A stretch of 64,000 bases of DNA, taken from contig CALJEL010000023.1 of NCBI GenBank assembly GCA_938074335.1, positions 1,554 through 65,553 of the forward strand, given 5' to 3'. How positions within the stretch are numbered: position 1 is the first letter of the stretch; each line of letters opens with the position of its first letter. Position numbers and translations under genes: made by a program. The DNA is from an uncultured bacterium (lineage in GTDB: Bacteria > Nitrospirota > Thermodesulfovibrionia > Thermodesulfovibrionales > CALJEL01). The notes beneath the pieces were generated by a model. It saw only the letters and a list, made by a program, of their open reading frames with translations. It ran no database searches and had not been told where the DNA came from. This document shows positions 1 through 64,000 of the stretch, in pieces.

Positions 1-1
1 G

Positions 2-757
2 AGTTTTTATTTTCTCGGTAGATTTGATGAGGCTGAAAGATACATAAAGTTAATAGAAAGAGATGAACAGGCAAAGATAATTTATTATCTTATCATCTCT
101 CAAAAAGGAAAAAGGGAAGAGGCCTTAAAATTACTTTCCGAAATAGGTACACCCCAGGCGCTTACTGCCAGGGCAATGATTATAAAAAACAGCAACCCTG
201 AGGATGCACTTAACCTTTTGAATGAGGCCATAGCAAGGGATCCAGAGTATTTCTGGGCATGGTTTTACAGGGGTCTTATACTTGAAGAAAGAGAGGACTT
301 TATGAATGCAGCAAAGGCATATAAAAATGCTGTGAGGATAAATCCATTCTTTGCACAGGCACATAATAATCTTGGTTATTGTTATAAGGAGATGCATTAT
401 TATTCATGGGCGGTTGAAGAGTATCTCAAGGCAATAGACCTTATACCAGACAATGCGGGCTATTATTACAACCTTGGGAATGCCTATACTCACCTGGAAA
501 AGATAGATGAGGCCTTTAATGCCTATAAAAAGGCAGTAGACCTTGACCCTTCCTTTGCAAAGGCACATTACAATCTTGCAAGGACATATTTAAGAAAGGA
601 TATGGTCAGAGAGGCTATAGAGGAATTTAAACTTTATTTAAAATATGCTAATAAAGAAGTCTTCAGCTTCGTTGCCTCAAAAGAGGCGGTTGAGGAAGAG
701 ATAGAGCAGCTTGAGAGGTATCTTAAGATGTACGGGCCATCAACACAAAATAGGTAG
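2..757 (+). CDS. TPR-repeat protein, 5' end outside the window
   Basis: The frame of ORF 176..757 stays open back to nt 2 (SFYFLGRFDEAERYIKLIERDEQ...), so the Met at 176 is internal. Repeated 34-aa TPR signatures are present (AWFYRGLILEE..AKAYKNAVRINP, AQAHNNLGYCY, GYYYNLGNAY, AKAHYNLARTY). Confidence 0.8.
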   Translation, partial: SFYFLGRFDEAERYIKLIERDEQAKIIYYLIISQKGKREEALKLLSEIGTPQALTARAMIIKNSNPEDALNLLNEAIARDPEYFWAWFYRGLILEEREDFMNAAKAYKNAVRINPFFAQAHNNLGYCYKEMHYYSWAVEEYLKAIDLIPDNAGYYYNLGNAYTHLEKIDEAFNAYKKAVDLDPSFAKAHYNLARTYLRKDMVREAIEEFKLYLKYANKEVFSFVASKEAVEEEIEQLERYLKMYGPSTQNR

Positions 758-764
758 GGTGAAG

Positions 765-1769
765 ATGAACTATCGGGCTTTTAAATTACTCTATGCATGG
801 AAAGATTTGAATGGCAAATTTAATCTTGCTGTCTGTGGCTTGTTGCTCCTTCTTTCATTTATCCTGTCCTGCGCCCCATCTATCAGGAAGGATATAGATC
901 TCTCCTTTTTTAAAAACAGGGATGACTCACTTAAGAGGGCAATTATTATCAATTCCATAGAAGAGAGAAACAGGGCAGTTGAGGATGATATCAAATGGAT
1001 AAACACCGCCTATGAGAGATTTCTGATAAAGAGCCTTTATGATATAAATGAAGAGGATTATGCTCAGTATTCAGGATACCTTGATAATGGTTCTGTTTAC
1101 ATAATAGTCCATCCAGCCTACTATACCTTCTTTCAGAGGCCTCTTTTCCCTTTTGATGATGTCATATCCGTTGACAACGAGCTTGACAGACTTCTGGGAG
1201 AACCAAATTTTTCTCCAAAGACTACACTTATTAAGGCACAGGAAAAGGCGCTCAGGGATTTTCTTGAATATGCCTCCACAACAAAAAGGCTTGTTATCCT
1301 GATACTGCCAGGAGGTTACAAGAAATATGATGGCTATAAATTTAAGGGCCATAGAGATGAGTTCAGGCGTTATATAAACGAGGTTACGAATGAATCAGAA
1401 TCAGTGGTATATATGTATTCAAAGAAGCCGAACAGAGGTCTCCTCACTGAAAAGGATACGGCAAGATTACTGAAATTCCTCTCGGCAATTAAACCCAGGA
1501 ATATCCTTATCGGAGGTGGTTATCTTGGTAGATGTCTTGAGGATTTCTGGAGAACCATTGAACCCTTTTACAGTGAAAGAATTTATCTTGTGCCCGAGCT
1601 TGTAGCAATCTCTCCATCAGATATGGGTGTCTTTCAAGCCTATGGTATGCTCAGGTCTGATGGAACTGTTGATATTGAAAAGCTTACCGAGAACATAAGG
1701 AATAATAATATCGGAAACCAGGATATACAGCCACGGTTGAAGAATATGTCTGACATTAATGAGCGTTGA
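765..1769 (+). CDS. Hypothetical lipoprotein
   Basis: ATG at 765 follows GGGTGAAG and lies just after the upstream stop (755-757). The track start at 711 is a TTG overlapping the upstream gene. It has a signal peptide with lipobox SFILS-C. No domain recognised. Confidence 0.6.
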   Translation: MNYRAFKLLYAWKDLNGKFNLAVCGLLLLLSFILSCAPSIRKDIDLSFFKNRDDSLKRAIIINSIEERNRAVEDDIKWINTAYERFLIKSLYDINEEDYAQYSGYLDNGSVYIIVHPAYYTFFQRPLFPFDDVISVDNELDRLLGEPNFSPKTTLIKAQEKALRDFLEYASTTKRLVILILPGGYKKYDGYKFKGHRDEFRRYINEVTNESESVVYMYSKKPNRGLLTEKDTARLLKFLSAIKPRNILIGGGYLGRCLEDFWRTIEPFYSERIYLVPELVAISPSDMGVFQAYGMLRSDGTVDIEKLTENIRNNNIGNQDIQPRLKNMSDINER

Positions 1770-1959
1770 GTTTGAAAAGCCGATGAATTCTAAGTTCTTA
1801 TAGATTCCAATAGAAAATGTCACTGAAATGGCTCAGTTCATGAGAGTGACATTGTGACAGGCTACACAGTGCCTTAGTGAGGCGGCACTAAGAGCAGTGC
1901 CATGTGGCATCCTAAATTTTATTGGCAAAAGCGGAGAAGTAAAAAAGCTATTTCTATTT

Positions 1960-1968
1960 TGTTATAAT
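1960..1968 (+). promoter_or_regulatory. Sigma70-type extended -10 element TGTTATAAT
   Basis: TGnTATAAT sits about 40 nt upstream of the 13-haem cytochrome start. An AGGAGG Shine-Dalgarno lies at 1998-2003. Confidence 0.45.
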
Positions 1969-2009
1969 CAATTAATCTCTATAAAGCCCCTAATATCAGG
2001 AGGATGGAT

Positions 2010-3044
2010 ATGAGAAAGATAGGTTTTATCATAGTCCTTTCATTAATTATCCTGATCTTTCCTCTGACCAATTCCAAGGCAGAGGAGGTTGATTGTCTCA
2101 TGTGTCACGGTGCACTTGGTAAGGAGCGAGTAGTTCATCTAGCCCTGCAGATGGGGTGCACCACCTGTCATGTGGCAGTTGATGCCACAAAGTTTCCACA
2201 TAAGTTTACAAACAAGGTCACAAAGGGTCTTTCCTCTGAGCAGCCAGAGCTCTGCTATGGCTGTCATGACAAGGCAAAGTTTACAAAAAAGTCAGTCCAC
2301 ATGGCAGTAAGCATGGGATGCACAGGATGTCACAACCCGCATAGCTCAAAGAATGATAAGCTTCTCAAGTCATCTCCACCAGAACTCTGCTATAGCTGTC
2401 ATGACTCAAAGGCCTTTACAGGTAAGAAGACGGTTCATATGCCTGTGATGGGTGGAATGTGCACATCCTGTCACAGTCCTCATTCAACTGATACAGGAAA
2501 GCTCCTGATTTCAGAGCCTCCTGAGGTCTGCTATAGCTGTCATGACAGGGCAAAGTTCACTGACAAATTTATACATGCACCTGTTGGAATGGGTATGTGT
2601 ACCATGTGTCATGTGCCCCATCAATCAGAAAATGAAAAACTCCTTACCTCTGCTACACCTGATCTATGTTACAACTGTCATGATAAAGCTCTTTTTTCAA
2701 AGAAGAATGTTCATATGCCGGTGATGGGCGGCATGTGCATGAGCTGTCATAAGCCACATGCAGCATCAGAGACCCAGCTTCTTCTGAAAGAGCCAGTAGA
2801 GGTCTGCCTTGAGTGCCATCCCAATGTAAGAAAAACTCCCCATGCCGTTGCTGGTTTTTCTCAAGCAGGACACCCGGTAGGTCTTACAAAAAAGGGTAGA
2901 AAACCCCTGGTTGACCCTGCGAGACCCGGGAAGCAGTTCTACTGCGGTAGCTGTCACAATCCTCACAGCTCAGACTGGATGGCTTTATTCAGGTATCAGG
3001 CAAATTCAGCCATGGGCATATGTACCTATTGCCATAAGTATTAG
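2010..3044 (+). CDS. Secreted 13-haem c-type cytochrome (doubled-CXXCH repeat type)
   Basis: Signal peptide MRKIGFIIVLSLIILIFPLTNSKA. I count 13 CXXCH motifs, arranged as repeated pairs of the form C-Y-x-C-H-D..F....VH.PV..G.C..CH.PH. I prefer the ATG at 2010 (6 nt after AGGAGG) over the ATG at 2004, which abuts the SD. Confidence 0.9.
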   Translation: MRKIGFIIVLSLIILIFPLTNSKAEEVDCLMCHGALGKERVVHLALQMGCTTCHVAVDATKFPHKFTNKVTKGLSSEQPELCYGCHDKAKFTKKSVHMAVSMGCTGCHNPHSSKNDKLLKSSPPELCYSCHDSKAFTGKKTVHMPVMGGMCTSCHSPHSTDTGKLLISEPPEVCYSCHDRAKFTDKFIHAPVGMGMCTMCHVPHQSENEKLLTSATPDLCYNCHDKALFSKKNVHMPVMGGMCMSCHKPHAASETQLLLKEPVEVCLECHPNVRKTPHAVAGFSQAGHPVGLTKKGRKPLVDPARPGKQFYCGSCHNPHSSDWMALFRYQANSAMGICTYCHKY

Positions 3045-3298
3045 GGGCTCTCTTTTGTAAAAAGAAGAAAGATTGAGATTAATAAGATATTCATTATAAA
3101 CTATTAGCATGATACATAACTTAGGTATAACTGATAAAGAGCTCTTTCCTCTAATGGTAACTTATTTAGTAGAACCAGCGCTTGAAGATTTTGCAAGAAA
3201 TAATGGAATAAATATAAACTGGTCTTATGAAATTTAATGAAATAGATAACCTGAAGATCATTACCCTTTTTAATATTAGGATGGACTGGAGGATAAAT

Positions 3299-4372
3299 AT
3301 GGAATTAAGAAAAAAGATTTTTTCAGGTAGTATAATCTTGTTCTTTTCAATCTTTATATTTACACTTCTTACAGGATGTGCCTCTCCACCAAAAGAGGAG
3401 TGGGATCCCTTTAAACTTGTCTGGCCACTTCCCCCTGAAAAACCGAGAATTAAGTATAAGGATACACTGAGGTCAGAAGAGGATGTTAAGCCAAAGAAGG
3501 GTATAGCTGAAAGTATATTTGGCGAGGAGAGGCAGATGGCTCTTATGAAGCCTTACGGTGTTGTAACTGATGAAGAGGGCAGGGTATATGTCTCTGATGT
3601 AGGGAAGATCGTTATATTTGATAAGAAATCCCAGAAGCTCTCTACAATAGGAGACCGAGGTCCTGTAAGACTTATAAGACCCCTTGGACTTTTTTATGAC
3701 AAAAAAGACAAGCTTCTTTATGTTGCTGACAGCGGCCTTGACAGGGTAATTGTCTATGACCTAAATGGTAATCCTCTGAGGGAAATGGGGCAGCGCGGAG
3801 AGTTGAAAGATCCTGGAGGAGTGGTGGTTGATAATGTTCGTAACAGGGTATATATAACAAATACAAAAAATCATGTGATAAGTGTTTTCAATACAGAAGG
3901 TTATTTGGTAGAGAATCTTGGAGAAAGGGGTGTTGACCCTGGATATTTCAATTTTCCAACGCAGATAGCCATAGATTCAGATGGTAATATCTATGTAGTT
4001 GATACAGGGAATTTCAGGGTTCAGGTACTCACTCCAGAAGGCAAGCCTTTAAGGCAGATTGGAGGTATAGGAGTAAGGATAGGTCAATTTGCAAGACCCA
4101 AGGGGATTGGAATAAGTCCTCAGGGTTATATCTTTGTTACTGATGCCATGCATCACGGAGTAACGGTCTTTGATAAAGATGGCACCCTTCTGCTTGGCTG
4201 GGGTTCAAGGGGCTGGGAAAAGGGTCTTTTTGACCTTCCTGCTGGTATCTATATAGATGAAAGGAATTTGATATATGTGGTGAGTCAGTGGACTGCAAAG
4301 GTTGATATATTTGAGCTTATAACCTATCCAGAGGATATAGAAAAGCCATCAGAATCCCGGAAGGCTCAGTGA
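3299..4372 (+). CDS. NHL-repeat six-bladed beta-propeller lipoprotein
   Basis: GGAGG lies 8 nt before the ATG at 3299, and the lipobox is LLTG-C. There are six NHL-type blades (VYVSDVGKIVIFD, LYVADSGLDRVIVYD, VYITNTKNHVISVF, IYVVDTGNFRVQVL, IFVTDAMHHGVTVFD, IYVVSQWTAKVDIF). It is a paralogue of 17047..18078 and shares the N-terminal PEKPRI(K/R)Y motif. Confidence 0.85.
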   Translation: MELRKKIFSGSIILFFSIFIFTLLTGCASPPKEEWDPFKLVWPLPPEKPRIKYKDTLRSEEDVKPKKGIAESIFGEERQMALMKPYGVVTDEEGRVYVSDVGKIVIFDKKSQKLSTIGDRGPVRLIRPLGLFYDKKDKLLYVADSGLDRVIVYDLNGNPLREMGQRGELKDPGGVVVDNVRNRVYITNTKNHVISVFNTEGYLVENLGERGVDPGYFNFPTQIAIDSDGNIYVVDTGNFRVQVLTPEGKPLRQIGGIGVRIGQFARPKGIGISPQGYIFVTDAMHHGVTVFDKDGTLLLGWGSRGWEKGLFDLPAGIYIDERNLIYVVSQWTAKVDIFELITYPEDIEKPSESRKAQ

Positions 4373-6090
4373 TGTTTCAATAAGTATTCCAGGTCTTTAA
4401 GCCTTTCTTTCAGGGTAAGATTAAAGGGTGATATCCTGAGACCCCTTTCATAGCTCTCCCTTGCCTTATCATATCTCTTTACCTTTATCTGAAGGTCACC
4501 CATGGCAATGTAAAGAGATATGTTTTTGGGAGTTTTTTTAAGCATAAGCTCCACCTGACCTATGAGGTCATCTATTAAATAATTCTTCGGTATAGAGTAT
4601 TTATAAATAACCATTGAATTCTGGGCAGAGCTTTTAACAAAGACAACAGAATTCCCCCTGAAAAAAACAGGCACCCAGTTTGTATCATCCAGTAACGAAC
4701 TAACAAGGGGGATGACCTGGCCACTCACACTGAAGACAGGTATCAATATATATTCTATTCTGTAACTTTCAAGGATTGCCTTCCAGAAGGGCATACCCAT
4801 TATCTCCGGGGTCCTCACCGCATTATCAATGCTCATTGATTGCATATAAAGGTATTCATAAAGCTGTCTTCCATCTATGAAGACCTTTTTTTCTGGATAA
4901 AACCTCCATATGAGATAACCTCCCCAGTCATAATGATTATACATATTGCCCTTTATATTGTTTTCCTTTATAAACTTAAAGGCTGCATCGGGATAATAAC
5001 CGCTTACCCATGACAGGGACCGGAGGTTTTTTACATTTTTAAGGTTACTGTATTCACCCATTATCACAAAAATAAATAGACTGAAACCAAGAAGCACCGA
5101 GAGGATCAAATACCTGGGGATGACCTTTAACCTTCCTAATGTTTCAGCCACTACTGGTATTGCCCATATAAGGAAAAAGGCAACATACCTGATCTGTGTG
5201 AAGGAAAAGTATCCAAGCCCTGCAAGGAGTATATGCTCAGGCATTACTATCTTTAATTTGAAGAACCTTATAAGAAGACCTGTTGTGGCTATGATTAAGA
5301 GCAGCCAGTAAAGGCCTATGGTCAGGTCTCCTGCCCCGAAGAAAGCGTTTATGGTTGATTGATATTCCACAATACCCTGTCTCATAGAAGAGGGCATGAT
5401 AAGGGTCTGGACAATGGCATTATAGGTGCATGGATTTATGAATCCAGATATTATTCCTGCTGAGCCCCATAGAAAAAGTTTTTTATCCCTTTTTTCTTTA
5501 AAAAATTCAGATGCCATATATGCTGCAATGGTAATGGAACCAAGGATATAGCCACCATGCATATTAGACCATAGGGGCATGAGGAGTGGTATGAGACCAT
5601 ATCTTTTTATATCCAGTAAATAGAGCAATATACCGAAGAATACAAAGGACCAGACCTGTGGTCTATCAAGTGGATATACAGAAAGAAGGGATATAGAGAA
5701 TACTATAAGTAACGAGAATATAAGTGCCCTGTCCTCTATATCCCTTAATAGGTTCCTTCTATAAATTATATATATGAGCAGTCCTGCTACAATAAACCTT
5801 ATTAGGATGATACCATTAAAACCAATTACCTTAAAAAAAGACCAGTATAGGAGCTGACTGAGCCAGTAAGACCTGAGGATGAATAATTCCCTTGAACTGA
5901 GAAGTGCTGGTGTGGTATAAGAAAAGGGATCATAGGATGGCAGTCTATGGTTATCCCATATCCATCTGCCTGTTGCAATATGCCAGAAGAAATCAGGGTC
6001 TGATACTGACCTTAAAAGATAGGAAAGGACAATGCCTGTTAATGCTGTTAATATGATTGAATTAATTATAAGCCTCTTTTTCATTGACAT
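4366..6090 (-). CDS. Polytopic membrane protein, GT-C-like glycosyltransferase candidate (paralogue A of 3) with C-terminal TPR-like tail
   Basis: The 574-aa protein has many hydrophobic segments. The first-loop motif is SDPDFFWHIATG. It also carries DRPQVWSF, WSNMHGGY, INPCTYN and YDWGGY-x9-KVFIDGR (nt 4867-4929). All motifs are shared with 7625..9301 and 10786..12447. Confidence 0.6.
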   Translation of the reverse strand: MSMKKRLIINSIILTALTGIVLSYLLRSVSDPDFFWHIATGRWIWDNHRLPSYDPFSYTTPALLSSRELFILRSYWLSQLLYWSFFKVIGFNGIILIRFIVAGLLIYIIYRRNLLRDIEDRALIFSLLIVFSISLLSVYPLDRPQVWSFVFFGILLYLLDIKRYGLIPLLMPLWSNMHGGYILGSITIAAYMASEFFKEKRDKKLFLWGSAGIISGFINPCTYNAIVQTLIMPSSMRQGIVEYQSTINAFFGAGDLTIGLYWLLLIIATTGLLIRFFKLKIVMPEHILLAGLGYFSFTQIRYVAFFLIWAIPVVAETLGRLKVIPRYLILSVLLGFSLFIFVIMGEYSNLKNVKNLRSLSWVSGYYPDAAFKFIKENNIKGNMYNHYDWGGYLIWRFYPEKKVFIDGRQLYEYLYMQSMSIDNAVRTPEIMGMPFWKAILESYRIEYILIPVFSVSGQVIPLVSSLLDDTNWVPVFFRGNSVVFVKSSAQNSMVIYKYSIPKNYLIDDLIGQVELMLKKTPKNISLYIAMGDLQIKVKRYDKARESYERGLRISPFNLTLKERLKDLEYLLKHH

Positions 6091-6122
6091 TATATTAACA
6101 CAACTTACAATAACAGTCCATT

Positions 6123-6158
6123 GTGAATTTTCACTCAGTAGAATGTGTGAAATTTCAC
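6123..6158. promoter_or_regulatory. Two 12-bp palindromes, GTGAATTTTCAC (6123-6134) and GTGAAATTTCAC (6147-6158); candidate upstream activator sites
   Basis: The half-sites are perfect or near-perfect inverted repeats of the form GTGAA-N2-TTCAC. Their centres are 24 bp apart, and they lie 54-78 bp upstream of the sigma54 -24 element at 6212, in a divergent intergenic region. Confidence 0.4.
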
Positions 6159-6211
6159 ATTATCTTTGAGATGATTTTCCATAAGTCCTTTAAATTCCAA
6201 TATAATTTTTC

Positions 6212-6227
6212 TGGCATAGATATTGCT
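6212..6227 (+). promoter_or_regulatory. Sigma54-type -24/-12 promoter TGGCATAGATATTGCT
   Basis: GG-N10-GC spacing matches the TGGCAC-N5-TTGCW consensus. It lies about 60 nt upstream of the ATG at 6286. Confidence 0.6.
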
Positions 6228-6285
6228 TATTAATAATAGCTGCCACATGGTGGCACTTCAATCTATAATGAAAGGAGGTGCTAAG

Positions 6286-6942
6286 ATGAAAAAGGCATTA
6301 ATCATTGCCCTCTGTCTGGTCTTTGTTATTGCTGGAGTGGCGGTGGCAGGTATCAGGTATTCAAAGCATGACCTGAGCTCAAGCGGTGGTCAGAATACAA
6401 GGTCAACTAATGTGGATGAGGTCTGTGTATTCTGCCATACCCCACATGCCTCAAACACATCTATGACAGCAGCACCACTCTGGAACAGGAGTGACAATAG
6501 CACAACATGGTCAAATACAAATGCCTACACTTCACCTACTATGGATGGCACATCAACAGGCCCAAATAATGCAAACCCCATTTCAAAGGCATGCCTCAGC
6601 TGTCATGACGGTAATGTGGGAGATGAGACACTTGTAAATGGACCCGGCTCAGGTACAAATACTATTACTATCCAGTGGCAGAATGCCATTTACAGCACTG
6701 TGGCTAACCTCAACGACACCGCAGGCCTTACAAACGACCATCCAATAGGCTTGAATATGGCAGCAATTAGTGCGCTTGACAATGAAATCTATAATTCACC
6801 GCAGAATGCTAACCTCAGGCTCTTTAATGGCCTTGTTGAGTGTGCCACATGCCACAGCGTGCACAACAGTACAAACTATCAGCCATTCCTTGCAATGAGC
6901 AATGCAGGTTCTGCCATGTGCCTTGCATGCCACAACAAGTAA
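6286..6942 (+). CDS. Secreted tetrahaem c-type cytochrome (paralogue 1 of 4)
   Basis: AAAGGAGGTG precedes the ATG at 6286. The track start at 6223 is a TTG inside the promoter. Signal peptide MKKALIIALCLVFVIAGVAVAG. Four CXXCH motifs (CVFCH, CLSCH, CATCH, CLACH). Family motifs are KHDLS, APLWNR and DHPIG. Confidence 0.9.
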   Translation: MKKALIIALCLVFVIAGVAVAGIRYSKHDLSSSGGQNTRSTNVDEVCVFCHTPHASNTSMTAAPLWNRSDNSTTWSNTNAYTSPTMDGTSTGPNNANPISKACLSCHDGNVGDETLVNGPGSGTNTITIQWQNAIYSTVANLNDTAGLTNDHPIGLNMAAISALDNEIYNSPQNANLRLFNGLVECATCHSVHNSTNYQPFLAMSNAGSAMCLACHNK

Positions 6943-6958
6943 GAAAATTTTTTAAAAA

Positions 6959-6988
6959 GGGGTGAGAAAACTCACCCCTTTTTTATTT
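6959..6988 (+). terminator. Rho-independent terminator
   Basis: GGGGTGAG-aaaa-CTCACCCC forms a perfect 8-bp stem followed by TTTTTTATTT, 17 nt after the stop codon. Confidence 0.8.
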
Positions 6989-6998
6989 AATCAGGGTC

Positions 6999-7007
6999 TG
7001 CTATAAT
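6999..7007 (+). promoter_or_regulatory. Extended -10 element TGCTATAAT, 6 nt upstream of the ATG at 7014 (leaderless-type arrangement)
   Basis: TGnTATAAT is followed by ttcctt and then ATG. There is no Shine-Dalgarno sequence. Confidence 0.45.
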
Positions 7008-7013
7008 TTCCTT

Positions 7014-7649
7014 ATGAAAAAGGTTTCTTTTAAGATAATACTTTTGTTTTTGCTACATGTCTCAGCCTCTCATGCAGGGATTGATGGCTCAGGTCATGAC
7101 CTGAGACCTCCTCATAGCAAGGACCTTGCCTGTATTTACTGCCATCCACCCTATGGAGATGCTGGTTTAAATCAAAGATGGACCTCTGAGACCCGTTCAT
7201 GGATAGAACAAAATGGCAAGAAAAAGAAACCCCTTTTAAAGGCAGCAAGGATTTGCCTTGGCTGTCATGATGGAAATATGGCCATGGATTCACTTCTTAA
7301 TCTACCAGAGGTAAAGAGGATTACCATAAGGTCAAGAAGGTGGAAGGAGCTTGATGACTCAGGTTTCAAGGTCTATGGAAGGAGCAAATTCAAGGAGGAG
7401 GCAAGGATAATTAAGGTGGTAAACACTGACCAGGTCTATGATGCCACAGACCATCCTATAGGAATAAGGCTCAGTGATTCCTCTTATATAGATGAAGGGC
7501 TTTATAAAGAGCCAATCAATCCATCCTTGAGACTCTTTAAAGGATTTATTGAATGCTTTACCTGCCATTCTGTGCATAACACCACTGCCTACAGCCCCTT
7601 TCTTGTAAGCAGTGGTACTGAATTATGTCTTTCCTGTCACAGAAAATAA
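7014..7649 (+). CDS. Secreted tetrahaem c-type cytochrome (paralogue 2 of 4)
   Basis: It has a signal peptide and four CXXCH motifs (CIYCH, CLGCH, CFTCH, CLSCH). It shares GHDL, DHPIG and LRLFKGFIEC.TCHSVHN..PFL with 6286..6942. Confidence 0.88.
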   Translation: MKKVSFKIILLFLLHVSASHAGIDGSGHDLRPPHSKDLACIYCHPPYGDAGLNQRWTSETRSWIEQNGKKKKPLLKAARICLGCHDGNMAMDSLLNLPEVKRITIRSRRWKELDDSGFKVYGRSKFKEEARIIKVVNTDQVYDATDHPIGIRLSDSSYIDEGLYKEPINPSLRLFKGFIECFTCHSVHNTTAYSPFLVSSGTELCLSCHRK

Positions 7650-9301
7650 AGACAATTATAATAGTTATATTGCTAAGCCTCTTCTTTTTCCTATCCACAG
7701 GTACTGTAAGAGAAGGAGACCTCTTCTGGCATATAAAGACAGGTGAATGGATATGGCATAATAAGGCGATACCTTCAGAGGACCCCTTTACCTATACCTT
7801 TCAGAGATACGACCCTGTCAGGCCTGGCTACATGCGTCAGGAGATAGTGCTGAGGGGATACTGGCTTGGTCAGGTTTTTTATTACCTTGTCTATAGACTC
7901 TTCCAAATAGAAGGCATAATTGTATTCAGGGCATTAATGATAACCCTTGTTCTTTTGATACTTTATTTATTTACAAGGTCTCTTGGTGTCTCTTATGAAT
8001 TAAGTATTGCCTTTTTGATATTTCAGGGACTATGGTTCATGAATGCAGGTGACAGACCCCAGCTCTTCTCCTTTGTTATCTTTCCAGTTGTCCTTTTTCT
8101 TGTGGATTCCCTTAAAGGGGCACGGGATCCATCAAGGGCATTCCTACTTATTGCCCTCATGCTTTTATGGCCAAATCTTCATGGTGGTTATGTAACAGGC
8201 ATTGCTGTTATAGCCCTGTATCTTTTGGGAGTCCTTCTGAGGAGACCCTTTGATTTAAGGTCATGTATTATCTATGTGGGAGCCATATTAGTGACACTCC
8301 TCAATCCAAATACCTATAAAACACTCCTTGGAGTTATTCAAGAAATGAGCGTGGGTGTCCAGGCAAGATTTATTGCAGAAATGCTTTCACCCCTTGAGGT
8401 CTTTAAAGAAGGTTTTTACTATCCCACCTTCTGGCTCAGTCTTCTTATAACAGCAGTGGTTCTTCTGGTTGCACTTATTGAAAGGGTCAATAAAAAAGGT
8501 AGCTCCCTTACAGTTGAGAGGATAGCCATTTTGCTACTCTTTATATTTACAAGCTTGAGACACCAGAGGATGATTCACTTTTTTATGCTCAGTCTTCCCT
8601 TCATTGCCCTTGAGTTAGAGAGGCTTTTAAAGGACAAAAGGATGAATAAGATTGTCAAGAAATCCCTCTTGTTTCTGGGCATTGTGCTGATTTTTCTCGC
8701 TATAAACCCAAAGAATATCCTTAATGCAGACCTGAAGGAGTTATTTCCTGTTGGTTGCGTTAATTTTCTTAATGAGACCTCACCAGAAGGTAATCTCTTT
8801 AACTGGTCTGACTGGGGAGGCTATCTCATGCTTTATGCACCACAGTTCAAGGTCTTTCATGATGGCAGAAGGCTTATGGATGATGTGGAGATCAGCCATA
8901 ATGGGATTGTCAATGGCCTTAATACTCCTATTATGGGTATCCCTGCCTGGCGCGCCTATCTTGATTCATATAAAATAGAGGTCCTAGTGATACCACCTGT
9001 CCACCCACTATTTGGGCAGTTCACAGGACTTGTAAGGGAGCTTTATACTGACAGTGAATTCAGCCTTGTCTATGCAGATAAAAATTGCCTGATCTATCTC
9101 AGACGCGGAGGACCGAATGATCTACTTATTCATAAATACGAACTCCCAAAAGAACTTGGTATTATCAAGGCTATACAGAGGCTACACACCTACAGGACAG
9201 AGTCAGAGAGGCTCTCGAAGATAAGGCTCATAGCAACCCTATACAGACTTATAGGAAGGCATGAGGTAGCAAAGGAATATGAAAAGATGCTTGGACAATA
9301 A
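7625..9301 (+). CDS. Polytopic membrane protein, GT-C-like glycosyltransferase candidate (paralogue B of 3)
   Basis: Its start overlaps the cytochrome stop by 25 nt. Motifs are EGDLFWHIKTG (D codon at 7718-7720), DRPQLFSF, WPNLHGGY, LNPNTYK and SDWGGY-x8-KVFHDGR (8810-8866). Confidence 0.6.
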   Translation: MSFLSQKIKTIIIVILLSLFFFLSTGTVREGDLFWHIKTGEWIWHNKAIPSEDPFTYTFQRYDPVRPGYMRQEIVLRGYWLGQVFYYLVYRLFQIEGIIVFRALMITLVLLILYLFTRSLGVSYELSIAFLIFQGLWFMNAGDRPQLFSFVIFPVVLFLVDSLKGARDPSRAFLLIALMLLWPNLHGGYVTGIAVIALYLLGVLLRRPFDLRSCIIYVGAILVTLLNPNTYKTLLGVIQEMSVGVQARFIAEMLSPLEVFKEGFYYPTFWLSLLITAVVLLVALIERVNKKGSSLTVERIAILLLFIFTSLRHQRMIHFFMLSLPFIALELERLLKDKRMNKIVKKSLLFLGIVLIFLAINPKNILNADLKELFPVGCVNFLNETSPEGNLFNWSDWGGYLMLYAPQFKVFHDGRRLMDDVEISHNGIVNGLNTPIMGIPAWRAYLDSYKIEVLVIPPVHPLFGQFTGLVRELYTDSEFSLVYADKNCLIYLRRGGPNDLLIHKYELPKELGIIKAIQRLHTYRTESERLSKIRLIATLYRLIGRHEVAKEYEKMLGQ

Positions 9302-10820
9302 AGAGATACTCCTTATTATTGTCCTTTATTTATCCATAAACCTTCCTTTCATTGATTCCTATCCTCCCCTTGACTTGGTGGGTGATGAATCCTGGTATAT
9401 GAATTATTCAGTAAATCTTTTAAAGACAGGTTCACCATCAGGTACAATGTTCGTGAATACGCCATTTAATGAACTCACTCCATTTACAGCATGGTTTTAT
9501 AATGGCTTATTGAGCCTTTTTTTTCTGATCCTCGGAGCAGGAATAACTCAGGGAAGGTTTTTATCATTAATGGCTCAGATAGTTATCCTTTATTTTACCT
9601 ACAGAACAGGTTATGAGGTCTTTAATAAGAGGACAGGTATCCTTTCAGCCCTTCTGCTGGGGGGTTCTGTTTTCTTTGCCTTTGCACATCAGCTCAGACC
9701 CGAGGCTCTCTTTACTGCTTTAATGACCTTTTCTTTTTATCTATTCATAAGGTATTTAAGGGCCAGAAGACCAGCAATGATATTTCTTTCCTCTCTTACT
9801 GGTGGTCTCCTTATAGAAGTGCATCCTAATGGAGCGGTTTACCTTCTCTGCCTTCTTTTCCTTTATCTTTTATGGTTGCGAAGGGTCTTTCACAGAGATA
9901 CCCTATTTTTTTTAATGGGTCCCCTGATATCTTTTTTAATCTGGCTCAGCCTTAATTACCTTCCAGCCCCTTCATTCAGCTCTTTTAGGACAGTCCATCT
10001 TTCATATATGCCCTCTATAATGAAGGGACCAGGCTATTATCTTAAGAGCCTTTTAAATGCCCTGCTCGAAGACCCTGAGTTTTTGTTTAAAAGAATACCA
10101 CAAACCTTTATAAATAATTTTGACATAAGGCTATATCTCCTTGGAGGGATACTGGGACTTTCCTACTTCATCTTTAAGACTGAGGACAGAAGGAGCCTCT
10201 GGCTGATTCTATCAGGAGCAGCCTTTTTATGGATCTCTTCAATAATCCTTGGACTCGGTGTCTGTCAGCCTGTGTATTTTATTTATTTTATGCCCTTTTT
10301 TGCTATTACAGGCGCTGTAATAATTGAGAAGCTAATGAGAATGGGTGATAGCCTTAAAAAAGGCATAGGAGTACTACTGCTGTCTCTGATTATTACTGTA
10401 AATCTCTATGACCTGGTTGAGACGGGTATTTGGTCAAAAGAGATAAAAAAACAATATGACAGGGCATTGAAGGAGCTTTCTTCAGCACTGCCTGCTGGCT
10501 CAAGGGTGATGGGTATTACAAACTATTATCCTGTGCTTTATGATAGAGTGGGGTATTTTACCGTTTTATATGTCCAGAATAGCTGTCCTGACCTTGGTAA
10601 GTCCTTAAAGGGATTACACATAGATTATTTTATAAAGGATGAGGTGATAGAGCATATATTCCTGCAATGGTGCGGAAGTAGATACATTCAGTCTGTTGAT
10701 ACTTTTCTTTCTGAAGAGGCAGAATTATACAGGGTTATAAATATTGAAGGAGGCTATCCAAACTTTAATGCAAGGGGAAATTATATCAGGGAGATAAAGA
10801 TCTACAGGCTGAAGACCTGA
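9279..10820 (+). CDS. Polytopic membrane protein, ArnT/PMT-like GT-C glycosyltransferase candidate
   Basis: The 513-aa protein has more than 10 hydrophobic segments. The first loop carries LVGDESWYMNYS, a DE motif positioned as in ArnT/PMT-type enzymes. Its start overlaps the upstream gene by 23 nt. Confidence 0.55.
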   Translation: MKRCLDNKEILLIIVLYLSINLPFIDSYPPLDLVGDESWYMNYSVNLLKTGSPSGTMFVNTPFNELTPFTAWFYNGLLSLFFLILGAGITQGRFLSLMAQIVILYFTYRTGYEVFNKRTGILSALLLGGSVFFAFAHQLRPEALFTALMTFSFYLFIRYLRARRPAMIFLSSLTGGLLIEVHPNGAVYLLCLLFLYLLWLRRVFHRDTLFFLMGPLISFLIWLSLNYLPAPSFSSFRTVHLSYMPSIMKGPGYYLKSLLNALLEDPEFLFKRIPQTFINNFDIRLYLLGGILGLSYFIFKTEDRRSLWLILSGAAFLWISSIILGLGVCQPVYFIYFMPFFAITGAVIIEKLMRMGDSLKKGIGVLLLSLIITVNLYDLVETGIWSKEIKKQYDRALKELSSALPAGSRVMGITNYYPVLYDRVGYFTVLYVQNSCPDLGKSLKGLHIDYFIKDEVIEHIFLQWCGSRYIQSVDTFLSEEAELYRVINIEGGYPNFNARGNYIREIKIYRLKT

Positions 10821-12447
10821 AATATTTATTCTCAAACACCGAGCAGGCATTTTTGAGATTCCGCCATCGAACAGGATTATCTGGTTCAACCTCAAGCCAG
10901 AGCATGAGTTTCTGAAGGATGAGCTCCTTAACAGTATCTACAGGTACTTCCCTGAAAGGCTCTTCCTTTTTTGTTAATATGATACTATCTTCATCTGCAT
11001 ATATAACCTTCCAGTTTGGAGCACCTATAATAAGGTACAGAAGATTTAATGGCATGCCTGTGTCGGTTGTTACAGGGGGCAGTAGGATGAGATTAACATC
11101 ATATCTCATGAGTCTTTCTTGCCATTGATGGTCTGGTTTGAGAACTGTTTTAAAATAATCTTCCCATACAGAAAGTCTCAGGACCCTTCCATCAATAAAG
11201 ACCTTAAGCTTAGGCTCTTTCCATATTATATAGCCACCCCATTCAAAATAATTAAGAAGTCTTATATTCTTTGATGGGTATTCCACCCCTGGCAATATAT
11301 AATGGGAGATAAAATTCAATGCCTGCTCAGGATATATATCTTTCATTTTAAGGCTTAACAGCTCATCCCTGTGTATAAAGGCTGTAACAAGAAAAAGCCC
11401 TATTGAGAGTGAAAGTAGAAAACCTCTGAAGACTTCCATTACTGAACCCCTGAATTTTTTAAGCAGGGATTCCAGAGGTTTGGCACTAAACATGGCTGAG
11501 GCTATTATAAAAAAAGGAGAGAATCTAATAGCTGTTAGAGAAAAGAGCATGAGGCAGATGAGAAGGCTTCTATGCAGACCTGACATCTCATTGGATAAAA
11601 GACAGACCGTTGTAATTATAACAAATAACCAGTATTCAGGGTTCAACTCTTTCAGTTCTTTTAGCCTTTCAATGGGAGACATATATTCTGTGTTGTAATA
11701 AAAATGCAATGGTTTTTGAAACAATTGCTCACTCATAAGAGGAAAAACCTGATAGTTATTTGGGTTGAGAAGGGATATCAGTATGCTAAAGAATATAATC
11801 CCAGCCTGAAGATAATTTTTACCATTATATCCAGAGTTCTTTTTTAAAAAAACAGGTAACATAGAAACGAGATAGACAGAGGCAATGAATATCCCCATCA
11901 GGGCAGAGGAATGCATATTTGCCCAGAGTAGATTAATAAGTGGAAGGGTGAAGAGGGGTCTCTTTTGACCAGCTATGAGCGATTCCATTTCATGGATATA
12001 ACATGCTGTAAAGAAGAAAGAAAATATCTGGGGTCTATCTGTACTGTATCTTGCAAGGTGAATTCCTGCAAGAAGTAAGAGAGATACCTGGATTGTAAAG
12101 GATAAATTTCTCTTTTTCAGGTAATTTAATATTAAAAGCAGGATTAGCAAGAAGATTGCAGCCCTAAATATTGCAAGTCCTGGTATGCCTCCGAGCTTCC
12201 ATATCAGGAAGAAGATAGGCTGACTGAGCCAGTATTGTTTGAGAATAAAATGAAGCCTTGGCACCTCAGAATCTTTTAAATTTTCATAGGTTGTAAATGA
12301 AAAATTATCCTGCCCGGGTATGGAAAGTGTCTTGAGTGTCAACTCTCCTGTCTTTATATGCCAGAAAACATCTGTGTCACCAACAGGATGAAGATAAAGA
12401 ATGGCTATACCGAGAAATACTATAAGAAATCCTATTGTTTTACGCAT
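10786..12447 (-). CDS. Polytopic membrane protein, GT-C-like glycosyltransferase candidate (paralogue C of 3)
   Basis: Motifs are GDTDVFWHIKTG, DRPQIFSF, WANMHSS, LNPNNYQ and FEWGGY-x8-KVFIDGR. It is translationally overlapped by the upstream FGE-like gene. Confidence 0.6.
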   Translation of the reverse strand: MRKTIGFLIVFLGIAILYLHPVGDTDVFWHIKTGELTLKTLSIPGQDNFSFTTYENLKDSEVPRLHFILKQYWLSQPIFFLIWKLGGIPGLAIFRAAIFLLILLLILNYLKKRNLSFTIQVSLLLLAGIHLARYSTDRPQIFSFFFTACYIHEMESLIAGQKRPLFTLPLINLLWANMHSSALMGIFIASVYLVSMLPVFLKKNSGYNGKNYLQAGIIFFSILISLLNPNNYQVFPLMSEQLFQKPLHFYYNTEYMSPIERLKELKELNPEYWLFVIITTVCLLSNEMSGLHRSLLICLMLFSLTAIRFSPFFIIASAMFSAKPLESLLKKFRGSVMEVFRGFLLSLSIGLFLVTAFIHRDELLSLKMKDIYPEQALNFISHYILPGVEYPSKNIRLLNYFEWGGYIIWKEPKLKVFIDGRVLRLSVWEDYFKTVLKPDHQWQERLMRYDVNLILLPPVTTDTGMPLNLLYLIIGAPNWKVIYADEDSIILTKKEEPFREVPVDTVKELILQKLMLWLEVEPDNPVRWRNLKNACSVFENKYFRSSACRSLSP

Positions 12448-13259
12448 CTGAAACCAACACCACTTGGCATACTTTCAGGCATATCAAACATGCGGGCTCC
12501 AACTCTTATGGAATTGGCATTTCCAGCCCAGGACCCACCACGGATAACTTTATAAGTGCCAGTTTCTGGACCCTGCGGATTTCTTTTTGGAGACTTAATG
12601 TAATACTCGGGGTCATACCAGTCACTTACCCATTCAGCCACATTTCCTGCCATATCCCAGAGGCCATATCCATTCGGTGCATAGTTTCCGACCTGTCCTG
12701 TTGGCACAGGCAGGGCATTGTCCTTCCATATCCTGTTATAAACTATACCCGTTGTTGGATAGGCATTGCCCCATGGATAAAGCATTCCATCCAGTCCTCC
12801 CCTTGCTGCCTTTTCCCATTCTGCCTCTGTGGGCAGTCTCTTGCCAAGCCATCTGCAGTAGGCATCTGCAGCATACCAGGAGACTGAGTTTACAGGATGT
12901 CTCTCAAATCCCCTGACAGGTTTATAAACACCATCTTCATACACTATCTCAGCAGGCCACCAGTCCTTGCGTTCTTCTGTCTTGAGGTCAGACCTGAGGA
13001 CTATCCATTTTTTTCTCTCTGATTCATCGGGCTTTACTGAATTGAGAAACAGGGCAAACTCCTCATTTGTGACCTCATATTTATCAATATAAAAATCATC
13101 AAGATATACCCTGTGTGAGGGTTTTTCATTATCAGGATAAGGGCTCTTTGCTGGACTTCCCATAATGAATGTCCCAGCAGGTATGAGAACCATCTCCTCA
13201 GAGAGGGCAGGTTGATGTGACAAAATTAATATTAAAAGGACAAGAAAAAAGTTCACCAA
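12432..13259 (-). CDS. Secreted formylglycine-generating-enzyme (FGE/SUMF1-type) domain protein
   Basis: It has a signal peptide. Signatures are LIPAGTFIMGS, VSWYAADAYCRWLGKRLPTEAEWEKAARGG and VIRGGSW......R. Confidence 0.8.
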   Translation of the reverse strand: MVNFFLVLLILILSHQPALSEEMVLIPAGTFIMGSPAKSPYPDNEKPSHRVYLDDFYIDKYEVTNEEFALFLNSVKPDESERKKWIVLRSDLKTEERKDWWPAEIVYEDGVYKPVRGFERHPVNSVSWYAADAYCRWLGKRLPTEAEWEKAARGGLDGMLYPWGNAYPTTGIVYNRIWKDNALPVPTGQVGNYAPNGYGLWDMAGNVAEWVSDWYDPEYYIKSPKRNPQGPETGTYKVIRGGSWAGNANSIRVGARMFDMPESMPSGVGFRCVKQ

Positions 13260-13328
13260 AAATTATAGCATGTTATGTAAAGTTGGTGTTAATCACTCTA
13301 TTTTGCCATTAGAAAACTGGCAGGCTGC

Positions 13329-13344
13329 TGGCATACTCTTTGCT
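13329..13344 (+). promoter_or_regulatory. Sigma54-type -24/-12 promoter TGGCATACTCTTTGCT
   Basis: GG-N10-GC spacing. It lies about 180 nt upstream of the ATG at 13524. A second overlapping TGGCA occurs at 13318. Confidence 0.45.
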
Positions 13345-13470
13345 TTCTTTAAACCGGGATTTAAATCCCTTTATTTTTTTGATTTCTTAAAAAGGGGTTC
13401 AAATGAGCTCATTTTAAAGGGCTTTAATGAAACGAGACCCTATAGAGGGTGCTTTTTAAATATTCAAAAT

Positions 13471-13508
13471 TGTGTGAAAAGACGCTATTAATTGTGCTAT
13501 TTCACACA
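13471..13508 (+). promoter_or_regulatory. Inverted repeat TGTGTGAAA-N20-TTTCACACA in the leader, just before the RBS
   Basis: The two 9-nt arms are perfectly complementary and end 2 nt before AAGGAGG (13511-13517). It could be an operator or an RNA hairpin that occludes the leader. Confidence 0.4.
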
Positions 13509-13523
13509 GAAAGGAGGTTATTT

Positions 13524-13784
13524 ATGGGAACAATAACCTATTATGTGAGGGATGGTAAGAATACCCTGAGGGGTATCAAATTGACCTTATGCTGTGAGGA
13601 GGACTTTCAATATTTGAAAAACTCGGGTGTATCAATGCTAAGGAGGCTCAGACTCAGGAGATTTCTTAAGGAGGCCATGTCCCAGGGAGTTAAGTTGAGT
13701 TACAGGGACCTGAGCCTGCTATTACTTGCCTCAAAGGCAACACTAAAGAGGGATTTAAAAGCTGATGCAATTCGGAAGGATTGA
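13524..13784 (+). CDS. Small putative DNA-binding protein, DUF1670-like (copy 1, lacks C-terminal tail)
   Basis: AAGGAGG lies 6 nt before the ATG at 13524. The sequence LRRLRLRRFLKEAMSQGVKLSYRDLSLLLLASKATLKRDL resembles the HTH-like core that I recall for the DUF1670 family. Confidence 0.45.
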   Translation: MGTITYYVRDGKNTLRGIKLTLCCEEDFQYLKNSGVSMLRRLRLRRFLKEAMSQGVKLSYRDLSLLLLASKATLKRDLKADAIRKD

Positions 13785-14118
13785 ATATTTCCTCAAGAAT
13801 GGCTCTGCCAGGAAAATTTTCCTGACAGTTGTAGGCCAGTCTGATGAGGAGGTTCTTAAAAGAGAGGGTCTGAGAGGACTCAGACTCAGGAGGATCCTCA
13901 GGCTTACAAGAGAGGCTGAGGAGCAAGGAGCCCTTTTAAGCTATGAAGACCTCTCTGCCCTTCTTCTTACATCAATTTCAACATTAAAAAGAGATATTGT
14001 TTATCTTGAGAGACTTGGCAATAAAGTGCCTTTAAAAGGAAGAAGAAAAGACAAAAATAAGATTATTGAAAGTATTCAATATGTGAAAGAAGCACAAAGG
14101 GATGTTACTGATTTATAA
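13765..14118 (+). CDS. Small putative DNA-binding protein, DUF1670-like (copy 2, full length)
   Basis: It is a tandem paralogue of copy 1 (LRGLRLRRILRLTREAEEQGALLSYEDLSALLLTSISTLKRDIVYLERLGNKVPLKGRRKD). It overlaps copy 1 by 20 nt in another frame. Confidence 0.45.
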   Translation: MQFGRIEYFLKNGSARKIFLTVVGQSDEEVLKREGLRGLRLRRILRLTREAEEQGALLSYEDLSALLLTSISTLKRDIVYLERLGNKVPLKGRRKDKNKIIESIQYVKEAQRDVTDL

Positions 14119-15997
14119 ACATAAATATCCTGTTATAATTGCAGTAAGCATATTATTGCTAATGGTAACATTTATTATGCCTACAACAATATATGCCAGA
14201 AGGGTATCCCTTCCAACAAAATATGTACTTTATGGTGTTGCAAGTCTTGAGTATGAAAAGGAATGGGTTTCTGACTCCAATATTTCAGAGGACTATTTCA
14301 CTCAGAACTATCAGCTTGGAATTACAGGCCCTATTATTGACCCAAGGCTTGTGACTTTTGATATAAATGGAACATTTACAGACAGGTCGAGCGATATAAA
14401 TAGTTCTTTAAAGGGATTTAATGCAACCCTAAGGTTATTAAATTTTGGGCTTGTAAAAAAAGAAAGATATAATTATCTTAATTACTTACCAAGACCTGTT
14501 GTCCTGAGATATTCAAGATACGATGGAAGCAATTTTGAGAGCACATCCTATGGTATAAGCACAGGATATTACCTGCCTTTTAATATTAATCTTTTTGGCG
14601 GTAATAGGCTCTTAAGTTTCAGAAGTATATTTGCCCAACCCCAAAGATTAAAATTTAACCAGCAGATAAATAGCTCGCAGAATGAAAATGCTAATGGTAA
14701 TGCTAACGGTAATGCCAATGCCAACAATGGCCAGCAACAGTCTCAGCAGATAAAAAAGATTCCATATGAAGGAATAAATATACCCTTCCCGGTAATAAAT
14801 TTTGATTTTGACAGAAATATATATAAATCTGAAGATTATAAAACTGTCACAACAGTTTATGATACAAGGATGAGATTTGGAAGCAAAAAATATGAATACA
14901 CCCTCGGATATTTTTTTAGTCTTAATGAGGATAGTCGTAATCCTTATGATAGAGAACAGAATGTCTTTACAATAGATACAAAGAATAAACTTTCGGCCTG
15001 GGTGTTAGAAAACAGGTTCAGAAAGGAAAAGACTGCAGAAATAAATACTTTTAATTCCCATAGTCTTGACACAAGATTATACCGCTACTTCCAGAAAGAT
15101 TTAGACACCTCTTATTCTCTCTCTTTTGGAGGTGGCTATAGACAAACTGAAGGATATACTGGAAACTCGGAAAGTAAGAATATTGGTGCAGGTGGCACGA
15201 TGAGCAAAAAGCTTTCACCCTATCTTAGGTCTAATACTGGTCTTTTTATTAATTATCAGGAAACTTCTAATAATTCATCTGACAACAGGGATTCTACTTA
15301 TAATCTAAATATTTCAGAGACTCTCAATTATAGTGGGTTTAGAGGTATATTATTTACAGGTAGTTTAAATGGAGGATATTCAGATGAGGTTGTACCTTAT
15401 GGAGCAAGCTTGGGGTTTATAACTACAAAATGGAGGAGATTAAATCTGAGCGGTCATTATCAATATGATGCCTTTAAGGATAAGGATAATGATACCTATA
15501 CTCAAAAACATCAGTTAAGATATAATGCATCAGCTATGCTAAGGCAAAATATGTCAATTAATGCAGGGGTTACTAATTCTATTGCCCTTATTGATGATAA
15601 ATATCATGATATTTCTTACTCAGAAAGAACACAAGGTTTTGATCTACATTTAAAATGGTTTTATAGAAGACATAATATTGATATATCAGGTAATATCACA
15701 AGAACAACCACCACAAATCCAGCCACCTCAACCCCAGAATCAAATATATATGGCTACAGGATACTTTATAATACCTCCTTTATTAGGAGAACCCTCTATT
15801 CAATTTATTTTACCCAAGATATTGACAAAACAAATGATAAATCTGTTGCCGACCTTAAGACAGCCTTTTCATGGTATTATGGAAAGTTTATGTTTACAGC
15901 AGATTATGAGCTTAAAAATACTAAGGATAATCAGTCTGATGTCACAGAACACAGAATCTTTTTAAAAGTAAGCAGGTATTTCAGAAAGATTTTATAA
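14102..15997 (+). CDS. Large predicted outer-membrane beta-barrel protein
   Basis: Signal peptide ends ..IMPTTIYA. Over about 600 aa it shows many alternating amphipathic strands rich in Y, N, S, T and G (YTLGYFFSL, YSLSFGGGYRQ, LNLSGHYQYDAF, FDLHLKWFY, FMFTADYELK, RIFLKVSRYF). No cysteines or haem motifs. Confidence 0.6.
   Translation: MLLIYKHKYPVIIAVSILLLMVTFIMPTTIYARRVSLPTKYVLYGVASLEYEKEWVSDSNISEDYFTQNYQLGITGPIIDPRLVTFDINGTFTDRSSDINSSLKGFNATLRLLNFGLVKKERYNYLNYLPRPVVLRYSRYDGSNFESTSYGISTGYYLPFNINLFGGNRLLSFRSIFAQPQRLKFNQQINSSQNENANGNANGNANANNGQQQSQQIKKIPYEGINIPFPVINFDFDRNIYKSEDYKTVTTVYDTRMRFGSKKYEYTLGYFFSLNEDSRNPYDREQNVFTIDTKNKLSAWVLENRFRKEKTAEINTFNSHSLDTRLYRYFQKDLDTSYSLSFGGGYRQTEGYTGNSESKNIGAGGTMSKKLSPYLRSNTGLFINYQETSNNSSDNRDSTYNLNISETLNYSGFRGILFTGSLNGGYSDEVVPYGASLGFITTKWRRLNLSGHYQYDAFKDKDNDTYTQKHQLRYNASAMLRQNMSINAGVTNSIALIDDKYHDISYSERTQGFDLHLKWFYRRHNIDISGNITRTTTTNPATSTPESNIYGYRILYNTSFIRRTLYSIYFTQDIDKTNDKSVADLKTAFSWYYGKFMFTADYELKNTKDNQSDVTEHRIFLKVSRYFRKIL
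14681..14749 (+). repeat. Low-complexity coding repeat (NENANGNANGNANANNGQQQSQQ) inside the OMP gene
   Basis: Imperfect tandem aat-gct/gcc-aat-ggt units followed by a CAG/CAA run. Confidence 0.7.
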
Positions 15998-16009
15998 CGT
16001 GGAGGAAAG

Positions 16010-16972
16010 ATGAAAAAGTTTTTAAGATGTGGATTCCTTATCACAATTTTGCTGTACAGTTATGGAGTCTTTGGCTCTGACCAGACTGTAGCTGTGGTAA
16101 ATGGAGTGACTTTAACAGAGTCTGATCTTCAAAGGATTATTAATGAGTTGCTTCCAGCTACTTTTTATCATCAGACAATAACATCTGAAAAAAAGGCAGA
16201 GCTCAGGAAAAAGGCAATTGACGAGCTTATAAAAAGGGAGCTTTATTATCAGGAGGCAAAAAGGGTGGGGATAAAGGTTGACAAATCAGAAATTAACCAG
16301 GGACTTGAGAGTATTAAGAAGAGATTTAAGTCCAAGAAGGAATATAAAGATGCCCTCAAGCAGGCAGGCATAACAGAGGATGACCTGAAGAAAGACATAG
16401 AGCGGAATCTATTAATCCAGAAGTTTTATCAGAAAGAGGTGATTGAGAAGTCAAAGGTGTCTGATGAATATCTTAAGGACTACTATGAAAAGAACAAAAA
16501 GGATTTCTTGAGACCGGAGGCGGTGCACATAAGACATATTCTTATAAAGATTGAACCTACTGCAACAGAAGAACAGAAGAAGGAAAAGAAAAGACAGGCA
16601 AAGGAGATCCTCAGTAGGGCAAGACAGGGAGAAGACTTTGGAATGCTTGCCTATAATTATTCTGCTGATGACTGGCGTGTAAAAGGAGGAGACCTTGGTC
16701 TGATTCACAGGGGTAGACTCCTTCCAGAACTTGAGGAAGTTGCCTTTAAACTAAAGCCTGGAGAGATAAGCGACCTTATAGAGACAATTTATGGTTTTCA
16801 TATAATAAGATTAGAGGAGAAACTTCCTCCAACACAGTTAAGTTTTGATGAGATAAAGGATAATTTAAAAAAAGAAATGGAGAAGAAAAAACAGAGGGAT
16901 CTTGAAGAAAATCTAATTAAGCTCCTGAAAGACAAGAGCGAGATAAAGATAGTAGAGAGTAGTAATGACTGA
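16010..16972 (+). CDS. Periplasmic SurA/PpiC-type peptidyl-prolyl isomerase chaperone
   Basis: It has a signal peptide and a canonical parvulin core (VHIRHILIK...GEDFGMLAYNYSADDWRVKGGDLGLIHRGRLLPELEEVAFKLKPGEISDLIETIYGFHIIRL). Confidence 0.85.
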   Translation: MKKFLRCGFLITILLYSYGVFGSDQTVAVVNGVTLTESDLQRIINELLPATFYHQTITSEKKAELRKKAIDELIKRELYYQEAKRVGIKVDKSEINQGLESIKKRFKSKKEYKDALKQAGITEDDLKKDIERNLLIQKFYQKEVIEKSKVSDEYLKDYYEKNKKDFLRPEAVHIRHILIKIEPTATEEQKKEKKRQAKEILSRARQGEDFGMLAYNYSADDWRVKGGDLGLIHRGRLLPELEEVAFKLKPGEISDLIETIYGFHIIRLEEKLPPTQLSFDEIKDNLKKEMEKKKQRDLEENLIKLLKDKSEIKIVESSND

Positions 16973-17046
16973 TTATTTTTCAGAAAACGAGGAATATAAG
17001 GTATCGTGCTTTTGATTAAAATAATTGAGAAGATAGGAGGCTGCTG

Positions 17047-18078
17047 ATGTCCCCTTTCCTCCGCTCACTCCCCATGTGGCTTCTGTTTTTTTTGTTCGGT
17101 TGTGCTCCTTCCTTTACCATTTCTCGAATTGATACAACCGCCTCAGGCGGGATTTTATGGCCGGGAGAGCCAGAAAAACCAAGGATACGGTATTTATGGA
17201 GTTTACAACAGGTGAACTATATTGAAGGTAAAAGTATTAAAGACATTATTCTGGGTTATGATAATCCTTATGAACCGAGGGAGTCACCTATCCTGCTGAG
17301 ACCACAAGGAGTATATGTTGATCAGAAAAGATATTATATAGCAGACCCGGGTGCTGGAAGGGTTACGGTAATCGATAGAAAAAATATGAAGACCTTTCAA
17401 ATTATTTATGCTGGTGCAGAAGAGCTTCAGTATCCGATAAGTGTAGTTTCTGATAAAGATGGTTATATATATATATCAGATCCTGAATTAAGGAGGGTAA
17501 TAAAGTATAGGTTTGATGGTAACTTTATAGCATATTTTAAAGGAGAATTCTTAAGACCCTCCGGGCTTGCTATTGACAGATTGCGAGATATTATATATGT
17601 AACTGATACCCTTTCTCATAAAATTTATATATACAACTCCTCTGGAGAGAGGCTTGGCGAGATTGGAAGGCGTGGAGAAGGGGATGGTGAATTCAATTAT
17701 CCAGGTTACCTTTTTGTTGACCGTAATGGCAATCTCTATGTGAGTGATTCTCTTAATTTCAGGATACAGATATTTGGTCCTGATGGGAAATTTATAAAGA
17801 AATTCGGTGAACCAGGTGATGCCTATCATACCCTTGAAAAACCAAAGGGAGTAGCAGTTGACACAGAGGGACATATCTATGTGGTTGATGCTGGAAAAGA
17901 TATGGTGAAGATATTTGACAGGGATGGAAGGCTATTATTATTCTTTGGTGAGAAGGGGCATGAGTATGGAAAATTTTATCTTCCAGCAGGTATATTTATT
18001 GATATAGAGAATATTATCTATGTGGCTGATACAATCAACATGAGAATCCAGGCATTTCAATTTCTTGGAGGTGATTAA
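17047..18078 (+). CDS. NHL-repeat six-bladed beta-propeller lipoprotein
   Basis: GGAGG lies 7 nt before the ATG, and the lipobox is FLFG-C. Six NHL blades (YYIADPGAGRVTVID, IYISDPELRRVIKY, IYVTDTLSHKIYIY, LYVSDSLNFRIQIF, IYVVDAGKDMVKIFD, IYVADTINMRIQAF). Confidence 0.85.
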   Translation: MSPFLRSLPMWLLFFLFGCAPSFTISRIDTTASGGILWPGEPEKPRIRYLWSLQQVNYIEGKSIKDIILGYDNPYEPRESPILLRPQGVYVDQKRYYIADPGAGRVTVIDRKNMKTFQIIYAGAEELQYPISVVSDKDGYIYISDPELRRVIKYRFDGNFIAYFKGEFLRPSGLAIDRLRDIIYVTDTLSHKIYIYNSSGERLGEIGRRGEGDGEFNYPGYLFVDRNGNLYVSDSLNFRIQIFGPDGKFIKKFGEPGDAYHTLEKPKGVAVDTEGHIYVVDAGKDMVKIFDRDGRLLLFFGEKGHEYGKFYLPAGIFIDIENIIYVADTINMRIQAFQFLGGD

Positions 18079-18852
18079 ATGGATATAAAAAGAATAGGGG
18101 TTATCCCTATTTTTCTTCTCTCAATTTTAACATTAACCTTTGCTCAGGGCCCTGGCAATTTAACAGCACCTGGTAATAAACATAACCTTTCGTCAACTCA
18201 GACAGGTACCACAATACGGGCTATAAGTGAAACCCAGATATGCGTTTTTTGTCATACACCTCACAGGGCAACGGTGGCACCTCTCTGGAACAGGAGTCTT
18301 TCAACAGCAACTTACACAATGCCAACAAGGACAACCACACAACTTACTACCCCGCTTAATCCACCAGATGGAGATTCAAGGTTGTGTTTGAGCTGTCATG
18401 ATGGCACAATTCCAGTAGGACAGGTCCAGAACCTCTGGGGCCAGCAGGCAAACATAGCAATGAGTGGAAGTTTGTGCCCAGGACCCAACTGCTTTGGTAC
18501 TGATCTCAGTGGTCACCATCTCATATCTATTGAATATAATACCCAGCTTGCTATTGACAAGGCAGCTCAGTGCCCAGGTGTTAGCTACAGGTTAAGAAAT
18601 CCATTACCTCTTCCTCCTCTTTTACAGAAAACAGAAAGTGTCTATCCCTGTGATTATAACGCAAACCCAAATGGTTGCAGGGATCCAAATAATCCTCATT
18701 ATGGCGTTCAGTGCACATCCTGTCATGACCCCCATTATGATCCGACACCAGGTGTAACAAAGTTCTTAAGATACTCATCTGGTCAACAGGGCAACTGGCC
18801 ATGGAATAATTACGATACCCTCTGTCTGCAATGTCATGAGGCATGCCCGTAG
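18079..18852 (+). CDS. Secreted tetrahaem c-type cytochrome (paralogue 3 of 4)
   Basis: It has a signal peptide and four CXXCH motifs (CVFCH, CLSCH, CTSCH, CLQCH), plus the KHNLS and APLWNR motifs. It starts 1 nt after the NHL gene stop. Confidence 0.88.
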   Translation: MDIKRIGVIPIFLLSILTLTFAQGPGNLTAPGNKHNLSSTQTGTTIRAISETQICVFCHTPHRATVAPLWNRSLSTATYTMPTRTTTQLTTPLNPPDGDSRLCLSCHDGTIPVGQVQNLWGQQANIAMSGSLCPGPNCFGTDLSGHHLISIEYNTQLAIDKAAQCPGVSYRLRNPLPLPPLLQKTESVYPCDYNANPNGCRDPNNPHYGVQCTSCHDPHYDPTPGVTKFLRYSSGQQGNWPWNNYDTLCLQCHEACP

Positions 18853-18867
18853 GAGGTCAATAAGGTA

Positions 18868-19926
18868 ATGGCAGATATAAGGTTTAACATGAGAAAAGTT
18901 ATACTGGTTATCTTTTTTTTAGGATTGGCAACTGCGCTTTTTGCAGTAGAACCATCTCATCTTGATAAAATGAAGAACCCAGCAGGCTGTTCTGTATGCC
19001 ACACAGGTCATGGTATAAAGGGGAGTCCTACTTTGAGGTTTGATAAAAAGGAAATCTGTTTTGCCTGTCACAGCTCAAAAGGTAATCTTCCACCACAATT
19101 CAGGGCAAAGACTGACATGCTTTCGGTCTTTCAGAAAAGATACAGGCATCCTGTGATGGAAACCTCTCAGTATCACAATTCCTTTGAAGAACTGCCGGAG
19201 AAGGACATCTCAATACCAAGACATGTTGCCTGTCAGGACTGCCACAGGGTTCATGAATCCACTCCTCAGAAACCCTTGAGGAGGGTAAAAGGATATTCTG
19301 CCACGAAGGTCAGGAAGAAAGAGGCTGATGAAGAATATGAGGTCTGTTATCTTTGTCATGCAGACAGTGTGAATCGCCCACCACAGAGAAAGGATATCGC
19401 AGACCTCATGGATAGTCTGAATCCTTCTTATCATCCTGTTGAGGCAAGAGGGAAAAATGGAAGGGTCCCGAGTCTTATACCACCCTTGAATTCAAATAGC
19501 AAGATCCTCTGCACAGACTGTCATGGAAATAATGATCCCTTTGGTCCAAAAGGACCCCATGGTTCAGATTTTGAATATATCCTCAAGGCAAGGTATGAGA
19601 TGCGGGAAGGTCCTGAGTCCTATGATTCCTATGAATTGTGTTATAGCTGTCATGAGAGGCAGTCAATTATTGGAAATCAGAGTTTTCAAAAACATAAAGA
19701 GCATATAGTTTATCAACATATACCCTGCTCTGCCTGTCATGACAGTCATGGCTCAAAGATTAATCAACATCTTATTGATTTTAATCACCTATTTGTACTA
19801 CCCTTCCCATCACCTTCATATATTCCTTCTCCTCAAGGAAGACCGATCTGTTATCTCAGGTGCCATGTAGCGGGCAGGGATGTGGAGCATAATACACAAT
19901 TTTATAATGAAAGGAGATGGCCATGA
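18868..19926 (+). CDS. Secreted multihaem c-type cytochrome (7 CXXCH plus one C-x3-CH)
   Basis: It has a signal/anchor helix. CXXCH motifs are CSVCH, CFACH, CQDCH, CYLCH, CTDCH, CYSCH and CSACH, and CYLRCH lies near the C-terminus. Confidence 0.88.
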   Translation: MADIRFNMRKVILVIFFLGLATALFAVEPSHLDKMKNPAGCSVCHTGHGIKGSPTLRFDKKEICFACHSSKGNLPPQFRAKTDMLSVFQKRYRHPVMETSQYHNSFEELPEKDISIPRHVACQDCHRVHESTPQKPLRRVKGYSATKVRKKEADEEYEVCYLCHADSVNRPPQRKDIADLMDSLNPSYHPVEARGKNGRVPSLIPPLNSNSKILCTDCHGNNDPFGPKGPHGSDFEYILKARYEMREGPESYDSYELCYSCHERQSIIGNQSFQKHKEHIVYQHIPCSACHDSHGSKINQHLIDFNHLFVLPFPSPSYIPSPQGRPICYLRCHVAGRDVEHNTQFYNERRWP

Positions 19927-19935
19927 AATGGATTA

Positions 19936-19951
19936 TGGCACGGAAATTGCT
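19936..19951 (+). promoter_or_regulatory. Sigma54-type -24/-12 promoter TGGCACGGAAATTGCT
   Basis: It is a near-perfect match to TGGCAC-N5-TTGCW. It lies 10 nt after the upstream stop and about 57 nt before the ATG at 20008. Confidence 0.65.
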
Positions 19952-20007
19952 TTTTTATAAACAGGATCATTATATAAAGGCCAGGAGGATTTTTACAGGA
20001 GGCTGAA

Positions 20008-20790
20008 ATGCTTTTAAAAACAAGGCTTTTTGTATTATGCCTTATTACAGGGTGTGCGTTATTTCTCACACTATATGTGCAAAAATCCACAGCAGGGGTT
20101 GCAGGTGGAAAGCATGACCTTTCTATTTTTGGTGGGTCTAATTTTGGAGGTGGCACAGAGGAGATTTGTGTATTCTGCCATACACCTCACAGGGCAAATA
20201 CTACTCAGAGATACACTACAAATCCAAATAATCAGGTTTCAGGAGCCAATATACAGGGACAATTCCTCTGGAACAGACCTTTATCTGCTAATACCTTTCT
20301 ACCTTATACAAGTGACACTTATACCTTTAAGGGTAATGAGCCCCAGCCTGGGTTGAACTCCCTCCTTTGCCTCAGCTGCCATGATGGAATAGGTGCAACG
20401 AATGTCCTTCTGAACATCCCAGGAGATTGGGACCCAAGCTGGTTTTCTACTAATACCAATCAATTTGGTGATTTCAGTATCAATGATCCAAATATAGGAC
20501 CACTTAATATAGGTGAGGCCACTTGTACAGGTGATAACTGCACTGGTGGAGTAGACTTAAGGAATGACCACCCTATTGGCTTTGATTATGATACTGCCCA
20601 GAGTAGTGACACTGGTATCAAACCTCGTACTTCCTTGCCCTTGATTCTTCAACAACGGCTTGCAATTTCAAGCAACAAAGTGGAATGCTCTACCTGCCAT
20701 GATCCTCATCTAACCAATTCAGGGGGAAATATGTTTCTTGTAAGACCCATGACTGGTAGCCAGCTCTGCCTTGATTGTCATAACAAATGA
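20008..20790 (+). CDS. Secreted tetrahaem c-type cytochrome (paralogue 4 of 4)
   Basis: AGGAGG lies 5 nt upstream. It has a signal peptide and four CXXCH motifs (CVFCH, CLSCH, CSTCH, CLDCH), plus KHDLS, FLWNR and DHPIG. Confidence 0.88.
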   Translation: MLLKTRLFVLCLITGCALFLTLYVQKSTAGVAGGKHDLSIFGGSNFGGGTEEICVFCHTPHRANTTQRYTTNPNNQVSGANIQGQFLWNRPLSANTFLPYTSDTYTFKGNEPQPGLNSLLCLSCHDGIGATNVLLNIPGDWDPSWFSTNTNQFGDFSINDPNIGPLNIGEATCTGDNCTGGVDLRNDHPIGFDYDTAQSSDTGIKPRTSLPLILQQRLAISSNKVECSTCHDPHLTNSGGNMFLVRPMTGSQLCLDCHNK

Positions 20791-20802
20791 GTGATTTTAC
20801 AC
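20791..20802. promoter_or_regulatory. GTGATTTTACAC, a palindrome-like 12-mer 86 bp upstream of the sigma54 -24 element
   Basis: It has the same GTGWA-N2-TWCAC architecture as 6123 and 6147. Its reverse complement GTGTAAAATCAC differs at one base from the 12-mer at 55234-55245. Confidence 0.3.
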
Positions 20803-20887
20803 ATCGCATGACAAAATATGTCAGTTTATTAAGGGTAAAATAGTTAAAATAATATTTAATTTCAATAAGTTATGAGGTATATTTTGG

Positions 20888-20903
20888 TGGCAAGGATTTT
20901 GCT
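20888..20903 (+). promoter_or_regulatory. Sigma54-type -24/-12 promoter TGGCAAGGATTTTGCT
   Basis: GG-N10-GC spacing. It lies 37 nt before the ATG at 20940, which has a GGAGGAG Shine-Dalgarno. Confidence 0.6.
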
Positions 20904-20939
20904 ATGTAATTTTTAGAATAGACCTTAAATGGAGGAGTT

Positions 20940-23615
20940 ATGAGTAAGACAAAATGGATATGCGCTATTATTACATTGGTATATATCTTTGCTCTTTCCA
21001 GTGCCCATGCAGCAGTAGCACCTGAGATTACCCGATTGCTTACACTTCAGACCTCTCTGTTTTCAACAGAGATTACCGCAGACAATAATGGCAATATCTA
21101 TATAGCTGATGTTACGCAGGGGGTCATAAGGATTTATAACTTTAAAGGTGCCCTTTTAAAGACCTTTAAACTTGATTTTAAGCCCACCTGTCTTTCTGTC
21201 TCTCCTTCTGGTTATCTTTATATAGGAGGCAAAGGCAGGATAGATATCTACTCAGGCTCTATCTTTGTAAACTCCTATAAAGGTATTGTGGAAAGGCCAC
21301 TTTCTATAGCCTTTTTGAATGGAAAGACCTATATAGCGGATGGCTACTGGGTAAAGGTCTTTGATTCATCCATGAATAAGATATCAGAATTCGGTGGTTA
21401 TGCTGGCAGCGATAATATCCAGAGGAATGGAAGATTCACAGACCTGAAGGAGATAGCTGTTGATTATGCGAATTCTCTATTATTTGTCCTTGACAGGGGT
21501 GCCATAGCCAACGAAGGTAATTATGGTTCAACCTATGTGTGGAGGGTTCAGGTATTTGATGAGAATGGAAATTTTGTCAGAAGCTTTTCAAATTATGGTT
21601 TTGGTGTGGAGGGGAAGGTTGGCTCTGCCTCTTCAATTGCTGTTGATAAGGAGGCACGGGTATATGTGGCAGATAACCAGCAGAATATAATAGTTGTTTA
21701 TGATTCCTATGGAACTTATCTTAAGACCATCTATGATAATCAAAATCCCATATATAATCCCACCGGGCTTTACTACCATAGCGACAGATTGTATGCAGCA
21801 TCAGGCCTGGCAAAGGCGGCTTATGTCTTTGGAATAGACCTTTATGGTCTCCTGAGGGTAGAGCCCCTTGGCCTTGAGTTTAGCTCTCAGGGAGGCAATA
21901 CTGTCTCAGGAACATTAAACATCTTCAATGATGGAAAGGGAGACCTTAATTTTATAGCCTCAGCCTCAGAACCATGGATCAGCCTTTCATCCTCTGCAGG
22001 TGTGGTGGCAACAGGTTCATCTGTGCTTATAAACGTAATGATAAATTCTTCTGGTCTTTCCACTGGCACCTACAGTGGTACAATAGAGATAACCTCTAAT
22101 GGTGGCTCCGAGACCATTCCTGTAACACTTCATGTGCTGGCACCACCAGTACTTACAGTCTCACCATCAAGTTTTGACCTTATAAAGAAGAAGGGTTCAC
22201 CTTCTGACCCATTGATAGTGAATATAACCCTTTCCAATGACCTCTCAGGTTCTATGGCATGGACAGCAAGTTCTGATTCTTCATGGTTAAAAATAATCCC
22301 TTCTACAGGGCCATCTAACAGTACTGTATCTGCTAATATAATTGTTGATACAAATATTGACCCTGGTAAATACACAGGCATCATAACAGTCTCTGCACAG
22401 GGAGCAGAGGGTAGTCCTGCAACCATAACAGTAAACCTTGAGATAAGGACAAGCCGAAAGATCGCTGTAAATGCCAATATAGAGACAGCTGCCTTTACAA
22501 TATCTGGACCTGCATCCTATGAGGGTTCAGGCTTAAGTTATGTAATAGAAGATGTGCCCTCAGGCACTTATACTGTACATTTTAAGCCTGTAAAAGGTTA
22601 TAAGACACCTTCTCCACAGAGTGGAACACTTTTAGATGAAGGCGAGCTTTTATTTAGTGGTGAATACCAGCCACTGGGCGATAGGCTTCATATCATAGCA
22701 AGCCATGGACCTGGCAATAAGGATAATATGGAGATAAGGATATTCAATGGAGATGGTCAACTCCTTAAGACCATAGCACCTGTTAAACCATACAGGTATG
22801 GGGCGACAACAGCAACAGGTGATATAAACGGAGACGGTATAAATGAGCTCATTATTGGTACCGGTCCAGGGGCAAAGGTCCCACCTCTTGTTACTGTAAT
22901 TGATATTGATGGAAAAGTAATTGGAGAATTCAGGCCTTTCAGCGGGCTTGGTTATGGGGTTGAGGTAGCAGCAGCAGATCTGGATGGCGATGGTTCAGCA
23001 GAGATAATCACTGCAAAGACAAGTAAATTTGCAGGAACACCCCTTGTGGACCTCAAGGTCTTTAAATTCATGGATGGTCGGTTCATTAATAAGGGCGTAA
23101 GACTCGAACACAAAGGTGCAAATGGTATAAGGATAACAGCTGCTGACCTTAATAATGATGGTATTCCCGAGGTCCTTGTTATTCCGGCAAGTGGAGAGGC
23201 TCCTGTATACATATACCAGATAGATACATCTCAGCAAGAATGGACAGCCTCTTTAATACTCCAGTACACTGGTTGTGATAACTCAGGTGGTTCAAATCTC
23301 ACAGCAGGCGATATAGATGCAGATGGCATACCTGAGATAATTCTTTCCTGCCATTATGATTCAGGAACCCTGGTAAGAATCATTAATGCCTCAGGTAATC
23401 CTATAAAAGAATTTTCCACAGGCTCTTCACTTAAGGATTTCATAGCAGCAGGTGATCTTGACAATGATGGAATAGCAGAGATAATCCTTGGAGATGGGCC
23501 TGCAGCTCATAAAAGGACTGTAAAGATATTCAACCCTGAAGGCGGGCTGCTGAGAAGCTTTAATGCCTTTGAAGATTCCTTTGGCATAAGGATATCAACA
23601 GGTAGGTTTGAATAA
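20940..23615 (+). CDS. Secreted 891-aa multidomain protein: NHL-like propeller, two Ig-like domains, then FG-GAP/VCBS-type repeats
   Basis: Signal peptide ends ..SSAHA. The N-terminal region has NHL-like blades (IYIADVTQGVIRIY, VYVADNQQNIIVVYD). Two Ig/BACON-like segments span about 21850-22460. Five or six repeats of the form D-x-[ND]-x-DG-x-x-E-[IL]-[IL] (DINGDGINELII, DLDGDGSAEIIT, DLNNDGIPEVLV, DIDADGIPEIIL, DLDNDGIAEIIL) span about 22800-23560. Confidence 0.75.
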   Translation: MSKTKWICAIITLVYIFALSSAHAAVAPEITRLLTLQTSLFSTEITADNNGNIYIADVTQGVIRIYNFKGALLKTFKLDFKPTCLSVSPSGYLYIGGKGRIDIYSGSIFVNSYKGIVERPLSIAFLNGKTYIADGYWVKVFDSSMNKISEFGGYAGSDNIQRNGRFTDLKEIAVDYANSLLFVLDRGAIANEGNYGSTYVWRVQVFDENGNFVRSFSNYGFGVEGKVGSASSIAVDKEARVYVADNQQNIIVVYDSYGTYLKTIYDNQNPIYNPTGLYYHSDRLYAASGLAKAAYVFGIDLYGLLRVEPLGLEFSSQGGNTVSGTLNIFNDGKGDLNFIASASEPWISLSSSAGVVATGSSVLINVMINSSGLSTGTYSGTIEITSNGGSETIPVTLHVLAPPVLTVSPSSFDLIKKKGSPSDPLIVNITLSNDLSGSMAWTASSDSSWLKIIPSTGPSNSTVSANIIVDTNIDPGKYTGIITVSAQGAEGSPATITVNLEIRTSRKIAVNANIETAAFTISGPASYEGSGLSYVIEDVPSGTYTVHFKPVKGYKTPSPQSGTLLDEGELLFSGEYQPLGDRLHIIASHGPGNKDNMEIRIFNGDGQLLKTIAPVKPYRYGATTATGDINGDGINELIIGTGPGAKVPPLVTVIDIDGKVIGEFRPFSGLGYGVEVAAADLDGDGSAEIITAKTSKFAGTPLVDLKVFKFMDGRFINKGVRLEHKGANGIRITAADLNNDGIPEVLVIPASGEAPVYIYQIDTSQQEWTASLILQYTGCDNSGGSNLTAGDIDADGIPEIILSCHYDSGTLVRIINASGNPIKEFSTGSSLKDFIAAGDLDNDGIAEIILGDGPAAHKRTVKIFNPEGGLLRSFNAFEDSFGIRISTGRFE

Positions 23616-23623
23616 AGGGGGTT

Positions 23624-26600
23624 ATGGGTATGATAAGAATAATTAAATTAATACTTCTTACAGGACTTATCCTTATCCCTGTGGTTGGCTATGGCAGACT
23701 TGACCAGCCACACCATCCGCAGGGCACAAGTTCTGTAAACTGTGGTAACTGTCACTGGACAGCTGGTGGCACACCACCTTGGTCTGGCCAGACAAAGCCC
23801 ACTGGCTGGTCTGATGCAGACTGGACCATCAATAATCAGAGGTGTTGGGTATGCCATAATACAAATTCAAGCAAACCTGCCAGCATTCATTCTGCCTCAA
23901 CCACCTCTACCCAGTACTGGTCAGGTCAGTGGACTACAGAATGTGTATCCTGTCATAACCCCCATAATCAGAGACAATGGGTAGCTTGGAGGACAGACCC
24001 TGATTTATATCTTGCCACAGGTGCCTTTACTGTTACAGGAGTAGGTACTTATGATTCAGTAAACAATCGCACACCCATAACACTTTCATCACCCCTTACT
24101 GATGAGTATCAGGACAGATACTTTATGCCTGACAAAAATTATCCCTTTTTCTACAAGATCATCTCCTCTACCTTGAATCAGAATATCTTCTATGTGCGCG
24201 GTAAGGTCAATACTACCTATGTAAGAGGTAATGGATTTGCAATAATCTACGGTATGAGCATCAAAGACTACATCAGCTATACAAACCCTGGTGGGCAAAA
24301 GATCACTGCCTCTATTAAGCTCTTCAGACCCGGGCTAAATGTGCAGGGTGGATTTATTGATTCAAATAATTATTCAACAAGCCTCTGTCAGGCATGCCAT
24401 ACTCAGACAGCCAACTTTACCCAGTCTAACCCAAATCATGGAACAACTATTACCGAGGGTCAGTCCTGCCTTAATCCTGCCTCTGGTTGCCATGCTGAGC
24501 ATCCTCAGGGATTCCAGATAGCAGGTGCAAAGTGTGGTGTATGCCATGGTGTTCCACCGAGTTATTATAATTCTCCAGCAGACCATAACCTTGTAAAGAA
24601 GATAAAGATAGACGGTACAGAATACGACACCAATACAGGTGTCACTACCCCTGGTGCCCATGTAAAGCACAGCCAGACAAGTGCCATGACCTATTCAAGG
24701 CGCCAGGTTGGCTGTATGGAATGTCATAATGCAGGCATGCAGCCAGCAGAATCAGACCCTACCATTGGTGACTACAAGATTCAGATTGGTATAAATGCAA
24801 CCACTGTTGGATATACTGGCGGTAATTATGATGGAAGGACCTCCCTTGCAAATGGCTTTACCTATCAGGCAGTATCTCCCACGACCGTCACGACAAATAA
24901 TACACTTGTATGTTCAAATATCTACTGCCATGGCTCAACCATTGGTGGAACAGTTAATCCATCCTGGACAGGTACTGTTTCCTGTGGAGACTGCCATAAG
25001 GCAACTGCAGCAGCTCCACCGACCCTTGGCAGCCATGTAAAGCATGCTGGTAATACCTCAACCATGCAGTCTGCTATTACATGCTCAACATGCCATGGCC
25101 ATAGTGGAACAGCCTCAGCTGTCCATGTAGATGGCTCTGCACAATGGAATCTCAATACAGGTGATCCAAGGATAGGCTCACAGGCAACCTATCGTGGCTT
25201 AAACTCTGGCTCAGTAAATCCTGTGCCTTCAAGCACCTATGGTCAGTGTTCAAATCTTTACTGTCACAGTAATGCCAGCCCCCTTGGCGGGACTGCCAGC
25301 TATAAGACAGTCACATGGGGCGGTGCTGCTATGGCATGTAACTCCTGTCACAGTGGTGCTGGTGATGCCTCACCAACATGGTCAGTGTCTCATACAAAGC
25401 ATGTAAACACATACACGCAGTATAACTGTAATCACTGCCATAGCACCGTTGCATCAAATAATACAACCATCTCTGATAAAACCCTGCATGTAAATGCTAC
25501 CAAGGAAATTTCCTTTAATTCCTTTAATCCATCAGCATTACCCTATGATAGTGCGAATCACCAGTGCTCAAATCTCTACTGTCACAGCAATGCAAGTCCC
25601 CTTGGAGGAACAAATGTCTATGTAACAGCCACATGGAATACAAGCCTTGACTGCGGTGGTTGCCATAAAAAGGCAGATACCACAGCAAATATGACAGCAG
25701 GTGGCACCATAGGTCTCATGAGCTCTGCGCATGTAATACATGTGGCATTAGACCAGTATGGAGACCCTTCAAGGTCAGCAAAGCAGATTACATGCCAGAG
25801 CTGCCACAATACAGTTGCCTCTGGCAATAGCACAATAATCAATTATGCCAATCATGTAAATGCTATAAAGAATGTAGGCTTTGATACCTCCTGGATTGGA
25901 GGTAGCCCATCCTATTCAGGTTCACCCAATTATCAATGCTCAAGTGTTTACTGTCACAGTGATGGTCAACCCCTTGGCCAGGGCTCTCCTGTCTATAAGA
26001 CAGTTGCCTGGAATGCCGGTGCACTAACATGTAATGACTGTCATGCATCAAATCCAAATACAAATGCCCATTTAAAACATACAAATGCATCAACATACAA
26101 CATGGGTTGTGTAGAATGCCATCAGTCTGTTGTTTCAAACAATACAACCATATCAAGCAAGGTCCTTCATGTGAATAAGATTAAGGATGTTGCCTGGAAG
26201 ACAGGTGGTTATAATGCTGATGGTGGTCCCTATTCATCACCTAATTGTTCAAACATATACTGTCATAGTCAGGGTACTGAGAACAGTGCTCCCTATAGTT
26301 CACCCAATGTAACAGCAGCATGGAATACAACCCTTACCTGTAAGGGCTGCCATGACTTTAATGCAGCAGCCACACCAGACATAATGTCAACAGGTGCCCA
26401 TGCAAAGCATGTAAATAATGCCTCTGTAATGGGTGTAAACTTTACATGCAGTGAATGCCATAACCAGACAGTCTCATCTGGTGATAGCCCTGTAACAAAT
26501 TTTGCATTACATGTAAACAAACAGGTCAATATAGCCTTTAATACAACTCTTAATCCAGGTGCCTCCTATGCCGGCTCTCCAGCACCAATGCAAAAGGCAC

Positions 26601-29600
26601 CAGGCTCAGCCTATGGGCAGTGCACAAATCTTTACTGCCACTCAAGTGGTAATATTGCAAGGTCTGCAACACCTACATATAAAACTCCCTCATGGAGCGA
26701 TACCTTTACAGACCATTGTGACCAGTGTCATGGAGATGGTGCAGGAAGGAGCCATCCAGTCTATGCCTCTGGCACACCTGGTTCTAATACTGCAAACAGC
26801 CATATCCAGCATGTGGAGAATGCCAGTATAGGCTGTGAGGTATGCCATTATACAACCACCACTGATGGGATAAACATAGTCTCAGGTGGAGGTCAGCATC
26901 TTAATAAACAGGAGGATGTAAGCTTTACTGCTACAATTGGTGGTACATACAATGCAGATACCTCCTGCTCTTCCACATACTGTCATGGAACCTCCTCACC
27001 CCAGTGGGGTGCCACAGGTGTCCTTAACTGTGGTAGCTGTCACCAGAGCATGGGTGCAGGTGGAACAGCCTCATATAATGGTGCTCATCTCAAGCACTCG
27101 GGCATTGCCTCAGGTGAGTATAACTTCTCCTGTGAGCAGTGCCACAGCGCAAATGGAACTGTACATGCTGGTGGCCCTGTTAATGCATCAAAGCAGGCAG
27201 CAGAAATAGTATTTACAAATGGCACAGGCACAGGTGCCTATCGTGGTTCTCAACAGACAAATTATAAATACTATACCATGTACACAAACCCTTACACAGG
27301 CACAGGTGTAACACCTTCAGCCTATGTATCTGGAACCACTGTCCAGTCAGACTCAGTAAACCCAGCCCTCAAGTGGACATCTGAGGGAACATGTAACAAT
27401 ATCTGGTGTCACAGTAATGCAGCACCTTATGGTGGGACAAACACCTATGTATCAGTTCAGTGGGGTGCTACTGTTAACTGTGGCTCCTGCCATGCAGCAA
27501 TTGGTAATTCTGCTCCCCATCCAAAACATGTGACCACCTATCCCTATACCTGTAATCATTGCCACAGTGCTACTGCCTCAGACAATACAACTATATCCAG
27601 TAAGGCAGAGCATGTGGATGGTCAGAAGGATATAGTATTTAATACCTGGGTAGGTCCATCTCCCACATGGAATGCTGGTGCTCACCAGTGCTCAAATACC
27701 TACTGCCACAGTGCAGGAACAAGCTTTACATCTCCAACCCATGCAGGTCTCCTCTGGTCCGGGACAATGAGCTGTACTTCCTGTCACGGAAACCCTCCTT
27801 CTTACGCAAGCGGTTCACCAAAGGCAAACAGCCATGTTGAGCATGTAAACAATAATGGTGCCTCATGCTATAACTGTCATGCTGCTACAGTTAACAGTGG
27901 CGGTGCAATATCCAATTATGCAAACCATGTAAATAAAGCCTATGAAGTCGTTGGAGGAGGCACCTTTGCCGGTAACCCTGTTAGCTTTTCCTATACCTAT
28001 GGCAATCCATCCACATGTTCAAATATATCCTGTCATGGTGGGACAGGTGCTACATGGGGTGCCGCAACACCTTGCCAGGACTGCCATATGCTTAACCAGT
28101 CTGATGTAGATGACTTTACATGGCTTAATGGTACAAAGGCAGTAATATCCCAGACAGAGTGGTTAAGCACAGGTCATGGAAGGACCACAGGTACATATCC
28201 TGTCTCTGGAAATACAGCAGCCAATTTTGAGGCTGCCTCACCTCAGCAGTGCTTCTACTGCCATGACAATGCAGTTCTTCATGGCACATCAAATTACTTC
28301 AGACTAAGGAACATAAATGACCCTCAGTGGGGTATGAATGGAGTATGTAAGGACTGCCATGCCACTGGTTCAACCGGTATTACTGTAAATGGTGTCCTAA
28401 GGAATTCCACAAAGAAGATTGACTCAAGGCATTATGGTACGAAGCATTCCACTTCAAACAATGGTGGTCAGTTCTGCTGGGATTGCCATGACCCTCATGG
28501 AGACAGCAATATCTATATGATTCATGCCTCTGTGGCAAAGACCTCAAGCTCAACTGACGGAAAACCAACCACAACAGCTGTTACTGTATTTACAAATAAT
28601 AACACTGGCACAGACTATGCAAAGAGCACAGCACCTTATAATGGAATATGTAATGTCTGCCATACCTCAACGAATCATTATACCTCAAGCTCAGGTGATG
28701 GTCATAATTCAGGCACAAGGTGTACCTCCTGCCATCCTCATACAGGGCCTGACTATAACTCTGCCTTCAGCCCAAGTGGTGGAGAATCTGCAGGTGGTTT
28801 AGCCTGTAGAGATTGTCACATTGACCTCTATAACAGGATGCACGACAGCACACTCTCCGGCGGTAAGCTCATGGTTTACAAGCACTATATGAACAATGAC
28901 AGTGCCACTTCTTATCCAACATCCGCAACCCCTGGTGGCTCCGCTGATACAAACAGGAAATGCCTCATGTGCCATGTTGACCATGACATATTCAGGCCAG
29001 ATCTGAATCCAAATGCCACAAGGTCAAAGAACCTGAGGACCAGCATATCTATAACACCTACCACTTCATCAGGATTCTCAGAATCAGACTTTGATGCCAC
29101 AACTGGTGGAATATGTCTGAGCTGTCATGTGAATCAACAGACAAAGGCATTCACTACACCAAATAATGTCTCAACAGTTCCACCTGTGCCATATTCAGGC
29201 CTTACCCTTGCACAGGCTACTCAGGTGGTAAAGAACTCCACACATAACTATGCCGTCACAAGTGGTGCCTTCGGTGATACATCTACATTCAAGGCAGTAT
29301 GTCTTAAGTGCCACAATGATACCATGAACCCGAAGAGCTCAATGAATGGCCAGAAGGCAGAGCCTAAATTCGGGCTCCATCAGTCTGGAAGGAACTCCTT
29401 CTTTGCAGTAATGGGTTCTGGTAATTTCAAGGACTTTGTAAGTGGTCAGATAACAGCGGTTTCAGGTACAACCATTACAGTGAATCAGGACCTTACAAAG
29501 GACTATAAAGGTTTTGCCCTTGTTGTTACAAAGGCAAATGGCACACAGGCACAGAGGGCAATCATTACAGCCACAGATACAAGCCTTGAGCAGGTAACTG

Positions 29601-32047
29601 TGGCTTCCTGGCCAAGCTTCACACCTTCAGTAAATGACTTCTTTGAGATCACAAAGGACATAACACCTATTGAAGAGGTATGCTTTAACTGCCATAGCCA
29701 GGGTGCAAATTCTGGTGGCACAGGTCTTGACAAGCCAAATAATTATAAACTAACTGATGGAATGGACTTCTACAATGCAGAGCCCATGCAGAACAGGCTC
29801 GAGCAGCTCTTCAACCTCTTTAACGCAGATTCTGGAAGGCTCAAGGCTGATGCAGGAAGGAATGCCACATCAGTTACAGTATGCACAAATAACACAGTTA
29901 CAGCAAATGAGTTTGTAAATTATTTCTTCAGGTCAGGGTCACAGGTAAAGAAGGTCTCTGCCAATACCGCTACTAATGCTGATACCACCTGCAGTACAAA
30001 CTATGGACTTGCAAACTCCTATACACTAACTATCTCTGCACTCTCAGCAGCACTCTCAGCAGGCACCTCCTATAATGTCGCAAAGCCAGCAGCCCATCCA
30101 CTTGACAACCTCGGTCTTCACAAACCTGATGAGCATCTCACCGCAACAGCTGGCTGGAATTTGGGTGACAGTGGCTCCTGCACAGCTGTAACTACCAATA
30201 CATGTACAGATTCCACCAAGAGGTGGGTTGGTAGCTTTGCAGGTAAGACCATAACATTTACAAGTGGAGCCTGTGCTGGTCAGACCTTCACAATATCCTC
30301 TAATACAGCCAATACCATAACCCTTTCCCCTACACCATCCTGCACACTTTCTGTTGGTGACACCTATTACATAGGCTCAAGACATGTATCTTGCTCAGAC
30401 TGCCATAATACCCATGCTGCACAGGTCAATCCATCAGGAAAAGTAAGCTCTGTATCAAATACACCTCCATCAGCCATTTTTATAAAGGATACAGATAAGA
30501 CCTATGATAAGACAGGCTGGCAAAGTGATAAATGGAAGGGCTATCTCATAATGATCAGGAAATCTTCTGGCTTCAGGCAGATAAGGCAGATAACAAGCTC
30601 TGTAACAGATGCCACTGGTACAACATACTATGTAGGTCTTATATGGAATACTACGAATCCCCCCGCTGCTGGTGATGAATACGAGGTATTCAAACAGGAT
30701 GGCTCAGCAGGCTCAGGACAGAAGGGTGTATGGGGTGTAAGTGTAGGACACCAACCACCAAATACTACAAATACCAATGATAACTATCGTCGTGGAGCTG
30801 ATTACACCTATACAAAGGTATGGGATGCACAGTATGAAAGAGACCTCTGCATGAAGTGCCATAGCTATTATGGATTCCTCTCTGCACCACCCACAACACC
30901 ATCGCTCTTTGGTACAGTTAATACTATTATGCCTGCAAGCGACATAGCAGAGGAGGCAAACCCTGATAACCTTGCCCACCATGCCATATTTGCAAGGGGC
31001 AAGAACCAGCCAATTACAGCCACAGGTTCAACAACCGCTACAGGCAGACCTTATGGAGCAAATCCAAACTGGCCAAAATACACCACCGGAACAATCTCCA
31101 TTACAACTGCTGGTACAGCAACACTTGGCGGTGGTGGCTCCTTACCACAGAATGTGCTTCCTGGCTGGATGGTCTATGTGGGCACTACAAACTATCCCAC
31201 AGCTGGCTCTGCCAATACACCAAGGAATTGGTTTGAGATAATAGAGATCTATAGCTCCACAAGCTTTAAGGTAACACCTGCACCATCTGCAGCACTCACT
31301 AACCAGACCTATGCAATAACAGCAGGCCTTGGGAATACCTTTGTACCACCCTATGGACCGTGGTCAATACTTAAGTGTAAGGACTGCCATGGCTCTACAC
31401 TCAGTGACCCGCTTGGTCCCCATGCATCTGTTAATAAATTCCTTGTAAGGTCTATAGAGCCTATAATTGGCTATGAATTCTTTAATGGAAGCTCAGTGGT
31501 GATAAATACAGAGATACAGAATTCAGGAACAGCCTATAACAACAACTACTTCTGCTTTAACTGCCACAGAAGGACTGTCTATGGAGACCAGGGCTTATTA
31601 AATCCGGGAAATGATAATTATGCAAGGGTAAGGCATGGAAATGCGGATCTTGGTGGATTATATAGGACTGATTCCCGTGTTGCTGACCCAACCTGGGTGG
31701 GCACTGGTATACATTGCAATCAGTGCCATGCAGGCTATCGTGGAACAGGTACTGCTGGCTCAGAGAGGGTTGGTGGTATCCATGGAACAAACTTCTATTC
31801 AAAGAATGCACAGGGAACCTCAAGGGCAGCCTGGACAACAAAGCAGGGTAAGAGGTTCCTTAATGGTGCAAGCTGGGCAATAGGTTCAGGTGATGGTAAT
31901 GCTAGTGGTGGGGTTGCAAGACCTACTACCACAACATCAGGTGGCTGCTATGTGAGAAAGACAGCTGACAGCATGAATAGGTGCACTCAGGGTCATTCAG
32001 GTGATAGGGCTTATGGTGGTGCTACCTATGACTATGATAACCCATAA
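23624..32047 (+). CDS. Giant secreted multihaem c-type cytochrome (2,807 aa; about 40 CXXCH plus 10 C-x4-CH)
   Basis: It is a single uninterrupted ORF. AAGGGGG precedes the start, and the signal peptide is MGMIRIIKLILLTGLILIPVVGYG. My manual motif count from the translation gives 40 CXXCH, 10 C-x4-CH (CSNLYCH-type) and one CLNPASGCH. A strong terminator follows. Confidence 0.9.
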   Translation: MGMIRIIKLILLTGLILIPVVGYGRLDQPHHPQGTSSVNCGNCHWTAGGTPPWSGQTKPTGWSDADWTINNQRCWVCHNTNSSKPASIHSASTTSTQYWSGQWTTECVSCHNPHNQRQWVAWRTDPDLYLATGAFTVTGVGTYDSVNNRTPITLSSPLTDEYQDRYFMPDKNYPFFYKIISSTLNQNIFYVRGKVNTTYVRGNGFAIIYGMSIKDYISYTNPGGQKITASIKLFRPGLNVQGGFIDSNNYSTSLCQACHTQTANFTQSNPNHGTTITEGQSCLNPASGCHAEHPQGFQIAGAKCGVCHGVPPSYYNSPADHNLVKKIKIDGTEYDTNTGVTTPGAHVKHSQTSAMTYSRRQVGCMECHNAGMQPAESDPTIGDYKIQIGINATTVGYTGGNYDGRTSLANGFTYQAVSPTTVTTNNTLVCSNIYCHGSTIGGTVNPSWTGTVSCGDCHKATAAAPPTLGSHVKHAGNTSTMQSAITCSTCHGHSGTASAVHVDGSAQWNLNTGDPRIGSQATYRGLNSGSVNPVPSSTYGQCSNLYCHSNASPLGGTASYKTVTWGGAAMACNSCHSGAGDASPTWSVSHTKHVNTYTQYNCNHCHSTVASNNTTISDKTLHVNATKEISFNSFNPSALPYDSANHQCSNLYCHSNASPLGGTNVYVTATWNTSLDCGGCHKKADTTANMTAGGTIGLMSSAHVIHVALDQYGDPSRSAKQITCQSCHNTVASGNSTIINYANHVNAIKNVGFDTSWIGGSPSYSGSPNYQCSSVYCHSDGQPLGQGSPVYKTVAWNAGALTCNDCHASNPNTNAHLKHTNASTYNMGCVECHQSVVSNNTTISSKVLHVNKIKDVAWKTGGYNADGGPYSSPNCSNIYCHSQGTENSAPYSSPNVTAAWNTTLTCKGCHDFNAAATPDIMSTGAHAKHVNNASVMGVNFTCSECHNQTVSSGDSPVTNFALHVNKQVNIAFNTTLNPGASYAGSPAPMQKAPGSAYGQCTNLYCHSSGNIARSATPTYKTPSWSDTFTDHCDQCHGDGAGRSHPVYASGTPGSNTANSHIQHVENASIGCEVCHYTTTTDGINIVSGGGQHLNKQEDVSFTATIGGTYNADTSCSSTYCHGTSSPQWGATGVLNCGSCHQSMGAGGTASYNGAHLKHSGIASGEYNFSCEQCHSANGTVHAGGPVNASKQAAEIVFTNGTGTGAYRGSQQTNYKYYTMYTNPYTGTGVTPSAYVSGTTVQSDSVNPALKWTSEGTCNNIWCHSNAAPYGGTNTYVSVQWGATVNCGSCHAAIGNSAPHPKHVTTYPYTCNHCHSATASDNTTISSKAEHVDGQKDIVFNTWVGPSPTWNAGAHQCSNTYCHSAGTSFTSPTHAGLLWSGTMSCTSCHGNPPSYASGSPKANSHVEHVNNNGASCYNCHAATVNSGGAISNYANHVNKAYEVVGGGTFAGNPVSFSYTYGNPSTCSNISCHGGTGATWGAATPCQDCHMLNQSDVDDFTWLNGTKAVISQTEWLSTGHGRTTGTYPVSGNTAANFEAASPQQCFYCHDNAVLHGTSNYFRLRNINDPQWGMNGVCKDCHATGSTGITVNGVLRNSTKKIDSRHYGTKHSTSNNGGQFCWDCHDPHGDSNIYMIHASVAKTSSSTDGKPTTTAVTVFTNNNTGTDYAKSTAPYNGICNVCHTSTNHYTSSSGDGHNSGTRCTSCHPHTGPDYNSAFSPSGGESAGGLACRDCHIDLYNRMHDSTLSGGKLMVYKHYMNNDSATSYPTSATPGGSADTNRKCLMCHVDHDIFRPDLNPNATRSKNLRTSISITPTTSSGFSESDFDATTGGICLSCHVNQQTKAFTTPNNVSTVPPVPYSGLTLAQATQVVKNSTHNYAVTSGAFGDTSTFKAVCLKCHNDTMNPKSSMNGQKAEPKFGLHQSGRNSFFAVMGSGNFKDFVSGQITAVSGTTITVNQDLTKDYKGFALVVTKANGTQAQRAIITATDTSLEQVTVASWPSFTPSVNDFFEITKDITPIEEVCFNCHSQGANSGGTGLDKPNNYKLTDGMDFYNAEPMQNRLEQLFNLFNADSGRLKADAGRNATSVTVCTNNTVTANEFVNYFFRSGSQVKKVSANTATNADTTCSTNYGLANSYTLTISALSAALSAGTSYNVAKPAAHPLDNLGLHKPDEHLTATAGWNLGDSGSCTAVTTNTCTDSTKRWVGSFAGKTITFTSGACAGQTFTISSNTANTITLSPTPSCTLSVGDTYYIGSRHVSCSDCHNTHAAQVNPSGKVSSVSNTPPSAIFIKDTDKTYDKTGWQSDKWKGYLIMIRKSSGFRQIRQITSSVTDATGTTYYVGLIWNTTNPPAAGDEYEVFKQDGSAGSGQKGVWGVSVGHQPPNTTNTNDNYRRGADYTYTKVWDAQYERDLCMKCHSYYGFLSAPPTTPSLFGTVNTIMPASDIAEEANPDNLAHHAIFARGKNQPITATGSTTATGRPYGANPNWPKYTTGTISITTAGTATLGGGGSLPQNVLPGWMVYVGTTNYPTAGSANTPRNWFEIIEIYSSTSFKVTPAPSAALTNQTYAITAGLGNTFVPPYGPWSILKCKDCHGSTLSDPLGPHASVNKFLVRSIEPIIGYEFFNGSSVVINTEIQNSGTAYNNNYFCFNCHRRTVYGDQGLLNPGNDNYARVRHGNADLGGLYRTDSRVADPTWVGTGIHCNQCHAGYRGTGTAGSERVGGIHGTNFYSKNAQGTSRAAWTTKQGKRFLNGASWAIGSGDGNASGGVARPTTTTSGGCYVRKTADSMNRCTQGHSGDRAYGGATYDYDNP
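24911..28087 (+). repeat. Internal tandem array of about 10 modules of about 100 aa: C-x4-CH ... CXXCH ... H-x-[KH]-H ... CXXCH ... HVN
   Basis: The first module starts at CSNIYCH (24911). The last C-x4-CH is CSNISCH (28016), followed by CQDCH (28073-28087). The pattern matches what I recall as the Geobacter CxxxxCH...CXXCH domain family. Confidence 0.75.
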
Positions 32048-32071
32048 TTAAGGATTTACTGTTCTTTAAAG

Positions 32072-32098
32072 GGCTGGCAGGGCACTGCCAGCCTTTTT
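32072..32098 (+). terminator. Rho-independent terminator
   Basis: GGCTGGCAG-ggca-CTGCCAGCC forms a perfect 9-bp stem followed by TTTTT, 25 nt after the giant ORF stop. Confidence 0.8.
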
Positions 32099-32100
32099 AG

Positions 32101-32109
32101 TGTTATAAT
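32101..32109 (+). promoter_or_regulatory. Extended -10 element TGTTATAAT, 5 nt upstream of the ATG at 32115 (leaderless-type)
   Basis: TGnTATAAT is followed by ggcta and then ATG. There is no Shine-Dalgarno sequence. Confidence 0.45.
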
Positions 32110-32114
32110 GGCTA

Positions 32115-33722
32115 ATGCAACTATTTATACTTTTATCCTTTCTCTTTTCAGGCCTGAGCGCCCTTGTCTATGAGGTGGTCTGGACAAGGGCATTAAGCCT
32201 TGTCCTTGGCTCTACTGTCTATAGCCTCTCAACCATGCTTGCCACATTCATGGCAGGCCTTGCAACTGGCTCATTCATTGGTGGAAGGCTTGCTGACAGG
32301 GCTGGCTCTTATGATAAACTGTTATTCTATTATGGTATCTCTGAGGTATTAATAGGGCTTTCAGGGATAGTGAGTGTCCCTGTCATATATAGCCTGCCAC
32401 CCCTTTATTTTAAGCTCTTTCATGCATTAAATAATCAGCCTGGTCTCTTTTTCTTAAGTCAGTTCTTTTTGGCATCACTGGTGATGATTATCCCTACCTT
32501 TCTCATGGGTCTTACCTTTCCCTTTGTATCAAGGGCATTGACAGAAAGGATGGAAAGGCTTGGCAGGTCTGTTGGTGCTGCCTATTCCTTTAATACCATT
32601 GGTGCAATCCTTGGCTCTGTCCTTGCAGGATTTGTTTTTATTCCTTCCCTTGGCTTGAAGGCAACTGCCCTTATCGCAGGCCTCCTGAACCTTGCCATTG
32701 GTATTACATTTATCGTTATATCAAAGGGAAAAAGGGTGCTTCTACCTGTCTGCATCTCTTTGCTCTTTATCCTTTATCCCTTTTTGAAGGTAAAGCCCTC
32801 AGACTATTTTGCCACATTCTACATTGCCAAGAGGTTTCAGAGTCTTGAGGAACTGAGGAGGGTCGAGGCCTCCTACAGGGTTGTCTTTGAGAAGGAGCAC
32901 GAGCAGGGATTTGTCAGGGCATATCTTGATGAAAGGGGTTTTCTTACACTGCAGCATGGTGGAAAGATGGAAGGGACAAGTGTACCAGATGTTCCTAATG
33001 CCCTTTTGCTTACTGCCCTTCCTGTAAAGGCACTCGGAAGAAGACCTGAAGATATACTTGTTATAGGCCTTGGTGCTGGTATTACATCCTGGGTAGCAGG
33101 AGCTCAATCAGACCATGTAGATATAGTGGAAATAAACCCTGCTGTTGTTGAGGTTATAAGGAGATTCGGTATCCCTGGGACACTTGAAAAAAAGGGCCTT
33201 TATATTACTGATGCAAGGCATTATCTGCTTTATAATGAAAGGACTTATGATATTATTACATCCGAGCCCTCTGTGCCATCAGAGGCAATGGCTGCCAATC
33301 TCTTTACAAAGGAATTTTTTGAGCTTGCCTCAAGGAGGCTCTCTCCAGAAGGCATAATGACCCAGTGGGTGCCTGGCTGGATATTGAAAAGGGATGAGGT
33401 CAGGTCATGCATAAAGACCTTCAGGGTGGTCTTTCCCTATGTATATGTCTATAAGGTCAAGGCTTCCCGGGACTATATAATGCTTGGTTCAAGGATGCCC
33501 TTAGATTCAATACCTGGCACAGGTGTATTTATACCACCAGTTCTTCCACCTCAATTTGAAGAGATGAAAAAGATGGGTGATATAGGACCTTTCTTTGAGA
33601 TTGAGCTTGTAAGGGATGCAGAATCTGTAAGGGAGATCCTTGAGATGCCCCATATTCCTGTTATCACAGATGACAGGCCCCTCATTGAATTCTGGACAAC
33701 CCATAATTTCCTTGGGTATTAG
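32115..33722 (+). CDS. Membrane-fused spermidine-synthase-like (SpeE-fold) protein
   Basis: The N-terminal polytopic region has the typical FLFSGLSALVYEVVWTRALSLVLGST..FMAGLATGS. The C-terminal Rossmann/aminopropyltransferase-like region has ILVIGLGAGIT, VDIVEINPAVVEV and YDIITSEPSVP. Confidence 0.75.
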   Translation: MQLFILLSFLFSGLSALVYEVVWTRALSLVLGSTVYSLSTMLATFMAGLATGSFIGGRLADRAGSYDKLLFYYGISEVLIGLSGIVSVPVIYSLPPLYFKLFHALNNQPGLFFLSQFFLASLVMIIPTFLMGLTFPFVSRALTERMERLGRSVGAAYSFNTIGAILGSVLAGFVFIPSLGLKATALIAGLLNLAIGITFIVISKGKRVLLPVCISLLFILYPFLKVKPSDYFATFYIAKRFQSLEELRRVEASYRVVFEKEHEQGFVRAYLDERGFLTLQHGGKMEGTSVPDVPNALLLTALPVKALGRRPEDILVIGLGAGITSWVAGAQSDHVDIVEINPAVVEVIRRFGIPGTLEKKGLYITDARHYLLYNERTYDIITSEPSVPSEAMAANLFTKEFFELASRRLSPEGIMTQWVPGWILKRDEVRSCIKTFRVVFPYVYVYKVKASRDYIMLGSRMPLDSIPGTGVFIPPVLPPQFEEMKKMGDIGPFFEIELVRDAESVREILEMPHIPVITDDRPLIEFWTTHNFLGY

Positions 33723-33729
33723 CTGTCTC

Positions 33730-33738
33730 TGGTAAAAT
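33730..33738 (+). promoter_or_regulatory. Extended -10-like element TGGTAAAAT, 5 nt upstream of the ATG at 33744 (leaderless-type)
   Basis: The 12-mer TCTGGTAAAATA (33728-33739) is identical to 43033-43044. There is no Shine-Dalgarno sequence. Confidence 0.35.
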
Positions 33739-33743
33739 ATCCT

Positions 33744-34667
33744 ATGAGGCATATATTTATCCTTATATCAGTCCTCTGTCTCTTAATCTTAACCATAAAC
33801 AGGAATAATCTCTGGCAGGATGACCTGAAGATGTGGGAGGATGTGATAAAGAAGTCACCAGGCAAGGTCAGGCCCTATATTAATCTTGCAGGTGCCTATC
33901 TCATGAAAAACAGGCTTGATGATGCCCTCTCAGTTCTATTTAAATCCACAGAGGTCTTCAGGGATGAGATAATGGAAGGTAATATCCACTATCTTATGGC
34001 TGCTGTTGAGATATTTCTTAATTTTGCTGCAGTCTATGGTATTAAGGGTGATATGGACAGGGCAATGGAATTCCTTCAGAAGGCTTATGAGACAAATCCT
34101 CAATCTCCAAAGGTGAATTATGCCCTTGCCTATGGTTTTATGGAAAAGGGTGACCTCAGGAAGGCAGAGGAATTCCTTAAAAATGCACTCTCCTTAGCAG
34201 AGGAGCCAAAGGCTTATTTTCTTTATGGAGAACTCTGTGAAAGACAGGGAAGGCTTGAGGAGGCTATAAGATATTTCAAAAGGGCAACAGAGCTTGAGCC
34301 TGAAAATAGCTCTTACCTTACAAGGCTTGGTTATCTTTTAAAGATCACAGGTAAGCCTGATGAGGCAGAAAGGGCATGGCTCAGGGCAATAAGGCTTACA
34401 GATAAAGAACCAGAGCCCTATGTTAACCTTGGTTCTCTCATGTATGAAAGAGGCTTCTTAAAAAGTGCCTATCAATATTATAAAAAGGCACTTGAGATAG
34501 ACCCAAACAATTATGAGGCACTTGTGGGTGCTGCCAATGTTATTGATGATCTTGGAAATTTTGCCCTTGCAAGGGAAATGTATGAAAAGGCAATAAAGGT
34601 TGCACCTGAAAGAAAAGAGGCCTACATTGAATATGAAAGGAGCCTTAAAAGACAGGGTAAGAGATAA
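33744..34667 (+). CDS. Membrane-anchored TPR protein (TMTC-type TPR module without catalytic domain)
   Basis: One N-terminal TM helix is followed by NRNNLWQDDLKMWEDVIKKSPGKVRPYINLAGAY and multiple TPRs. Confidence 0.75.
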   Translation: MRHIFILISVLCLLILTINRNNLWQDDLKMWEDVIKKSPGKVRPYINLAGAYLMKNRLDDALSVLFKSTEVFRDEIMEGNIHYLMAAVEIFLNFAAVYGIKGDMDRAMEFLQKAYETNPQSPKVNYALAYGFMEKGDLRKAEEFLKNALSLAEEPKAYFLYGELCERQGRLEEAIRYFKRATELEPENSSYLTRLGYLLKITGKPDEAERAWLRAIRLTDKEPEPYVNLGSLMYERGFLKSAYQYYKKALEIDPNNYEALVGAANVIDDLGNFALAREMYEKAIKVAPERKEAYIEYERSLKRQGKR

Positions 34668-35274
34668 GATAAGGGCAGCCCCTCTTGTGTTGATAATTAT
34701 TTTACTGGCTTATCTGGCATGGCAGAGGAATCATGTTTGGATGGATGACCTGAGCCTGTGGCGCGATGTGGTTAAAGGCTCACCTTACAGTCCAAGGGCA
34801 TGGTTTAATCTTTCTTTAGCCTGTGAAGGCTCTGGTGATATGGAGTGTGCCATGGATGCTATAAAAAGGTCAATAGAGCTTTATCCTGAACCAGCTGCCT
34901 TTATGAGGCTTGGTTTTTTAATGGAATATAGGGATAATTTAAAGGAGGCAGAGTTGCTTTATAATGAGGCAATAAACAGGGCTGAGCAGGATTCTATAAC
35001 AGATGAGATGAAGAGGTTTGTGAAGAGGCAATCTTATTATGGACTTGGGAGTCTGTATTTTAAAAGGGATAGCCTCAGGGAGGCTGAGTATTATTACAGA
35101 ATGACTGTTGAGATAGACCCTGAGTTCAGCTATGCCTGGAATGATCTTGGTTATGTCCTGATGAAACTCCGCAGGTGTGAAGAGGCACGAAATGCCCTGC
35201 TTAAGGCACTTGAGCTCTCACCAGAGGACAGGCTTGCAAGGGAAAATCTTGAACTTCTCAAGGAGTGTAAATGA
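34633..35274 (+). CDS. Membrane-anchored TPR protein (TMTC-type TPR module)
   Basis: I prefer the ATG at 34633 to the TTG at 34600. One TM helix is followed by QRNHVWMDDLSLWRDVVKGSP and TPRs. Confidence 0.65.
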   Translation: MKGALKDRVRDKIRAAPLVLIIILLAYLAWQRNHVWMDDLSLWRDVVKGSPYSPRAWFNLSLACEGSGDMECAMDAIKRSIELYPEPAAFMRLGFLMEYRDNLKEAELLYNEAINRAEQDSITDEMKRFVKRQSYYGLGSLYFKRDSLREAEYYYRMTVEIDPEFSYAWNDLGYVLMKLRRCEEARNALLKALELSPEDRLARENLELLKECK

Positions 35275-37232
35275 AGAGCTGGCAGGCAATAGTCCTTATT
35301 TTTATCACTGTATTCATTGCCTATTCAAATAGTTTTATGGTTCCCTTTCAGTGGGATGATTACAGCTACATTGTAAATAATATAAGGGTTAAGGATTCAG
35401 GAGAACTTTTTAGGAACTGGAATGGCTCAAGGTTCATGGGATTTTTCAGCTTCTGGCTTAATTTTATCACTGCAGGTCTCAGACCTGCTCCATACCACCT
35501 TGTAAATCTTACAATACATATTCTGAATTCCTTTCTTGTCTTCTTTTTAATAAGGCTTCTTCTCAGGCTCCATTTCAAGGATACCTACAGGGAATATGAG
35601 GACTGGATAGCCCTCTCAGCAGCATTGCTTTTTGGACTTCATCCTGTAAACACCATGGCAGTAACATACATAAGCCAGAGGTTTACAATACTCTCAACAC
35701 TCTTCTATCTCCTTTCTGTTTTCCTATATCTTAAGGCAAGGCTTCAATCCCGAAACACTCCTTTATATCTCCTGTCCATCCTTTCAGCCATACTTGCTAT
35801 GAAGACAAAGGAGATTGCCTTTACCCTTCCTTTTATAATATTCCTCCTTGAATTTCTCCACTTTAGGTCAGAAAGGCACTGGAGATATCTTATCCCCCTC
35901 TTTCTGACCCTTTTTATCATTCCCTTAAGCAGGATAGATGCGCTCTGGACGATAAAGGGGCAGACCCTTCTTCAAAAGACTTTAGAAACATCAGATATCC
36001 CGAGGCATATCTATCTATTTACAGAGTTCAGGGTTTTGTTAACCTATGTAAGACTCCTGTTTTTTCCTGTTAATCTTAACATTGATTATGACTATCCACT
36101 CTCAAGGAGCCTCTTTGAGACAGATACCTTTTTTGCAATGATTGTCCATATTACATTGATTGTTTCTGCCATTATTCTTATCAAGAGGTCAGTTCATGGA
36201 AGGCTTGTTGGTACAGGGATTCTCTGGTATTACATTACACTTTCAGTGGAATCAAGCATAATACCCATCACAGATGTTATATTTGAACACAGGCTCTATC
36301 TTCCCTTTACAGGTTTTATACTCGTTCTTGCAGGTGCAGTCCTGTGGTTCGTACCTCTGAAAAGATATGGTAAGGCACTTATAATCCTTATCTCTATTAT
36401 TGTAATTGTCCTTGGCACAGCTACATTTTTAAGGAATTCTGTCTGGTTATCCCAGAGAAGTATCTGGGAAGATGCTGTAGAAAAATCTCCAGGCAAGGTC
36501 AGGACAAGGCTAAATTATGCCCTTACACTTCCTCCTGAAGAGGCTATAAAAGAACTTGAGTGGGTCTTATCAAAAGACCCCTGGAATCTTTCTGCACTTA
36601 ACAAACTTGCAAGGATATTTATGGAGATGGGCCGTATCTCTGAGGCAGAGGAGATATTAAAAAAGTCAGGGCAAATAGTCTCAGAAAAAGAGCTCTTTTC
36701 CTATAGGGCAGACATCTGCCTTGAGAAGAAGGACTACATCTGTGCTATTGATAACTTAAAGAGGCTTATTGAGCTTGAGCCAGGCAGTTCAAGGCATTAT
36801 TTCAGGCTTGGCCTTGCCTGTGAATACATGGCAAGGTTTGATGAGGCAGAGGAGGCTTACAGAAAGGCAATTGCCCTTGACCCATCCAATGCCGATGCCA
36901 TTAATAATCTTGGTAATCTTATGGCTGAAAAGGGTAATCTCAAGGAATCCCTCAAGCTTCTTAAAAAGGCAAGGGCCCTTATGCCAGAAAGTCCAAGCAT
37001 ACTTCTGAATCTTGGCATAACCTATGCACAGCTTGGAGATTATAATGAAGCCCTCTGGCATATTGACAGGGCATTAAAGCTCAAACCAGACATGGCCGAG
37101 GCATGGTTTAATAAAGGACTTATCCTCTTACAGGCAGGGATGAAGGATGAGGGATGCATTGCCATAATGAAATCACTTGAGATATCACCAGGCTTTGAAA
37201 AGGCAAAGGAGGTCTTTAAGAACTGTAAATGA
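35271..37232 (+). CDS. TMTC-like GT-C glycosyltransferase fused to TPR domain (full-length form)
   Basis: The N-terminal motif is PFQWDDYSYIVNN. The polytopic region ends at VIFEHRLYLP, followed by a TM helix, then LRNSVWLSQRSIWEDAVEKSPGKVR and about 7 TPRs. The start overlaps the upstream stop as ATGA. Confidence 0.7.
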   Translation: MKSWQAIVLIFITVFIAYSNSFMVPFQWDDYSYIVNNIRVKDSGELFRNWNGSRFMGFFSFWLNFITAGLRPAPYHLVNLTIHILNSFLVFFLIRLLLRLHFKDTYREYEDWIALSAALLFGLHPVNTMAVTYISQRFTILSTLFYLLSVFLYLKARLQSRNTPLYLLSILSAILAMKTKEIAFTLPFIIFLLEFLHFRSERHWRYLIPLFLTLFIIPLSRIDALWTIKGQTLLQKTLETSDIPRHIYLFTEFRVLLTYVRLLFFPVNLNIDYDYPLSRSLFETDTFFAMIVHITLIVSAIILIKRSVHGRLVGTGILWYYITLSVESSIIPITDVIFEHRLYLPFTGFILVLAGAVLWFVPLKRYGKALIILISIIVIVLGTATFLRNSVWLSQRSIWEDAVEKSPGKVRTRLNYALTLPPEEAIKELEWVLSKDPWNLSALNKLARIFMEMGRISEAEEILKKSGQIVSEKELFSYRADICLEKKDYICAIDNLKRLIELEPGSSRHYFRLGLACEYMARFDEAEEAYRKAIALDPSNADAINNLGNLMAEKGNLKESLKLLKKARALMPESPSILLNLGITYAQLGDYNEALWHIDRALKLKPDMAEAWFNKGLILLQAGMKDEGCIAIMKSLEISPGFEKAKEVFKNCK

Positions 37233-38527
37233 GGCTGAAGAGGATATGGAGATTTCTGAGTTCAAGGGGCTTTGCCCTGTGGCTTTTATTGATTGTTATA
37301 TTAATCCTGATACTTTCAGCATTTCTTCCAAATGAATTCACCCTTTCAGAGGAAGAACTGCTAAGGCTTCAGACCGAAAGGCCCTTTTTATGGAGATTAT
37401 CCCAACACCTGAGCACACCTGCCATAGTAACAGGTCCGGTGTTCGTGGCAGTGTCATTTTTCCTTGCACTCTCCACACTCCTCTGCACCTATAAAAGATT
37501 GAGAAGCAGGCAGAGGGATTTCTCAAAGACAAGGGCTTTTCACTTCAATATAGTAGATAATGGTGGCTCAAGGGATAAGATATTAAAGGTCCTTGATTCA
37601 AGAGGCTGGAGCAGGGGGTTTGAGAGGTCCTCAGAAGATATCACATTAATAAAGGCTGACAGAGGAAGATATGGATTCTGGGGTTCTATAATATTTCACA
37701 TCAGCTTGATTGCTCTGTTTATTACAGCCATAATAAGTTCTGTTACCCGTTTTAATGGTGAGATACTGGTGCCAGAAAATACTTTGATATCTGCCTCAGA
37801 TAGTCTTAATTATATTTTTCTTGCAGGGAGCAGACCACCTGCCATAGAACTTTCAGTTACAGATATAAGGTTATCAGCCTCAGGACCTGTGCCTACTCAA
37901 TTAATGGCAGATATTCATGTGAGCTCAGGCAGTTATGAGATAGCTGTTAATAAACCAGTGATGATATCAGGTTATCAGTTTGCACCATCAAGATACGGGA
38001 TATCACCGAGGTTTGTAATATCTAAGGAGGGCAAGGTCATATTTGATGCCTTTGTTAATCTCAGGAGTCTATTTATTGAAGATTATTTTGAGATAAAGGA
38101 GGAAGGCCTGAGATTTGTGGTGAGATTCTTCCCTGATTTTTATAAAGAAAGGCAGACCTTTGGTACAAGGGGACTTGAAGAGAAAAATCCTGTATTTTAT
38201 ATTAAACTCTTCAAAGAGGGTAGCCCTGCAGGCTCGGTATTTCTAAGACCCGGTGAGGATTATAGTGTTGGTAATTATACAATTAAGCTACCAGAGTATT
38301 CGCACTGGATAACCCTTGTTATAAGCAGGGACCCTGGCACCTTTTCTTTTATCATCAGCTTTGCCTTTGCAATACTCGGACTATTTATCAGATTCATGAG
38401 TAATGAGAGGGTTCTGACTGTATTACTTTATAGTGATGGAAGATTTGAATTAAGGGGCTGGAGCAGGTATTATCCTGCCTTTCTGGAAAAGGAGATGAAT
38501 GATATAAGGGATGAGATTAAAGGCTGA
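37229..38527 (+). CDS. ccsB: System II cytochrome c biogenesis protein CcsB/ResB
   Basis: The N-terminus WRFLSSRGFALWLLLIVILILIL is ResB-like. A histidine sits in a TM helix (FWGSIIFHISLIALF). There is a large periplasmic segment and a C-terminal VISRDPG..TM. The start overlaps the upstream stop as ATGA. Confidence 0.75.
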   Translation: MRLKRIWRFLSSRGFALWLLLIVILILILSAFLPNEFTLSEEELLRLQTERPFLWRLSQHLSTPAIVTGPVFVAVSFFLALSTLLCTYKRLRSRQRDFSKTRAFHFNIVDNGGSRDKILKVLDSRGWSRGFERSSEDITLIKADRGRYGFWGSIIFHISLIALFITAIISSVTRFNGEILVPENTLISASDSLNYIFLAGSRPPAIELSVTDIRLSASGPVPTQLMADIHVSSGSYEIAVNKPVMISGYQFAPSRYGISPRFVISKEGKVIFDAFVNLRSLFIEDYFEIKEEGLRFVVRFFPDFYKERQTFGTRGLEEKNPVFYIKLFKEGSPAGSVFLRPGEDYSVGNYTIKLPEYSHWITLVISRDPGTFSFIISFAFAILGLFIRFMSNERVLTVLLYSDGRFELRGWSRYYPAFLEKEMNDIRDEIKG

Positions 38528-39182
38528 AGGAGCAGGCCGTATTTTTATATTTTTGATAATAAGCCTGTTTGTTCTGTTCAGTTATCAGAGGAACTGGGTC
38601 TGGCTTACCGAGATCTCTCTGTGGGAGGATGTGGCAAAAAAATCTCCACTGAAGGTAAGACCTCATTTTAATCTCGGGCTTGCCTATCTTAACAGGAATA
38701 GATTTGAACTGGCAGAAAAGAGCCTCAGGATGACGCTTTCTTTATATCCTGATTATCATAAGGCAAAGTATTATCTTGCAGAGGCCCTCTATAATCTGGG
38801 CTCCTATGAGGAGGCATTGAAATATCTGAAGGAGGTTGAATTTCTTTATATAAATGTCCTTCCCCATTTCCCTGAAAAATGGGAAGGTGTATCAATGGCA
38901 TTTAGCGAGGCAGATCTTTACAATAATATTGCCTCATGCTATTATGGTGTCAATAATTTAAGGTCAGCAGAGGAGTATTATAGAAAGGCACTCCTGAAAG
39001 ATAGATTCCATATATATGCCATAAAGGGACTTATTACAGTGCTTGCTGATGAGGGAAGGATAGTGGAAGCAATCAGGCTCCTTGAAGATACTATCAGGGA
39101 TATGCCACCTTCTTTAAAGAGGGATGAGTTAGTGGAGATACTCTGGACGCTCAGGGATAGTCCTGAGCCCAGGAGGAGGTAA
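38511..39182 (+). CDS. Membrane-anchored TPR protein (TMTC-type TPR module) inserted between ccsB and ccsA
   Basis: One TM helix is followed by QRNWVWLTEISLWEDVAKKSPLKVRPHFNLGLAY and TPRs. It overlaps ccsB by 17 nt and ends 1 nt before ccsA. Confidence 0.7.
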   Translation: MRLKAEGAGRIFIFLIISLFVLFSYQRNWVWLTEISLWEDVAKKSPLKVRPHFNLGLAYLNRNRFELAEKSLRMTLSLYPDYHKAKYYLAEALYNLGSYEEALKYLKEVEFLYINVLPHFPEKWEGVSMAFSEADLYNNIASCYYGVNNLRSAEEYYRKALLKDRFHIYAIKGLITVLADEGRIVEAIRLLEDTIRDMPPSLKRDELVEILWTLRDSPEPRRR

Positions 39183-39183
39183 G

Positions 39184-39993
39184 ATGGGAAAAGTTGAGGG
39201 TATCTTCGTCTGGCTTGCCATAGGTCTTTACAGCCTATCCTTTATAACAGGTCTATTTTCCTTTGTTTTTAAGAGACAGATGGGAACGGGATTGGGCTTC
39301 TTAAGGATGGCTGTGGCTGCTCATGGGATTTCAATTGTTATGAGATGGTATGTAACAGGCCATCTACCTGTAATGGGAGTATATGAGAATTCCTTGATGG
39401 GTTCATGGTTTATTGGTATTACCTTTATATTCCTGCATCTATTCTTCAGGCAGATTGCTGGTTTTTATCTCGTGGTCTCTCCTGTGATACTTTTGATCCT
39501 TGGCAATGGTATCCAGAGCGGTGCTGAGCTTACACCCCTTGAACCTCCTTACAGGTCTAACTGGTTATATGTGCATGTGCTTTTTGCCTGGCTTGCCTTT
39601 GGAAGTTATTTTGTGGCAGCCTTTATTGGTCTGATAACACTCTTAAGAGACTTTATTGTGAAGAGATTCTCTTTCAATGTCCCTGAGGAGAAATTTCTTG
39701 ATGAGTTTTCCTTAAGGCTTATACTGTTTGGTTTTTTTTCAGAAAGTATAATGATAGGCTCTGGTGCCATATGGGCTCATGGATTGTGGGGAAGATACTG
39801 GGGGTGGGATCCTGTTGAGACATGGTCACTGATATCATGGCTTACCTATGGATTGAACCTTCACCTCAGGCTCACTTATGGATGGAGGGGCAAAAGGGCT
39901 GCCTGGCTTGCTATTGTTTCCCTTATCACAGTTATAGGTCTATTTTTTGGAATAGGTTATATCTCAGGCCTTCATACAAGGATGCTTGGCTGA
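39184..39993 (+). CDS. ccsA: System II cytochrome c synthase subunit CcsA
   Basis: It is a polytopic protein with the Trp-rich WWD-type motif WGRYWGWDPVETWSLISW (39787-39840), flanked by conserved His residues (IWAHG, LNLHLR). Confidence 0.85.
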   Translation: MGKVEGIFVWLAIGLYSLSFITGLFSFVFKRQMGTGLGFLRMAVAAHGISIVMRWYVTGHLPVMGVYENSLMGSWFIGITFIFLHLFFRQIAGFYLVVSPVILLILGNGIQSGAELTPLEPPYRSNWLYVHVLFAWLAFGSYFVAAFIGLITLLRDFIVKRFSFNVPEEKFLDEFSLRLILFGFFSESIMIGSGAIWAHGLWGRYWGWDPVETWSLISWLTYGLNLHLRLTYGWRGKRAAWLAIVSLITVIGLFFGIGYISGLHTRMLG

Positions 39994-40704
39994 CTAATCT
40001 TTAAATCTGTATTTTATGATGCTCCACAATATCCTGATGCCATCAAGGATATGAGGTTTTTTGCCTTCCTTCCGGTTCCTTGCCCTGTACCTTACAGGTA
40101 CTTCATTAATCCTTATTCCCCTCTTCAGCACCTTTGCAGTTACCTCTGGACAGAATTCAAAGCCCTTTGATTTGATATCTATATCCTGTAAGACCTCCTT
40201 TCTGAAGACCTTGAAGGCAGTCCCTTCATCCGTAATATTTGTTTTATAAAGTAGATTTACAAGGCCTGTGAATATTTTATTGGCAACCCAGTTTTCAGGT
40301 CTCATCCTTTCAGGCCATCTTTTGTGAAGAAACCTGCTACCATAAACAACCTTTACTTCAGGATCTTTGAAAGGTGAAAGAAGTTTCCGGTATTCCGAGG
40401 CAGGATATTCAAGGTCTCCATCCTGGATAAGAACTATATCACCTTTGGCAACCCTCAGGCCTGATTTAATCGCAGAGGCCTTTCCAAGGTTATTTTTATG
40501 TGTAACGATTTTTAAGGGATATTTTTCTGCATAATCCTTAAGTAATTCTTGAGTCCTGTCAGTGGAGCCATCATCAATTATTATGATCTCTTTTTCAAAA
40601 GGCGAGGTGTCTGCTCTTAAAATCTCCTCAAGGAGTTCATGAATAAGATGCCCTTCATTATACACAGGAACCAGTACAGATACAATCATCTTTAATTGTA
40701 TCAT
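39994..40704 (-). CDS. Family 2 glycosyltransferase (polyprenyl-phosphate sugar synthase-like)
   Basis: Signatures are VSVLVPVYNEGHLI, IIIIDDGSTDRT and QDGDLEYP. Confidence 0.8.
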   Translation of the reverse strand: MIQLKMIVSVLVPVYNEGHLIHELLEEILRADTSPFEKEIIIIDDGSTDRTQELLKDYAEKYPLKIVTHKNNLGKASAIKSGLRVAKGDIVLIQDGDLEYPASEYRKLLSPFKDPEVKVVYGSRFLHKRWPERMRPENWVANKIFTGLVNLLYKTNITDEGTAFKVFRKEVLQDIDIKSKGFEFCPEVTAKVLKRGIRINEVPVRYRARNRKEGKKPHILDGIRILWSIIKYRFKD

Positions 40705-40815
40705 AAGAACAGTTTTTAGAGATTACCAGCGGAAGTCGTCATTGCAGTCTACCGCCCTGATAAGACTTTGAGGCAGACTTCAAGTTTTTTATCTGAAAGG
40801 GGTTTCTCAAACATG

Positions 40816-40845
40816 TTGATTTTTCTATTTTTTCTATGTCATATT
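40816..40845 (+). promoter_or_regulatory. Sigma70-type promoter TTGATT-N18-(TG)tCATATT ending 5 nt before the ATG at 40851 (leaderless-type)
   Basis: The -35 element TTGATT is at 40816-40821 and TGTCATATT is at 40837-40845, followed by aattt and ATG. There is no Shine-Dalgarno sequence. Confidence 0.4.
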
Positions 40846-40850
40846 AATTT

Positions 40851-42002
40851 ATGCTTAGAACCCGCTTTGATCTCCTCGCAATAGGGCTTATAATCCTTGC
40901 AGTGGCAGTGGCCTATTCAAATACCTATACAGCCTCATTCCATTTTGACGACCAGCATACAATAGTGGAAAATCCCCGTATAAAACACCTTAAAAATATC
41001 CCTTCTTTTTTCTGGAATAATGAAGGGCCAGTTGGCTCAAGGCCTTTGCTTCTTGTGACAGTTGCTCTAAATTATGCAATCGGAGGGCTCCATGTCACTG
41101 GTTATCACATATTCAACAACCTTCTTCATGCAATTAACGGAATACTTTTCTATTTCTTTATGTTAATGGTTCTGAATCTTCCACGATTCAGGGACAGATA
41201 TGCCCAGCTTTCACGGGAGATTGCACTCCTCGGGTCATTGCTCTTTGTAGTTCATCCTGTGCAGACAGAGGCAGTCACATATATAATAAGCAGGTCAATG
41301 CCCATGGCAACATTTTTTTATCTCCTTGGCTTTATTCTCTATACAAGGGCTTTTGAGACAGGAAAGCAGTCTCTCTATATCTGGTTATTCGTCGTAAGTT
41401 TTCTTGGTATGGCATCAAGGGAGGATTATATTACATTTCCTGCTATGCTCTTCATATACGATTTCATGCTCCTCAGTTCTTTTAAAGATGCCTTAAGAAG
41501 GTGGAAGATATACCTTCTGCTTGGAATCACTGTAGCCTACAGGCTCTGGCTAAGCCTTACATATAAGGGGACTGAGGAGGCAGCAGGGTTTGGTGTAAAG
41601 CTTCTCACACCATATCAATATCTACTTACACAGTTTAATGTGATATGGACATATGTGAGGCTACTCTTCCTTCCAATTAATCAGAATCTTGATTATGATT
41701 ATCCTATTGCTAGATCCATATTTGAGTTTCCCACCATCCTTTCCTTTACAGGACATCTTCTGGTAATCGCTCTTGCAATATGGATCTATAAAAGAAACAG
41801 GCTTGTAACCTTTCTGATTTTATGGTGGTATATTACACTCTCACCTTCCTCAAGTTTTATACCCATTATTGATGTTATCTTTGAACACAGGGTTTATCTT
41901 CCCTCTATCGGATTTTTCTTTTTATTCATGATTGCTTACGAATATCTCTGGGAAAGGATAAGGCAGAAGATTCCTAAAAAGGCGATTCAAGAAAGTGGAT
42001 GA
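40851..42002 (+). CDS. TMTC-like GT-C glycosyltransferase, catalytic membrane domain only (no TPR)
   Basis: Motifs are SFHFDDQHTIVENPRI, HPVQTEAVTYI and PINQNLDYDYP. The protein ends shortly after VIFEHRVYLP, at the point where 35271..37232 continues into its TPR domain. Confidence 0.7.
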   Translation: MLRTRFDLLAIGLIILAVAVAYSNTYTASFHFDDQHTIVENPRIKHLKNIPSFFWNNEGPVGSRPLLLVTVALNYAIGGLHVTGYHIFNNLLHAINGILFYFFMLMVLNLPRFRDRYAQLSREIALLGSLLFVVHPVQTEAVTYIISRSMPMATFFYLLGFILYTRAFETGKQSLYIWLFVVSFLGMASREDYITFPAMLFIYDFMLLSSFKDALRRWKIYLLLGITVAYRLWLSLTYKGTEEAAGFGVKLLTPYQYLLTQFNVIWTYVRLLFLPINQNLDYDYPIARSIFEFPTILSFTGHLLVIALAIWIYKRNRLVTFLILWWYITLSPSSSFIPIIDVIFEHRVYLPSIGFFFLFMIAYEYLWERIRQKIPKKAIQESG

Positions 42003-42691
42003 GAGCCCTTATAATAATCCCTGCATATAATGAAGAGGCAAATATCCCGAAGGTTGCAGAGGATCTTAAAGAATCTATCCATGATGCAGTTGTTATAAAT
42101 GATGGCTCCACTGACAAGACCCATCAGATAGCAAGAGATCTCGGGTTCAAGGTTCTTAATCATCCCTATAATATTGGTGTAGGTGGTGCTGTTCAGACAG
42201 GTCTGAAGTATGCCCTTTTAAGGGATTATGATATTGCCATTCAGTTTGATGGAGATGGCCAGCACAGGGCAGATCAGATAGAGAATATAATAAGACCTGT
42301 GTTCAATGATGAGGCTGACCTTGTTATTGGCTCAAGGATTCTTGGCGGGGGATATAGATTTCCTCTTTTAAGAAGGATAGGGGGTAGATGGTTCTCTCTG
42401 CTGCTTTATCTTTCAGCGGGCATAAAGATTACAGACCCCACATCAGGTTTCAGATGTTATGGCAGAAGGGCAATGGAATTCTTCTCAAGCTGTTATCCAG
42501 AGGACTATCCAGAGGTGGAATCCATTATATATGCCTCAAAGGCAGGCTTGAGGATAAAGGAGGTGCCTTCACTTATGAGACAGAGGACAGGTGGAAGGTC
42601 ATCCATTGGAGTATTTCAATCAATTTATTACATGCTCAAGGTAAGCATAGGTGTGATGCTGACTTCTTTAAGAAGCATAAGGAGGTGGTAA
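41999..42691 (+). CDS. Family 2 glycosyltransferase, GtrB/ArnC/DPM1-like polyprenyl-phosphate glycosyltransferase
   Basis: Signatures are ALIIIPAYNEEANI, VINDGSTDKT, FDGDGQH and TDPTSGFR. The start overlaps the upstream stop. Confidence 0.8.
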   Translation: MRALIIIPAYNEEANIPKVAEDLKESIHDAVVINDGSTDKTHQIARDLGFKVLNHPYNIGVGGAVQTGLKYALLRDYDIAIQFDGDGQHRADQIENIIRPVFNDEADLVIGSRILGGGYRFPLLRRIGGRWFSLLLYLSAGIKITDPTSGFRCYGRRAMEFFSSCYPEDYPEVESIIYASKAGLRIKEVPSLMRQRTGGRSSIGVFQSIYYMLKVSIGVMLTSLRSIRRW

Positions 42692-42692
42692 G

Positions 42693-43031
42693 ATGGATAT
42701 AGTTCAGATTATCTCTTTTTTGATCGGGGTGGTTCTGTTTCTTTCTGTTGTCTTTTTAATAATAACAGGAAGGCTCAAGGAGAGGTATTCCCTGCTCTGG
42801 CTTGCTTCATCTCTTTTTATCTGCATCCTTTCCATTTCAAGAAGGCTCCTTGAATATATCTCCTACAAGCTTGGTATTTATTATCCACCCTCGTTGCTCT
42901 TCCTTGCAGGAGTGCTTTTTTTGCTTGCTATAAATATATCCTTTTCAGTAACCATATCAAGACTTTCTTCAAAGGTTGATACACTTGCCCAGGAGATAGC
43001 CCTGCTAAAAGAAAATAAGGGTAGTCCCTGA
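42693..43031 (+). CDS. Small membrane protein, DUF2304-like
   Basis: The 112-aa protein has three hydrophobic helices. The motifs ERYSLLWL, YYPPSLLFL and AQEIALLK match my recollection of DUF2304, which commonly follows GtrB-like GT2 genes. Confidence 0.7.
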   Translation: MDIVQIISFLIGVVLFLSVVFLIITGRLKERYSLLWLASSLFICILSISRRLLEYISYKLGIYYPPSLLFLAGVLFLLAINISFSVTISRLSSKVDTLAQEIALLKENKGSP

Positions 43032-43034
43032 ATC

Positions 43035-43043
43035 TGGTAAAAT
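43035..43043 (+). promoter_or_regulatory. Extended -10-like element TGGTAAAAT, 5 nt upstream of the ATG at 43049 (leaderless-type)
   Basis: The 12-mer TCTGGTAAAATA (43033-43044) is identical to that at 33728. There is no Shine-Dalgarno sequence. Confidence 0.35.
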
Positions 43044-43048
43044 AGAAT

Positions 43049-44488
43049 ATGAAGGTTTTGTTTCTCAATCCTCCTTATGGAAAGGACTTCTGCAGGTCTG
43101 CAAGATGGGCTGCTCGTTCAAGGGGAAGGGTACAAAGGCATCCTGACTGGTTGCTTATTGCAGCAGCAGTCCTTGAAAGAGAGGGGCATAAAGTAAAGTT
43201 CATTGATGGTGCAGCACTTAATCTTGAATTTAATGATATTGAAAGAGAACTCTCTCGTTTTAAACCAGAGCTCACAGTCATTCATACAACCACTCCATCT
43301 ATCTACAATGATATAAGATATGCAGAGCTGGCAAAGAAGAGAGGCTCAATGACTGTGCTCATTGGTCCTCATGTATCAGCAGAACCCGAGGATACATTTA
43401 AAAAATCTCCTTTTATTGATGCTATTGTCATAGGAGAATATGATTATACCCTCAGGGAGATTGCAGAAGGAAGGAGTCTGGAAGATATAAAGGGTATTGC
43501 CTATCCTGAAGATGGAACAATAAAGATAACTCCTTTTAGAGAGCCTCTTGATGTAAAGGAGCTTCCCTTTCCAGCCTGGCACCACATAAGACCAGAATGG
43601 TACAGGGATGCGGGTAAGAGATTTCCCTTCCTTACACTCATCTCAGCAAGGGGTTGTCCTAATAGATGTTCTTTCTGCAGGGACACCTCTGTTATGTATG
43701 GAAGGAGGTTAAGGTTCAGGGAGCCTGAGCAGGTGGTTGATGAGATAGAGTATGATTTTAAACTCTTTCCGTATATTAAAGAGATTATGTTCGAGACAGA
43801 TACCTTTACTGCCTCGGCAGCTCATGTAAGAGGCATCTGCGAGGAGATATTAGGCAGAAATCTTAAGATTACCTGGAGCTGTAATGTGAGGGTGGATATG
43901 GACCTGACTCTACTTCCATTAATGAAGAAGGCAGGCTGCAGGATGCTGATGGTGGGTTATGAATTTGGAACTCAGGAGGCACTTGATGCAGTTCATAAGG
44001 GTATAACACTGGAGCAATCAAGGAGATTTACAGAGGAGGCAAGAAGACTTGGTTTTACGATTCATGGATGTTTTATGGTCGGTGCTCCAGGAGAGACGAA
44101 GGATTCTGTACTTAAGACAATAGAATTTGCAAAGTCCTTACCCATTGACACTGTCCAGTTTTCAGGTATATGTCCTTATCCTGGAACAGAGCTTTACAGA
44201 TGGGCAAAAGAGAATAACTATCTTCTTGTAACGGACTGGACAGACTGGGTTAATGAAGACCTGGAACAGGTTACACTCCTGAATTATCCTCAGCTATCAA
44301 AGAAGCAGATGGATGAGCTGATAGATAAAGGACTTAAGGAATTCTATCTAAGGCCACAGCAGATAATAAGAATGCTCTGGAATATGAGAAGTCCTGAGGA
44401 TATAAAGAGGAAGCTCTATGGATTCAGGAGTTTTATGGATTATTTTTTAAAAAAAGGGAAAAGGCATCATGAGGGTGTTGCTCATTGA
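43049..44488 (+). CDS. B12-binding-domain radical SAM enzyme (1 of 3)
   Basis: The N-terminus MKVLFLNPPY is typical of a B12-binding Rossmann-type domain. The Cx3Cx2C cluster motif CPNRCSFC lies at 43655-43678. Confidence 0.85.
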   Translation: MKVLFLNPPYGKDFCRSARWAARSRGRVQRHPDWLLIAAAVLEREGHKVKFIDGAALNLEFNDIERELSRFKPELTVIHTTTPSIYNDIRYAELAKKRGSMTVLIGPHVSAEPEDTFKKSPFIDAIVIGEYDYTLREIAEGRSLEDIKGIAYPEDGTIKITPFREPLDVKELPFPAWHHIRPEWYRDAGKRFPFLTLISARGCPNRCSFCRDTSVMYGRRLRFREPEQVVDEIEYDFKLFPYIKEIMFETDTFTASAAHVRGICEEILGRNLKITWSCNVRVDMDLTLLPLMKKAGCRMLMVGYEFGTQEALDAVHKGITLEQSRRFTEEARRLGFTIHGCFMVGAPGETKDSVLKTIEFAKSLPIDTVQFSGICPYPGTELYRWAKENNYLLVTDWTDWVNEDLEQVTLLNYPQLSKKQMDELIDKGLKEFYLRPQQIIRMLWNMRSPEDIKRKLYGFRSFMDYFLKKGKRHHEGVAH

Positions 44489-45893
44489 TCCACCAGGGAT
44501 AGAGGGTTTAGCTGTTGGAAGGGTGCTTGGAAGCTTTGGTATCAATAAGGCTGACCAGGCATGGCCACCCTATGACCTGCAGATATTTGCAGGATACTGT
44601 AGAAAGAATGGTCATGAATATAAAATCATTGATGCCAACAATCTTAACATTTCCAGTGATGAACTTAAAGATAATATAAAAGAATTTAATCCCAACTGGG
44701 TTGTTTATCTTACCTGTTTTCAGACCTTTGAACTTGATGTAGGGGTTGCAAGACTTGCAAAGGAGGTTAATCCATCTATCAATACAGCCTGCATCTCCCT
44801 TTCTATATTCAGTGTGGAAGACCCTGAAGGCTTTATGAGGAGGCATCCCTATCTTGATTTTATAATATGGGGTGAGCCAGAGATCCCTTTAATGAGATTG
44901 ATTAACGGAGAAATGCCTGAGGTTATCAAAGGCCTGTATTATAGAAAAGATAGCAATATCTTTTTCACAGGAGAGGCAGAGAGGCTCAGAAACCTTGATG
45001 AGCTGGGGATACCTGTCCACAAAGATATGCCTTTCCATATCTACAGATGTCCCCTTGCAAAGAGAAGACCCTTAACCATAGTGAACTGTTCAAGGGGTTG
45101 TATTAACTGGTGTATTCACTGTCAGGCAGGCGCATTCCAGAAACCATTGAGATACAGGTCTTTAGAATCTGTCATGGAAGAAATAAGAGAGATAAAGACT
45201 CTTGGTATAAAAGAGATAAAATTTTATGATTGTTCTTTGCCCACAAATAGAGAGTTTACCATGAATTTATGTGAGAAGATGATAGAAGAAGGTTTTGATT
45301 TTACATGGCATTGTAATGCAAGGGCAGACAGGATTGACAGGGAGATCCTTAGATTAATGAAAAAAGCAGGCTGTCATACAATAAGCATAGGTTGCGAGAG
45401 CGCAGATCCCCTGATATTGAAAAACATGAGAAAAAATGAGACACCTGAAGAGATAGAGTATGCGGTTAGACTTGTTAAGGAATCAGGTATGAGGGTTCTC
45501 ATGTATCTCACCTTTGGACTGCCTGGAGAGACAGAGGAGACCATGGAAAGGACCTTTGACTTTGTAAGGCGTATGAAACCTGATTATGTCACCTTTGGCA
45601 TAGTGGTTCCTGCTCCTGGTACTCCCTTTTACAGGGAGTTAAAAGAAAAAGGTTATCTTGTCCAGAAAGAGCTTCACTGGCAGGATCCCACAGCCCTGCC
45701 ATCCTTTAATTATCCTCATCTCAGTGGAGACAGGATACTCCAATTCACAAGGGAGGCATATAAGAGATATTATCTTTCACCAGAATATATCCTCAGAAGG
45801 TTATTTTCCATAAGGACCTTTGATGAATTTGCTGCCTCTTTCTCAAATGCCCTGGCAATAATAAAGAGATATGTGCTTGGAGCAAGACACTGA
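44469..45893 (+). CDS. B12-binding-domain radical SAM enzyme (2 of 3)
   Basis: The N-terminus is MRVLLIDPPG. The Cx3Cx2C motif CINWCIHC lies at 45099-45122. It overlaps the upstream gene by 20 nt. Confidence 0.85.
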   Translation: MRVLLIDPPGIEGLAVGRVLGSFGINKADQAWPPYDLQIFAGYCRKNGHEYKIIDANNLNISSDELKDNIKEFNPNWVVYLTCFQTFELDVGVARLAKEVNPSINTACISLSIFSVEDPEGFMRRHPYLDFIIWGEPEIPLMRLINGEMPEVIKGLYYRKDSNIFFTGEAERLRNLDELGIPVHKDMPFHIYRCPLAKRRPLTIVNCSRGCINWCIHCQAGAFQKPLRYRSLESVMEEIREIKTLGIKEIKFYDCSLPTNREFTMNLCEKMIEEGFDFTWHCNARADRIDREILRLMKKAGCHTISIGCESADPLILKNMRKNETPEEIEYAVRLVKESGMRVLMYLTFGLPGETEETMERTFDFVRRMKPDYVTFGIVVPAPGTPFYRELKEKGYLVQKELHWQDPTALPSFNYPHLSGDRILQFTREAYKRYYLSPEYILRRLFSIRTFDEFAASFSNALAIIKRYVLGARH

Positions 45894-45895
45894 CA

Positions 45896-47026
45896 ATGGC
45901 TGTTGTACTTGTAACCGAAGAGGCAATTCCACCGGTTTATAGATTTTCTCTTACGGAAAAGCTTGCCATTGAACTCGCTGATAGGGGAGTAAAGGTCCAT
46001 CTTGTATGCAGAAAGGGTGAAGGAGAATTTCAGCATTATGGAGTTACCTGTCATCCTGTTCATGTAAAAGACTGGAGTCTTTTTAATCTAAAAAAAAGGG
46101 CAGAGGCTAACCTGAGTCTTGTCTTTAAGATATGGGAGGTCATGAGAAAAGATGACATAAAACTTGTGTATGGATGGTGGCCTGTTTTGTTTTTTTCAAG
46201 GATAGCAGGGAGCCCAGTGGCTGCAGATATGCCAGAATTTATAGATGTGATGTACAGGAGTTTTAATAAACCCCTTCATTTTCTCCTCTCACCCTTGCTC
46301 CGGTTTTTTCAAAGGACAGTAGCAACCATGAGCAGGGTTGTCATTACAGAGTCTGATATGGCAAGGGCTGTATGGGCAAGCAGGGGTATAGATTATAAAA
46401 AGACCTGTTCTATACCTTATGGAGTGGATGTGAATCATTTTATCTCTGTTGAAAAAGACAGGGATTTCAGAAAGAGATTTGAAATCTCTGAGGAAGAACT
46501 GCTCATTATGTATCACGGAGACATAGGCATAGATGATGGTGTTGATTTATTAATAGAGGCAACAGAGGGGCTTGATGCAAGGGTTGTAATAATAGGTGAG
46601 GGCGATCCGGGTTATATGAGACACCTCAGAAAGATAGCTCACAGCAGGGTAATATTTACAGGCTGGATTCCCTATAAGCAGATCCCTGGCATATTAAAAA
46701 ATGCTGACCTGTATGTGGCACCATTCAGGAGTTCCCTTTATACAAATACAACCTATCCTCTGAAGATAATGGAGGCAATGGCAGCAGCCCTGCCTGTGGT
46801 GGTATCCCATCTCCAAGCCTTATCCTTATATCTGAGGGATGGTAAGGATTCAGTCTTTTTCAAACCATCTGATATAGATGATATGAGGACAAAGATTATA
46901 TATTTGCTGAAGGATGAAGGGCAGAGGAGGCAACTTGGTCAGGAGGCCTTGAGAACTGCTCAAAAGTATTTTGACTACAGGTTAAGGATAAAAAGAGAGT
47001 CAGACCTGCTTTTAGGACTGTTATGA
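45896..47026 (+). CDS. Family 4 (GT-B, Glycos_transf_1-type) glycosyltransferase
   Basis: The C-terminal half shows LLIMYHGDIG, VIIGEGD and YPLKIMEAMAAALPVVVS, typical of GT4 retaining glycosyltransferases. Confidence 0.75.
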   Translation: MAVVLVTEEAIPPVYRFSLTEKLAIELADRGVKVHLVCRKGEGEFQHYGVTCHPVHVKDWSLFNLKKRAEANLSLVFKIWEVMRKDDIKLVYGWWPVLFFSRIAGSPVAADMPEFIDVMYRSFNKPLHFLLSPLLRFFQRTVATMSRVVITESDMARAVWASRGIDYKKTCSIPYGVDVNHFISVEKDRDFRKRFEISEEELLIMYHGDIGIDDGVDLLIEATEGLDARVVIIGEGDPGYMRHLRKIAHSRVIFTGWIPYKQIPGILKNADLYVAPFRSSLYTNTTYPLKIMEAMAAALPVVVSHLQALSLYLRDGKDSVFFKPSDIDDMRTKIIYLLKDEGQRRQLGQEALRTAQKYFDYRLRIKRESDLLLGLL

Positions 47027-48429
47027 AGATACTTTTAATAAATCCCTGTGGAACCCCCTTTGAGGTGTTATCACCACCATTGAATCTTGCCTATCTGGCA
47101 GGCTATGCCATGAAATTCTTTAATGATTGCGATTTTAAGATACTTGATTTTGAAAGAGACAAAATGGGTATGGAAAGACAGATAGAGGTAATAATTAGAG
47201 AGTCACCGGATATTGTAGGAATGACAGCCCTCAGCGCAAATGTTAGCGGAGCCCTTCAGCTTTCGCATGCGATTAAAAGATATGCTCCAAAGATAAAGAT
47301 AATCATGGGTGGTGTTCATGTTACTGCTACAAGGCCTGAGAGGATAGAGAATATAGATTGTGTGGTGTATGGCGAGGGTGAAAGGGCCTTTGTGGATCTT
47401 CTCCAGATGATAAGAAGGAGTGAGCCTCTGCCTTATAATTATTCTACTGAATTGCTTAAAGATATAGACATCATCCCTGCATGGGATCTCATAGATCTTT
47501 CAGCATATAAGTTCTTCGCTCCCTTCAAGAAACGAAGACAGGCCGTAGTCTACTGGAGTAGAGGATGTCCCTTTAATTGTGTCTTTTGTTCAAATGCAGT
47601 ATGGCGATTTAAGAACCCGAGGGTGAGATATAGAACTTCCCGGAATATTATTGAAGAGCTCTTGTTGTTGAAGAATAACTACAATGTTGGTGAGGTATAT
47701 GTATTTGATGATGAGATAAATACAAATCCTGAATGGCTTAAGGGTGTGGTAGAGGAAATTATCAGGAATAATCTTAAGATTTACTGGAAGTGTCAGGCAA
47801 GGGCAAGTGCCTCGCTCATTTCTTATGATTTGCTTTTAAAGATGAGAGAGGCGGGTTGCTGGCAGATTGCCTGGGGCATTGAAAGTGGAAGTAACAGGGT
47901 ATTGTCAGGTATAAGGAAGAGATTAAAGATTGAGGAGGTCCTTCATGCCCTGAGATTATCAAAAAAGGCTGGTATTGTTAACCAGGGCCTTTTTATGCTT
48001 GGTAATATATGGCTTGAGAATGGAACTGTTGAAGGTGAAACCCTTTCTGAGGCAGAGGAGACAATAGAATTTGCAAAGAGGTTAAGAGACGAAGGTCTTC
48101 TTGATTATATCCAGTTTAATGTAGCAACACCTTTTCCTGGTTCAGAGATGTACGAGATAGTACAGAAGTTCGGTCTTATGAAAAAGGATATCGATGAAAG
48201 TTTATATTTTGATACACACAGTCTTGTATTTGAGCATCCACGAATATCCTCCGAGGAGATGAAGAGGCTTCATAAAAAGGCATGGAGGGAGTTTGCCTTC
48301 AGTCCCTCACTTATAATAAGACATATCATGAGGATTAAATCCCTTGAGGATATTAAGAATTTAATCAGGAGTGCAGGAGTAGCTGCAAAGGTTGTTCTTA
48401 CAGGTCATGCAAGGCGGATAAAGAGATAA
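47023..48429 (+). CDS. B12-binding-domain radical SAM enzyme (3 of 3)
   Basis: The N-terminus is MKILLINPCG. The Cx3Cx2C motif CPFNCVFC lies at 47566-47589. The start overlaps the upstream stop as ATGA. Confidence 0.85.
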   Translation: MKILLINPCGTPFEVLSPPLNLAYLAGYAMKFFNDCDFKILDFERDKMGMERQIEVIIRESPDIVGMTALSANVSGALQLSHAIKRYAPKIKIIMGGVHVTATRPERIENIDCVVYGEGERAFVDLLQMIRRSEPLPYNYSTELLKDIDIIPAWDLIDLSAYKFFAPFKKRRQAVVYWSRGCPFNCVFCSNAVWRFKNPRVRYRTSRNIIEELLLLKNNYNVGEVYVFDDEINTNPEWLKGVVEEIIRNNLKIYWKCQARASASLISYDLLLKMREAGCWQIAWGIESGSNRVLSGIRKRLKIEEVLHALRLSKKAGIVNQGLFMLGNIWLENGTVEGETLSEAEETIEFAKRLRDEGLLDYIQFNVATPFPGSEMYEIVQKFGLMKKDIDESLYFDTHSLVFEHPRISSEEMKRLHKKAWREFAFSPSLIIRHIMRIKSLEDIKNLIRSAGVAAKVVLTGHARRIKR

Positions 48430-48433
48430 TAAG

Positions 48434-49399
48434 ATGTTGAAGGTCTCGGTCATCATACCTGTTTATAACAGGGCACATATAATAGGAGCTGTTATAGAGG
48501 CATTGCTTGAGCAGGAGCATAAGCCTCTTGAGATCATCATAGTGGATGACGGCTCTACGGATAATACCCGTGAGGTGGTTAAGTCATACCCTGTGAAATA
48601 TATCTATCAGGAAAACAGGGGCCCTGCCTCTGCCAGGAACAGGGGATTCAGGGAATCAAAGGGAGATATTGTTGCCTTTATTGATTCAGACTGTATCGCA
48701 AAAAAGGACTGGCTCAAGAATTTAATAAAGGGATTTGACTCGTCTGAGGTTGGTGCCGTTGCTGGCTCTTATGATATTGCAAATTCACAGAGCCTTCTTT
48801 CACGGCTCATACATGAGGAGATTAAATGGAGGCATTCAGGATTTAAAAGATTTATCCGTGCCTTTGGTTCTTATAATGTGGCAATAAGGAGAGAGGTCTT
48901 TGAGAAGGCAGGTGGATTTGACGAGTCCTACAGGACGGCAAGCGGTGAGGATAATGATCTTTCTTACAGGATACTGAAGGCCGGTTATAAGATAAGATTT
49001 GTACCCGATGCACTTGTTGCCCATTATCATACCGAAAATCTTTTTAAATACCTTAAAGAACAGTACAGGCATGCCTTCTGGAGGATGAAACTTTATAAAG
49101 ACCATCCTGACATGATAAGGGGAGATGACTATACAGGGTTGAAGGATGCGATTGAGATACCTGTCTCTGTTCTTTCACTTTGCGGTCTTCCGTTACTATT
49201 GACTCAATACAGTTTTTTTGAATTTCTTCTTTTGGGTTTCCTTGTCCTTCTTCTACTGCCCTTACCTGTAAGGATCAGCCTTCAGAAAAGGGATCCCAGA
49301 TACCTGATTATGGCTATGCTCTTTTTTTTCAGGGCCCTTGTAAGGGCTGCTGGGATGATGGAAGGAATAGTGAGATTCTGGCTTTTTAATAGAAGTTAA
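48434..49399 (+). CDS. Family 2 glycosyltransferase with C-terminal membrane segment
   Basis: Signatures are VSVIIPVYNRAHII, IIIVDDGSTDNT, IDSDC and SGEDNDLSYR. The C-terminus has hydrophobic helices. Confidence 0.8.
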   Translation: MLKVSVIIPVYNRAHIIGAVIEALLEQEHKPLEIIIVDDGSTDNTREVVKSYPVKYIYQENRGPASARNRGFRESKGDIVAFIDSDCIAKKDWLKNLIKGFDSSEVGAVAGSYDIANSQSLLSRLIHEEIKWRHSGFKRFIRAFGSYNVAIRREVFEKAGGFDESYRTASGEDNDLSYRILKAGYKIRFVPDALVAHYHTENLFKYLKEQYRHAFWRMKLYKDHPDMIRGDDYTGLKDAIEIPVSVLSLCGLPLLLTQYSFFEFLLLGFLVLLLLPLPVRISLQKRDPRYLIMAMLFFFRALVRAAGMMEGIVRFWLFNRS

Positions 49400-50184
49400 G
49401 GACTCTTTGTGATTTCTCCTTTCAGTCTTTTAATATTTCTTATTATCATCTCATTGTCAGGGTTTAATTGGTATGCCTTCTCAAAGGCCTTCAATGCTTC
49501 CTGCTTATTACCTGTTTCTGCATAGGCTGCACCGAGATTATTCCATGCCTCTGCTTTATCCGGTCTTTTCTCCGTTGCAATCCTGAATACCCTTATTGCC
49601 TCTTCTTTATTGCCCTGCCTCCAGAGGATGTTTCCCATATTGAGCCATGCCTCTATAAGGTCAGGGTCATTTTCCAATGCCATCTTATAATAATTCATTG
49701 CCTCAACCTCTCTTCCAAGTTTCTCATAGGCAAAGCCGATCCCCAGCAGGGCCTTTGCCTGGACGGGATTGAGCAATAAAACATTTCTATATTTCTCTAT
49801 TGCCTCTGTAAACTGACTGTTATTTATAAGTTGAGATGCCTCTGAGAGGAGGCTCTTTTCATCCCCGGGTTTAAGTGCCTTTGCTGCCATGAGATAGTTC
49901 TCTGCCAGTTCCTTTTTACCTGTTTTCTGTAAAAGGAGTCCGTAAGAGAAAAGGATGGTTGGCTCTGATGGATTTATATCAACAGCCTTTTTAAGATAAA
50001 AAAGAGCCTCATCTATCATTTTTCTTTCAATGGCATGGGTTGCGAGATTCACATGAGGTCTCAATTTGTTCGGAGATTTTTGGACTGTATCTTTCCAGAG
50101 GGTATAACCGTCCTGCCAGATGCTGTTTCTATGGAATGTAAGTACAGCGAGTAGTATTATGATAGGGATGAAAAAGTACCTCAT
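49396..50184 (-). CDS. Membrane-anchored TPR protein (TMTC-type TPR module)
   Basis: I prefer the start at Met22 of the track ORF (50184), which removes the overlap with 50205..50636. One TM helix is followed by HRNSIWQDGYTLWKDTVQKSPNKLRPHVNLATHA and TPRs. Confidence 0.65.
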   Translation of the reverse strand: MRYFFIPIIILLAVLTFHRNSIWQDGYTLWKDTVQKSPNKLRPHVNLATHAIERKMIDEALFYLKKAVDINPSEPTILFSYGLLLQKTGKKELAENYLMAAKALKPGDEKSLLSEASQLINNSQFTEAIEKYRNVLLLNPVQAKALLGIGFAYEKLGREVEAMNYYKMALENDPDLIEAWLNMGNILWRQGNKEEAIRVFRIATEKRPDKAEAWNNLGAAYAETGNKQEALKAFEKAYQLNPDNEMIIRNIKRLKGEITKSP

Positions 50185-50204
50185 CTTTTGATAGTATATC
50201 ATAT

Positions 50205-50636
50205 ATGAGAAACTTGATTTTAACCGTAATTCTAATTCTACTTCCACTACACTCCTTCGGTCAGGGAGGAGAGATAATAGACGCTGTTAAAAGATACAAT
50301 TCAACGCTTATAAAGGTCTATTCAACTCTTAATCTTAATCTGCTCAAGGATGTGGCAACAGTGGATGAGATGAGCAGGATTTTTCCCGTGGTGCAGGCCC
50401 TTGTGAACCAGAACAGCATTATGATTGCACAGCAAAGATATTTTGAGGTCAGGGATGCGAGAATAAAAGGAAAAAAGGCAGAGGTCATTACAGAGGAGAT
50501 ATGGTTTTACTGGTGGCAGGATAAAAAAAATAATACTATCACAAGGCCACCCCGTGAAGCTTACTATAAGATAAAATATCACCTGATAAAAGACAGAAAA
50601 ACATGGAAGGTGGATAAACTTGAGGAGATTAAATAA
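50205..50636 (+). CDS. Small secreted hypothetical protein
   Basis: Signal peptide MRNLILTVILILLPLHSFG. No recognisable domain. Confidence 0.5.
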   Translation: MRNLILTVILILLPLHSFGQGGEIIDAVKRYNSTLIKVYSTLNLNLLKDVATVDEMSRIFPVVQALVNQNSIMIAQQRYFEVRDARIKGKKAEVITEEIWFYWWQDKKNNTITRPPREAYYKIKYHLIKDRKTWKVDKLEEIK

Positions 50637-51480
50637 TTTTTTAATTATTAGCCTTGCCTTATTACTTATTTCTGCCTGTGAAGGTAAAAAGGATATACTT
50701 GTAAAAGTAGGTTCATCAGAGATAACAAAAGAGGATTTTGAGATTGCCTCCATGAGAAAGGCAGCCTTTTTAAATAAAGACTCCCTCAATGAAGAAGAAA
50801 AAAAGAAATTGCTGGACACAATGATTAAAAGGGAACTCCTTTTCCAGTACGCAAAGAAACATGGCATAAGGTTAAAAGAGGAGTTAATAAAAGCTGAGGC
50901 ACAAAAGGTCTACACCCCGGGCATGAGTATAAAGGAGAGACTATTTCTTAAAAGAGAAGTGGAGAAGAATCTATACATAGATGCCCTCAGGATGTCTATT
51001 GCAAAGGATATCAGGATAAGACCTGAAGACATAAAGGCATATTACAGGAAGAATATGAAGGAATTCAAAGAGCCTGATACTTATAGGGTATATCTCTTGC
51101 AGGTAAAGGAGTCTGATGCCCCCCATCTGATAGAGGCCTTTAATAAAGACCCTGAGTCCTTTGATAAAAATGCCCTTGAGAATGTCCCGCCTGAGCTTAA
51201 GGAATTAAACAGGCAGGCCCCTTATACACCTCTTGAGGGATTTCCTGATGAGATGGTCCCCTATCTTAAAAAAGCTGAGAAGGGAAAGGTTTACGGTCCT
51301 GTTAAGACCCGAAAGGGTATCTTTCTTTTTAAACTCCTTGATAAAAGACAGGGGAGGGTAAAGCCCCTGTCAGAGGCCTTTCATGAGATAGAACATTTCC
51401 TTATGGAAGAACAGATTCAGGCGAGGCTTTCAGAGATCTATTCAAGCCTGAAGGAAAAGGAGAAGATAGAGTTCAGATAG
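50620..51480 (+). CDS. SurA/PrsA-like lipoprotein chaperone with degenerate parvulin region
   Basis: The TTG start at 50620 follows AAGGTGGA. The lipobox is LLIS-A-C. The N-terminal region is SurA-like. The C-terminal part resembles a parvulin fold but lacks the GGDLG/GFHII-type motifs seen in 16010..16972. Confidence 0.6.
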   Translation: MRRLNNFLIISLALLLISACEGKKDILVKVGSSEITKEDFEIASMRKAAFLNKDSLNEEEKKKLLDTMIKRELLFQYAKKHGIRLKEELIKAEAQKVYTPGMSIKERLFLKREVEKNLYIDALRMSIAKDIRIRPEDIKAYYRKNMKEFKEPDTYRVYLLQVKESDAPHLIEAFNKDPESFDKNALENVPPELKELNRQAPYTPLEGFPDEMVPYLKKAEKGKVYGPVKTRKGIFLFKLLDKRQGRVKPLSEAFHEIEHFLMEEQIQARLSEIYSSLKEKEKIEFR

Positions 51481-51484
51481 GATT

Positions 51485-51500
51485 TGGCATGATATTTGCT
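51485..51500 (+). promoter_or_regulatory. Sigma54-type -24/-12 promoter TGGCATGATATTTGCT
   Basis: GG-N10-GC spacing. It lies 4 nt after the upstream stop and about 70 nt before the ATG at 51569. Confidence 0.6.
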
Positions 51501-51568
51501 TGTATATATGTGGTTGTATAAAGAAATATTAAAAAAAGCAGTTATTAGAGAGGTTTTAAAATAGCAAG

Positions 51569-52789
51569 ATGCGTGAAAATTCGCAGCCCTGTGACAAAAA
51601 ATGGAAAAAGGTCGCTAAACTGACCTTATTATTTACATTTATCTTTGTTCTTACAGCCCTGATATCTGTACTTTCCCTGTATTATATCTTTGGTATTACC
51701 TCAAGTAATGCAGTTATTTATTTTGTGAAGAATACAGATGGCAGTCTTAAGGTTACAAATGACCTCAATTTTGATGAGGCAAACAGATTACTTTTTATGG
51801 TTGATGGTAGTTGCCTGTGGAGATTTGTTGAGGGGGTTGCCGCAGCAATATTAAAAAAATCCCTGATTGAGGTTACATGGAATAATGAAGATGGTAATGG
51901 AGTTATAAAGGAATACAGGCCTGATGGAACAAGATTCCTGATCATCCTTTCCAGATACTCAGAAACAGAGGGCAGACCAAGAGGGCTCTTCATCGGAGGT
52001 GACCTTCCCTATGGAGATGTAGATAGATGGCTTGACAGAAGCAGGAACAATACAGGCATAGCCTATTATGATGGGCAAAAATGGCAGCATATATGGTGTT
52101 CCATTAATGAAGCCATGACTATAAAGGGTCTTGATGACATCTCCATAGGGCCATGGCGCTGGAGATATCTCGGAAGCAGGGTCCTTAAGTCAACTGCTTC
52201 AGAGGTTATTCTTGAGAGCCTTCATGAACTTCATCTTGTAAGAAATTCTCTTCCCATACATCTTAAAATGAAAAGGATACTCTTGAAGAGGGCTGCCGCA
52301 GATTACATAGTTCTTAAGGTGGAAATAACCAATATAGGAAATTCGGTGGTATATTATAATTATTCCTTTGGAGATGAGCCCTGGGTGGGAGAATTTGGAA
52401 GCTCTCTTGGAGATGTGGGATGGACATCTGGAAAGGTTTACAGGTTTGAAGGTTATATTTCACCTCAAAAAAACAGGTTTGCCGGTATCTGGGATTATGG
52501 GAATGATGAGGCAGGCGAACCCCACAGATTTTCAAATTTTGCAAATTTTGTAGAATGGCTGGATAATCCTCCTACAGTTGTTTATTTCTCTAACAGTTTC
52601 ACAGAGGTGGATGAAAACAGGTTACTCAACAGCTTTGATAACAGGGTGATTAATCTTGTCTGGCTCTACCAGTCTCTTATGCCAGGTGAGACGAGGACAT
52701 ATACCCTTGCCCTTGGCATGGCAAGGCCTGAACCCCTTACAGGGCTTCCTTTAAAACCTGATGTTATTCTCGCACCAGCAGGCTCTTAA
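51569..52789 (+). CDS. Membrane-anchored protein of unknown function (paralogue X1)
   Basis: One N-terminal TM helix is followed by a soluble domain of about 350 aa. It shares GVIKEYRPDG, PRGLFIGGD, GDEPWVGEFGSSLGDVGW, VVYFSN and NRVINLVW with 53085..54227. Confidence 0.7.
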   Translation: MRENSQPCDKKWKKVAKLTLLFTFIFVLTALISVLSLYYIFGITSSNAVIYFVKNTDGSLKVTNDLNFDEANRLLFMVDGSCLWRFVEGVAAAILKKSLIEVTWNNEDGNGVIKEYRPDGTRFLIILSRYSETEGRPRGLFIGGDLPYGDVDRWLDRSRNNTGIAYYDGQKWQHIWCSINEAMTIKGLDDISIGPWRWRYLGSRVLKSTASEVILESLHELHLVRNSLPIHLKMKRILLKRAAADYIVLKVEITNIGNSVVYYNYSFGDEPWVGEFGSSLGDVGWTSGKVYRFEGYISPQKNRFAGIWDYGNDEAGEPHRFSNFANFVEWLDNPPTVVYFSNSFTEVDENRLLNSFDNRVINLVWLYQSLMPGETRTYTLALGMARPEPLTGLPLKPDVILAPAGS

Positions 52790-53051
52790 ATTTAAGGAGC
52801 AATTTGAAACTCCACCATCCAGAGGCTGCACCAAGGAAGGCAAAGAGGATGTGCAATAGTAGTGAAAGGATTTTTATGAAAAGATTCGCTGGGTTAACAG
52901 GCAGGCCTGTTAGAATCTCTATGTCCTTTCCTATTGATTCTTCAAGACCTGTCATAGGGAAAATCATCTCCATGCCTTTGAAGATTGCAAGGGCTGTAGC
53001 ACAGCCTGCTATAGAGGAGATTATATAGCCTTTTGTGGGGAATAATTTCAT
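52764..53051 (-). CDS. Possible small membrane protein (95 aa)
   Basis: Two or three hydrophobic segments. It occupies the gap between the two paralogues on the opposite strand. No homology recognised, and a competing 74-aa plus-strand ORF looks less protein-like. Confidence 0.3.
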   Translation of the reverse strand: MKLFPTKGYIISSIAGCATALAIFKGMEMIFPMTGLEESIGKDIEILTGLPVNPANLFIKILSLLLHILFAFLGAASGWWSFKLLLKFKSLLVRE

Positions 53052-53057
53052 GTCTGA

Positions 53058-53066
53058 TGTTATAAT
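53058..53066 (+). promoter_or_regulatory. Extended -10 element TGTTATAAT upstream of 53085
   Basis: TGnTATAAT lies 18 nt before the ATG, with AAGGA between them. Confidence 0.4.
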
Positions 53067-53084
53067 AACAAAAAGGATAAAAAA

Positions 53085-54227
53085 ATGAGAAGCTATTCAA
53101 TACTTAAAAAGGTTGCGATTTTTTCAGGTTTAACAATCCTTGGCATATTCATATTCTTCTATGTCCTTTTGAGATTTTTTCATTTCAGTACAGGTTCAGC
53201 AGCTGTTTATCTTTTGAAGGACTCCAGTGGATTAAGGCTTACCAATGATATCTCCTTTTATGAAATTGATTCCCTTGTCTTCAAGATAGACCTCACGAAG
53301 ATTTTTAACAGGATATTTGAGACATCAGCCATGGCTACGGATACACCACTACTGGATATAAGTTTTAATGCCTCTACAGGAAGGGGTGTTATAAAGGAAT
53401 TCAGACCCAATGGTTCAATGATAGAAATTGCACTTTCCAGGTTTGATGACAGGGATATAAAACCGCGTGGTTTAATAATAGGAGGAGATTTTCCTCCAGG
53501 TGATTCTGGCCTTAAAAGAGAGGCAAGCGGCATTGCCTTTAATGATGGAAAGAGATGGTATCACCTCTGGTGCAACGCCAATGAGGGCATAGCGCTAACT
53601 GGTGGGAATGTCTACGAGACAACAAAGTGGGAATATCTTGGAGGGAAGATAATTAAGAGAACCTTTCGGGAATTTATTGCAGAAAGTCTCCACAGGGCTG
53701 ATCTTGATGGTAATGGTGTCTTGATAAAACGCAGACTGGAGGTGATAGCAGGTAGAAATTATATAGACCTGATAATTGATATTAAAAATCTTTCAGAAAG
53801 GGTTTTGATGATAGATTATGCCTATGGAGATGAACCCTGGATAGGTGACTACGGAACAAGCTATGGAGATGTGGGCTGGTATCCTGGCGGCTTGATAATG
53901 AACGAAACATATATAGATCCTTTAAAATATAATTTAGCCGGATTCTGGGATGCCGGTAACACTTTAGCAGGAGAGGCGGGAGACTTTACTGGATTTGCTA
54001 ATTATGTGCAATGGCTCGGGAAACCCCCCACTATGGTGTATTTCTCCAATGATTTTTATTCAGTCAACTCCGGTAAACCTCTTTCAAGTCCTGAAAACAG
54101 GCTCATTAATATTGTCTGGAAAGGGATGGTGCTTGCCCCTGATGAGGTGGAGAGATTATATCTTAGAATTGGTTTTTCAACCGAGCCTGTCAGAGAACTT
54201 TCAGAACTGGTGAGACTGATAAAATGA
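53085..54227 (+). CDS. Membrane-anchored protein of unknown function (paralogue X2)
   Basis: One N-terminal TM helix. It shares GVIKEFRPNG, PRGLIIGGD, GDEPWIGDYGTSYGDVGW, MVYFSN and NRLINIVW with 51569..52789. Confidence 0.7.
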   Translation: MRSYSILKKVAIFSGLTILGIFIFFYVLLRFFHFSTGSAAVYLLKDSSGLRLTNDISFYEIDSLVFKIDLTKIFNRIFETSAMATDTPLLDISFNASTGRGVIKEFRPNGSMIEIALSRFDDRDIKPRGLIIGGDFPPGDSGLKREASGIAFNDGKRWYHLWCNANEGIALTGGNVYETTKWEYLGGKIIKRTFREFIAESLHRADLDGNGVLIKRRLEVIAGRNYIDLIIDIKNLSERVLMIDYAYGDEPWIGDYGTSYGDVGWYPGGLIMNETYIDPLKYNLAGFWDAGNTLAGEAGDFTGFANYVQWLGKPPTMVYFSNDFYSVNSGKPLSSPENRLINIVWKGMVLAPDEVERLYLRIGFSTEPVRELSELVRLIK

Positions 54228-55102
54228 AGAAGGGTTTCTTAATACTCTTTTCCCTGCCCTTGCTCATGATTGCCTGCTCCAGACCTGTTGCAGAGGTCAA
54301 TGGAGAGCCCATTAATAAAAAAGATTATCTAAGGGAATTAGAGGAGAGAAGGCTTTCAGCGGGTTCAGTAGTTGATGAGCTTACCCTTAAAAATATAGTT
54401 ATTGATTCCCTTATAGAGGAACATCTTATTCTCACTGAGGCAAAAAGAAGAAATATCAAGGTATCTCCTGAGGAGATAGAAAATAGATACAGGGGTTTTA
54501 AGTCTACCTTTCCCTCAGAGGATGAATTTAGAAAACACATAAAAAGACTTGGTCTTAATGAAGAGGCTTTAAAGAAAAGGCTTGAGGAAAAGATTATAAT
54601 TGACAAATTCATCATCTCCATGGCTGACCTTTTCAGCGTGAGCCTTGATGACATAAAAAAGACTTACGAGATTCAAAAACCTTTAAAGCACCCTGAGAGG
54701 GTCAGGATCTCCATGATTGAATTTACAGACAGGAAAAAGTCTGAGGATACCCTTGCTAATATCAAAAGAAAGGGTTTTGAGAATGTAATAAAGGAACTTA
54801 AAGATAACAGAGATATGGCAATCACCGGGCCTCAATGGGTTGATCTTTCCATTTTCCCGGTAGAGATACAGGATGAATTGAAGAGAGCGTCTTCTGGAAG
54901 TATACTTCCTTTTGAGAGAAAGGGTAGCTGGTATATCATTAAGATCTATGAAAAAAAGCCTGCTCAGTATAAGACCTTTGATGAGGCCAAGACAGAGATA
55001 ATGTTTAATCTTCTTCATGAAAAGAGGCTTTCAGCACTCCAGCAATGGCTGAAGGAGAAGAAGGCCAGTTCAAAGATCATTATCTATGCAGAGAGACTCT
55101 GA
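54224..55102 (+). CDS. SurA/PrsA-like lipoprotein chaperone with degenerate parvulin region
   Basis: The start overlaps the upstream stop as ATGA. The lipobox is LLMI-A-C. It has SurA-N-like helices and a C-terminal parvulin-like segment without canonical motifs. Confidence 0.6.
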   Translation: MKKGFLILFSLPLLMIACSRPVAEVNGEPINKKDYLRELEERRLSAGSVVDELTLKNIVIDSLIEEHLILTEAKRRNIKVSPEEIENRYRGFKSTFPSEDEFRKHIKRLGLNEEALKKRLEEKIIIDKFIISMADLFSVSLDDIKKTYEIQKPLKHPERVRISMIEFTDRKKSEDTLANIKRKGFENVIKELKDNRDMAITGPQWVDLSIFPVEIQDELKRASSGSILPFERKGSWYIIKIYEKKPAQYKTFDEAKTEIMFNLLHEKRLSALQQWLKEKKASSKIIIYAERL

Positions 55103-55233
55103 GACTTAGTAGCTGCCTCTATGCTCCACATAATTTTAAACCTCATTATAGTAATCCTCTATGCCTTATCCATTTATGAGATTAGAGGTGGATTAAGGTT
55201 TTTCATAGCAGGTCTTGTCTTGTGCCTATATTT

Positions 55234-55245
55234 GTGTAAAAACAC
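55234..55245. promoter_or_regulatory. GTGTAAAAACAC 12-mer, 121 bp upstream of the sigma54 -24 element
   Basis: It matches the reverse complement of the 20791-20802 site at 11 of 12 positions. Confidence 0.3.
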
Positions 55246-55365
55246 CCACTGCCTTGAGCAATCTCCCACATAATTTCAAGGTCTTTAAGATTAAAAACCT
55301 TTGAATTTTTTTAAAAAAAAATTATGGTTTTCAAGGGTTTAATTGCATTTTGAGTTTATTAAAAC

Positions 55366-55381
55366 TGGCATTATGTTTGCG
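55366..55381 (+). promoter_or_regulatory. Sigma54-type -24/-12 promoter TGGCATTATGTTTGCG
   Basis: GG-N10-GC spacing. It lies about 58 nt before the ATG at 55439, which has a GGGGAGG Shine-Dalgarno. Confidence 0.6.
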
Positions 55382-55438
55382 AAGAAAAATCTTTAAAATT
55401 AGTAATAAAAGATAAACCTAAAAAGGGGAGGTAATAAC

Positions 55439-55744
55439 ATGGCAAAGCTTAATTGCTGGGAGTTTGAAAAGTGTGGAAGGCATCCAGGTGGTATGAATGT
55501 TAAGGAGCTTGGAGTCTGTCCTGCTGCAACTGAGAAGAGGGCTCATGGCATCAATGGAGGTATCAATGGAGGAAGGGCCTGCTGGGCAATAGCAGGTACA
55601 TTCTGTAAAGGAAAGACCCAGGGCACAGTGGCAGAGAAGATGGGCACATGCCTTAGATGTGATTTCTATCATCTTGTAAGGACAGAAGAGAATGCTCAGT
55701 TTAAGACATCAAGGGAGATACTCAAGATTATGGGTGAGTTGTAG
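55439..55744 (+). CDS. Small Cys-rich protein, two-CW-domain-like
   Basis: The sequence MAKLNCWEFEKCGRHPGG...GVCPAA...GINGGINGGRACWAIAGTFCKGKTQGT...CLRCDFY has seven Cys and two C-W dipeptides. It matches my recollection of the two-CW domain family. Confidence 0.55.
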   Translation: MAKLNCWEFEKCGRHPGGMNVKELGVCPAATEKRAHGINGGINGGRACWAIAGTFCKGKTQGTVAEKMGTCLRCDFYHLVRTEENAQFKTSREILKIMGEL

Positions 55745-55755
55745 AAAAAGGGTTC

Positions 55756-56550
55756 TTACCTGAAGCTCTGTTCTTCTGCAGGGAATAGTCCTTCTTCAAC
55801 CTCTTTTTTGTAGGCAAGGATTGCCTTCAATGCCTCTTCCTTGAGGTTTGCGTATCTTTTTACGAACCTTGGTGTGAATCTCTCAAAGAGCCCAAGAATA
55901 TCATGAAGTACAAGGACCTGACCATCACAATAGGGCCCTGCTCCTATGCCTATGGTGGGAATAGAGAGCTTTTCTGTGATCTCCTTTGCTAAATCCATTG
56001 GTATTGCCTCAAGCACTATGGCAAAGGCTCCTGCCTCCTGAAGCAAGAGGCTATCTTCAATTATTCTTTTTCTCTGCTCCTCTGTCCTTCCCTGGACCCT
56101 GAACCCTCCCATCCTGAGTATTGCCTGTGGAGTAAGGCCCACATGGCCAAGCACAGGTATCTCTGCCTTTACCATTGCCTTGACCTGAGGTATTACCTCT
56201 GAGCCACCTTCCACCTTTACAGCATGGGCACCTGCCTCCTTAATAAACCTTCCAGCATTTCTTACAGCCATCTCGACGCTTATCTGATAGCTTAAATAAG
56301 GCATATCGCCAATAACCATGGCGTTCTTTGTTGCCCTTGAGACCATGGCTGTATGATAGAGCATCTCATCCATTGTCACAGAAAGGGTGTTTTCCTTTCC
56401 CTGAACAACCATCCCGAGGGAGTCTCCAACAAGTATTACATCAATGCCTGCCTCATCTACTATCCTTGCAAAGGCATAGTCATAGGCAGTAAGCATGGTG
56501 ATCTTTCTTCCTTCAGCCTTTTTCTTCCAGAGGTCCTGTATGGTAAGCAT
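55756..56550 (-). CDS. panB: 3-methyl-2-oxobutanoate hydroxymethyltransferase (ketopantoate hydroxymethyltransferase)
   Basis: The N-terminus is [36 protein letters not shown], and the PanB pattern holds over the full 264 aa. Confidence 0.9.
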
Positions 56551-56566
56551 GGATTGTATTTAATCC

Positions 56567-56779
56567 TTAAGATGCCTTTACTTCTTCTAAGGATTTAAAT
56601 AGCTCAGCAAAAATCTTTTTTCGTGCCTGCCAGATTTCAATGCCGAGTATTTCATCCCTTTGGCCAATTTCAATAAAAATATCATCTGCGATTTCAACGG
56701 TATCCTTAACTGATCCCTCCTTAACAGGGATATAAAGGATATCCTCCTCTTTGTCATATCTGATTATATTTTTATCCAT
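56567..56779 (-). CDS. DUF2283-like small protein (putative antitoxin-like partner)
   Basis: The 70-aa protein begins YDKEEDILYIPVKEG and carries ILGIEI. It overlaps the upstream DUF4258-like ORF by 16 nt. Confidence 0.55.
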   Translation of the reverse strand: MDKNIIRYDKEEDILYIPVKEGSVKDTVEIADDIFIEIGQRDEILGIEIWQARKKIFAELFKSLEEVKAS

Positions 56780-57000
56780 CGGCCTTTATCCTTTCTATGG
56801 TTAATAATATCACTTTTTGAAGTGTCAATCAAGGTTATAATCTTGTCCATCTCGGGTGAAAGCACTACAATTAATAGATGCCCCTTTCCTTTTCTGCTGC
56901 CATAGGCAATAATATTGCCTGTTTCTTTATCTCGGAGATATTCCTTAGAAGACCTGATGATATTTATAACCTCTTCTTCGGTAATATTTCTTTCCTGCAA
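56764..57000 (-). CDS. DUF4258-like small protein (putative toxin-like partner), N-terminally short
   Basis: It has a TTG start. The ORF cannot extend beyond an in-frame stop at 57025-57027. The ERNITEEEVINII segment resembles the DUF4258 core, but the usual upstream His-containing segment is missing. Confidence 0.4.
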   Translation of the reverse strand: MQERNITEEEVINIIRSSKEYLRDKETGNIIAYGSRKGKGHLLIVVLSPEMDKIITLIDTSKSDIINHRKDKGRWIKI

Positions 57001-57041
57001 TTTAATCTTGCATGGAGGGTAAATTTAAACTCCATTTAGTC

Positions 57042-57923
57042 TTAAATCAATCCTGCCCTTTCAAGTATCACAGGGACCTTATCCTCCATGCCGATAGCCA
57101 TTATGTGGACACCATCGCATATCTTTTCTTCGTATATCTGTCTTATATGCCTTGCAGTGATATTGAGCCCTGTATCAAGTGCCTTTTCCTTTCCAGCTGC
57201 CTTCAGTTCATCTATCAATTCCTGAGGCACCCTTATCCCTGGCACATTTGTATTAAGAAAATTTGCCATACCAGCACTCTTTAACACAACCAGTCCTGCA
57301 ATGATCTTCACAGGATACTGCCTTGCAAATCTCATGAACTCCTTGAGCCTTTCCATGTCATAGACAGCCTGTGTCTGGAAGAATCTCGCACCAGCTTTTA
57401 TCTTCTTTTCAAACTTCATTAACTGGGGCTCCAGGGGATTTGCCTCTGGTGTTACCACAGCACCGATGAAAAAATCTGTCTTGCCCTTCAGGGCATTGCC
57501 CATCATGTCCTTTCCTTCATTTAATCCAGAGACAACCCTTAAAAGTCCTACTGATTCAATGTCATAAACTGGCTTTGCATCTTTATGATCACCTGCTGAG
57601 ACATGGTCTCCTGTCATGCAGAGGACATTCCTTATGCCAAGTGCATAGGCTCCAAGGAGGTCTGACTGAAGCCCTATCCTGTTACGGTCCCTGCAGGTCA
57701 TCTGCAGTACTGGCTCTACACCATACTGAAGACATATCACACAGCCTGAAAGGGAATTCATCCTCATCACAGCTGACTGGTTATCTGTGATATTTATTGC
57801 ATCAACCTTGCCTCTTAAAAGTTCAATGTGATGGACCATCTCTGAGATATCAGTGCCCTTTGGTGGACCTGCCTCTGCTGTTATTACGAATTTTCCTGAC
57901 TCAAGCTTCTCCCTGAATGTCAT
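57042..57923 (-). CDS. metF: Methylenetetrahydrofolate reductase, MetF (acetogen/anaerobe type)
   Basis: Signatures are FVITAEAGPPKGTD, INITDNQSAVMRM and a TIM-barrel MTHFR pattern. It is paired with metV upstream. Confidence 0.88.
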   Translation of the reverse strand: MTFREKLESGKFVITAEAGPPKGTDISEMVHHIELLRGKVDAINITDNQSAVMRMNSLSGCVICLQYGVEPVLQMTCRDRNRIGLQSDLLGAYALGIRNVLCMTGDHVSAGDHKDAKPVYDIESVGLLRVVSGLNEGKDMMGNALKGKTDFFIGAVVTPEANPLEPQLMKFEKKIKAGARFFQTQAVYDMERLKEFMRFARQYPVKIIAGLVVLKSAGMANFLNTNVPGIRVPQELIDELKAAGKEKALDTGLNITARHIRQIYEEKICDGVHIMAIGMEDKVPVILERAGLI

Positions 57924-57934
57924 ACTGCCTCCTC

Positions 57935-58603
57935 TTATTTCTTTGTCTTTTCTTTCTTCTCATACTGTCTTCTTGGCTTCTGGGATTGAGACCACTCCTT
58001 TGGCTCCATCATGAGGTTCCTCAATTCATCAAGTTTATTTAATCTCTTCATCCTCTCATATATCCTTACCCAGGCACACTGAAGTTCAGGACTCACCTCG
58101 CAGTGCCCATCCTTCATACCACCACAGGGACCATGAAGGAGACCCTTCGGACAGGTTGTTAAAGGACATATCCCGCCTGTTTTATCAAGGATGCATTTCC
58201 CACAGAGGGAACACCTCTCATCAAACATCTGGAGCCTCGTCATGTTGCCAAGGAACATACTGTCATTTGCCGGATAAACTGGTTTGTCCTCATAGAGCTC
58301 TACAGCTGTCTGTGTGCCTGCTCCGCAGGAGAGTACTATTATGCATTCTGCTTTATCAATAGCCTCTTTAAAGGGCTTCAATTCAACCTTTGTGCCGAGC
58401 ACCTGACATCCTGTCTTTGCCACAAAGGTGCCTGTGACCTCCCTGCCAAGGCTCTCTAATGCCTCCTTCATCTCCTTTAGCTCTGGCTCACCGCCTGTTC
58501 CACAGAGGGTTGCACACTCAGAGCAACCAAGAAGAAAGAAGCTCTTATAGCCCTTGATATTTTCATAGAGTTCCTGAAAGTCCTTTTTCTTTGTGATTAT
58601 CAT
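57935..58603 (-). CDS. metV: Methylene-THF reductase C-terminal-domain protein (MetV-type Cys-rich partner)
   Basis: Cys clusters are [14 protein letters not shown] and [32 protein letters not shown]. It overlaps the folD stop by 4 nt. Confidence 0.8.
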
Positions 58604-59457
58604 CTCATACCTCCTGCATATTTCGCTGCCTGTACTGTGTTATACATGAGCATTGCTATGGTCATCGGTCCGGCACCTCCGGGAACGGGTGTTATATAAG
58701 AGGCCCTTTCCTTTGCAGCCTCAAAATCCACATCTCCAACAATCTTTCCTTCAGGAGTTACATTTATGCCTATGTCTATTACAACTGCACCCGGTTTTAT
58801 CATATCACCGGTAATGAATTTTGCCTTTCCTATGGCTACACAGAGGATATCTGCCCTGAGGCATTCTTCCTTGAGGTTTGCTGTCCTTGAATGACAGACC
58901 GTAACAGTGGCATTCTTCCTTAAGAGGAGGAGTGCAAGGGGTTTGCCAACAATTATGCTCCTTCCAACAACCACTGCATGTTTGCCAGCTGGGTCTATAC
59001 CATAGGCCTCAAGCATCTTTATTACTCCAAAGGGAGTACAAGGTACAAAGGTGGGCTCATCAAGAACAAGTTTTCCAAGACTGTGAGGCCCGAAGCCATC
59101 AACATCCTTCTCTGGTGCAATCCTGTACATTACCTCTTTTTCATCAAGATGCTTTGGAAGCGGCAGCTGGACAAGTATTCCATGCACCTCTGGGTCAGCA
59201 TTAAGTCTATCAATTAATTTGAGGAGTTCTTCCTGGGATGTTTGTTCAGGAAGTTTATAGCCAAAGCTTTTGATCCCTATCTCCTCACAGGTCTTTTCCT
59301 TTGAGGCCACATATTTCTTTGATGCAGGGTTTTCTCCAACAAGCACCACAGCAAGCCCTGGTGTAATACCCTTTGACTTAAGTTCAGCAATCTCTTTTTT
59401 TAATCCTTCTCTGATATCCTGTGCTACCTTTTTTCCATCAATTAACTGTGCAGTCAT
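58600..59457 (-). CDS. folD: Bifunctional methylene-THF dehydrogenase / methenyl-THF cyclohydrolase
   Basis: The N-terminus is [40 protein letters not shown]. The pattern [21 protein letters not shown] is present. Confidence 0.92.
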
Positions 59458-59630
59458 CTTTTACCTCCCTGATTTTATTGAATAATTAAAATAAAATGTT
59501 ACATTACGTAATTAAGGTTACGGTCAGTTAAAATATTACTCAGATTTTTAGATAAGTACTTTATTATCCCTTAAGATAAAAGGCATTGTAAAGAGAGAAA
59601 TTATTAAAATAATTAATCTATTAATAAGAC

Positions 59631-60191
59631 TCAGCCTCTCTTCTTTATAAGCTCAAGCATCTCCTCACGGGTGGACTGTCTTGTCCTGAAGAGGCCCCTT
59701 ACAGCAGAGGTCACTGTCCTTGCACCTGGCTTTTTAATTCCCCTCATGCTCAGGCACAGGTGCTCTGCATCTATTACAACCATTGCACCCTTTGGCTTTA
59801 ATCTTTCCATAAGGAGGTCTGCAAGCTGGCTTGTGAGCCTTTCCTGAACCTGCGGTCTCTTGGCAAGGATCTCCAGTGCCTTTGCAAGCTCACTGAGACC
59901 CACTATATTGCCAGCAGGGATATAGGCAATGTGGGCAATGCCTATAAAGGGAAGGAGATGGTGTTCGCAGATGGAATAAAAGGGTATGTCTTTAAGAAGA
60001 ACCATCTCATCATGGCTCTCTCCCTCTATGGGCTTAAGGATATCCTCAACAGTTCTATTAAGCCCTTCAAAAAGCTCCTCATACATCTTTGCAACCCTAA
60101 CTGGTGTCTCTTTTAAACCAGGCCTTGATGGATCTTCTCCTATGCCCTCTAATATGAGCCTTACACCTTCTTCAATCTTTTTTATGTCCAC
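59631..60191 (-). CDS. folE: GTP cyclohydrolase I
   Basis: Signatures are [40 protein letters not shown] and QVQERLT. Confidence 0.92.
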
Positions 60192-61539
60192 AGTTTATAA
60201 CCTCCCTGTCTGTTATTATCAGGTCAACCAGCTTATCATGGGGCTCAAGGGGTATCTGCTCCAAAATCTGTTCATCATAGGCAAGGGCAACTACAGAAAT
60301 TGATTTTCTCAGACCTGATAAAAGTTTATCATAATAACCAGCTCCATAGCCAATGCGACCACCCCTTCTGTCAAAGACTACACCAGGGACAATGATCAGC
60401 TCAGCCTCATTTATATCCCTTAATGGTGAGTCTTCATCAGGCTCTGGTATGCCTGAGTAGCCTTTTTTTAATCGGTCAAAGGAATTTATCTCCCTTATCT
60501 CAAGCTCCTTTTTTTCTCTGTTCACTTTAGGAAGAAATACCCTCTTTCCAGCAAGTAGGCATTCCCTTATTAATCCATGGGTGTCTGGCTCTGATCTGAA
60601 AGAGGCATAAAGGAGGATAACCCCTGCTTCTTTGAACTCCTTGAGTTCAGTTAACCTTTTTTTAATCAGCTCATTCTTTTTATCTCTCAAAGAGAGCTCT
60701 ATGGAGTCCCTTTTTTCAAGGATGGATGACCTGATGAGGGATTTGGAGAAGGACATTCGGGATTCCCTCAGTCTCCTGTCAAGGGTCTCTTTTATTGTCC
60801 TTATCTCCTCCACCGTATGAGGTGAATGGATATAGGGTGAAAGGCCTTTGATATCAGCCTCCATTATCTCATGGCTGAAGCCTATGAACCCTATGATCTC
60901 CATGTCCTGAATGTTTTCTTTAATAAAATCCCTGTCTGCCTCATTCCTTACCTTATTGCCCACCACAAAGACCCTCTTCACACCAAGTCCCTTAGCCATG
61001 TCCTTAACAGACATGGCTGTTTGAATGCTCCTTGAACCAGGTTCAACCACAACTATAAAGGCATCCACTCCCTCTGCAGTACCCCTTGTAAGATGCTCAA
61101 TGCCAGCCTCCATGTCAACGATTACCACCTCATCCCTCTCCACGATCAGATGTTTGAGGAGCCTTCTCAGGAATACATTCTCAGGACAATAACATCCTGA
61201 GGCAGCCTCTTTTGATTTTCCTATGGTAAGAAGGATTATCCCATCAATTCTCATGCCTATCTCATCAGGTATGTCATCCACCCTTGGATTGAGCCTGAAT
61301 ACCCCACCCATCTGACCTGGTCTTGCACCTGTCCTTTCAGCAATAAGCTCTGTAAGTTCAGCAATGGGCCTTATCTTCTGAGCCTCCTCCTTCGGTATTC
61401 CAAGGGCACCTGCAAGATTGGCATCAGGGTCTGCATCTACAGCAATAACCCTCTTGCCCTCTTCCCTGTAAAGATAACAGAGCACAGAGCTCAATGTGGT
61501 CTTACCAACTCCACCTTTCCCTGTAATGGCTATCTTCAT
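60172..61539 (-). CDS. Fusion protein: CooC/AcsF-type Ni-insertion ATPase (N-terminal) plus 5-formyltetrahydrofolate cyclo-ligase (C-terminal)
   Basis: The N-terminal region of about 255 aa has [23 protein letters not shown], the C-x-C motif SGCYCPEN and DMEAGIEH. The C-terminal region of about 190 aa has [36 protein letters not shown] and [15 protein letters not shown]. The reading frame is continuous. Confidence 0.75.
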
Positions 61540-61609
61540 TGCCCTTTGATAAGTCCTTTTACTACATCAAGAAATCTTTCAATTATCCACAGGTCTTCTT
61601 TAAGGTGTT

Positions 61610-62011
61610 TTACCCTGACAGCAGGTCAAGGATAATCTCCTTTCTTTTTGGAAGAAGATCAAAATACCTCTTCCATGTCTCTTCTAAAAATTCTGTCCTT
61701 AAATCCTCATCCTTTGAAAAAAGGAGCATGCCCTTTGTAGCATAGTATCTGAAACCCCAGGTGGCATGATTCAGGGGTTTAATATCAAGTGGCATTATAC
61801 CTGTATGCATCTCTGCTCTGGCAGCAAGCTCAAGGCAGTAGTCTAATTGCTCCTCTTCAGGTACAATAGACTCTTCAAGATAAAGGGCAATATCAATATC
61901 TCTGTAAGAGGGATCCTCTACAAAGGAGCCATGGATATAGGCAAAGATTATCTCATTTCTTGGCTCAAGATAATCCCTCAGGCCTGAGAGTATCTCTGTC
62001 TTTTTATCCAT
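61610..62011 (-). CDS. Nucleotidyltransferase-domain protein (pol-beta/MNT superfamily)
   Basis: The motif is FAYIHGSFVED..YRDIDIALYL (G-S ... D-x-D). No adjacent HEPN partner is visible. Confidence 0.7.
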   Translation of the reverse strand: MDKKTEILSGLRDYLEPRNEIIFAYIHGSFVEDPSYRDIDIALYLEESIVPEEEQLDYCLELAARAEMHTGIMPLDIKPLNHATWGFRYYATKGMLLFSKDEDLRTEFLEETWKRYFDLLPKRKEIILDLLSG

Positions 62012-62045
62012 GGATTATTTTAACATTTTTAACTGTCGCCATTAA

Positions 62046-62365
62046 TAGAGCAGTAGACCAGCAGACCAGTAGGCAATAACAGAGCAGTAGAGCAGCAGCG
62101 CAGCAGTTAATAACAGAGCAGTAGAGCAGCAGCTTAAACAGTTTGAACAGTTTGAACTGTTTGAAGAAATGTCTGCTCTACTGCTCTGCTGCTCTATTAA
62201 AAGTAACTCAGGCATTCTTGCCTGAGAAAAGTAACTCAGGCATCACAGACAAGAATGTCTGTGCTACTTTGTAAGCCACAGACAAGAATGTCTATGCTAC
62301 TTTGTAAGCCACAGACAAGAATGTCTGTGCTACTGGCTCTACTGCACTGCTGGTCTGCTGGTCTA
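62046..62365. repeat. Nested inverted and direct repeats
   Basis: A 16-bp inverted repeat pairs TAGACCAGCAGACCAG (62054-62069) with CTGGTCTGCTGGTCTA (62350-62365). A 24-bp direct repeat ATAACAGAGCAGTAGAGCAGCAGC occurs at 62076-62099 and 62110-62133, with a partial inverted copy at 62173-62186. A hairpin CTCAGGCA-ttct-TGCCTGAG lies at 62207-62226. Confidence 0.8.
62244..62336. repeat. 33-bp tandem repeat, about 2.8 copies
   Basis: The unit CACAGACAAGAATGTCT[G/A]TGCTACTTTGTAAGC occurs at 62244, 62277 and 62310 (last copy partial). Each unit contains the palindrome ACAGAC-N6-GTCTGT. Confidence 0.85.
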
Positions 62366-62393
62366 AGAAGGCTTTGAGGCATACCCCGCCATT

Positions 62394-62524
62394 ATGGTTC
62401 GACAGGCTCACCATGACATGGTTCGACAGGCTCACCATGATGGTTCGACAGGCTCACCATGACAATGGTGTGTCACCCTGAGCTTGTCGAAGGGTGACAC
62501 ACACAACAGGCTCACCATGACATG
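62394..62524. repeat. 22-24-bp tandem repeat ATGGTTCGACAGGCTCACCATGAC, 3 copies plus a partial 4th
   Basis: Copies lie at 62394-62417, 62418-62439 and 62440-63, with a partial copy at 62506-62524. Confidence 0.85.
62468..62502. repeat. 12-bp-stem palindrome GTGTGTCACCCT-N11-AGGGTGACACAC
   Basis: The arms are perfectly complementary (62468-62479 and 62491-62502). A second small hairpin GTAGGG-gcaag-CCCTAC lies at 62525-62541. Confidence 0.85.
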
Positions 62525-62609
62525 GTAGGGGCAAGCCCTACCCCTACTTCACCCCGTGAACCCCGATGAAAATGCATTTCTATCAGCAAATTTAGGATTC
62601 TTTTCCCAC

Positions 62610-62638
62610 TTGACCTTGCCCAATCAAAATGCTATGGT
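62610..62638 (+). promoter_or_regulatory. Sigma70-type promoter TTGACC-N17-(TGc)TATGGT ending 5 nt before the ATG at 62644 (leaderless-type)
   Basis: The -35 element is at 62610-62615 and the -10 at 62633-62638, preceded by TG at 62630-62631. It is followed by taatt and ATG. There is no Shine-Dalgarno sequence. Confidence 0.45.
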
Positions 62639-62643
62639 TAATT

Positions 62644-63657
62644 ATGGCTTTAACAGAAGACAACCTTAAGATTACAATACATCACCTTTTATTAATCTTG
62701 ATCTTTATTTTATCCTTTCATACTTCATCTCACGCTTCTTCTTTTGGAAAGGGAGAACTCATGACAGATATTGGTATAAAGTCTTCTTATATCTCAGGCT
62801 ATACACTTTATCATATAAGCTATTATGAGGGAAGCTCAGGCATTGAGAGTGAGCTTGAGTTCCCCTTAAAGACCTATCTCATTGGTCCTGAAGTGGCAAT
62901 TATCTATAGAGACAGCAGGGGCAAAGATAGAGCCAGGTTGAGTTTTGAGCTTCTTACAAATATTGACAATGGCTCTGGAAGACTCAAAGACTCAGACTGG
63001 CTTAGTGATGATATAGATATTGCCCTGTATGGAGTTGCCCATCCAGGCAAGGATATCTATTCTGAGTCTGATATAGAGCTTAAGGCAACGGTATTTGATA
63101 TAAATATGTTTGGCAGTCTTTATAGCTCTCAAAGATTTACTGCTGGACCTTTCCTTGGCTACAGGTATCAGGATTTCAGGTTCATTGCAAGAAATGTGAA
63201 TCAGATAGGTTATGGGCCTTACAGCAGTGATTATACAGGGTTTATACCTGGTGAGGCACTTCATTATGAGGTGAGATATAATTTTCTCTATGGAGGAATA
63301 AACAGTGAGTATTCATCAGGCTCCTTCAATGCAGGTCTGATGGTTGCTCTGGGCTATGTCCTTGCAGAGGACAGGGATGACCATATATTGAGATACAAGC
63401 TTGCAGAGGCAGAGACTGATGGGCTTGGTGGATTTGTGAAGGCGAATGTCAGTTATTTTTTTACCAGTAGTTTATTTTTAAAAGCAGAAGGACAATACCT
63501 GAAGTTTCATACAAAGGGCACACAGCATCAGTATTTTTACAGGGCAACCAAAGAATGTCCCTCTGGTGGATGTGATGCCTATGTCTCAGACAGGATAGAT
63601 TCAGGACAGTGGAGTTTTTCCCTGTCAGTGAGTTACAGATTCAGATATCTGCCTTAG
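62644..63657 (+). CDS. Outer-membrane beta-barrel protein, omptin-like
   Basis: I prefer the start at the second Met (62644) because of promoter geometry. The signal peptide ends ..HTSSHA. It has alternating beta-strand patterns. GRLKDSDWLSDD resembles the omptin G-x-x-x-D-x-D-W region, and a later DRDDH may supply the Asp/His pair. This assignment is tentative. Confidence 0.45.
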   Translation: MALTEDNLKITIHHLLLILIFILSFHTSSHASSFGKGELMTDIGIKSSYISGYTLYHISYYEGSSGIESELEFPLKTYLIGPEVAIIYRDSRGKDRARLSFELLTNIDNGSGRLKDSDWLSDDIDIALYGVAHPGKDIYSESDIELKATVFDINMFGSLYSSQRFTAGPFLGYRYQDFRFIARNVNQIGYGPYSSDYTGFIPGEALHYEVRYNFLYGGINSEYSSGSFNAGLMVALGYVLAEDRDDHILRYKLAEAETDGLGGFVKANVSYFFTSSLFLKAEGQYLKFHTKGTQHQYFYRATKECPSGGCDAYVSDRIDSGQWSFSLSVSYRFRYLP

Positions 63658-64000
63658 CCTTTTTAATGGTATTCTGGAGCCTTGAGTAATAAAAGTCCTG
63701 AAGTGTTTTTAATATGGATGGGTCCTTTTCGATAATCCTCTCAAGGACAGGTCTCGTGAATTCAAGGACCTCAAGCCTGTCAATTGCTGTAATGGTGGCA
63801 GTCCTTGGCCTTCCTGTAAGAAAGGCGACCTCTCCAAAGATATCTCCTTTTTCAAGTATGGCAAGCTCCACAACCTTTCCAAGGACATGGGTGCTAACCT
63901 TTGCCATGCCAGATCTTATAACATATATAGAATCTCCTGAATCTCCCTCTTCAATCACTGTTTCTCCTTTGTTGAAGGTAAGTATGTTTAAGTCTTCCAT
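63641..64000 (-). CDS. Cyclic-nucleotide-binding (cNMP/CAP-type) domain protein; start may lie beyond the window edge
   Basis: The sequence FNKGETVIEEGDSGDSIYVIRSGMAKV...GDIFGEVAFLTGRPRTATITA is a classic cNMP-binding beta-roll. The ORF touches nt 64000. Confidence 0.8.
   Translation of the reverse strand: MEDLNILTFNKGETVIEEGDSGDSIYVIRSGMAKVSTHVLGKVVELAILEKGDIFGEVAFLTGRPRTATITAIDRLEVLEFTRPVLERIIEKDPSILKTLQDFYYSRLQNTIKKAKADI

Follow-up and report, generated by a model that had tools for sequence, protein, structure and literature searches.

A System II cytochrome c synthase interleaved with TMTC-like glycosyltransferase and TPR genes in a Nitrospirota bacterium: a possible combined module for haem attachment and glycosylation

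The 64,000-nucleotide stretch of DNA analysed here (the window) raises the question of why the two genes of a cytochrome c synthase are interleaved with genes for TPR proteins and a membrane glycosyltransferase, downstream of a giant multihaem cytochrome. A preliminary description had proposed an island-encoded, cluster-private CcsB/CcsA that could be specialised for the C-x4-CH haem motif or for handling a 2,807-aa apoprotein. Its observation proved correct and its interpretation holds in part. We give roughly even odds (a probability of about 0.5) to the reading that the operon unites haem attachment and glycosylation in one module serving the secreted cytochromes encoded nearby. The features of the locus are collected in Table 1.

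Table 1. Features of the window around the synthase genes, in order of position.
Feature	Position	Strand	Evidence
OmcE-type cytochrome cluster	14102..23615	+	Pfam, PDB match
Giant secreted multihaem cytochrome, 2,807 aa	23624..32047	+	motif counts, Pfam
Fused MFS-like membrane domain and spermidine-synthase-like methyltransferase fold (MFS/SpdSyn-like), 535 aa	32115..33722	+	NF037959
TPR1, headless TM-TPR paralogue, 307 aa	33744..34667	+	ORF, Pfam, blastp, alignment
TPR2, headless TM-TPR paralogue	34633..35274	+	ORF, Pfam, blastp, alignment
Probable TMTC-like GT-C glycosyltransferase, 653 aa (~390-aa polytopic membrane head and periplasmic TPR tail)	35271..37232	+	
ResB/CcsB, System II synthase subunit, 432 aa	37229..38527	+	PF05140
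Wedge TPR, 223 aa	38511..39182	+	Pfam TPR matches
CcsA/ResC, System II synthase subunit, 269 aa, WWD domain and flanking histidines	39184..39993	+	PF01578
GT2 glycosyltransferase, polyprenyl-phosphate sugar synthase-like	39994..40704	-	PF00535, 125 bits
Glycosylation cluster	40851..50247	.	syntenic in L002, L088

ResB matched its Pfam model with 90.6 bits (cutoff 24.6), has four predicted TM helices (15-33, 66-84, 154-172 and 372-390) plus a large periplasmic domain, and carries a TM histidine, H157, that is kept in 96% of 68 ResB homologues; a PDB sequence search with ResB gave no match. CcsA scored 122 bits against its Pfam model (cutoff 29.9) and 161.7 against TIGR03144, under the equivalog cutoff of 187.6, and aligned with the solved CcsBA structures 25vk and 7s9y. 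Its residues H131, H227 and H264 were invariant (alignment A1), and the WWD motif reported earlier was found as WGRYWGWDPVETW at residue 202. The Pfam and PDB matches, the conserved histidines and the WWD motif identify ResB and CcsA as the two subunits of a genuine System II cytochrome c synthase of the conventional kind, which would export haem and attach it at Cys-Xn-Cys-His sites.

The gene order is TPR, TPR, GT-C/TPR, ResB, TPR, CcsA, and the junctions of the last four are as first described: the ATG of ResB overlaps the TGA of the 653-aa gene in an ATGA, the ORF of the third TPR gene (the wedge TPR) overlaps the end of ResB by 17 nt, and it ends 1 nt before the ATG of CcsA. The listed ORF of TPR2 begins at TTG 34600, and ATG 34633 is the more likely start. 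Judged by their spacing, the six genes appear to form one translationally coupled operon. It is correct that the whole block lies directly downstream of the giant cytochrome, but ResB itself lies ~5 kb away, with four genes between. The six-gene order was kept in all relatives with 67-93% CcsA identity (loci L002/3, L004/5, L088-L092 and L094); there, stop codons overlap or touch the following start codons, and a wedge TPR orthologue separates ResB from CcsA. The TPR block of L090 also contains a GT2 gene. In a group with 62% identity (L009, L011) a GT-C/TPR orthologue with all motifs lies directly 3' of CcsA, showing that the GT-C/ccsBA linkage survives rearrangement. In L004 and L089 the same block sits beside yidC, near neither cytochrome nor GT2 genes, which speaks against a cluster-private synthase.

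The name 'TMTC-like' given to the 653-aa protein rests on motif conservation and fold similarity and was not confirmed by Pfam, where the head had no match even at E<=10 with the DUF1736 and PMT models included. Conserved in the head are D29-D30, K180-E181-x3-T185 and E339-x-R341-x-Y343, matching the motifs of TMTC (PMC7801869). An AF2 model of residues 1-400 reached a pLDDT of 81 and a pTM of 0.85, and the top Foldseek matches of the head in the PDB were STT3, PIGU, AglB, PglB and ArnT, with weak E-values of 0.014-0.5. On motifs and fold, the protein is probably a TMTC-like GT-C glycosyltransferase.

The wedge TPR has one N-terminal TM anchor, an R-N-x-V-W...LWEDV-x-KSP junction and then TPR repeats. 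By blastp it matched TPR2 (E=1e-21), TPR1 (E=9e-17) and residues 360-653 of the GT-C protein (E=4e-9), and it is a 'headless' paralogue, or duplicate, of the adjoining protein's TPR tail. TPR1 and TPR2 are likewise paralogous to this tail (blastp; alignment A4), and the glycosylation cluster ends with a fourth headless TM-TPR copy (49396-50247, minus strand). In 76/76 metagenome loci outside the window's lineage this family was either fused to a GT-C head or headless, the headless genes often standing in tandem arrays or beside GT-C/GT2 genes, and in 0/76 did it lie beside ccsBA. From these sequence relationships the TPR genes would seem to belong with the glycosyltransferase. At L076 two headless TM-TPR genes are coupled to CcsA-ResB: they overlap the stop codon of ResB, and no GT-C head adjoins them. 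A direct partnership of synthase and TPR protein would account for this arrangement at least equally well.

The OmcE-type cluster encodes an unknown 631-aa protein, a SurA-like PPIase, an NHL propeller, three cytochromes with 4, 7 and 4 haems, and an FG-GAP/BACON protein; a 260-aa tetrahaem protein (20008-20790) matched OmcE 7TFS (E=1.3e-14) and the filament entry 9YUQ (E=4e-18). The giant cytochrome has 51 sites, comprising 40 CX2CH, exactly the 10 CX4CH counted before, and 1 CX6CH, the CX4CH sites lying within a repeated tri-haem unit (residues 430-1465). It matched PF09698 (GSu_C4xC__C2xCH), PF14522 and PF22113, contains 22.3% Ser+Thr and has 50 N-x-S/T sequons. The MFS/SpdSyn-like gene (127.5 bits, cutoff 40) recurs beside ResB/CcsA in Nitrospirota and adjoins ccsBA in L002, L007, L009, L011, L016, L032, L041, L061 and L074. 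The GT2 gene is convergent with CcsA, with zero intergenic space, and its best NCBIfam resemblances were to AglJ, PpgS and ArnC-type enzymes, all under their cutoffs. Beyond it, the glycosylation cluster encodes an unknown 383-aa membrane protein, GT2, DUF2304, three B12-radical-SAM proteins, GT4, GT2 and the headless TM-TPR protein; clusters for cytochromes, ccsBA and glycosylation co-occur in the window, L002 and L090. The suggestion of an island was not upheld, as there was no tRNA or integrase to mark one, the GC content was even, the flanks were housekeeping genes and the cluster was syntenic in relatives.

The proposed combined module would work at the inner membrane, on its outer face. 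Sec-exported, unfolded, Ser/Thr-rich cytochromes would be held by the TPR modules on emergence, haem would be attached by ResB/CcsA, and sugars would be added by the GT-C enzyme from a polyprenyl-phosphate donor supplied by the neighbouring GT2. As clients we would expect the giant cytochrome and the OmcE-like filament subunits encoded upstream, plausible glycosylation substrates in view of the Ser+Thr content (22%) and sequons of the former. The GT-C acceptor is presumed to be protein, lipid or polysaccharide being the alternatives.

A pair dedicated to C-x4-CH or to the giant apoprotein, with a separate housekeeping synthase, which would resemble the case of NrfI, CcsA1 and CcsA2 in Wolinella, is very improbable. 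Cytochrome-linked ResB/CcsA pairs were widespread across the loci surveyed, and in an NJ tree the window CcsA, set apart from the Thermodesulfovibrio/Nitrospiraceae type (40-43% identity), did join giant-cytochrome-linked CcsA of Geobacterales and other Nitrospirota, in favour of such dedication. Many neighbouring cytochromes also carry CX4CH (CX2CH/CX4CH counts of 28/8 at L007, 23/10 at L013, 37/9 at L019 and 22/11 at L026), and the Geobacterales genomes JAENWA01, VFJM01 and MGRL01 hold this CcsA type plus another. However, close CcsA relatives adjoin giant cytochromes with zero CX4CH (L020, L024, L031, L047, L068), and CX4CH-rich giant cytochromes adjoin CcsA genes of at least three clades, among them clades other than its own at L069 (26/9), L080 (25/9) and L034 (21/4). 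Nor is the WWD region distinctive, being the same across clades, where scans with LWGRYW[GA]W and DPVETWSL retrieved all; moreover, ordinary CX2CH makes up 40 of the 51 client sites, and in L004 and L089 the block has no cytochrome gene nearby. The window synthase is most probably not specialised for CX4CH.

Somewhat unlikely, in our view, is an incidental fusion of operons, in which ResB/CcsA would mature cytochromes c in general for the lineage, perhaps as its sole synthase, the GT-C/TPR proteins would serve unrelated targets (envelope proteins, pili, LPS or exopolysaccharide, for example) and the wedge TPR would owe its place to duplication and play no part in haem attachment. The setting of the block among rpmH, yidC, groESL and lgt in L004 and L089 would fit this, as would the housekeeping contexts of related CcsA (L008/L015, L022), the tie of the TM-TPR family to GT-C rather than ccsBA elsewhere, the unrelated inserts between ResB and CcsA in other lineages (a 4-TM protein, a lipoprotein, an ABC ATPase) and, among the best 80 genome hits, the lack of a second copy in Nitrospirota assemblies with this CcsA type. 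Such a fusion sits poorly with tight coupling (1-29 nt overlaps) kept at 67-93% CcsA identity and with the wedge TPR down to ~40%, with the GT-C/ccsBA linkage in changed gene order at L009 and L011, with the independent coupling at L076 and with the joint clusters in the window, L002, L090 and Desulfuromonadia. The wedge TPR, perhaps with TPR1 and TPR2, might instead be an apocytochrome-holding adaptor independent of glycosylation, a functional analogue of CcmI/NrfG that would help to thread very long, many-site apoproteins through the synthase; we hold this to be distinctly unlikely. The gene does lie inside the synthase pair, translationally coupled on both sides, its orthologous group is conserved with distinctive non-consensus surface positions, L076 offers a parallel, and System I has membrane-anchored TPR apocytochrome chaperones, with NrfG a substrate adaptor (PMC3884852). 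TPR1 exceeded the threshold of PF23914 TPR_CcmH_CycH (58 bits, cutoff 42), but TPR families cross-hit one another and the wedge TPR did not match that model. GT-C is, furthermore, the default partner of the family, and most ResB/CcsA pairs by equally large cytochromes have no TPR (L007, L017, L019, L047), indicating that cytochrome size alone does not require one.

NrfI, CcsA1 and CcsA2 of Wolinella succinogenes are reportedly fused CcsBA synthases whose motif specificity was shown experimentally. The window likewise has System II synthase genes beside a presumed client cytochrome with non-standard haem motifs, but its subunits are separate and the clade of CcsA does not follow the haem motif. 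The described System II components include, as had been stated, no TPR or GT-C partners (CcdA, ResA, CcsA, CcsB; PMC3884852). System I does include membrane-anchored periplasmic TPR chaperones, CcmI and NrfG of the NrfEFG lyase (PMC3884852), and the wedge TPR, similarly anchored and encoded with a WWD-domain synthase, is a plausible apocytochrome holder or adaptor; unlike them, it accompanies another maturation system, has no specific sequence relationship to them and is paralogous to a glycosyltransferase tail. Eukaryotic TMTC1-4, protein O-mannosyltransferases of the GT-C/PMT clan (PMC7801869), resemble the window GT-C in having a polytopic GT-C domain at the N-terminus, a TPR tail on the lumenal/periplasmic side and the motifs DD after TM1, KE-x3-T and E-x-R-x-Y, while the window protein is bacterial, has no Pfam DUF1736 match and has free-standing headless TPR paralogues encoded alongside it.

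Cytochrome-linked ResB/CcsA pairs are already known from Geobacter, where ResB/ResC(HemX)-like pairs are co-transcribed with multihaem cytochrome genes (Aklujkar et al. 2009, PMC2700814). There, as in the window, ResB and CcsA-type genes are separate and immediate neighbours of genes for large multihaem cytochromes, and a Geobacter genome has several pairs of this kind. The Geobacterales homologues nearest to the window CcsA (52-57% identity) follow GSu_C4xC-type cytochromes (L006, L013, L014, L019, L026). In contrast to the window, the Geobacter pairs adjoin directly (gap 8-340 nt), with no TPR between and no GT-C in the operon. In Desulfuromonadia, resB/ccsB flank OmcE clusters, after which come glycosylation genes (GT2/4/39 and TPR), and OmcE of G. 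sulfurreducens shows extra densities that are likely glycosylation (bioRxiv 10.1101/2025.10.22.684050). The window similarly brings together synthase genes, an OmcE-type nanowire cluster (multihaem cytochromes, beta-propeller) and a GT2/GT4/GT-C and TPR block. Whereas in Desulfuromonadia the synthase genes form a conserved flank and the glycosylation genes come after the cytochrome cluster, in the window ResB and CcsA are interspersed with the GT-C and TPR genes and coupled to them in translation, and the 2,807-aa cytochrome and the MFS/SpdSyn-like gene are also inserted. The interleaved six-gene block is the unusual part, a variant of a known arrangement that is specific to this Thermodesulfovibrionales-related lineage.

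The synthase pair lies in the downstream half of a run of six genes on the forward strand, comprising two TPR genes (TPR1 and TPR2), a gene for a 653-aa GT-C/TPR protein, ResB, a 223-aa TM-TPR gene (the wedge TPR) and CcsA. Reading of the sequence bore out all structural details of the preliminary description: the ResB start and the upstream stop overlap as ATGA, the end of ResB and the start of the wedge TPR overlap by 17 nt, one base separates the stop of the latter from the CcsA start, CcsA carries the WWD motif WGRYWGWDPVETW at residue 202, and the giant cytochrome encoded upstream (2,807 aa) has, by motif count, exactly ten CX4CH sites. ResB and CcsA lie in the same operon, with 656 nt from the end of one to the start of the other. 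CcsA scored 122.1 bits against PF01578 (Pfam cutoff 29.9) and 161.7 against the NCBIfam equivalog TIGR03144, under the cutoff of 187.6, which places it in the family at family level and not at equivalog level. Its H131, H227 and H264 are invariant among 14 homologues and, in alignment, coincide with histidines of the solved CcsBA structure 25vk. CcsA can be assigned to the System II CcsA/ResC family, with haem export and thioether formation as its predicted functions. ResB, at 90.6 bits against PF05140 (Pfam cutoff 24.6), has four predicted TM helices bracketing a periplasmic stretch of ~200 aa and a TM histidine, H157, conserved in 96% of 68 homologues; this HMM score, TM layout and conserved histidine mark it as a System II ResB/CcsB.

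Positions of the features discussed, in the window or in homologous loci (L numbers) from genome and metagenome scans
Feature	Locus	Position	Strand	Remarks
TPR1	window	33744-34667	+	
TPR2	window	34633-35274	+	
653-aa GT-C/TPR gene	window	35271-37232	+	ORF list
ResB	window	37229-38527	+	ORF list, PF05140
Wedge TPR, 223 aa	window	38511-39182	+	ORF list
CcsA	window	39184-39993	+	ORF list, PF01578
Fourth headless TM-TPR gene	window	49396-50247	-	same plan as wedge TPR
Giant cytochrome	window	23624-32047	+	
Fused MFS-like/spermidine-synthase-like protein	window	32115-33722		NF037959
Tetrahaem protein, 260 aa	window	20008-20790	+	OmcE-like
Tetrahaem paralogues of the preceding	window	18079-18852; 6223-6942; 7014-7649		211-260 aa, the preceding protein included
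PMT_2-family GT-C	window	9279-10820		second cytochrome cluster
FGE-sulfatase-like gene	window	12432-13259	-	second cytochrome cluster
ORFs of 380-630 aa	window	14102-15997; 4366-6090 (-); 7625-9301; 10786-12447 (-); 40851-42002; 51569-52789; 53085-54227		no Pfam match
Headless TM-TPR genes after ResB	L076	12233-13099; 13492-14331		
Four-TM protein, ~125 aa	L033; L049	1966-2346; 9629-10000		between ResB and CcsA
Lipoprotein family, ~150-170 aa	L038; L055; L024	1591-2049; 8114-8581; 10869-11375		conserved; motif ASEREM-x-RV; between or beside ResB and CcsA
ABC ATPase	L055	8578-9501		with lipoprotein in ResB-CcsA interval

The GT-C/TPR protein consists of a membrane head, for which thousands of homologues were found, and TPR repeats that are clear from about residue 400 to 653. 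Residues 1-410 gave no Pfam match even at E<=10, neither to DUF1736 nor to the PMT family, and comparison of the 653-aa protein with PDB sequences returned nothing outside the TPR region. Among 31-35 homologues, D29-D30 after TM1 is nearly invariant, and K180-E181...T185 and E339, R341 and Y343 are invariant. Human TMTC1-4 have three catalytic and donor-binding motifs, a DD pair located in the first outer loop, KET(Q)xxT and ERxxY (PMC7801869), to which D29-D30, K180-E181-x3-T185 and E339-x-R341-x-Y343 correspond. A Foldseek search with the full-length model matched TPR proteins only, and residues 1-400 were refolded alone, giving an AF2 model with pLDDT 81.4 and pTM 0.85. The top nine PDB matches of this model were all GT-C or GT-C-like (human and yeast STT3, PIGU, AglB, PglB and ArnT), with probabilities of 0.99-1.0, TM scores of 0.40-0.53 and weak E-values (0.014-0.28). 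From the modelled fold and the motifs, the 653-aa protein is predicted to be a GT-C glycosyltransferase of TMTC type, and the odd TM count, together with the TMTC analogy, suggests that its TPR tail would lie on the non-cytoplasmic side. Geobacter blast matches of the 'TMTC_N-like' kind near ccsBA (L052, L054, L063, L079 and L084) lacked any GT-C/TMTC motif, and were rejected as evidence for a wider link between ccsBA and GT-C genes.

The wedge TPR, TPR1, TPR2 and a fourth gene of the window share a common plan, in which an N-terminal TM helix is followed by a junction, R-N-x-(V/I)-W...L-W-x-D-V-x-K-S-P, and then by TPR repeats. The same plan is found in residues 360-653 of the GT-C/TPR protein and, judged by sequence, the four genes are 'headless' paralogues of its tail; the closest paralogue of the wedge TPR is TPR2 (34% identity, E=1e-21). 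A metagenome scan for this TM-TPR family yielded 80 loci, and 52 headed and 54 headless motif-bearing ORFs. ResB/CcsA was nearby in only four of the loci, all from the window's own lineage; in the other 76 the TM-TPR was fused to a GT-C head or was headless, and outside the window's lineage many headless loci were tandem arrays or had GT-C or GT2 genes as neighbours. The default partner of the family is thus a glycosyltransferase. An independent exception to this pairing, found from the CcsA side, is L076, a Nitrospirota MAG with a different CcsA clade and the order CcsA then ResB, in which ResB is followed by a pair of headless TM-TPR genes that share the R-N-x-x-W junction, the first overlapping the ResB stop by 4 nt; no GT-C head adjoins them. 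Tandem arrays of three to five headless genes were seen in L107, L147, L148, L151, L152 and L154, some adjoined by a divergently oriented GT-C head-type gene, and these arrays suggest a 'split TMTC' organisation whose TPR modules would be interchangeable.

All relatives whose CcsA is at least 67% identical (L002/3, L004/5, L088, L089, L090, L091, L092 and L094) have the wedge TPR, most of them with the overlapping or abutting stop-start junctions kept, and no other ResB/CcsA pair examined has it. Among the annotated loci, a ResB-to-CcsA gap of 625-774 nt was confined to the window's lineage. Scans for sigma-70 promoters and terminators gave noise-level output only. Interrupted ResB/CcsA pairs were themselves not rare in the annotated loci of other lineages, and the four-TM protein of L033 and L049, the lipoprotein that occupies the interval in L038 and L055, and the ABC ATPase that accompanies it in L055 are candidate uncharacterised System II accessories. 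The NF037959 protein encoded between the giant cytochrome and TPR1 recurs beside ResB/CcsA in Nitrospirota (L002, L007, L009, L011, L016, L032, L041, L061 and L074), across different CcsA clades and gene orders, and may have an accessory role in cytochrome maturation that has gone unrecognised.

The giant cytochrome contains 40 CX2CH, 10 CX4CH and 1 CX6CH motifs, ordinary CX2CH making up four fifths of these sites, and is 22% Ser+Thr with 50 N-x-S/T sequons. All the CX4CH sites are confined to residues 430-1465, where they are arranged as a repeated unit, CX4CH...CX2CH...CX2CH, that is recognised by the Pfam family PF09698 ('Geobacter CxxxxCH...CXXCH motif'); CX4CH is thus an established feature of a known large-cytochrome family and no peculiarity of this protein. 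The lone CX6CH (CLNPASGCH, residues 282-290) could represent either a further haem site, the 51st, or a coincidental match.

These sites had led to the suggestion that the synthase is dedicated to CX4CH, a proposal on which a survey of CcsA relatives bears. A scan of species-representative genomes with a CcsA alignment gave 281 relatives (best match 62% identity), of which the best 80 were kept and annotated by script. Among these, the usual order at or above ~48% CcsA identity was giant cytochrome, ResB, CcsA, a layout found in Geobacterales, Nitrospirota, Anaeromyxobacter and other 'Deltaproteobacteria' (for example L006, L007, L013, L014, L017-L020, L024-L026, L031 and L047), and two or three CcsA copies per genome were seen in JAENWA01, VFJM01, MGRL01 and PJFC01. 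Four ResB-like genes are reported for G. sulfurreducens and as many for G. metallireducens, every one sharing its transcript with a ResC/HemX-like gene and several genes for multihaem cytochromes (Aklujkar et al. 2009; PMC2700814). Cytochrome-linked synthases are therefore common and have been described before. In a neighbour-joining tree the window's CcsA grouped with CcsA proteins linked to giant cytochromes in Nitrospirota MAGs (56-63% identity) and in Geobacterales (52-57%), and the Thermodesulfovibrio/Nitrospiraceae type (40-43%) formed a separate clade, a placement compatible with an accessory paralogue. No second synthase copy was found among the annotated ORFs of the window, and none of the Nitrospirota assemblies with its CcsA type, among the best 80 of 281 and as incomplete MAGs, also had a Thermodesulfovibrio-type copy.

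The phylogeny thus upheld the separation of this CcsA from the Thermodesulfovibrio/Nitrospiraceae type, but the haem motif of the neighbouring cytochrome did not follow the synthase clade. Close CcsA relatives stand beside giant cytochromes free of CX4CH (CX2CH/CX4CH counts of 15/0 in L020, 13/0 in L024, 18/0 in L031, 18/0 in L047 and 14/0 in L068), and CX4CH-rich ones adjoin CcsA of at least three clades (26/9 in L069, 25/9 in L080 and 21/4 in L034 for other clades); related CcsA genes also occur in purely housekeeping neighbourhoods (L008/L015 and L022). The WWD region was not distinctive, as two peptide patterns drawn from it retrieved all these clades, and literature searches gave no experimental data on CX4CH handling by System II. 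Proximity to CX4CH alone does not indicate a motif-dedicated synthase, and we regard such a dedication here as highly improbable.

The description of the region as an island was likewise not sustained. The tRNA scan detected no tRNA in the window, the Rfam scan found nothing, no integrase or transposase was present among the annotated ORFs, and GC content is even (0.38-0.47 throughout). The right end carries the ordinary metabolic genes panB, MTHFR, folD and folE, and the whole arrangement is syntenic in L002 (79% CcsA identity), as is the region in L088. Neither is the synthase strictly private to the cytochrome cluster: in L004 and L089 the intact six-gene block adjoins rpmH/yidC, near groESL/lgt, and no cytochrome lies within 10 kb.

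Upstream of the operon lie genes for a SurA-like PPIase, an NHL propeller, three small multihaem cytochromes and an FG-GAP/BACON protein. The 260-aa tetrahaem protein matches the OmcE nanowire subunit 7TFS (E=1.3e-14) and the 16-chain filament entry 9YUQ (E=4e-18) and, with its paralogues, suggests that this Nitrospirota lineage encodes OmcE-type cytochrome filaments, as four paralogues in two clusters. The second cluster (2004-13259) holds a 13-site cytochrome, an NHL propeller, two of the OmcE-like tetrahaem genes and the FGE-sulfatase-like gene; it has its own PMT_2 GT-C, so that the window contains two instances of cytochrome genes paired with a GT-C gene. CcsA is followed by GT2, DUF2304, B12-radical-SAM and GT4 genes. 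CcsA (+) and GT2 (-) converge at 39993/39994 with zero intergenic bases, and in L002 CcsA is followed by a GT2 on the + strand with 41% identity, as against 75-82% for neighbouring genes, which indicates local replacement or inversion. At 43049-48429, three genes for B12-binding radical-SAM proteins are interspersed among those for glycosyltransferases, an arrangement conserved in L002 and L088, and their products may modify sugars or peptides. ORFs of 380-630 aa without a Pfam match also occur in the cytochrome and glycosylation clusters. The one at 40851, a 383-aa membrane protein, is conserved after CcsA in L002 (82% identical) and occupies the equivalent place in L088; L012 has a homologue of 48% identity immediately upstream of ResB, on the other strand.

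Taking the observed gene identities, paralogy, fold, motifs and operon conservation together, we propose, with a probability of about one half, that the operon encodes a combined module by which secreted multihaem cytochromes are matured. In such a module ResB and CcsA would export and attach haem, the GT2 beside CcsA would load sugar onto polyprenyl phosphate, the GT-C enzyme would pass it, on the periplasmic side, to the polypeptide while this is still unfolded, and the TM-anchored TPR modules would hold or present the substrate; here we infer both which substrate is glycosylated and what the TPR proteins do. The operon might instead be an incidental fusion in which the target of glycosylation is unrelated, a reading that we find fairly unlikely. 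In the group with 62% CcsA identity (L009 and L011), a true GT-C/TPR orthologue with all motifs lies directly downstream of CcsA, and the linkage of GT-C and synthase thus survives rearrangement.

System II is not known to have a substrate chaperone. The TPR proteins could be chaperones of the CcmI/NrfG kind, acting independently of glycosylation, a reading favoured by L076; it is gene position that points to apocytochrome binding by, or synthase association of, such a candidate. Against this, the wedge TPR had no match to PF23914 (CcmH/CycH TPR) at E<=0.01, and we consider this role distinctly unlikely. TPR1 scored 58 bits against the same model (cutoff 42), with many TPR models scoring higher on it. 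A more elaborate form of the combined module, in which the membrane-anchored TPR proteins would bridge ResB/CcsA and the TMTC-like GT-C into one physical complex at the Sec exit, so that haem ligation and glycosylation of the unfolded giant apocytochrome would be coupled mechanistically, with the wedge TPR as the first System II counterpart of CcmI/NrfG, is unlikely as it stands.

Overall, this is a cytochrome-linked System II synthase that is here fused at operon level to a TMTC-like glycosylation system. It bears on how secreted cytochromes with dozens of haem sites are matured and how nanowire-type cytochromes become glycosylated: an operon that hard-wires a synthase to a protein-type glycosyltransferase and TPR modules is a compact candidate for coupled haem attachment and glycosylation, and could furthermore provide components for the heterologous production of giant or filamentous cytochromes. 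According to a 2025 preprint, resB/ccsB in Desulfuromonadia flank OmcE clusters, behind which come GT2/4/39 and TPR genes for glycosylation, and OmcE of G. sulfurreducens shows extra densities that probably reflect glycosylation (bioRxiv 10.1101/2025.10.22.684050); the neighbourhood described here mirrors that synteny of synthase, OmcE and glycosylation genes.
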